Source: Sphaerodactylus townsendi
Lineage: Eukaryota
Direction of reading: 5' to 3'
Assembly (NCBI RefSeq): GCF_021028975.2
Contig: NC_059425.1
Span: 189,038,001 to 189,102,000 of the forward strand
Length of the DNA: 64,000 nucleotides
This document shows, piece by piece, positions 1 through 64,000 of this stretch (the first letter of the stretch is position 1; every line of letters starts with the position of its first letter). Under the pieces are notes generated by a model that did no database searches, had not been told where the DNA came from, and worked only from the letters and a program-made list of their open reading frames with translations. The translations under genes were made by a program, and so were the position numbers.

Positions 1-228
1 TCAAAGTCTGGCCCAAAGCATTTAATCAAAGTACTTTTAAACAAGCTATGAATAGTTGTACGGAAGCAACTGGAAGCAACAATTTTCAAAAGGGTTAGCT
101 GTCCTGTCTGTACATTGGGAAAAAAAGAGCCAAAGAGAATTCATTTTACAAATGAAATCAGGGCCCAATACCTGGATAAACGTAGGGTTTAAACCACACA
201 TTTAGCTGCACGTGCATTCAGTGTAACA

Positions 229-617
229 CAGTGGTGGGATCCAAACATTTTAGTAACAGGTTCCCCTGGTGGTGGGATTCAAACAGTGGTGTAGCACCAA
301 TGGGGATGGGCGGGGCGCCACTGACCCGGGGGCGTGGTGAGGGCATTCCGGGAGTGGGAGTACATTGCTGGAAGGCGAGGGTCCTTGGAGTGGGGAAAGC
401 GAATGCCGCAGGCGCGCATGAGCTGCCACGCACACCGGTGCACCTCCTGCTAGACTGCTTCAAGTTCTGCATGCTACTGCTGAGGAGCGGAGGAGGGGCA
501 TAAGTATGACAAGAATCATGTGGCAAAATCACCAATTAGTAACCCCCTCTCGGCACACACAAATAATTAGTAACCTACTCTCGGGAACCTGTGAGAACCT
601 GCTGGATTCCACCTCTG
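229..617. mobile_element. hAT-superfamily MITE (family CAGTGGTGGGATCC)
   Basis: Termini CAGTGGTGGGATCCA...TGGATTCCACCTCTG; perfect 8-bp TSD GTGTAACA (221-228, 618-625). Confidence 0.9.
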
Positions 618-920
618 GTGTAACAAGAGAATTACTCACTGCACGTATAAATAAAATCCAAGGCACACAGGGTGTACTTATGTTCACCGTAACATGCGAA
701 CAGGGCTTATCTTTTTGAACTCCCACAGAATAAACTTATTAGAAGAATCGGAGGACTGCATACCTGAACAGAACTGACAGAGTAGGGGTCGCCAACACAT
801 CTGGTGTGCACAACACATCTGGCAAGTACCTGCCAACACATCTGGTGAACTGGATTTGTTTCCCTGCTCCTTCGCATGAAGCCTGCTGGGTGACCTTGGG
901 CCAGTTCTAGTTCTCTCAGA

Positions 921-1174
921 CAGAGGCGTAGCTGGGCAAAACTGCGCCCGGTGCGCAGTGTGTTTTTTGCACCCCTCCATGAGCCTGAACTGTAAATAGG
1001 CCGCTTTTTCCAGCCTGAAAAAGTACTAGAAAAAAAAGGAACTAAGGGAAGGGGGCGGGGGGCTGTGCGGGGGGTCGCAAGGAAAAGGGGGAGTGGCCGG
1101 GGGGCGATTTCCCACCCCCCAGGCGTGCGCCCGGTGCGCAACGCACCCCCCTTCCCCTTGCTGCTCCGCCACTG
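921..1174. mobile_element. GC-rich hAT MITE inserted into a Squam3-like SINE fragment
   Basis: Termini CAGAGGCGTAGC...GCTCCGCCACTG; perfect 8-bp TSD CTCTCAGA. The flanks carry the SINE CORE motif GGGTGACCTTGGGCCAG and CAGCCTGACCTACCTCAC. Confidence 0.88.
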
Positions 1175-1279
1175 CTCTCAGAACTCTTTCAGCCTGACCT
1201 ACCTCACTAAGAAAAGGAGGTCCGGCCAGACGGGCCCAGTAAAGCTTTATGACTGGCCAGTGGAGATCTGACTGGGGCT

Positions 1280-1610
1280 GTGCAGATTTCTTTAAATGTT
1301 GCCTTGGAAGTACAAATGAAAATACAAAAAATACTTAAAGATTTCCTTTTATTGCTAAAACTATGCTATTAGGCATTTTGCCCGAAAATTCCCCAAAGAA
1401 GCTTAATGAACCACGTTGGCACTCACTAACAGCTGCGAGGGTAATAGTTGCATCCCGCTGGAAAACTGAAAGAGATCTTAACACAGAACTCTGGGAAGAT
1501 AAAGTCAGAGGATATTGCTACAAAGGCCAAATTAACAAAGCTTGCAAAGAGACGGTCAAAACAAGAGTTTGATGAGAAACGGGAATTGCACTTCTTATTT
1601 GCAGTTGAAT
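1280..1610 (+). mobile_element. L1/Tx1-type LINE ORF2 C-terminal fragment
   Basis: ORF 1363-1572 (LLGILP...LTAARVIVASRWK...W) resembles the AARxxIAxxWK motif of vertebrate L1/Tx1 ORF2 C-termini. Confidence 0.6.
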
Positions 1611-1637
1611 TGATTACATAATAATAATAATAGCAAT

Positions 1638-1827
1638 AAACACTAGGGCAGCACTTGAAACATCTCCGAAATGACAAAATTAACATCTGTCAAGTTCAGA
1701 AGGCAGCCCTGCTGGGATCCACACGAATACTACCCTGATGCATTACAACTCCCTAGGCCTCTGGGTGAGGCTCGAATTGTAATGAAGACCAACAGTCAGC
1801 TAAAGATCGGGCAGCTGTGAAATCTAC

Positions 1828-1895
<68 letters not shown>
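1638..1895 (+). mobile_element. Dong/R4-clade LINE 3' end with (CAT)n tail
   Basis: Follows a short (TAA)n run and encodes LGQHLKHLRNDKINICQVQKAALLGSTRI, an R4-type C-terminus. The 3' UTR CCTAGGCCTCTGGGTGAGGCTCG...GTGAAATCTAC is followed by (CAT)n at 1828-1895. Confidence 0.75.
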
Positions 1896-1996
1896 GAATA
1901 TTAATTTGTTTTTGATTAAGATGTAAGTAACTGCTTACTCGATATTTATTGCTGTTGTGGAACTCAAGGTTAGAAGGTAACAAAGTTTAAAACTAT

Positions 1997-2562
1997 GGCC
2001 CTTTCCGCATACGCGAGGCCCGTGAATATGGCGGACCTGGAGGACAACAAAAAGCGCCGTCCCCAGGCAGCCATTAGCTGCACACGGTCCCGGCGCAGCT
2101 GCAGCGCCGCCCTACGCGCCGACCGACGGCGCCAAGCACGGCATTTCCAGAGTGCGGCTGGGAAGCGCGCTTTTTTCTTAAACGCCGGCTGGAAGCCCGC
2201 TTTACCGATTATAACGGCGAAAGTGGCTTCCAGGCGCTTCCCCCGCACTCCCTCCACTTACCGTGCTATCCCGGCCCTCCGGCGTCGCCCGGAGCCTGAG
2301 GACCACGCCCCTGCTCTCGGCAGCTGAAGCCAGAGTCGCGCCCAGAACTGGGAGAAGCGTCCCCCTGAGCCCTGGCGATCGCGCGCCCGGGAGAAACCAG
2401 GTAGAATCCACCACGAGGCGACGGCAGGCTCCAGCGGCGCCCGTCTTCTCGGTAGTTCTTTCTGGGACCGTCCGTAATGCGTGAGGGCCCGGTCCCGCCG
2501 TCATCGAGTGCGTCCGTCAGTAACGCCGACCCAAGCCCTTCCGCCTCCGTGCGGAAAGGGCC
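1997..2562. mobile_element. CpG-rich PIF/Harbinger-type MITE
   Basis: Perfect TIR GGCCCTTTCCGCA...TGCGGAAAGGGCC with a 3-bp duplication (TAT) on both sides. Confidence 0.85.
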
Positions 2563-2714
2563 TATGTAATGTTCTCCTGAATAACATTAGGGTTTATAAG
2601 TAACTATATTTTCTTTTTTCTCTTTCTATATTTTCTTTTCTGGTTTTGAATTATATTTGAGAAAACTAGTAAAAATATTTTAAATAAACGTTGCTTCGGC
2701 AGGAATTGCCATCA

Positions 2715-2884
2715 CAGCACACGGATCTCCAGTGTGACTGGAGGTAAGTTGCAGAGGTGGTTTGCCGTTGCCTTCCTGTACATAGTGACCCTGGAAGCCC
2801 TCCCATCCAAATACTAACTAGGGCTGACCCCCGCTTAACTTCTGAGATCTGATGAGATCAGGCTTGCCTGAATCATCCAGGTTG
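2715..2884 (-). mobile_element. 5S rRNA-derived SINE (5S-Sauria-like)
   Basis: The minus strand has a 5S-like head GCCTGATCTCATCAGATCTCAGAAGTTAAGCGGGG...GTTAGTATTTGGATGGGAG followed by the RTE/Sauria-type GGCAACGGCAAACCACCTCTG. Confidence 0.75.
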
Positions 2885-3199
2885 GGACTACGAACAAAAA
2901 GATCTACTCAAGAAGACATCGTTCATTTTAAACCACAGGTGTCAAACTTCAGCTTTGACCCCTCTCAGAGATTGTTTATGGACTACAAGTTCCCCATCAT
3001 CCCCTGCCAGCATGATGCTGGCGAGCGATGATGGATGATAAGAACTATGAATCATAACTCTATGTCGGAGAACCCTAGACAAACGCACCTGATACAATGC
3101 CTTAAATGGTCTCTGGCCAGCAGGTTTCTGTCTAACTATAATCCGGTCTCTAATCTGCCCTTTAAGGGAAAAGTAATTGAGTGCGTGGTGGCAGAGTAA

Positions 3200-3562
3200 T
3201 GCCTTGAGTTCTTGGATGACTCTTCTGCTCTTGCTCCTTTTCAATCTGGCTTCAGGTCTGGCTATGGCACACAGATGGGGCTTGGTTATTCTTAGTCGAC
3301 AATTTTCTCTTCCAGCCGACCAGGTGAAAGTATTTTAAACAACTTTATTAGATCTTTCTGCTGCATTTGCTGCAGTTCTTCGTACAATCTTACCAAAAGC
3401 CTTGAAGCATACAGTAAGGAGTGAAGGAAAAGGTACTCCAGGGATTTAGGTCTTGACTATCAAAATGGGCAAAGAGGGGTGAAAATGGGAGAGGCTGTAC
3501 CAGTTCAACAGAATGTTTCCTGTGGCATTCTACAGGGTTCAGTGTGGCCCCCCTGTGAGATC
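3200..3562 (+). mobile_element. Degraded L2-clade reverse transcriptase fragment
   Basis: Motifs PFQSGFRSGYGT, DLSAAFAAV and CGILQGSV correspond to L2 RT QSGFRPGYGTE, DLSAAFDTV and GVPQGSV. Confidence 0.75.
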
Positions 3563-3570
3563 ATCCAGAG

Positions 3571-3769
3571 CAGTGGTTCCCAAACTTATTTGGCCTACCG
3601 CCCCCTTTCCAGAAAAAATATTACTTAGCGCCCCCTGGAAATTAATTTTTTTAAAATTTTAATAGCAATTAAACAGATAGATATATGTTTCTACCTGTGG
3701 CCATCACCGCCCCGCTGGATCACTGCAGCACCCGCCAGGGGGCGGTAGCGCCCACTTTGGGAATCACTG
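3571..3769. mobile_element. hAT (Charlie-like) MITE
   Basis: TIR CAGTGGTTCCCAAA...TTTGGGAATCACTG; TSD ATCCAGAG/ATCCAAAG (7/8). Confidence 0.88.
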
Positions 3770-3783
3770 ATCCAAAGCTTCAG

Positions 3784-4540
3784 ATCATAGAATCATAGAG
3801 TTGGAAGGGGCCATACAGGCCATCCAGTCCTATCCCCTGCTCAGGCCAGGATCATCCTTGAGCATCCTAGACAAGTATTTGTCCAGGAGCAGCAGTGGCG
3901 TAGGAGGTTAAGAGCTCGTGTATCTAATCTGGAGGAACCGGGTTTATTCCCAGCTCTGCCACCTGAGCTGTGGAGGCTTCTCTGGGGAATTCAGATTAGC
4001 CTGTGCACTCCCACCCACGCCAGCTGGGTGACCTTGGGCTAGTCACAGCTTCTCGGAGCTCTCTCAGCCCCACCCACCTCACAGGGTGTTTGTTGTGAGG
4101 AGGGAAGGAAGGGAAAGTGATTGCAAGCCCCTTTGAGTCACCTTATAGGAGAGAAAGGGGNNNNNNNNNNNNNNNNNNNNNNNNNNNNNNNNNNNNNNNN
4201 NNNNNNNNNNNNNNNNNNNNNNNNNNNNNNNNNNNNNNNNNNNNNNNNNNNNNNNNNNNNNNNNNNNNNNNNNNNNNNNNNNNNNNNNNNNNNNNNNNNN
4301 NNNNNNNNNNNNNNNNNNNNNNNNNNNNNNNNNNNNNNNNNNNNNNNNNNNNNNNNNNNNNNNNNNNNNNNNNNNNNNNNNNNNNNNNNNNNNNNNNNNN
4401 NNNNNNNNNNNNNNNNNNACCAGCAAGTGATTTATTGCCTGACTGACAGGACCCCCCTCAATCTTCTCTTTTCGAGATGAAACATTCCTAAGTGCCCTCA
4501 TGTTTTCCTCACAGGGCTTGGTCTCCATATGGTCCTTAGT
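3784..4540 (-). mobile_element. CR1 3' fragment interrupted by a SINE and an N gap
   Basis: ATCATAGAATCATAGAGTTGGAAGGG is the reverse complement of the CR1 (TTCTATGA)n tail. CR1-like sequence resumes after the gap (CCCCCTCAATCTTCTCTTTTCGAG...CCTCACAGGGCTTGGTCTCC). Confidence 0.65.
3886..4160 (+). mobile_element. Squam3-like tRNA/CORE SINE
   Basis: tRNA-like head with A/B boxes and CORE GGGTGACCTTGGGCTAGTCAC; near-identical to copies at 20925, 39270 and 40168. Confidence 0.85.
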
Positions 4541-5491
4541 ATGCTGATGGCACCCCCAACTCTATACATCATTGAACAAATCTCTGGAAATTGTCACTTC
4601 CGTATTGGGACAGAGCTTAGATGTCATGGGCAGGTGGATGAGGAAAAACATGCCAATTCCACACAACACAGAGGTGATTTCCACTGACAATTCTGCTTCT
4701 AATTTTGTGTGGGACGAGAACCTTTTTTTTTTTTAACAGATTCAGTAAAAAGAACTGGTGTCCTACTGGACATCCTGCTGGAAAGACAAACAGTTGTGAT
4801 ATCAAAGACTGCAGAGTTTCAGTTGTAATTGTCATGGAAAGCGGCCTCTCTCCTAAACCACAGCTGACTTCGCTGCACGGGCCCATGCTGTGGTAATCTC
4901 CAGGCCTGGTTATTGTAACATGGTCTACATGCCCTTGAAGAGAAGAAGAAGAGTTTGTATTTATACCCCACCTTTCTCTCCTGTAAGGAGTCTTACGAAC
5001 TCCTTTCCCTTCCTCTCTCCACAACGGACACCTTGTGAGACAGGTGGGGCTGACAGAGTTCTGAATGAACTGTGACTTAAGTCCACAAACTGTGACTAGC
5101 CCCAACTCGGAAGACAACTCAGAAACGTCAACTGGTATAACATGCGAGCATCTTACTTTTGACCAGGGTAAATCATTTAGCCCATAAAAGCACTACACTG
5201 GTTACCTATTTGCTTCCTGGTTCAAACCAAGACGATGGCTTTCACTTCTCAATCCAGGACCCACAAGCTTAAAGGACTGTATCTTTCTGTAAGCCCCTAC
5301 ACTCAGCCCAGCAGGAACTTCTGATTGTCCTCTCTCTCCAGGTTGTCTCCTTTCTCCTGGTTCTGAGATTTTTGGGAGGCTGCCCTGTCGTTGTGGACCA
5401 GGCCTCCTGATTTTGACACCCAACTGGAAGGTAAGAGAAAACTTTCAAAATAAATACATTTCCTTATAGAATAATACAGAACTAAGCTGTG

Positions 5492-5850
5492 ACCTGGATG
5501 GCCCAGGCGAGTCCGATCTCATCAGATCTCAGAAGCTAAACAAGATTGGCCCCAGATAGGAGACCACCATGGGAGTCCAAGGTTGTTATGCCGAGGAGGA
5601 CTATGGCAAATTACCTTTGTTTTCTCCTGCCTAGATCTGGATGGCCCAAGCTAGCCCAATCTAAGCAGATGTTGGAAACTAAAGCAGGGTCAGGCCTGAT
5701 TAGTACTTGGATGAGAGATCACCAAGGGAGTCCAGGGTTATTATGCAGAGGAAGGCAATGGCAAACCACCTCTGAGCATCTCTGGTCTTCCAAACCTCAC
5801 CAGAGTTTGCCACAAGTCAGCTGCGACTTGACTGCACTTTCCACCATCAC
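5492..5850 (+). mobile_element. Two tandem 5S-derived SINE copies
   Basis: Two heads starting CTGGATGGCCCA (about 5494 and 5637) with 5S-like GATCTCAGAAGCTAA and TTAGTACTTGGATGAGAGA; the second ends in an RTE-like tail (GTCAGCTGCGACTTGAC). Confidence 0.75.
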
Positions 5851-6020
5851 AAGATAAGAAACAAAATGATGTCTGCAATTCTAAGGGCTGTAAACACCCA
5901 GGTAGTCACTTGATCATTTCCCTTCTGTAGCCAGTCATGGAAACAACTCATCTCATATGTTTATTGGGTATATGGATGTGTGTGCGTGCATGTGTGTGTA
6001 TGGAATCTAGGAACCTAGAC

Positions 6021-6133
6021 CCGTGGTGGCGAACCTTTGGCACTCCAGATGTTATGGCCAATGGCCATGCTGGCAGGGGCTGATGGGAATTGTAGTCCAT
6101 AACATCTGGAATGCCAAAGGTTCGCCACCACTG
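6021..6133. mobile_element. Short palindromic hAT MITE
   Basis: Long TIRs GTGGTGGCGAACCTTTGGCACTCCAGATGTTATGG; perfect TSD ACCTAGAC. Confidence 0.92.
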
Positions 6134-6694
6134 ACCTAGACAGTCGGAAGAACTAAGAGATGGGTGGAACTAGTTAGTGGGTTTGTCTGCTCCATCGCTT
6201 GGGATCTTGTTAACTTCCTGACAGAACTGACCCCCCTGAACTGACATTAGCACATTTTGATTATATCTTCTGCTCTCTTTGGTTCTGCCACATACCAAGG
6301 CTGTGAACCCCCCCCCCCCATGTTCTACTTTTGGACAGGCACAATTGCCCTTACAAAATATAGAGGGGTACAAATATGTGATACTTGACTGCCTGAATGG
6401 GTAGTTGTTGCTCTGACTCTATGGTTCCTGGAGAAGGAGGACAAGGTGAACTCAATAGTTCAAGCTACATCTAACTTACCGATTCCCAGTTTTACTCAAG
6501 TTGTAAGCAGAGGCACACTTTCCCCCCAACTCTGTGAAACGAAGAGGTATGGCACATATCTACAGATGTGTCGACTTTGGGAACAACAATTATCTGCAAG
6601 GCCATTTTGAAGTCTGAATAAAAGCAGCTCCCAGAAAGGTCTTCCTTGGGATTCTGGGTTGCCATAGGAATAAGATGCAAGTTCCTTAACTCAC

Positions 6695-6766
6695 CTCCAG
6701 ATGCCTTTGACCTTTCTTTCAACTTTTCTGCAGCCATTTCACTGTAGCTAGGAAGTTCTGACATCT
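6695..6766 (-). CDS. EHBP1: EHBP1 internal coding exon (3' part visible; 5' part hidden in N gap 6767-6962)
   Basis: The minus strand reads AG ATG TCA GAA CTT CCT AGC TAC AGT GAA ATG GCT GCA GAA AAG TTG AAA GAA AGG TCA AAG GCA TCT GGA G|GTGAGT, i.e. (K)MSELPSYSEMAAEKLKERSKASG. This matches human EHBP1 VKMSELPSYGEMAAEKLKERSKASG as recalled. It ends in a strong phase-1 donor, GAG|GTGAGT. Confidence 0.93.
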
Positions 6767-7339
6767 NNNNNNNNNNNNNNNNNNNNNNNNNNNNNNNNNN
6801 NNNNNNNNNNNNNNNNNNNNNNNNNNNNNNNNNNNNNNNNNNNNNNNNNNNNNNNNNNNNNNNNNNNNNNNNNNNNNNNNNNNNNNNNNNNNNNNNNNNN
6901 NNNNNNNNNNNNNNNNNNNNNNNNNNNNNNNNNNNNNNNNNNNNNNNNNNNNNNNNNNNNNNAAGCTCCATATCAGCGGGGTGTCAACAACACAATTTCG
7001 ACAGCCATCCAGGAACACGGTCTGCCCCCCCCTCCCAAAAAATTATTGTATTAAACAGGTTTTTAAAAATACAGTCTGAGGCTGATAGCTACCCCAAATT
7101 TAGGGCCACAGTAGCACACAGTATGTTTAAGACCAACATTCAAAGTACTAATGTGGGGGCAAAAGCAGGCGGAGACAGCCAAGTTCCAAAAAGGAAGAAT
7201 TGCACTACTTCAAGAGGGCTGGCCGAAAATTCCAAGGTCATTCGGCAACCAAATGAAATACTATCAACCACACCTTTGCATAGCAAATTCCAATCAAACA
7301 CTTACTGATTGCTTCCCCACCTGGGGACATGACAATTTA

Positions 7340-7497
7340 TACACCACTAAAACATTCCCTTCTCACTGGACACAGTGTGTAACAGACTTCTCTCTGTGAT
7401 ACACCTCTGAAGGTGCCAGCCACATATGCAGGCGAAATGTTAGGGACAAGATCCACCAGACCACGGCCACACAGCCCGGAAAACCCACCGCAACCAA
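7340..7497 (+). mobile_element. Penelope-like element pLTR fragment with degenerate hammerhead motif (7404-7444)
   Basis: CCT-CTGAAGG-TGCC...GGC-GAAA-TGTT-AGG followed by GACCACGGCCACACAGCCCGGAAAACCCACC; same family as 57942-58075. Confidence 0.78.
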
Positions 7498-8223
7498 TAC
7501 GCTAAACTGGTTTTTTAAAAATCTAATTAAAGTTAGTTAAGCAGAGATCTAAAGTGAATGAAAGCTATCAATTATAAGACATTTCCTGTTCAGAAGAGCA
7601 AAAGCATTTCCTAATTTTAAAATGTTTTTGTTTTGGAATAACCACTGGACAGAATAACAGAGCAACCTTAAGTAGGTCTTCTCAGGACTCTTCCGTGGGG
7701 CTTACTCCCAGGAAAGTGTGTTTCAGATTGTGCTGTTTGTACACAAACTATCAGTCTGTAATAAAGAGAATTTTCTGAAAAGCCTATCCTCAAAGTTAAA
7801 TCGTCAGGACCTGATTAATCCTCCAGGGCTAGAAACCATTGGGCAACTCCATATGAACTTCTTTCCTCCACGAAGGAAAGATTGGATAAAAATCTAACGA
7901 ACTAATAATAGATGTGGCAATGGAAATGTGCAAAGGTTAGCATTTCACAACAGGTTCCATTTCTCTGAGAGCTGTGGGAAGATGCGAGCAACCATTTTGA
8001 CATCCACTCTAACAGGCAGCTGATGTAATGCGTGGTAAAAATTAACTCTTGGCTGAAGGATACAGGAAGCTCACATCAATTACCAAACTATCACTGTTTG
8101 GTTTTAACTTTTTCACCCTGGAACACCCTGGAAGAGCATTTTATCACACTTCCGGTGCCAATATGGGCTAAAAATGTGGTACAATATACAGGAAAATGCT
8201 TTAGTACCCATCAAGACAACCAG

Positions 8224-8680
8224 TTTATTATTATTTATTATTTGTTTAATTTAATATACCGCCCTATCCCTGAAGGGCTCAGGGTGGTGTACAGCATAAA
8301 AACATCATACATAAAATCATCACAAAATTATTACCATAAATACAATTAAAACAACAGTTAATTCCCATGAAAACCTTGCTTAAACCCTCCCCAGAAATAT
8401 ACATATATATAATGGGTCCCGATAGTATGAGGGACCCATATGGGGCAAAGAGGAGGAGCAGGGGCAGGGGGCACCCTCAGCGGCTGGTCTCTCCAAAGGC
8501 CCGGTGGAACAACTCAGTCTTACAGGCCCTGCGGAATTCTCCAAGGTCCTGCAGGGCCCGGACAGCTGGAGGGAGAGTGTTCCACCAGGCCGGCGCCAGA
8601 GCCGTAAAGGCCCTAGCCCAAGTAGAGGCCAACCGCATCATTGAGGGGCCAGGGACTTCTAGTAAGTTGGCCTCTTACCA
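8224..8680 (-). mobile_element. L2 LINE 3' end
   Basis: The minus strand encodes RAFTALAPAWWNTLPPAVRALQDLGEFRRACKTELF (L2 ORF2 C-terminus) and ends in an AT-rich tail. Confidence 0.85.
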
Positions 8681-8793
8681 CGTGTTTATCTGTATGCCAT
8701 AGATGGGTGTGTTCCAAGGTGGTAAGAGTCAGATACCGGAGAAAGAGAAGGAATTTGCTGACATATCCCAAACGCATAGAAGCCATATAGTAA

Positions 8794-8968
8794 GACAAAA
8801 ATCCTGCGGTGTCTTAAACACTAATAAAGTTTATTTTAGTAAAAACACTAATAAAGTTTAATTTAGTATAAACTTTATGGAGTCAGCCTTGGCTGGAATA
8901 AACTTTGTCAATCGTTAAGGTGCCACTGGACTTGTTTTATTTTGATGCAACAGACTAACATGGCTACA
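8794..8968. mobile_element. Penelope-derived inverted pLTR remnant
   Basis: Ends TAAGGTGCCACTGGACTTGTTTTATTTTGATGCAACAGACTAACATGGCTAC, typical of reptile Penelope pLTRs; internal tandem duplication of AAACACTAATAAAGTTTA. Confidence 0.6.
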
Positions 8969-9199
8969 GAGAAGGTGTGCCCTTTAATTTTACTTTATGA
9001 CAAAATCCAGATAAGGCTATGCGATTTTGAATCCAACTTAAATCAACCAGACTAATACATGCTTGCAGGTGCTACCAAGTAAGGTCTAGTTATCGCAAAA
9101 AGTAGCTCAGGTAGTAAACGGTACCATTTGAATGATCTATATAATTTCTGACCTCAGGTGGGAAGGTCACATAACTGCATGTTTTCCCTTTACACAGGA

Positions 9200-9701
9200 C
9201 AGTGATGGCGAACCTTTTCGAGACAGAGTGCCTAAATTGCAACCCAAAACCCACTTATTTATTGCAAAGTGTCAACACGGCAATTTAACCTGAATGCTGA
9301 GGTTTTAGTTTAGAAAAAACAGTTGGCTCTGAGGCATGCGTTACTCGGGAGTAAGCTTTGTGGTAGTCGGTGGCTTTGCTTTGAAGCAACCGTGCAACTC
9401 TTCCAATGGGTGAATCACGACCTACTCAGAAGCAAGCCCTATCGACAGCAACCGAGCTTACTACTGGGTAAAGGATTGTGCTTTAATTCTTCACATGAAA
9501 ATCAGTGGAGTTTAACAACGCTTAACAGGGCTACCTACACTGCTTCCCCAAAAGTAGGTCTTAGGTTTAATGCTAATAATTGATCCCAGCGGCCCAGGCC
9601 AGCCTTGATGTGTGGGGGAGGGGGGCGACTGTTTGCGTGTGCCCACAGAGAGGGCTCTGAGTGCCACCTCTGGCACCCGTGCCATAGGTTCGCCACCACT
9701 G
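9200..9701. mobile_element. hAT MITE, ~500-bp family (copy 1)
   Basis: TIR CAGTGATGGCGAACCT...AGGTTCGCCACCACTG; TSD ACACAGGA/ACATAGGA. Four copies occur in the window. Confidence 0.92.
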
Positions 9702-10294
9702 ACATAGGATTTTATTTTCTCATGATGACCCAGTAGGGTTACAAAAACTGAGTCCAGCATGCACTACCTCAAACAATACAACAATACAACAAACCGTTGA
9801 ACTCAAGCTGATGTGAATTAAATATTCTTTACTATTATTTCAGTTTATCGTCTTATTTCATTTCATATATCTTCATATTTCAGACATAAATCCAAATGTT
9901 ATAATTCATAATTCATATAGGATATCCATCCATATTTCATAATTCCAAACTCATAATTCATAGGAACCAAATTCCATTTTTTCGTTCTCCATACACCGGA
10001 GAATATATGGTCTATTTCATCACTGTTCAGTTTTTGGCAGTCCACTTGAATATCGTATCTAAGCAAACAAAGGAAACGCTTTGCGCATAAGTCGTGTTTT
10101 TCGACAACTTCTTCAGCAATATATGCTAATATATCTAATTTTTATAGGCTTCCTACGGGTAATCTGAAAATAAATCCAGAAAATGTGTACATCAGTCATT
10201 GTTTCTAGAATATATGGTGTTCAATGACAGTTATATTGAAAGAAATGGGTTCTTCAATACTTTCAATTTTATGTTGATGTTATGTTGATTGTAA

Positions 10295-10560
10295 AGCAAC
10301 GGTGGAGAGGGAAAGCCATGAAATTATAGGACTGTTAGCCTGATGCTTATTGCAGATAAATTGGAGAGAGTATTAAGAAAGATAGAATTATTAAGGATGC
10401 TGAGCAAGCCAACCTAGGAAGATCAGCAACGTCTTGACCTCTGGTAATTTTTGAGTATTATTAAGTAGCAATAGCAAGCTGGTAGGCCAGATACATGTGG
10501 ACTTCAAAAACTTCTGATGAAGTCCCTCACCAAAACACTTAGCGCCTCTCACAAACTAGT
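10295..10560 (+). mobile_element. Old CR1 reverse transcriptase fragment
   Basis: Remnants of NYRPVSL (AATTATAGGACTGTTAGCCTG) and DFxKAFDKVPH (GACTTCAAAAACTTCTGATGAAGTCCCTCAC). Confidence 0.6.
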
Positions 10561-10597
10561 GACCCGTTCTGTTTGCTACCATTATATCACCCTACTT

Positions 10598-11173
10598 CAG
10601 TGGTGGGATCCAAAAATTTTAGTAACAGGTTCCCATGGTGGTGGGATTCAAACAGTGGCGGCTGGGCGGGGCATGATGGGGGCGTGGCCAGGCATTCCGG
10701 GGGCGGGGCATTAATAATTTCTCTGTTACTGTAAAAAACTCTTACTGTAAAAAAAAAGTTCCTAATTTCTAGCTGGTGTCTTTCTGTCCATAATTTAAAC
10801 TCATTATAGCAAGTCCTATCATCTATTGCCAACAGAAACAACTACTTCTCCTCTAATTGACTGCCTGTCAAATACTTAATACTTTCAAATACTTAATATT
10901 GTTTCTAGAAATCAAAAGAAGGATACTTTCCTTAAACAAGGAACTTTACCATATGTCTAAAACATGTTTTTAAAACAGCCCAACAGGGAGAATTATCCCG
11001 TTTTCTACCTTCGCTAACCAGCCACATAGGAAACAACAGGACTGTATGATTTTTGGACCTAATGGAATTTCTAACGGAAAAGCAGACCCAATTAGTAACC
11101 CCTTCTTGGCACACACAAATAATTAGTAACCCACTCTTGGGAACTGGTGAGAACCTGCTGGATCCCACCTCTG
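10598..11173. mobile_element. hAT MITE (same ends as 229-617)
   Basis: TIR CAGTGGTGGGATCC...GGATCCCACCTCTG; perfect TSD CCCTACTT. Confidence 0.92.
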
Positions 11174-11249
11174 CCCTACTTATGCAGCACTCTGAAGCTG
11201 CCAAGTATTCTGTTATGTGGACAGTGATGGGCAAGATACAACCAAGTTC

Positions 11250-11450
11250 TAAGGCTGCCTACCTCTGTGTGACACCTGGAGATCTCCTGGAATTTCAGTT
11301 GTTGTCCAGACTACAGAGATCAGTTCTCCTGGCGAAAATGGTTGCTTTGGAGGGTGGACCCCACGGCCCACTTGTTCCTTGCTGAGCTCCCCACCCAGGT
11401 TCTACCCCCAAATCTCCAGGACTTTCTCAACCTGGAGTTGGCAACTCTAC
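11250..11450. mobile_element. Old non-autonomous DNA element (GTTGCCAAC termini); related copy at about 34725-34932
   Basis: The two copies share body sequence (CCAGACT...GAGAAAATG...CTCCAG...CAAC) and TTGGCAAC-type ends. Confidence 0.55.
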
Positions 11451-37720: not shown

Positions 37721-38349
37721 TTTAGGGCCATTGTTAAGACAATCTGGAGAGCTGCAGGTTGCAGACCCTGTTCCAGAGGGGGGGGATCTCCCAAGGGAGT
37801 GCCACCTGGAGTCTGGTATTATCTAGATTGGTGTACATTACAAATAATGACAACTTGCTGGGGAAGAATGAATTGTGTTAAAATATATATATATAAATTA
37901 GAGCCAGAGGCGGTATCTTGTTAAAAGAAAGGAAAAGAACCTGTCCTGGCTCTGAGTGCTTGCAGGAAATGCCTAACACAGTATTCTATTTTAATGAAAA
38001 TGAATTCAAACATCGAGCTATACCAGGAACCAACAACTCTTAATCAACAACATATTATGCACAACAACTTTAACAACACAACGAACAATGCTATACACAC
38101 AGAGAGGATCCTGCAAATATAATAATATAATATTAAAGTCTCTGCTGTAGATGGAGTAAGAGATCCCACTCAATGACGGCTTGAGAAGGATACCAATGTC
38201 TGATGTCTTTAAAAACTCAACTTCAAGAATTAGCTGTCCAGTGCTTTAAAATCTGCAGTTTCCTAGCCTCTGTGATCATATTCAGAGATTTGAGTAAGGC
38301 TGTTTCTCTTGGAGTGCAGACCTAGCCAGCAGACCAGGGTGCTTTCCTG

Positions 38350-38503
38350 CAGCAGCAGCAGCAGAAGTGCCATTATGCTTTCACATCCTGCAGTAAATGT
38401 GTGAGCTCTCTAAAGGCACCTGCTGGGCCACTCCGAGTAGCAGAGGAAGTGCTGGACTAGATGGACTCTGGTCAGATCCAGCAGGCTAGTTCTTACGTTC
38501 TTA
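38350..38503 (+). mobile_element. CR1 3' UTR fragment
   Basis: GCTGGACTAGATGGACTCTGGTCAGATCCAGCAGGCTAGTTCTTACGTTCTTA; reverse complement of the 30553 and 51350 copies. Confidence 0.8.
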
Positions 38504-39269
38504 CTTTGAGGGGGTTTTTTTACATTCTTCTCAACTTCCCTTTTTTTGCGTAACTCATTTGTTCCAATGAGATTCCTATACAATGAAATCCAGATGCTTT
38601 CTTGTTATCCTGGGAGAGAAAAGATGTGTATCTCCTGACTCTCACCTGTCGACCTTATGCTAAATACCCACCTGTCGAAGCAGCACAGCTTGAAAGCTTC
38701 ATTTTATCTCCCCAGAACTAAAACGAAGCTGTGTGCAAGGATAGTGTTGTGCTAATCACTTTTGTCCAACCATATTTCAGTTCTACAGTGTAAGCTTGTA
38801 TACAAACTTTTATTTATTTTGTTAATTTTACATTTGTTTTTGGTAAATTGTATATACCTGTATCTTTCAAGGTGGGACCATTACAGTTCTAAAGATTCTT
38901 ACAGGTCATCGATAGAAACAGTCAAATTTTACTTGTTTGGCGTGCTGCTAGATTGGAGCAAGTAGATAAGCTCTATCAGCTTTAGATAGTATCACTCATG
39001 CGTATGCCCTAACTTTCCGAAAAGTAACCTGCTTGACTGAGTAACTCCAAATTTTCAATTGAAAACACTTGGATTTAAGTAGACTAAGGTTGTAATCCAA
39101 TACTCACTTGGGAGTAAGTCCCTCTTAAATAAAGGGGGGACTTGCTTCTGAATCGTCATTCAGAAGAGTACACTGTTAATTTGCCTAGCAATTCCACTTA
39201 ATTTTATTGCAGATCAATTAATTGCATTCAAAAAGCATAATCCTGTGCAGACATACACTGTTCATTTTT

Positions 39270-39573
39270 AGGAGCAGCAGTGGCATAGTGGTTAAGAGCA
39301 GGTGCATTCTAATCTGGAGGAACCAGGTTTGATTCCCCCCCTCTGCCGTTTGAGCTGCGGAGGCTTATGTGGGGAATTCAGATTAGCCTGTGCACTCCCC
39401 CACACGCCAGCTGGGTGACCTTGGGCTAGTCACAGCTTCTCGGAGCTCTCTCAGCCCCACCAACGTCACAGGATGCTTGTTGTGAGGGGGGGAAGGGCAA
39501 GGAGATTGTCAGCCCCTTTGAGTCTCCTACAGAAGAGAAGCGGGGGGATATAAATCCAACTCTTCTTCTTCTT
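39270..39573 (+). mobile_element. Squam3-like SINE, full length
   Basis: A box TGGCATAGTGG, B box GGTTTGATTCC, CORE motif and (TCT)n tail. Confidence 0.88.
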
Positions 39574-40167
39574 CTACATACAGAGGAGGAGATTGTGAAT
39601 GCTAAGTACACACACTCCAACAACGAGGAAATCAATGGAACATCAAAATTCAACCTTTGCTGTAGTCTTCACATAATGTTGAAGGCTACAGAAAATCTGC
39701 AAACACAATGTGACATCTTTAATTTCTTCAGCTAAGGCAGGGTATTTTTTTTTCCTGTCAGGAATGCCTCCTTAGACTGCCTAGTTAACACATTCCAAGT
39801 AATTACTTTGATTTTGTTTTGTTTTGCTTCAATCTGCTTTGAAGAAGCATATTTTCATTTACTGAGAGAGCAAAGAATGTTTGTTGAATGTGACCGACAG
39901 CTGACACTCCATGGGGTTGTGAAGGTTTTTGCTGAACCTCATTATTACATCATCAATTATGTCAGCATGTGACAGAACATTGATAGTTTAGTTGAACTAA
40001 AATTATATTCATTTAACATCTTCCGATAAACAATTAAAAGTTTAAACCCAAACCATTGAAGGTAATAAAACATTTTCCTTTTGGTGGCGAGTAATCAGCA
40101 GAATGTGAAGGGCAAGCAAAAAAAAAAAAAGGATACAGGACAATCCTATGGTGGGGGCTCAATCTTC

Positions 40168-40463
40168 CAGCAGTGGCGTAGGAGGTTAAGAGCTCATGTA
40201 TCTAATCTGGAGGAACCGGGTTTGATTCCCAGCTCTGCCGCCTGAGCGTGGAGGCTGATCTGGGGAATTCAGATTAGCCTGTACACTCCCACACACGCCA
40301 GCTGGGTGACCTTGGCTAGTCACAGCTTCTCGGAGCTCTCTCAGCCCACCTACCTCACAGTGTGTTTGTTGTGAGGGGAAAGGGCTTGGAGATTGTCAGC
40401 CCCTTTGAGTCTCCTGCAGGAGAGAAAGGGGGATATAAATCCAAACTCTTCTTCTTCTTCTTC
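40168..40463 (+). mobile_element. Squam3-like SINE, full length
   Basis: Near-identical to the 3886 copy; (TCT)n tail. Confidence 0.88.
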
Positions 40464-40577
40464 AATCTTGTTGTGGGCCCATAGCTTTAAAAGCGTTCTC
40501 CCTGTTTCAATTTAAATTGTTACCTCTTGGACTAAAGCTAATTTACACCTTGATCTCATCTATTACATGCTCTTAGC

Positions 40578-40912
40578 CAGAGGTGACTGCCGAACTGGTA
40601 ACTAATCGCTGGAATCCCACCAGGGCGACTGCATGTCGGGCCGCGCTGCCAGCCCAGAGGCGCTGCGGCCCGATCAGCAGCCGGCCGGCCGAGCCACCGG
40701 CCGCCCCTACATCCATCCCCCCTCAGCAGCCACCTTCCCTTGCCTCACCCCTCGCCTCCCTCACCCCACCCCTCACCTCTTCCCTCGCCTCACCCCTGCC
40801 CAACATCGGAAAGAGGGCACAGCACAGCCGCCAGGCTGACCAAGTGGAGCAGTGGGGGCACGCAGCTGAGGCGGAGCGAACCGCTGGCTAGAATTTTAGA
40901 ATCCCACCACTG
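40578..40912. mobile_element. GC-rich hAT MITE
   Basis: CAGAGGTG...GAATCCCACCACTG; TSD CTCTTAGC/CTCATAGC (7/8). Confidence 0.75.
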
Positions 40913-41139
40913 CTCATAGCCTTTACTTACATGAGATTTGCATTTTCACACTTTTAAGGTTTGGTGTACTAGTCTCGTAAACTTCCATTGAGAGCCAGCA
41001 CGATATCGTGATTAGAATGTTGGACTAAAATGTGGGAGATCCAAGTTCAGATACCGGCTCTGCCATGGAAAATCACGGGATGACCTTGGGCCAGTCCCAC
41101 ACTTCCCTCCGCACCGACCTCACAGAGTTGTAGGGATCC

Positions 41140-42790
41140 AAGTGGGCCGCATTATGACAATTCAACATCTCCCAGTCCCACTTTATGCCATCATGTGGCC
41201 TTGTGTGCGCCCAGACCTATTTGCCTCCGAATGGTATCAACTTCTTAAATCAAAAATCTACTCTCTGGGTTTAATATTTGAAGATCTCTGTATGTTCTCA
41301 CCCAGAGAGATTCTGCAAACCTTAAAAAGCAGACTTCTAGAACAGGAATACCATATCTTGTTGGGCCAAGCAAATAAATCATGCTCACCCCTTTCTGTTG
41401 GATAGCCAAATATCTTGAACTATTAACTGAACCCCAACAGAGATGGATTATTACAAGGGCCAGGTGCAATACTTTTCCATCGGCCATTACAAAGGGTCGC
41501 TACCTATCTATCCCTCTCCAGGATCGGGTCTGTCCACACTGTAAAAACCAAGTGGAGACTCTTGCTCACATTATACTTGACTGTCCGAGATATGTGGGTA
41601 TTAGGAATTTCTCTCCTGGGCGGGTCTTAGACAAATCTGAAAGAGACTCTGACAACTCTGTTGTGGAGCTTTTGTTAAATAACACAGAGGCCGTGCTCTT
41701 GGAAAAAGTAGCAAAATTTCTTTTACAAGTGACAGAATTTTCTAAGTAACGTCCAGTGCTAGATACAGTTTACCGTATATACTCATGTACAAGTCGAATT
41801 TTTCAGCACATTTTTAATGCTGAAAAAGCTCCCCTCGACTTATATGCGGGTCATTAAATTTTTGTGTGTGTTTTTACTTTGCTGGCCAGCAGGGGGCGCA
41901 GTTTTTATGCTAGCGACACCAAATTTTCAGGGTACCCTCAGAAGACACTCCTGATGATACCAGCCAAGTTTGGTGAAGTTTGGTTCAGGGGGTCCAACGT
42001 TATGGACCCCCAAAGGAGGTGCCCCATTCTCCATTGTTTTCAATGGGAGCTATTAGTAGATGGGGCTACCCATTTGAGGGACCATAACTTTGGACCCTCT
42101 GAACCAAACTTCACCAAACCTGGCTGGTCTCATCAGGAGAGTCTCTTTATGATACCAGCCAGGTTTGGTGAAGTTTGGGTCAGGGGATCCAAAGTTATTG
42201 ATCCCCAAAAGGGTGCCCCATGCCCCATTGTTTACAATGGAAGCTAATAGTAGATTTTCCATTTCTGATAATATCCCTCTTAAAATCTAAGTTGGGTTAC
42301 ATTTGGACATACAGATGATGATGAAGAATCCAGTTTTGAAGGATTTTAACTCTTGTGTTTTAGCTTGGTTGCTGATTGAGCTAAGGTTTTTGTACTTTTA
42401 AAGTTATTGTTGATACCATATTGTTTTTGTTGACCGTCTTTTCCACTTACAGAGCCAGTTTACTGTTTTTCTTTGAAATAAATATTCAAAAACATTTAAC
42501 CTACTGATGCCTCAATTGATGTAATTTTATTGGTATCTATTTTTATTTTTGAAATTTACCAGCAGCTGCTGCATTTCCCACCCTCGACTTATACACGAGT
42601 CAATAAGTTTTCCCAGTTTTTTGTGGTAAAATTAGGTGCCTTGACTTATATGCAGGTTGACTTATACACGAGTATATACGGTATCTATCTGTGTTTTGAA
42701 TGTACTTTTGATTTGAACTTCAGAAATGTCTGTAATGCTCTGGAGCCTATTTTAATATGCCTAATAAAGGTTGTTGTATTGTATTGTATG
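41140..42790 (+). mobile_element. RTE-X-like LINE 3' end, split by a Tc2-like MITE
   Basis: ORF 41381-41749 contains RVCPHC...VETLAHIILDCPRY, a CCHC zinc knuckle. The tail TGCCTAATAAAGGTTGTT(GTATT)n lies at 42758-42790. Confidence 0.75.
41773..42681. mobile_element. Tc1/mariner-superfamily (Tc2-like) non-autonomous element
   Basis: TA TSD; TIR CCGTATATACTCATGTACAAGTCGA...TTGACTTATACACGAGTATATACGG. Confidence 0.9.
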
Positions 42791-42960
42791 TGTCCTTCTT
42801 GCCTCAGGATTTTGAAATTTTTTGGATGCTGGAGATCGCCGCAAGGCTCAAACAAATGAGACGAAAATTGTCATCTAGTTCTGTAGAGGAACCCAAGCAG
42901 ATTTCAGGCTCTTGCAGCCTCAGTTTGCCTCAACGTAGGGAAGGGAAAGAAGATTTAACC

Positions 42961-43287
42961 TATGGTGACCAGTCGTCTGATTTCGTGTGGGACACTCACA
43001 CTTTCGCGTGAGTGTCCCGCGTCCCTCTCAGAGCTTATGCCATTGTCCCAATTAGGGGACAATGGCTCGCAGTGACACTGCCTTTTATGCGGTGGCGCTC
43101 CCCAGTCAGGAAACAGGGAAGGCCCCAGAAGGCACTCGCGGCCGCAGTGCCTTCTGGGACGCTTCCCCTGTTTCCTGACTGGGAAGCTTGCGCTGCCGCA
43201 GTGCAAGCAGTGCAGTGTGTTTGCCAAGTGGTGTGCGCTTATGCGCTCTCGCTTTTTTTTTCATTGGAAAAATCTGGTCACTCTTTA
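42961..43287. mobile_element. hAT (Blackjack-like) MITE
   Basis: TATGGTGACCAG...CTGGTCACTCTTTA; perfect TSD ATTTAACC. Confidence 0.8.
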
Positions 43288-45221
43288 ATTTAACCCTTTG
43301 GTGTCCATAGTGATGCTTACATTTGTGCCAGATCTGAAGCTCCTCTGCTTTGTTGTTACTTTATTGTAAAGGAAAAACAATGTTCTTGCTGTCTGCCTTG
43401 TTTCTCAGTGACTTGCCTTAGAGTTGCCACTCTATCTCTTTTGTGGAGCTCCCTTTATTGCCTAGGCAGCTGTCCTTGCCCCCTGCTGAGCTGTCCCCTG
43501 CTCATACCTGCAACCCTGAATTCTCTGGGCATAGAGGACCAACAGCACCTCGTATTGAATTTAACTGAAGTTAATTGGTGGACGGGAGCTGAGGGCTCCA
43601 TGTGACAGAAATGGTTGGTATATGGAAGATTGCAAAAAAATCTTTGTACACCCCATCTTAGGTTTAAGACCGGGCCCTTAAGGGAAAAAAAATAAAGGTA
43701 CAAAATGCTGATTGCTTTTTTAGAGAACAGGGAAACAAAACTTTTTTTTTAAAAAAAGGATTTCAACTATTACCATTTTTCTGTTTCCTCTTTCACTTTC
43801 ATCTGCAAGAACTTTTTTGACAAGACCTTTTGCTTCATGCCAAAATCCAGTCCATTAGGAATACACCCAAGTATTAACACTTTAAAACAACAACAACAAT
43901 AGACATTCTTCTATTTGGCCAATTATTTGGCATTGTGTGTCTGCAGTGCTGAAGGCTATACCTAATTAGATACTATCTTTTTGCCTTTAATGTGTGAGGG
44001 TTTATTTATGTAATCGCACCTTTATATTTGTCTAATAGTCAGTGATAAAAATGCTGGAATGACCTTTGCTGCTGTACTTCCCATGTTGTAATGACTGTAA
44101 TGCTCTTCTCCCACGAAGTTCTAGAAGCATAAATCAAAAATATATAGGGTTGACATGTTTTAATTGCTTAGCACTGGCATGCTTTTTTTAGTCAAAGTGG
44201 GGCATCACGTTGGCCTTCTTCCCAAGTAGAAGCAGTCTTGAGGAAGGACGGTTTCTTTGCAAACTTGTACTGTTGAGAACCAAGATAAGCAGTTTGTGAG
44301 GGTGTATTTTAACCTTGATTGTGGCATTCCTTGGCGTCAGCTTTGGCATTTTGGGGAATGTATATACCCAAAATATTTTCAAGAAACCAAATAACCGTGT
44401 AAGTCTATGATTTAGTTTTTTCCACAATAGGTAGCGGATTTGAGATTTTTTGGACGGCGTTCCCATTCTGTGCGAAAGCTCTTTCCTATTTAAGTACCTT
44501 GCAAGAAAACACTCCTCATCCTCCCTCCTCCGCAACATAAAAAACAAACAAAAAAAACTGGTTAAGAAATATTTTGTGCAAAGCGAGCCAAGGAGACTTG
44601 TCTTCTTTGTGGAATACACAAAGCTGAAAGAGCAAAATTGCCGGCATGTTTTGTAAAGTCCAGCTTTATCTGCTAATAAAATCCGGCTTGCTTGTAAATT
44701 GTTCCATTTTTATAGTTATCTCGACTCTTTGTTCTCGTAGTGTGGCTTCCGAAGGCGCTAGGATCCCACCTTCTGGCCCACACTGCTTTTGGAGAACTGG
44801 GAAGCCGTCTCTTGTTGCCATGGAGTGTTGGAATCAAAGGAAGCATAAGCATAAATTACCGGCTACACAGCAATAGGCCTTTAAAAGTCTTGTAAAAGCA
44901 CTTTTATTTTACTTGCCTCTCTCAAGATAGTTCTTGGCCTGTTATTCTGTGTGTGTATGGGCTGGAGATCTTGCTGCCTCCACATCCTTGGGAGACAAGT
45001 GCCCAAAGGCTAAGTCTGTACATAATGACTTGAGGAATGTGTGTGTCTTTTTCCAAGTTGTAGTGATTGTCAGAACTGACAGGCTGGGTAAGAAGGAATC
45101 TCTCTCTAACTGACACTCAAAGGATGCAGAATCATCTAGTTAGGAGTCAATTAAATGTTAATAATTTGTCTCCCATGAAATTCTTTAATGCTTTTTCTTT
45201 TCTTTTCTCTGATTTTTCCAG

Positions 45222-45405
45222 CCAAGCCCAATACCAAGTCCTGTTTTGGGGAGGAAGCCAAATGCCAGTCAGTCATTGCTTGCTTGGTGCAAAGAAGTTA
45301 CAAAACTACAGGAGTGAGAAATCCTGCAAATTTCCACTACCATCCTGGCCGTGGAGATGGATTATCTTTCTGTGCAATATTACACCACTTTAGGCCGGAT
45401 TTGAT
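45222..45405 (+). CDS. EHBP1: EHBP1 exon encoding the start of the CH domain (contains frameshifting indels, probably sequencing errors)
   Basis: Long polypyrimidine tract and TTTTTCCAG acceptor, then PSPIPSPVLGRKPNASQSLLAWCKEVTK...GLSFCAILHHFRPDL across frame changes. GT at 45406. Observed length is 184 nt versus 179 nt implied by the recalled human peptide. Confidence 0.93.
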
Positions 45406-46132
45406 GTATAAAAGTAAGAAATACGGGTCCCGTTGCTGCACTGGAAACTGGTTGCTCATTATTGCTGAAATTGAACATCCAACTTTACAAATCCAAGCTT
45501 GATTTCTGGGAAGAGCGCCCGTGGTTTTCCCATTTTTTAAAATGTCAGCCATCCCACGAGAGGGAGCAGAAATCCAGGATACATGCCCCATACTGTGGTC
45601 CCTACTGTTTCTACCCTCTGCTCTGAGTCCCCTTTCCTCTTTTCAGCCGTATTTTTTCTTCTGAACCCTCGTGACAAAGTAATAGGCTCCAAGGTTATTA
45701 TGAAAATTGTAAGCTAGGTTGAAATGAGATGAAGGCCCACTAAGCCAGAGTAGCTCTTTTTGTGCAATGACAACGGAGGATTACCTGCGTAGCCAAATGT
45801 GTAGTTGTCAGAGTTACCTTCAAGTACCCCTGCCTTGTGGGTCCCTGCCTTTTGAGGATGAAAAGCTTCAGGCAAGGAAAAGATGCGAGGCTGTGTATTT
45901 ATATATATATTTTTGATCGAGTTAACTTTTAATTTTCCACACTGGTTAGTTTTGCGTTGATTGCATTGCTGCAATATTTCTAATTCCTGTATGATGCTGT
46001 TTTATGTTGAGTTTCTGTTCCCCCCACCCCACCCCCACCCTGGATAGGGATATGGATTCTTTTTTTTTTAACTTGCTGCTTTTTATCAAGAATCCATGTC
46101 CATACTCAATGCGGTGCCGTTTCCTTCCCCAG

Positions 46133-46183
46133 TGATTACAAGTCCCTGAATCCTCTAAAGGATATTAAAGAGAACAACAAAAG
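46133..46183 (+). CDS. EHBP1: EHBP1 small CH-domain exon (contains indels)
   Basis: TTCCTTCCCCAG|T GAT TAC AAG TCC CTG AAT CCT CTA AAG GAT ATT AAA GAG AAC AAC AAA AG|GTAGG reads DYKSLNP(LK)DIKENNK(K), versus recalled human DYKSLNPQDIKENNKK. The phase-2 entry matches the previous exon. Confidence 0.92.
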
Positions 46184-46959
46184 GTAGGAACTGGTGAGGG
46201 GAGGCAGAGATTGCTTTGATTTTGGATCGCTGCAGGTTTTATTAATTTGAATGATATGAGGAATTGGCGGGTAAGGTCACTTCTAATCGTAGATCATGAA
46301 GAAGGTTTTGGAGTCTCCCGTGGCTCAAATTCTGGATACCTTATTGACTCTAGTTTGTTGTGGTTCTTTAACAGTTCACAAGAAGTGCCATATTGGCATT
46401 AGGGCCGTGGAGGAAGGAACCTTTTACATCTCCAGATATGGACTCATAGTTCTCATCAGCCCCTGCCTAATGTAAAGCCATGCTGGCAGGGAGCTGATGG
46501 GAGATTGTAGTCCATAACATATTGGAGTGCCAAAGGTTCGCCACCACAGCATTAGGGTTTAATGTTTATATCACTTGTGCAGCCCTCATCTCACTGGTCT
46601 AGATCTAACCTAATCCTCATCGAAGCTCGAAAGCTGGGCAGGCAAATGGGTCTCGAAAGTTAGTATTTGAATGAGAGACCACCCAGGAAGAACAAGTGAG
46701 CTGGCTTTGTACCCCACTTTTTCTACCTTTAAGGAGTCTTATAATCGCTTTCTCTCGATTTCCCACAACAGACCCCTTGTAGAGGCAGGTTGGAGCTGAG
46801 GAAGAGTCCTGAAAAGGAAGGAACTATGAGCCCTAGCCCAAGGCCCCAAAGCAGAGCTTCCCTCGCGTAGGACAGGGAAACAAATCCGGTCCACCAAGAT
46901 TACTGTCTGCTGCTCACGTGGAAGTGCGATGCAGGAGATCCACCCCAGTTTTCCAGATT

Positions 46960-47448
46960 ATTATTTTCTATTTTTTTTTGTTATTATTTATTAGGCTTTT
47001 GATAAACCGCCCGAACCCCCGAAGTTCTCCGGGCGAATGTACAATGAGACCATAAAACAGATAAGCAATATAAAGGTCTCATAAATACAATATAGCTGTA
47101 TAAAACATGAAAATACATGAAAAATACATGATAGCAGCAATTCCTAAAAAATTTCAGATGATAAAGAAATACATGTACACAGATATTGCAAATGCACAGA
47201 ATGGCGTAACCAAAAGCGGCCAGGAGGGCCAGCATTGCCCAAAGAATGGATGGAATCAGCAATCCAGGCCGAGGTGCTTTTAGAGATGGCAAAACTGTCG
47301 TGGGGGCTTCCAGAGGGGGCAGGCGGCGTCCTGCGTGCTGGCATCCCCAAAGGCCCTGAGTGGAAGATAACTTCGGTCTTACAGGAGCCCTCTGCGAAAG
47401 GAGACTTCGGGCCAAGGTCCCGCTTAAGGGCCCGGACAGCAGAATGAA
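46960..47448 (-). mobile_element. L2 3' end inserted in a minus-strand Squam3-like SINE (about 46700-47605)
   Basis: TTTGATAAACCGCCC...GGGCGAATGTACAA L2-type terminus; SINE sequence lies on both sides, with AGATTA at each junction. Confidence 0.6.
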
Positions 47449-47702
47449 GTAAAGATTAGAGGTTCACCGCTCAGCTGTAGAGGAGCAGGGAAACAAACCC
47501 AGTTCACCAGATTAGCATCCACGAGCTCGTGTGGAGGAGTGGGGGATCAACCCCAGTCTCCAGATTAGAGTCCAATCCGCTTCATTACACCACTACACCA
47601 CGCTGGATGCCTTGCCCAGGGTTGCTCCATGAAGGAAGTCAAGTATGGCAAACCACCTCTGAACGCATCACCTTGCCAGAAACCCCTTCCAGGTCCCACA
47701 AG

Positions 47703-48005
47703 GGCCCTTTCCCCACTTACCGTTTGCGGCGCGCTACTCTCAGCCCAGCGAAGTCATTTCTAAAATTCCGCTGGGATTAGGAAATGTTCCCCACTGCCCC
47801 GCTACGCTTCTGCTTGGAGTCACTCAAAAGGTGCCGCTTTTTTTCAGCGCCAGAAATGACGCTGCCAGCTGGAGGGGACGCTGAGCGGCAGAGTCAAGGC
47901 CCGACTGCGTTGTCGCCAGCCGGACTTTCGTGGGGAGTGCCGCTGGACCCCGCGCTATTTGGGGAGAGTAGCCGGCGCAGCAAGCGGGTAAGTGGGGAAA
48001 GGGCC
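47703..48005. mobile_element. CpG-rich Harbinger-type MITE inside a Sauria-type SINE tail
   Basis: TIR GGCCCTTTCCCCACTTACC...GGTAAGTGGGGAAAGGGCC. The flanks rejoin as GGCAAACCACCTCTG...GTCAGCTGTGACTAGACGG. Confidence 0.85.
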
Positions 48006-51000
48006 AAAGGAGTCAGCTGTGACTAGACGGTTAATTTTCCACCAGCAGCCTTTGTCAACTGTGAAAGCGAGAACGAAAAGGAAAAGCGGGAGAGTCTTTG
48101 GTGAAGTCATCCTATTTTGGTCTTAATAATTTAATTATCAGCACAGTGTGTCATTGTTCTATAATTATCTTGCTTCGAGGCTCAGCGTGGCCACTACTTT
48201 AATGTGAAAGATCTCATGGTTGCAGTTATAATAGGCGCCGGCGATAGTATTTATTCAAGAAAGAGAGAGACGCAGAGATAAAACTTCACATGGACTTTTT
48301 TATCCGGATTGCAGTCAATTAGATTCTGAACCGGGCAGCCATAAGGTGCATTGAGTTTTTTACATTATGCAGAGCGATTGGGAAAAAAAATTTGTTGTAA
48401 GAAGTTTTTGTTTTAAAGAAGATGACAAAAATATTGCTAATGGAAAAATAACCAGTTGGATGGCATTCCAGGCCCAGGTTTTTTAATCCTTAATAAAATT
48501 AGGTAATCTAATACTCTTCGATGTAAAAGGTTATAAAGGGACATTCTAAAATGAGTTTTGTGATTTGAGGCTCCATCTAACAATACCAAGGATACACTTT
48601 GGTTCTTAATGCTGCCTCCCCTACAAAAGTCTTCTTACTTGCTGCAGTTGCAAACTTCTAATTTCCATAGCAAGAGTCAAGTTCGTTGGCCCTAGAGGGA
48701 TCCGCTTTTAAAATTGCTCATTTTCCACTTGATTAGCCTACAACTAAAACTCTCTGCAAATCAAAGCTCTAATTTTGTTTTATTGGGTGCTTTTTTCACA
48801 TCTAGGCAGTGTGGGACTTCATAATTTCAGAATGGATCTCCTTTGTATTTCCAGTTTATGGAAATTTAAGATAATGCATGCGGAGGGATTAAATGTCACT
48901 CCTTTAAAATGCTCCCTGTCTCTGTAGGTGAGGAAACAAATACAATTCATTAGAGAATCCTACGAAGCATCTAAGAGGAGGAAGTGTGAAATAACGTAGA
49001 TTCTCGGTATGGATCTGAAATCTTGCACCTAAATCGTAATGTTCAAACCACATGCGGGCAGCTTATTGAGGGGAAGTTGGCTGGTATTTATATGTCCTTC
49101 CTCCCCGAACACGAGAGGAAGTGTCAAAAAATAACACCCCTTGTTCTCGTTGCTGTAGCAAAGCAAAGTGTAGAAAGATTTTGCTACGCTGGAAAAGAAG
49201 AGTAGAAGAATGTGCTCTCAGAGCAGATGCTTTGCCTTCTTTTTTGGGAAATTATCCATTAAGCCATTTGCAGTGACCCTAAGAGGGATTATCTGTGACA
49301 TCCACACTGAGTTTCCTTGTATTGCGGCGTGTTTAACTTCAAAATCATACTGCAAACGATGCAGAGCTAATCCAAGACATGACTTCTAAAGGCCCTTTGC
49401 AGGAACTATAAAGGAACTAATCAGAAGCATGATTATAAGCCACTGCAAATAGAAGTTTGATTTTTTTTCCCGAACAAATGCTGTTAAATGTACAACCCAA
49501 TTAAGGCCATTTTTTATTTTCTTTAAAAGATGGTGACCAAGGGTGGGAAGGGAATTATCGTACGAAACTGAGTTTCAGCCGGTTTCTTTAATAGGGACTC
49601 TAATTTGGATCATTCCTTTTATTAAAGAAGCAATTTGTTGTATGCCGAGCCGTGTTTTTTCGCCTTTCATCACTTCTTGCAACTCTTGGCCTGAAGCAGC
49701 TACGCTGGAAGTATCCTCAGTTAGCTTCCTGCAGATTTGTTTCCTAGAAGCTCCACACAGTTCTGCCCGATAACCCCATAGTGCCCTTGAGTTGGGAATT
49801 GAGCACAGCCCTAGGCCCAACAAGTGTCGCCAAGTATAAATTCCATGCAGATGTATATAGCACATTTGGAAACCAATGACTCCTGGCCTGACCAATTAAA
49901 ACTCCATCCATGGATGCATAAGACCTCTTTTGTCCAGTTCTGTCCTGGTAAAATTGATGGGGATGAGGAAGTAAAATGAAAAAAAACGGAGAGAACCTGA
50001 AGATTTAGCTTTGTAAGCATTAGCAGCTTGTACAAAAGGCGCACCTTCGGAAGCATTAGGAGAGATTTTGCTCCACCGAAGCGGATTTTCTCCTCACTGA
50101 ATCACATACATTTGGCTGAAAGTTCTGAAAATTACAGATCATAAACTCCAGTGGGGGGGGGGGGTTGTTTGCCATCCCCAGGTGGCTCCTTAAATTTTTC
50201 CTATTTTGCTTGAAAACTGCAATTGAAGGGGTAGGGGTGGAGAGGAGATATTTACCTTTGACATCTGACCTTGGCCAATATGTCAGCTAAAACAATAGAG
50301 GGGTGGGGTTTAGGAGAATACAGCGGTGATGGTTTTGTTGGCGGATCAAGCGATTGATGCCTCGTCAGTCATTTAGCCAGAGTGGTGGCCGGTGTTCATT
50401 TTTTCAGTTGTTAATTAAGCTAGCGGGTTATGAGTAGGGAATAGAAAGACAAAATTTGTGTACCTGCAAAGGTAGTTTTCTGCTCTTCTGCTTGTAACTC
50501 GCCTCTTAAGGAGTTTAAAAAGGATTCTTGCATTAAAGAACATTTTTTTTAATTTCACAAGTGCGGGATGGGCATTAAAAGATTCAGTCCCTCCTACATT
50601 ACTTCCATTTGACTTGTCCATAATATATATGGAGCCTTAGGATTAGATTAGGTGTTTTTCGGCGTTTATGTCTCCTTCTGTAACACACATTGTAATGTCT
50701 GTATGAATATAAATATTTTAATATTAAGTCCTGTCTTAATGGGATAATGGAGTAAGAGGCAAATGAAAACAGGCACTGACTTCGGCATATATATTTTTTA
50801 ACTTCTCAGACTTCCCTAAAGTGCAGCAAAACAGGACTCCGCTTATAGCTTCCTCACCTGCCATTTCTTGGAAGGGCATGAGATAGTTTTTCTGTGAAGA
50901 TTTTACTTAAGTGCTAAAGCTATGATATTATCGCACTGGCAGCCATTTGGTCTGAAAGTTCCTTTTCATAAAAAAATGGAACAAAGTTATATTTAAAATC

Positions 51001-52617
51001 CTATCTAACCATGCAGGGTATTATTTTTATTGTGCTCTTTTCCCCAAGAGTGCAGGGATCTTGAAGGTGGCACAGAGTACTGTGCCAATCATGTAGTACT
51101 AGCACTCAAAACTCCTGCAAGCTGGCAACTTGAGTTCGATCACTGACCAGGAGAGTCAGTTTCAGGCAGCTGGCTCCCAGTCGCGAAGCTACCAGGGGAT
51201 GGGGTGCGCCACGCACCGGCCGACCGCGACTTTGGGTCACGTGGGGGGAAGTAAAATTCTCCCCTTCCCCTGTGGCACTTCCCCCACACTTACTTTAGGG
51301 AAGCCAGAGCGGAAGGAGCTGGAGAACAAGCGGAGCCTGCCTGTAGCCAAGAACATTATAGCAACATATAGAACAAGCCAGCTGGATCAGACCAGAGTCC
51401 ATCTAGTCCAGCATTCTGCTACTCACAGTATGGCTCCACCAAAAGGTGCCTTTTGGGAGCTCAATGCAGCTACAATGTAAAAGCAATGACAGCTTCTGAC
51501 CTGCTGTTGCTGTTCACAGCCTCTGGTAGAACTATATTTCCCAGGGTCTCCTGGGAAATGCAGATTCCACACACAGGAAACCTGTTCTCCAGCTTGCTTG
51601 AACCTCAAAATGATAATGAGGAGTGTAGTGTGGGGGGGTGCTTTCGCGGGGGGGGGGGAGCCAGAGTCGCGCACCGGGCCACTCTGGCCCAGCTACGCCT
51701 CCTGAAAGCTGGCTCAAAGATCAGTTTGCTTTTCCCATCAACCTTCTGGAGGCTGGTAAGAGTAGAGCCGGCCACCTGGACTTGCTGAGATGAGAGAGTA
51801 TAAAAGATGACCACAGAAGGCAGTGGCAAAGCACCCCTTAAACAAAGAGCTCTGCCCAGTAGAAAATGATATTTGTGATGTGGCGTCCACCCTTGCTTAA
51901 GGGTCAATAATGATCCAGTGCTTGCTTTCTTTACCCTCTTTTCCCCGAGGGCATTGAGGGAGCTCAGGAGACCAGCCTGCATGGCTCTTGCGGTTTTGGT
52001 GGCCCAGTTTTATTATTTCACAACAGTCCTGTGAGGTAGGTGGTCGCTGGGAGAGAGTGTAGCTGGCCCAAGAATCCCTCAGCAGCAGTTTGATGTCAGG
52101 AATTAGGATTGAAACCTGGATCTTTCCTGGTCTGAGTGGAGGGCCTTACAATTAGAAGCAGGGCGCCTCAGTTGCTTCAGTAGAGTGAAGTAATGGGAAA
52201 TGCCATCCACTACTAGAAGGGAGAAGTTGGCATTGAAGCCGCCCCAGTAATCCAACCATGGTGTACTTAGTCATACTGGTCAGTGTCAAGAGATCAGACT
52301 ACTTGGGCATTCCCCTTACTTATCTCCATCTTCACTGCCCAAAATGAGATTCCAGAGTCAGAGACCTTTATTACGCACTTATACAACATAGGGACAAAGG
52401 AGCAGAAGTAAATGCGTCAGTAAAAGAACAATGTGAATAATGTGAACCCAGACAGCCAAGGGAACCTTAATCCAAAAAACACACAGCAGAAATTTGGCTA
52501 CAGTTTTCAGTTATTTCAGCCTAAGGACTGAGAGCAAAAAGTCATTTTGCATTGGTAGGAAGGTCCGAGAACACGACCCGAGAAGGTTCAAAAGGCAGAG
52601 ACGCAATGGGCCTAAGC

Positions 52618-53198
52618 CAGTGATGGCGAACCTTTTTGAGACCGAATGGCCCAATTGCAACCCAAAACCCACTTACTTATCGTAGAAGTGCCAACTTACG
52701 GCAATTTAACTTGAATACTTGAAGGGTTTTAGTTTAGAAAAAAACAGTTGGTTAGGAGACTTGAAGGTGGTAGTTGTTGACTTTGCTTTGGCTGGAGGCA
52801 ACCATGCGAACTCTTCTAACTTGAAAGTGAATCATGGCCCTATTTTCGGGAGGGTTTGCTCAGAAGCAAGCCCCATTGCCAGCAACCGAAGGCTTACCTC
52901 CCCAGATAAAGGATTGTAACTTTAGATTCTTTGCATGAAAATCAGTTGGAGACTGGCTTAACAGCGGTGATTTACAGGGTTACTTCTAGCATAGCTTCTT
53001 CAAGAAAGCTAGGTCTTAGGTTTAATTAACACCAATAATTCCAAAGCCCAGCTGCCCAGGCCATCCTACATGTAGGGGAGGATTCTACTCCCCCCCCCTC
53101 AATATGGATGAGACTCTGTTTGCATGTGCCCACAGAGAGGGCTCACAAGGGGGAGTGCCACCACTGGCACCCGTGCCATAGGTTCACCCATCACTTTC
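52618..53198. mobile_element. hAT MITE, ~500-bp family (copy 3, indel-rich)
   Basis: Homologous to the 9200 and 12860 copies; TSD GCCTAAGC/GCCTAAAGC. Confidence 0.85.
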
Positions 53199-55379
53199 AG
53201 CCTAAAGCTATGGGAAATTACTTCTAAGAGAGGAGGAGGAGGGGGGAGGAGGGAGGAGGATTTTATATCCCTTTCTCTCTCCTGTAAAGAGGAGACTCAA
53301 AGGGGCTGACAAAACTCGCTTCTCCCTTGTGTTCAAAGCGAGAGTCAGTATAAGAAGGGCAGAAAGAACGAGTGTCAAAAAATTAGGGATTCAGAACTCT
53401 AGCTGAAAGGCAGCAGATATGCATCCATTCATTGCCACACACCTGAGGCTGTGGATGCTTGCATAGGGGTGTGTAGTTATTGCCTTTGCTGGCCCCAACC
53501 CCCCTTGCCGACTCTGGGTGCACTCATCCAAAATGGTGAACAGAGTGCTTAGTATGCATGAGGAGCGTTAACACTTAGGGCAGGGTCTCCAATCTTTTTT
53601 GAGCCTATGTGTGCACCTCTGGAATTTCTACACCAGAGATGGTGGGCACAGTCACAAAATGGCTACCACAGCTTACTGTCAGTGGCTCCAGTGAAGATCC
53701 TTACAGTTCTGTAGAGGCAGGCTGCTGCCAAAGGCAACATTGTTAAAAAATATGTCAAACCAACCAATGCGATCTCTGGTGGCCAATCAGAAGCCATTGG
53801 CTGGGAAAAGCCCCACCTGGCCCTGCCCTGAATTTTCTAAAAGCTCTTGGTAGGCATCAGGAATATATGTTAGCACCGCATGGGTACCATGTTTGGGAGT
53901 ACCCCTTGACTTAGGAGAGTTGTGTCCCTACCATTTCAGATGAAAGCCACCAGGCTCGATTCCTCGCGACTTGCGTTATCGTAACCTTAGTTCGAGAGAC
54001 TTCGTTCGAGCCTTGGTGCTCCGCAGACAACCACTGGGATCGTACGTGGGTTTTGTACCAATGCTTCGCCCTGTGTAATAGCGGTCAAATTTCCCAACTC
54101 CAGTTGGGAATGACTACTTCTTTCAGGGAACCACGCTTTCGAAGACTCCAAGCTCGATTCCAGTAAAGGTGCAGAATCTCTGGTGCCAGGAGTCCCCATT
54201 CAGCCAATCCACAGCTGAGTGTTTCGGGCATGCACCGCATTACAGGCTGGCCAATCAAAAAACGGCACCTATCGGGTCTCCTCCATTTCCTGCTTGGCAG
54301 TTTTTTCTTATAACTGTTAATGTGAGGATAGGCGGAACATGGCGGCTAGAACAGTAGCCAATTTAGGAACGGAGGTGGGTGAAGAGGCACAGGATGATCC
54401 GCCCTCCGAGCTGGGGATCAAGCGCTGGTTTCAGTAAAGGGAACAACAATGGTAAACTTCGACCTGGAAATTCAATACCGCTTCTCAGGGAACTAGAGTC
54501 GAACCATGTTATTACCATTATGTGGAGATTGCCCACATAGAGGTTGGAAGATGCCAGCAGGGTCAGTCCACTTAGCTTCTCACATATTCATGTTCACCAT
54601 GGCTGAAACAGGCAGCCTGACTGCCCCACCCCCTTATCTACTGCGGTGAGAGTACCCTCCTTCCAGAGGGTTCACTAGAGCACCTACTCTCTGTCCTCTT
54701 CACCCAGGTGTTTGGCTGGATTCTGCCCACTGGGAGGGGCCCCGAAGTTTTGCCTGCTACACCTCTCCCCTTTTGTAGTGGAGTGGGTAGCAAGGTGGAG
54801 TGCTGGAGATTTTAGATTTTTGGGGAGGTTAGGATGGGATATTGTGGTGATTATGCACGACTGTTGAATTTTACTGTTGTGATTTTACTATTGCCATGGG
54901 GGGGGGGTTGCAACCCTTCACTGAGGACTGTAATGAGTAAAGGGTGGGGAACAAATGTAAAATAAAATAAATGATTGTCAGACATGCAGCTTGAACAGAA
55001 GCACCTAATCAGACCACCAAAGTTGCCACGAGAGGATGACTTTTTGCGCCATCAAGATTTACCTCATGGAAGCTCTTCAGTCTTATTTTAGTCAATTAAA
55101 AAAGTGTTAATCACAGTCTTAACCAAAATACATCAAGGCTGTTTACCATGTGAAAAGAATAAATACCAAAACATTAAAACCAACATTAAAATATGAGCAA
55201 GCACAACAGCTGAATTGGAAGACCTTAGAATCCAATTCAAAGGTAAAGAATGAGAAATATGAACTAGCAGATCTTATCCATCATAGTTTATTCTACGGAT
55301 CATTGAGCCAGCCAAGATCAAAGAATTAAAATCATAAAATTTTACAGATATTACAAATATACAGATTCAAAGACAGTTA

Positions 55380-56360
55380 ACAAAATGCGAAGATAATAGG
55401 CCTCTAACAGAGGAACTCAAGGAACATCGAAGCTCAAGATGATGAAAATGGAAGTGGAAGTTGTCAGTCTAATAATAATTAATAATAATAAGGATTAAGC
55501 TGGCAGGAGCCCAATGAGTGCTCTGTCGGGCCTTCCACGATTTTACTTGCTATCCAGGACCAAACTTGGCAAGAATACGTTAGATTTTTTATTGGTATCT
55601 GAAGTAACAGTGATGTTTTAACCTTTTTCTTTCTTAGCCAAAGGAGAGTTTGTCTGGTCAAAGGACAAGAAGCATCCCAGCGATATCCTCATCATAGTAT
55701 GGAGCATTCAGAATAATATATGTTCAGGAGTTTTCAAGCACCTCCTATTTGACAACTGCAAATTCTACCCTCAGTTGTTGAGTACTTTATTTATAAATCC
55801 CGTTCAGGTATAGATTTTCAGGGGTAGGGAACCTTTAACTGCTTACTCCAAAGAGCCATTTTGGACCCGTTTTCCACGGGGAAATAAAACACTTGGACCC
55901 ACAAATAATTTTTTTTGACATTTAAAATAAAGAGATAACACTTTATTTTTTACCTTTTACTCCGCTCGATTCTGAGAAAGCGCATGGAGGTGCCAGCCCT
56001 GCTGCCTGCCAGAGTTTGGGCAAGGATAGAACCGACTGCTTTCATTTCGTGGAACCACAGTGCAAGGGGCAGAAGGAGCTGCATGCGGCTCTCTCGAGCC
56101 GCAGGATTTTCCTACCTGGTATAAGTTAGGCCAGAAAGGGTGTTGTATAGCGGAATAGGAAACTGTAGACTCTTCAATGCGTTAACGTTAAACAAAGAAG
56201 TAAAGATAAAGGCATTATTGAAAGGATTTATTCAGCATTATTTTACTGAAAATTGGGTGTTTAAGTTTATTTCAGATAAAGTGTTGCCTCCTAGAGCATC
56301 TATGATTCTAAGTTTAACAAGGATCCCTAAACTCTACGTAATTCATGCTGGTAATTAGTT
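55380..56360 (-). mobile_element. Degraded RTE-X-like 3' region with a hAT MITE inserted at about 55819-56119
   Basis: Minus-strand F..NAL.S...Y..IP..ER...C...VE...HI...C..Y remnants; the insert is homologous to 58500-58925. Confidence 0.55.
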
Positions 56361-57056
56361 GTTGAGAGAGTCCATAAATGTGATAGTTTCCGTAAAAGGC
56401 TGCTCCTAAGCCGCGGGGGAGCGAATATGTCGCTTTTGCACAGAGGAAAGCCGGGGAGGTGTCAGTCAAATGCTAGGTGGAAAAAAAAAGAGTCTACGCG
56501 CCTAAAACTGGGCAATGGGTTCTGGAAGCGACCAGGTGTATAGAGACGGGAGTTCCACCATCAAGACCACCATCACGCGAAAGCTACCTAAGGATCATCC
56601 TACTTCACTTCTGAAGGAGTGGACCCTGGCTTCCTGAAAGAGTAAGACATCATTTTTTGAAGTTTGCACCAACCAGTCCCACTGGTTATCGATTTTACGC
56701 TAGGAAGGTTTGTGTGTGAGGAAGTGGTCCTTAAATACCTTGGATCCAGACAATTGAGCTTTAAAGGCTCTAGCATTTTTTACTGAGAGGAGACAAGAAG
56801 AGTTTGGATTTATATCCTAAGCGCTACTACTCCTGTAGAAGGAGATTCCGTGGCTTACAAACTCCTTCCCCTTGCCAATGGAGCCAATCCCACAACAGAC
56901 CCTTTGAGGAGTCCAGTTAAGGACTGAGGGAAGTGCTTTGAAGAACTTAATTGGTAAAGGTCACCCAACAGGAATGCTTAGAAGTGGGAAAACACAATCT
57001 GCTTCTCCAGAAAGTTAAGAGTCCACAGCTCCTAACCACTATACCACCTAGAAGGG

Positions 57057-57597
57057 CAGTGATAAGCGAAGACCTTTTTGAGGAATAAAGTGCCCAGAAT
57101 TTCCAACCCAAAGGAAACCCGCCTTATTTATACATAGCATAAAGTGCCAACATGCAGCGAATTTAACCTGAATACTAAAGGAGTTTAGTTTTAGAAAAAA
57201 TGGATTTGGCTCCAAGGCACGCATTACTTGCAGGAGACAAGAGTTTGTGAGTGGTAGTTGGTGGCTTTGCTTTGAAGCCAACTTTCCTTCCAAATGTTTC
57301 CAGCGGGTGAATCCGACCCCAGAAGGGTTTTAGAAGCAAGCCCCATTGCCAGCAACCCGAGCTTACTCCTGGTAAAGGATGTTGTGCTTTTAGTTCTTCC
57401 CATGAAAATTAGTGGGGTTTAACAGCACTTAACAGGATTACCTACAGGGCGTGCCCAGAGGACCAGCCCAGCCAAAAAGTGTGTGTGTCCGGGGGTGATT
57501 TTCTGCCCCAAAGGCTGAACTCTGTGCATGTGTTAGCCCCACAGAGAGACTCCTGAGTGCCACCTCTGGCACCCATGCCATAGGTTCGCCACCACTG
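57057..57597. mobile_element. hAT MITE, ~500-bp family (copy 4, indel-rich)
   Basis: The right TIR ATAGGTTCGCCACCACTG is intact; TSD ACCTAG(AA)GG/ACCTAGGG. Confidence 0.85.
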
Positions 57598-57941
57598 ACC
57601 TAGGGAGCCCAGAAGTGAATGGGTAGGCACTATAGCTCTTTCTGAACTTGTAGAATTATACCCCCATAGTAAAGTGCTAGTTGGCATTCTCCTACTGCAT
57701 TTTGCACCAATCAAATCTCCTGAACAGTCTCCACAGGCAGCCTCGCAAAGAGCACCGTGGGCATTCTGAAGACTTAAGAAACTTACGTTGATGTGTTTGA
57801 AAGAATTTCAATAAAACTTCCTTAAGATCAGTAATTATGACAGATTTTAAGGCTCTTTTAAAATTAAGTGGTTGGGAATGCTGACGGAACTTCAAATTAT
57901 TTTGAATGCTATAGGACATGAGCAATCACTACATGGCTATT

Positions 57942-58075
57942 GAAAACAGGTTCTGGTGGGTTTCCCGGGCTTTGTGGCTGTGGTCTGGTGGATCTTGTTC
58001 CTAACATTTCGCCTGCATCTGTGGCTGGCATCTTCAGAGGTGTATCACCGAGGGAAGTCTGTTACACACTGTGTG
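57942..58075 (-). mobile_element. Penelope-like element pLTR fragment
   Basis: Reverse complement of the 7370-7497 family. Confidence 0.8.
58000..58040 (-). ncRNA. Minimal type-I hammerhead ribozyme motif (Penelope-associated)
   Basis: CCU-CUGAAGA-U-GCC(AGCCACAGAUGCA)GGC-GAAA-UG-UU-AGG: intact CUGANGA and GAAA cores, 3-bp helix I, GUU cleavage triplet, loopless helix III. Confidence 0.65.
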
Positions 58076-58499
58076 AAAGTTTAGGGGAACCAATACATTG
58101 TTCAAACAGGAGGAGGAAATGTGGATACTGGTTCATGGTGCTTATGAGAAGCTCCTGCAACGTCCGTCCGTTTTATAGAAGGCAGTAACAGTGAAAAGGT
58201 TCCTGTGCAACATCTTTCTGAGAATGGAGCAGTCATTGGAACTGACACCAGCAATGAAAACTCTACACAGAATGGCCCAGCTACGCCTCTGGCAGTTATT
58301 ATTACTTGGCATATGATCAGGACGCAATGATCAAAGTTTACCATTTTCATTTAGTAGGTAATCATAAAAAGACAGCAATAAGAAGTAAAAATCTGATCTG
58401 TCGACTTGACCCTGGTGTTTAACTTTTCAGGGCTGTGCGATGGGTTGTTTTTTTTTCAAACATATTTTTCAGATAAACACCTGTCTGGTTTATTTAGGA

Positions 58500-58925
58500 C
58501 AGGGGTAGGGAACCTTTAACACTCAAAGAGCCATTTGGACCCGTTTTTCACAGGAAAAGAAAACACTTGGAGCCACAAATAATTTTTGATATTTAAAATA
58601 AAGAGAACACTATATATATTGGGGTTTTTTCTACCTTTTACTCCGCTCATTCTGAGAAGTGCATGGATGCATCAGCAGGGCGGGCAAGGATGAAGCCGGT
58701 GGCTCGGCCTCGCCGGCTGCCGGGAAAGCGCCCACCCTGCTCAAACGAAGGCCCGAGCTGAGTGGAGGAAGCCGCAATGGCCCGGCCCGAAGCCAGCCGT
58801 GGGCAGTTGAATTAAACGCCCGCCCTGCTGCCTGCAGGATGGGGCCGGTGGCTCTGCTCATGGAGCCGCAGTGCAAGGGCAGAAGAGCCGCATGCGGCTC
58901 TCGAGCCGCAGGTTCCCTACCCCTG
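58500..58925. mobile_element. Young hAT MITE
   Basis: Perfect 16-bp TIR CAGGGGTAGGGAACCT; perfect TSD ATTTAGGA; CpGs retained. Confidence 0.94.
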
Positions 58926-59003
58926 ATTTAGGACATTATAATTTTTAGTAATTGACACCCCAAATCTTCCAAAAGTTGGTCTGTTGGTCTCCAGGGTGAG
59001 ATC

Positions 59004-59061
59004 CTGTGGATGCCTCCGAATATTCGGTGCTGCTGTGGATGCCTCCGAATATTCGGTGCTG
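59004..59061. repeat. Perfect 29-bp tandem duplication
   Basis: (CTGTGGATGCCTCCGAATATTCGGTGCTG)2; each unit contains the 12-bp palindrome CCGAATATTCGG. Confidence 0.95.
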
Positions 59062-59389
59062 CTCTGACCTTATTTTTTAGAGCAGACCTTTTGCCACCCC
59101 AGATCATCTCTGACTTCTTTCTTCAGCGCTTGCCATGGAATCGATGGATTTACTATTTATGTTATTTTTATTATATTGAATTTATATCCTGCCCATTCTC
59201 GGCCAAGGCCAAGCTCAAGCTGTATTATTTAGACAGGCAATGCCCAGTTTCCTGATCATTATCTTCTGCATGTGCCTGTATCCTTCGACATCCCTCGTAA
59301 ACTGTGACATGTGTTGAGTGTTCACGTGGTATCGGAAGTCCCTTCCAACTTTCAGCAGTCCTATGAATGAATGGCCCCAACATGAATAG

Positions 59390-59590
59390 GCTGGACGACC
59401 TGATTTCCTCAGATCTCAGAAGCTGAGCAGGGGCGACCTTGTCAAGTGTTTGGATGGAAGACCTCCAAATAATACCAGTGTCATGACAAAGAGGCCAGGC
59501 CGTGGCAAACCACCTCTGAACGTCTCTTGCCTTTAAAACGCCACCAGGTGTTGCCAGAAGTCAGATGTGACTTGACAGCAGAACAAAAAT
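59390..59590 (+). mobile_element. 5S-derived SINE
   Basis: CCTGATTTCCTCAGATCTCAGAAGCTGAGCAGGG...TTGGATGGAAGACC...GGCAAACCACCTCTG. Confidence 0.78.
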
Positions 59591-59769
59591 GACAAAACAT
59601 CCTACAAAAATGTCTACAACGAGCCTTTATTGGCATTCAAAGGTAAAAAAAAGAAACAAGACCCACAGTGTACAAAAACTACAGCAATATATGGTGCATA
59701 TGCATTTTTAAAAGGCTATTACCCTTTCATTATTACTAAAGGAAAGTTTGCAACAGTCTCCCAGAATAT

Positions 59770-59770
59770 C

Positions 59771-59811
<41 letters not shown>

Positions 59812-59910
59812 TTAATATTAATATTAATATTAATATTAATATTAATATTAATATTAATGAAATTAATAATAATGTGGTAATGTATTGAAATAATATTATA
59901 ATAATAATAA
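59770..59910. repeat. (TAA)n/(ATATTA)n low-complexity tract (probable RTE-X tail and Dong target site)
   Basis: Directly visible. Confidence 0.93.
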
Positions 59911-61727
59911 TTAGGTGGGACTCCTGTCCCCACTCCTCTTCATCATTGCTATGATTCGGCTCTCTATAATTCTGAGAGAAAGCAAGGTCAAGGGATATCA
60001 GACAGCAAGAAACTCACCAAAAGTTTCACACCTTCTATATACATGGATGACCTCAAAGCTCTATGGAAAATCAAGAAGCAGAGATTGAGTCACTACTGGA
60101 ACACAGTGAGAGTCTTTAGCACTGACATTGCAATGGATTTTGGACTTGACAGAGTGTGCAACTTTGGAACTCAGTAAAGGATGAGAAGCTTGCAGCATCT
60201 GCGAGGGTGTGAATATGCCAAATGACATAGAAATAAAAGAGCTTACCAGTGAATGAAAGCTACAAATGCCCAGGGGATACTGCAGAAGCCAGAGGAACAT
60301 CAAAGCATGCAGAAGTCAAAGGCATGCCAATTAGGAAGGAATATCTTAGAAGAGAGGTAAGAAAAAATTTTGAAATCAAAGTTAAATGGAGAGAGGAAAT
60401 ACAATAAAAGAGCAATTAATAATACTTGAAGTGGTGCCTGTGAAAGTACGCTTCTACACTGCGTTGGCATAATTAGCCAACTGGACACAGAAGCCGAATT
60501 GGACATCCTGGACCAGAAAAACAAGGAAAATTATGCACCATCAATCGAAGGCACTGCATCCAAGAGTGATGTAGACAGGACTCTACCTAGCAAGGTCAGG
60601 AAAAGGAAGGGAGGAGGGGACTGCTCCATCATCAAGCAATCAGTCAGAGGAGGAAGAGAAAAGAAGGCCTGAAAAAATACATCCAAAAGAAGTCAAGGAG
60701 CCAGCATTGAAAGGAAGTCCACAAGGCTGAGATGCTGAGAAAGCCAAAAGAATCAAAAGAGTATAGGAGTCCAACAGTTTAAAACCACGAAAGGAGACAG
60801 TGGCTAAACAAGCCACTCCATGGGCCAGTACTTTAAGAACATTGGAAGGGAAGGTTGACAGCAAGAAAACATGGGAGTGGAAATCAGAAGGGGAACTCTG
60901 AAAGAAGGAAACTAGAGAAGGAGCCTGATTTTTGCTGCCCAGGAGGAGCAAGGCATTAGGACAGGAATGTCACAATAAAGACACGAATCAGAAAAGTCCT
61001 ACAATGACCCAAAGTGCCCGTCTCTGCAAAGGAGGGTGATGAAACCAAGTGGAGCACATCATCTGCTGTTGTAAAGAGAAAATAGCCCAAACTGACTATC
61101 TCGAGGCGTCACAATAGGAAGCTAGCTTGAAAGCAATGGTGCACTGGAACCTTTGCAAAAAGTCACGGCCCTGCCCTGTAGCTAAGAGACCTGGAAATGC
61201 AGAAGGCCACAAGCCAGAGAAGACCACAGAAGTAATGAGAGAAGCAAAAAAATGCTCTGGGACTTTAGAATACAAACAGACCAGACACCTGGCACACAAC
61301 ACCCCAGACATAACAGTGATAGAGAAAAAACATGTTTGGATCATAGGTCCATGGGTTGCATGTGCCAGTTGACGCCAGCAGGGTAGTCAGGAGACAAAAG
61401 AGAGCTGGAAAAGATCACAAAATACAAGGGACAACCCTACAAATTGAAGTTGAAGCGATTGCTTGGCAGAAAAGAGACAACAGTAATCCACAGTAGTAGT
61501 GGGTGCTCTAGGAGGAATCCCAAGAAATCTTGAGAAAAAAAACAACTGGAAAGCCTAAAGCTTGGACCAGAACATCAGTCCACATGCTGCAGAAAGCAGC
61601 TTGCTTCTAGGAAACTGCAAACATTCTACATAAAGTACCTCTACAATATCCTAGGTCCTTGGGAGCCAAGAGGACTTCGATATTCAAGGATGAATTCGAG
61701 ACACTTGTGCTGTGTTTATTTATGTGT
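59911..61727 (+). mobile_element. Dong/R4-clade non-LTR retrotransposon, 5'-truncated and frameshifted
   Basis: RT motif GDSLSPLLFIIAM-like at about 59915 and YMDDLK at 60040; zinc knuckle KCRLC...VEHIICCC; RHN...VHWNLCK; restriction-like endonuclease HNTPDITVIEKK...VVVGALG. Flanked by TAA repeats. Confidence 0.9.
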
Positions 61728-62580
61728 ATAATAATGTAATAGAAGCCTTTATTTGGCATATAACAATAATCATAACACAATAAAACCACCTGGGATAAAA
61801 GGTACACAAATACAAAGGTTTTTTTAGAGATGGGAGATATAGAATTGGCTTGACTGTGCATCACCTCCAGTAAAAATCGTGCTACCAATTCACAAGTTTC
61901 ATTGTCAGAATTGTCCAGAAGGAAAGGAAGTCTACCTGATTCTCCCACTCCACTAGGTATCCTAGAAAGACTATTGGAATATTTTGATCTGATATTAGCA
62001 GATTTAGGGCAGCAAAGCAGTTGATGTGCCAATGTTTCGATTTGTTGTTCACCACAAGAGCATACCCTTTCTCTCATTTCCAAGTTGTTAAATCCACCAC
62101 GCAATAAAGCGGAGGGGAAAACATTTAAGCGAGCAAGTGTGAGGGCTCGCAAATCATTATTATTCAGCAAGTGAGGTAGTCTGTAGTATTCTGGCAATTG
62201 CAAACAGCTCGCCAAAATCGTATCCTTATACTTTAACCTAGTCTTTTCATGTCTGGGACATTCAAATAGGTAATGCATAAGCATTTCCACACTGCCATTA
62301 ACACAGGGACAGAATCTTTTAGTATGTTCAGTTTTTTTATATCTACCAGTTAGGAAGGCTGATGGTAATGCATTCAACCTTGCAGTTGCCAGGGCTCGTC
62401 TTTGCTTAGGATTTGGCAAAAGACGGAAGAACGTTGCCATGTGCCAGGATCAACATGCTAGTTGGGGAACACCTGTTCTTGGCCGCCAGCTTTAAGCTTT
62501 GGAACTCTCAAGTCCAACAATCTTTGTTCAGCCATTTTGAAGGCCTCATCAAAACAGGGCATATTCAGTAAGTCCACTGA
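61728..62580 (-). mobile_element. Two nested RTE-X-like 3' fragments (the outer one resumes at 59770-59606)
   Basis: ORF 61607-62440 has two consecutive RAL..ARLN..PSA...R.C.C...E...H.L..CP modules; ATGCCA(A)ATAAAGGCT tails at about 61750 and 59625. Confidence 0.8.
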
Positions 62581-62592
62581 ATGGTCAACAAC

Positions 62593-62800
62593 AAAATGTC
62601 CTATTGTTAACCCACCTTGCTCAAGTCTTGCAACCTGAAGGCCACAACCTCTTTTCTTAAGTCAATCCCTCTCATATTGGGTCTTCCTTATTTCCTGCCG
62701 CCTTCAACTTTTCCTAACATTATTGTCTGTTCCAGTGACTCTTGTCTTGTGATGTGATCAAAGTACGATAGCCTCAGTTTAATCATTCTCGCTTCTAACA
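62593..62800 (-). mobile_element. BovB-like RTE LINE C-terminal fragment (3' tip at about 59305-59380)
   Basis: The minus strand reads LEARMIKLRLSYFDHITRQESLEQTIMLGKVEGGRK*GRPNMRGID. Confidence 0.85.
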
Positions 62801-63462
62801 CTATGGCTCACTGGATCGTGTTTAATTGCTTCTTGCTGGCATCTCCACTGACAATAGATGTTAGATCTGTATCTGGTTATGGTAATCTGTGTTGTATATC
62901 TTTTCTAAAAAGTGGGTGGGGTAGAGTTATGCCTAGTCTCAAAGCTCATAATGTTCTTTCTAAAAAAAATGCACTCACATGCTTATATTCCAATTACATC
63001 ATTCCAGTTTCAGCCGCCTTACAAGCTATTACAGAAGACTGTTTTCACAGATATTGTCTCTCCCCCATCTCCTTCCTGTTTAGTGACCTGCTGAAAGAGT
63101 GACAAAGGTCCCTGTTAATCACAGAAAGTACTTGCAGGGTTTTGTACACTAAAGGCAGATTTCTTGGTCATTCTCTTGATCCAGTTTCTAACTCTGATTT
63201 TAACCATTCACAACTGTCCTTCTCCAAAGATTCCCCCCCAAAAAACTGCCATAAACATGAGAAATGAGTGGGGGATTGTTTTGTTTTTAATCTCACCAAA
63301 AGCACTAAGTGCCCACGGTGCCCTTTAAAAGTCTTCCTTGAAACCCAATACTGTTTTTCAGGACTTGTCTTGGGTAGCAATCGTTAATTGTAAATTGAGA
63401 AACAGCTGTGATTTTCCATAACTGGAAAAACCAGATGCACCAAATACTTTCGTTAAAGGGAT

Positions 63463-63464
63463 AT

Positions 63465-63515
<51 letters not shown>

Positions 63516-63516
63516 T
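63463..63516. repeat. (ATTT)n microsatellite, probably a LINE tail
   Basis: Directly visible, followed by L2-like AAACTGCCTCATCCCCGAAGGGCTC. Confidence 0.9.
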
Positions 63517-63678
63517 ATTTCATAAACTGCCTCATCCCCGAAGGGCTCTAGCACTATCTGAAGGGGGAGCACTAGAAGAGATTTGCTTTCTTAAAAGCTT
63601 TCCAGAAGCGATCAACGTATCAACTACATGCATAGCGAAAAATGTGGTGGTTATTCGACAAAAAGAACACAGGTTGAT

Positions 63679-63702
63679 AGACAGACAGACAGACAGACAG
63701 AC

Positions 63703-63744
<42 letters not shown>
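63679..63744. repeat. (AGAC)n microsatellite
   Basis: Directly visible. Confidence 0.95.
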
Positions 63745-64000
63745 TCCTATCAGCTGATTTAGGGTGCTTTGCTGATTTTTTTCCCCGGCATCCGACCACA
63801 CTTCCAAACCAAAACAAATGTCTGCGATTCCCTGCCTAGTAGAATCTGATCACAAATTAAAAATGCCAAAAATGGAGCGATGCCAGATTACTTTGTTTGC
63901 TGTGTGAAATTCTGAAAAGTTTGCTTGTTTGAGCACTTGTTTTTTACAGATGGGATTCTTTTTTGAATTCCTGAGTCACACACATTCTTTGTTGTCAGCA

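What the first reader, a model, noticed from the sequence alone, without database searches (positions are those of the whole stretch)
6695..46183. EHBP1 exons are out of order and on opposite strands
Seen: CH-domain exons on + at 45-46 kb, and the MSELPSY...KASG exon on - at 6.7 kb. Known (recalled): in EHBP1 the latter lies several hundred residues downstream of the CH domain. The intervening exons (AYDGFAS... and HRLLSRQEEL...) were not found in the window. Inference: the left block is inverted and displaced relative to the right block. The likeliest cause is a scaffolding error at the triple gap 19989-20681, with the gaps at 6767 and 36254 as alternatives. A real intragenic inversion would disrupt EHBP1 and rearrange putative OTX1 enhancers, which would be remarkable.
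Basis: partly seen in the sequence, partly recalled or inferred. Interest (0 to 1): 0.7.

Follow-up and report, generated by a model that had tools for sequence, protein, structure and literature searches.

The report
False inverted duplicate inside gecko EHBP1
The out-of-order EHBP1 exons belong to a second, backwards, error-riddled copy of a 65-kb piece of the gene that is likely a genome-assembly artefact, while a complete EHBP1 lies in normal order on the other strand.

Summary
In detail: CH-domain exons lie on + at 45.2-46.2 kb and a later EHBP1 exon on - at 6.7 kb. The gene is not inverted or broken. All its exons found, from residue 1 to the C-terminus, lie in order on -, with an Otx gene downstream. 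Window 20,682 to 88,246 (running past the window's end) is an extra mirror copy of 88,339-152,653, bounded by N runs of 92-95 bases at all three junctions. Its four exon copies carry 41 indels, 39 frameshifting; the right-arm exons are open. The arms differ by 1.4 indel events per substitution, against 0.15 for repeat pairs nearby. In two public runs one contig covers 2,293 left-arm bases with 2,066 letters, and the right arm has 2,065 there; no laid contig shows the left-arm version. Verdict: very likely a false duplication, a redundant low-accuracy contig scaffolded backwards beside the good one.

The parts
1..20586 (-). Single-copy part of the true EHBP1 gene (intron sequence and one exon), in correct orientation
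   Evidence: No long second copy in 464 kb; its exon is collinear with all other - strand exons; repeat copies here show 0.49 insertions per 100 bases, the normal level
6690..6764 (-). Visible part of the EHBP1 exon named in the finding (P0004 residues 890-914)
   Evidence: tblastn 96%; in G000 the match covers residues 864-918 at window 6,678-6,842
6767..6962 (.). N run over the first part of that exon; not a breakpoint
   Evidence: The protein match in G000 continues across it
20587..20681 (.). 95-base N run: outer junction of the inverted extra copy, likely a scaffold gap
   Evidence: Arm alignment starts at 20,682, at a TCT microsatellite; the other two junctions are 92-base N runs beside microsatellites. 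Gap or mask cannot be told directly
20682..64000 (+). Left arm: inverted, insertion-rich extra copy of the EHBP1 segment at 152,653-88,339 (arm continues to 88,246, past the window)
   Evidence: 61,789 matches, 1,731 substitutions, 1,990 left-only and 393 right-only gap events
36254..36383 (.). N run inside the left arm; not a breakpoint
   Evidence: Alignment to the right arm resumes on the same diagonal (36,246/137,679 then 36,384/137,632)
45219..45405 (+). Frameshifted copy of the first CH-domain exon
   Evidence: 10 indels against the open right-arm exon, 9 not multiples of three, counted with 12-base flanks; DNA contigs and RNA reads differ from it
46133..46184 (+). Frameshifted copy of the short second CH-domain exon
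   Evidence: 4 indels, all frameshifting; 3 RNA reads of organism B join 45,405 to 46,133, GT..AG
51349..51528 (.). Retroposon-like repeat fragment present only in the left arm, interleaved with right-arm letters
   Evidence: About 81% to many copies in the region, with extra letters; absent from the right arm

Best explanation
The + strand block is an inverted second copy of a 65-kb, four-exon segment of EHBP1 and is likely a false duplication: a redundant, poorly polished contig of the same locus, probably the other haplotype, that scaffolding likely placed backwards beside the good contig. Shown: the mirror geometry; N runs at all three junctions; an intact collinear gene on - once the left arm is skipped; insertion-dominated damage concentrated in the left arm; public contigs that fit the right arm's length and gap count and not the left arm. 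Inferred: (1) the assembler kept two versions of one locus, both ending at the same two microsatellites; (2) the scaffolder put them side by side because they share the same neighbours, and orientation was arbitrary; (3) polishing reads went mostly to the better copy, leaving the other as a blended consensus with about 10% extra letters and clean islands. In the animal, the sequence at 88,339 would follow 20,586 across one unresolved microsatellite gap.
For: Geometry: 20,682-88,246 aligns end to end, inverted, to 152,653-88,347; N runs of 95, 92 and 92 bases sit at the three junctions, each beside a microsatellite. The 400 kb of fetched flank holds only three N runs (92, 92, 84), all at structural junctions. 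Gene: the - strand matches run in order from residue 1 (C1:189,396,511) to 1,242 (C1:188,946,076); only the four-exon block is doubled. An NCBI model on a contig of the same length (P0003, 1,188 aa, no X) is 91% identical to Euleptes EHBP1. Error spectrum: 2,383 gap events against 1,731 substitutions (ratio 1.38), control 0.148 over 228 repeat pairs outside the arms. Third copies of repeats of 179 scorable left-only gaps spurious, 43 real, 17 unclear. Insertions per 100 bases against outside repeat copies: left arm 2.63, right arm 0.74, other zones 0.45-1.07. Stretches of 1,569 and 1,869 identical bases alternate with 500-base bins holding 50-70 extra letters. At 85,023-85,358 a repeat fragment is interleaved with GGAT units where the right arm has pure GGAT, as a blended consensus would be. 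Reads: in X1 and X2 one contig covers 43,537-45,829 with 2,066 letters and 239 gaps; the right arm there is 2,065 long with 239 left-only bases; all 40 listed substitutions are at full depth in at least one run. The best of 16 holders has 0.25 of the words of 41,000-47,500, and only 0.28 of those words are shared with the right arm, so no indexed run holds the left-arm version.
Against: Reads were laid on only 3.5 kb of the 67.6-kb arm, and not on the right arm itself; the fit to the right arm rests on length, gap totals and the word ceiling. Column-by-column agreement of read letters with the right arm was 7 to 24 of 37 depending on alignment scoring, so it is inconclusive. The runs are coded (organisms A, B) and need not be the assembled animal or species; contigs drop rare variants. 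A depth control on single-copy flank could not be obtained, so an identical collapsed duplicate is excluded only weakly. The N runs may be masks. The right arm also has error patches (23 of 54 scorable right-only gaps look spurious). The left arm holds two repeat fragments that the right lacks and 268 isolated substitutions with ts/tv 2.15; this fits a second haplotype but also real divergence.
Confidence: 0.8

Rival explanations
1. Artefact of another origin: a fold-back (palindromic) long-read chimera, one molecule read out and back, was assembled as a 132-kb palindrome.
For: Perfect mirror symmetry about one point, with both outer ends at the same site; one arm much worse than the other; A/G differences exceed C/T differences on one strand, 595 to 352, as single-strand read errors might give. 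Ko et al. mention false palindromic sequence of raw-read length (PMC9516828, passage).
Against: The centre is an N run and all ends stop at microsatellites, which suggests contig ends. The left arm has two repeat insertions and allele-like substitutions that the right lacks, which one molecule cannot supply. The palindromes in that paper were 7-17 kb, not 65 kb per arm. The strand asymmetry could also come from transcription-linked mutation in an intron (recalled, not tested).
Confidence: 0.12
2. A real inverted tandem duplication of 65 kb inside an EHBP1 intron, private to the assembled animal or lineage, whose extra copy was also badly polished.
For: Two copies are in the assembly; left-only repeat fragments and 268 isolated substitutions could be post-duplication change; the gene would still splice correctly on -, so an intact protein model does not exclude it; no flank depth control.
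Against: N runs at all three junctions; indel-to-substitution ratio nine times the local control; one contig only in each of X1, X2 and X4 at the laid site, at depths (28.4, 63.4, 28-30) within the range of other contigs in the same runs, e.g. 36.4 for a 2,691-base contig from elsewhere in X4 (the tool warns that depth is no copy number); no run holds more words than the right arm explains.
Confidence: 0.06
3. A real intragenic inversion that disrupts EHBP1, or a plain flipped contig without duplication.
For: Within the 64-kb window alone the exons are on opposite strands and out of order.
Against: Every exon found has an open copy in order on -; the + exons are extras; a full-length model exists.
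Confidence: 0.01

Closest known systems
False duplications in genome assemblies, heterotype and homotype (Ko et al. 2022, PMC9516828; 12 of 24 matching passages read)
   Same: Second copy on the same scaffold, separated by a gap, rich in erroneous words, giving a partial extra gene copy; the paper reports 7 to 24% of false duplications on the same scaffold in older assemblies and a partial NPNT-like false gene as an example.
   Different: Here the copy is inverted into a 132-kb palindrome; the word 'inver' had 0 hits in that paper's main text. Heterotype versus homotype could not be decided without the assembled animal's reads.
EHBP1 (NT-C2, CH, bMERB) of geckos, e.g. P0003 and Euleptes europaea P0004
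   Same: Same domain set, 91% identity, same exon order, Otx gene 3' on the same strand (that this is the human EHBP1-OTX1 arrangement is recalled).
   Different: Nothing at the protein level; the assembly holds an extra broken copy of four exons in one intron.
True inverted segmental duplications (fold-back type; recalled class, not looked up)
   Same: Head-to-head mirror geometry.
   Different: True ones are contiguous, read-supported and diverge mainly by substitutions; this one has N at every junction, no read support where tested and indel-dominated differences.

Membership tests
False duplication (Ko et al. 2022) | Half or very low read support on the duplicate | tested here: met
   No laid contig carries the left-arm version over 43,537-45,829 in X1, X2, X4; best word share 0.25 against a ceiling of 0.28 for right-arm-only DNA. 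Tested on 3.5-6.5 kb, in runs not known to be the assembled animal.
False duplication (Ko et al. 2022) | Gap between the duplicated pair on the same scaffold | tested here: met
   92-base N run at the centre, 95 and 92 at the outer ends. That these are assembly gaps and not masks is inferred from their coincidence with all three breakpoints.
False duplication (Ko et al. 2022) | Excess of erroneous sequence in the duplicate | tested here: met
   2.63 insertions per 100 bases against 0.45-1.07 elsewhere; 39 frameshifting indels in four exon copies.
False duplication (Ko et al. 2022) | Discordant or spanning read pairs across the junctions | not testable with these tools
False duplication, heterotype | Haploid-specific (single-copy) k-mers on both copies | not testable with these tools
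   Needs the assembled animal's reads. Indirect only: 268 isolated substitutions, ts/tv 2.15, third copies side with right 16 and left 13; two left-only repeat fragments.
True segmental duplication | Both copies supported by reads | tested here: not met
   One version only at the laid site.
True segmental duplication | Divergence dominated by substitutions, as in neighbouring repeats | tested here: not met
   Ratio of gap events to substitutions 1.38 against 0.148.
True segmental duplication | Doubled depth over the segment relative to single-copy flank | tested here: inconclusive
   No flank control obtained; arm contig depths lie within the range of other contigs of the same runs.
EHBP1 (the - strand gene) | NT-C2, CH and bMERB domains in order in one reading | tested here: met
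   Pfam on P0003; exon order.
Intragenic inversion | Exons missing from the gene's strand and present only on the other | tested here: not met
   All four exons have open - strand copies.

The most novel reading that the evidence does not exclude
A real 65-kb fold-back duplication sits inside an EHBP1 intron of this gecko. The pre-mRNA would then carry 65-kb inverted arms able to pair around four coding exons, and everything 5' of the join would lie 67 kb further from the Otx gene, yet the gene would still splice normally.
Probability: 0.05. Interest if true: 0.5.

Novelty: not a real feature. Interest (0 to 1): 0.08.

Why it matters
As biology it most likely does not: EHBP1 is whole and in order. 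The practical value is as a warning for this assembly. About 67 kb here is probably redundant, reads will split between the arms, distances between EHBP1 introns and the Otx gene are inflated, and frameshifts or odd structures in similar insertion-rich stretches of this genome should be checked for a better second copy nearby before being read as gene loss or rearrangement.

Tried and rejected
(1) The N runs at 6,767 and 36,254 as breakpoints: rejected. (2) A complete second EHBP1 elsewhere: none among 37 scored matches of a genome-wide search that used a stricter first look; the only other multi-exon locus is a 54-83% paralogue at C1:25.9 Mb. (3) Pfam NT-C2 search of G000 missed the EHBP1 exons (1 match, on C12); the protein search found them. 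(4) Column-by-column comparison of read letters with the right arm: 10 of 40 (3 of the 40 are X1-only variants where both arms agree with X2), 7-24 of 37 over 22 alignments; it depends on gap placement and is not used as support. (5) A/G versus C/T strand asymmetry (113 to 70 isolated, p = 0.002): ambiguous, not used as support. (6) Flank depth control: not obtained, so copy number by depth stays open. (7) PDB sequence search failed on a stop codon in the query and was not needed. (8) No RNA holder was listed among indexed runs. (9) Literature: EHBP1 + duplication + reptile gave 0 papers; some searches were seen as search listings only, apart from PMC9516828 (passages; its supplements were not opened). 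(10) The claim about OTX1 enhancers was not tested: no relatives' genomes are held for this window.
Full report
Coordinates are window coordinates, continued beyond the window as contig position minus 189,038,000; the window is G000:C1:189,038,001-189,102,000.

1. The observation. The exon on - at 6,764-6,690 and the CH-domain exons on + at 45.2 and 46.1 kb are present. The + CH exon does not read in one frame. A DNA search of the own genome with it gave 2 matches: itself and a 92% copy on - at about 129,100. The two copies differed by 361 gap columns and 92 mismatches in 3,547.

2. Anatomy. A self-comparison of 464 kb (200 kb either side of the window) shows one large mirror: 20,682-88,246 aligns inverted, end to end, to 152,653-88,347. 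The centre is a 92-base N run between mirror-image AGGT/ACCT microsatellites. The outer ends stop at a TCT/GAA microsatellite beside N runs of 95 and 92 bases. In the 400 kb fetched there are only three N runs, of 92, 92 and 84 bases; two are these junctions and the third ends another probably flipped block. N may be a mask or a gap; the coincidence with every breakpoint makes gaps likely (inference). The N runs at 6,767 and 36,254 are not breakpoints.

3. The gene. A search with the open large exon of the right arm returned EHBP1 proteins; the best three (99%) are named by their source as Sphaerodactylus townsendi and lie on a contig of the same length as C1. P0003 has 1,188 residues, no X, NT-C2, CH and bMERB domains, and is 91% identical to Euleptes europaea P0004. 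tblastn places the - strand exons in strict order at 204,962, 203,349, 200,963, 199,924, 192,725, 173,892, 129,294, 128,430, 107,938, 99,174, 6,764, -12,755, -25,494, -28,699, -29,010, -32,974, -77,403, -79,108, -91,343 and -91,835. The genome-wide search adds residues 1-36 and 54-86 further right on - and finds no other EHBP1 copy among 37 scored matches. An Otx-family exon follows on - at -108,794 to -109,810 ('OTX1' rests on recalled synteny). The only + strand matches are the copies in the left arm. So the gene is whole; the left arm is an extra.

4. Which arm is wrong. With 12-base flanks, the four left-arm exon copies carry 10, 4, 18 and 9 indels (39 of 41 frameshifting) and 37 substitutions; each right-arm exon has a frame without stops. 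Over the arms there are 61,789 matches, 1,731 substitutions, 1,990 left-only gaps (3,579 bases) and 393 right-only gaps (734 bases). The ratio of gap events to substitutions is 1.38, against 0.148 in 228 repeat pairs outside the arms. Where three or more outside repeat copies cover a gap, 119 of 179 left-only gaps are absent from them, 43 present, 17 unclear; for right-only gaps 23, 23 and 8 of 54, so the right arm has error patches too. Against the best outside copy, repeats in the left arm have 2.63 insertions per 100 bases, those in the right arm 0.74, the other four zones 0.45-1.07, with similar substitution rates. The damage is patchy: identical runs of 1,569 and 1,869 bases at 81.3-85.0 kb, and 50-70 extra letters per 500 bases over much of 43-57 kb. 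At 85,023-85,358 a repeat fragment is shot through with GGAT units where the right arm has plain GGAT, and at 51,349-51,528 a fragment of the same family is interleaved with right-arm letters. This is what a consensus blended from two unlike templates looks like (inference), and it hints that the left arm is the other haplotype, with two retroposon insertions. It could also be read as real divergence.

5. Independent reads. The run search with 41,000-47,500 listed 21 runs, 16 holding part of it, the best with 0.25 of its words. Only 0.28 of those words also occur in the right arm, so 0.25 is what DNA with the right-arm version alone would give. Laid on 43,500-47,000, runs X1 and X2 (organism A, two samples) each gave one contig covering 43,537-45,829 with 2,066 letters, 239 gaps and 44-46 other letters; X4 (organism B) gave two shorter contigs, also gap-rich. 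The right arm over that interval is 2,065 long with 239 left-only bases. RNA reads of organism B differ from the window's CH exon copy (7 of 7 reads at five listed places, 5 of 7 at two), and 3 reads splice it to the short exon.

6. Mechanism. Most likely (0.8) a redundant, low-accuracy contig of the same locus was kept and scaffolded backwards beside the good one. A fold-back read chimera (0.12) is the other artefact route; together about 0.92 for artefact. A real inverted duplication keeps about 0.06, and a real gene-breaking inversion is excluded.

7. Known kinds. Ko et al. 2022 (PMC9516828; 12 passages read) list as marks of false duplications low or half read depth, a gap between the pair on one scaffold, discordant pairs and single-copy k-mers, and report more erroneous k-mers in them. 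Low support, the gap and the error excess are met here; the other two could not be tested. A search for EHBP1, duplication and reptile found 0 papers. The scan has no note near this locus; one note elsewhere in this genome also suspects garbling by sequencing error (not checked).

8. Verdict. Not a real feature, with high probability; interest 0.08.

Noticed in passing
G000:C1:189,190,746-189,207,863 (L011:8746 to L013:5863; continued window coordinates 152,746-169,863): A 17-kb block between N runs of 92 and 84 bases whose first 63 bases are the exact reverse complement of the 63 bases after the second N run; those 63 bases occur at only these two places in G000. Likely a contig placed backwards; it holds no EHBP1 exon, so the gene model is unaffected.
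   Followed up: partly
G000:C1:188,912,582-188,927,582 (L030:4582 to L031:9582): A 15-kb array of a 16-base G-rich unit, 99.7% uniform, about 600 bases 3' of the last Otx coding exon. Its uniformity suggests a consensus artefact or an unresolved satellite.
   Followed up: no
L023:21-6356: A 2.5-kb direct repeat pair at 83.6% with 193 gap openings and 159 mismatches: the same indel-dominated signature, perhaps another uncollapsed piece.
   Followed up: no
window 60,400-61,000: A repeat whose best copies elsewhere in G000 span about 545 bases for this 601-base query, while many others, including the right-arm copy (594 bases, 82%), span 575-600. Insertion-inflated stretches may be common in this assembly.
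   Followed up: no
G000:C1:25,881,136-25,932,400: A multi-exon EHBP1 paralogue on -, 54-83% identical per exon; probably EHBP1L1 (name recalled).
   Followed up: no
window 19,989-20,519: Two N runs of 252 and 251 bases around a 28-base island, just left of the breakpoint; their nature cannot be told and they are not needed to explain the structure.
   Followed up: no
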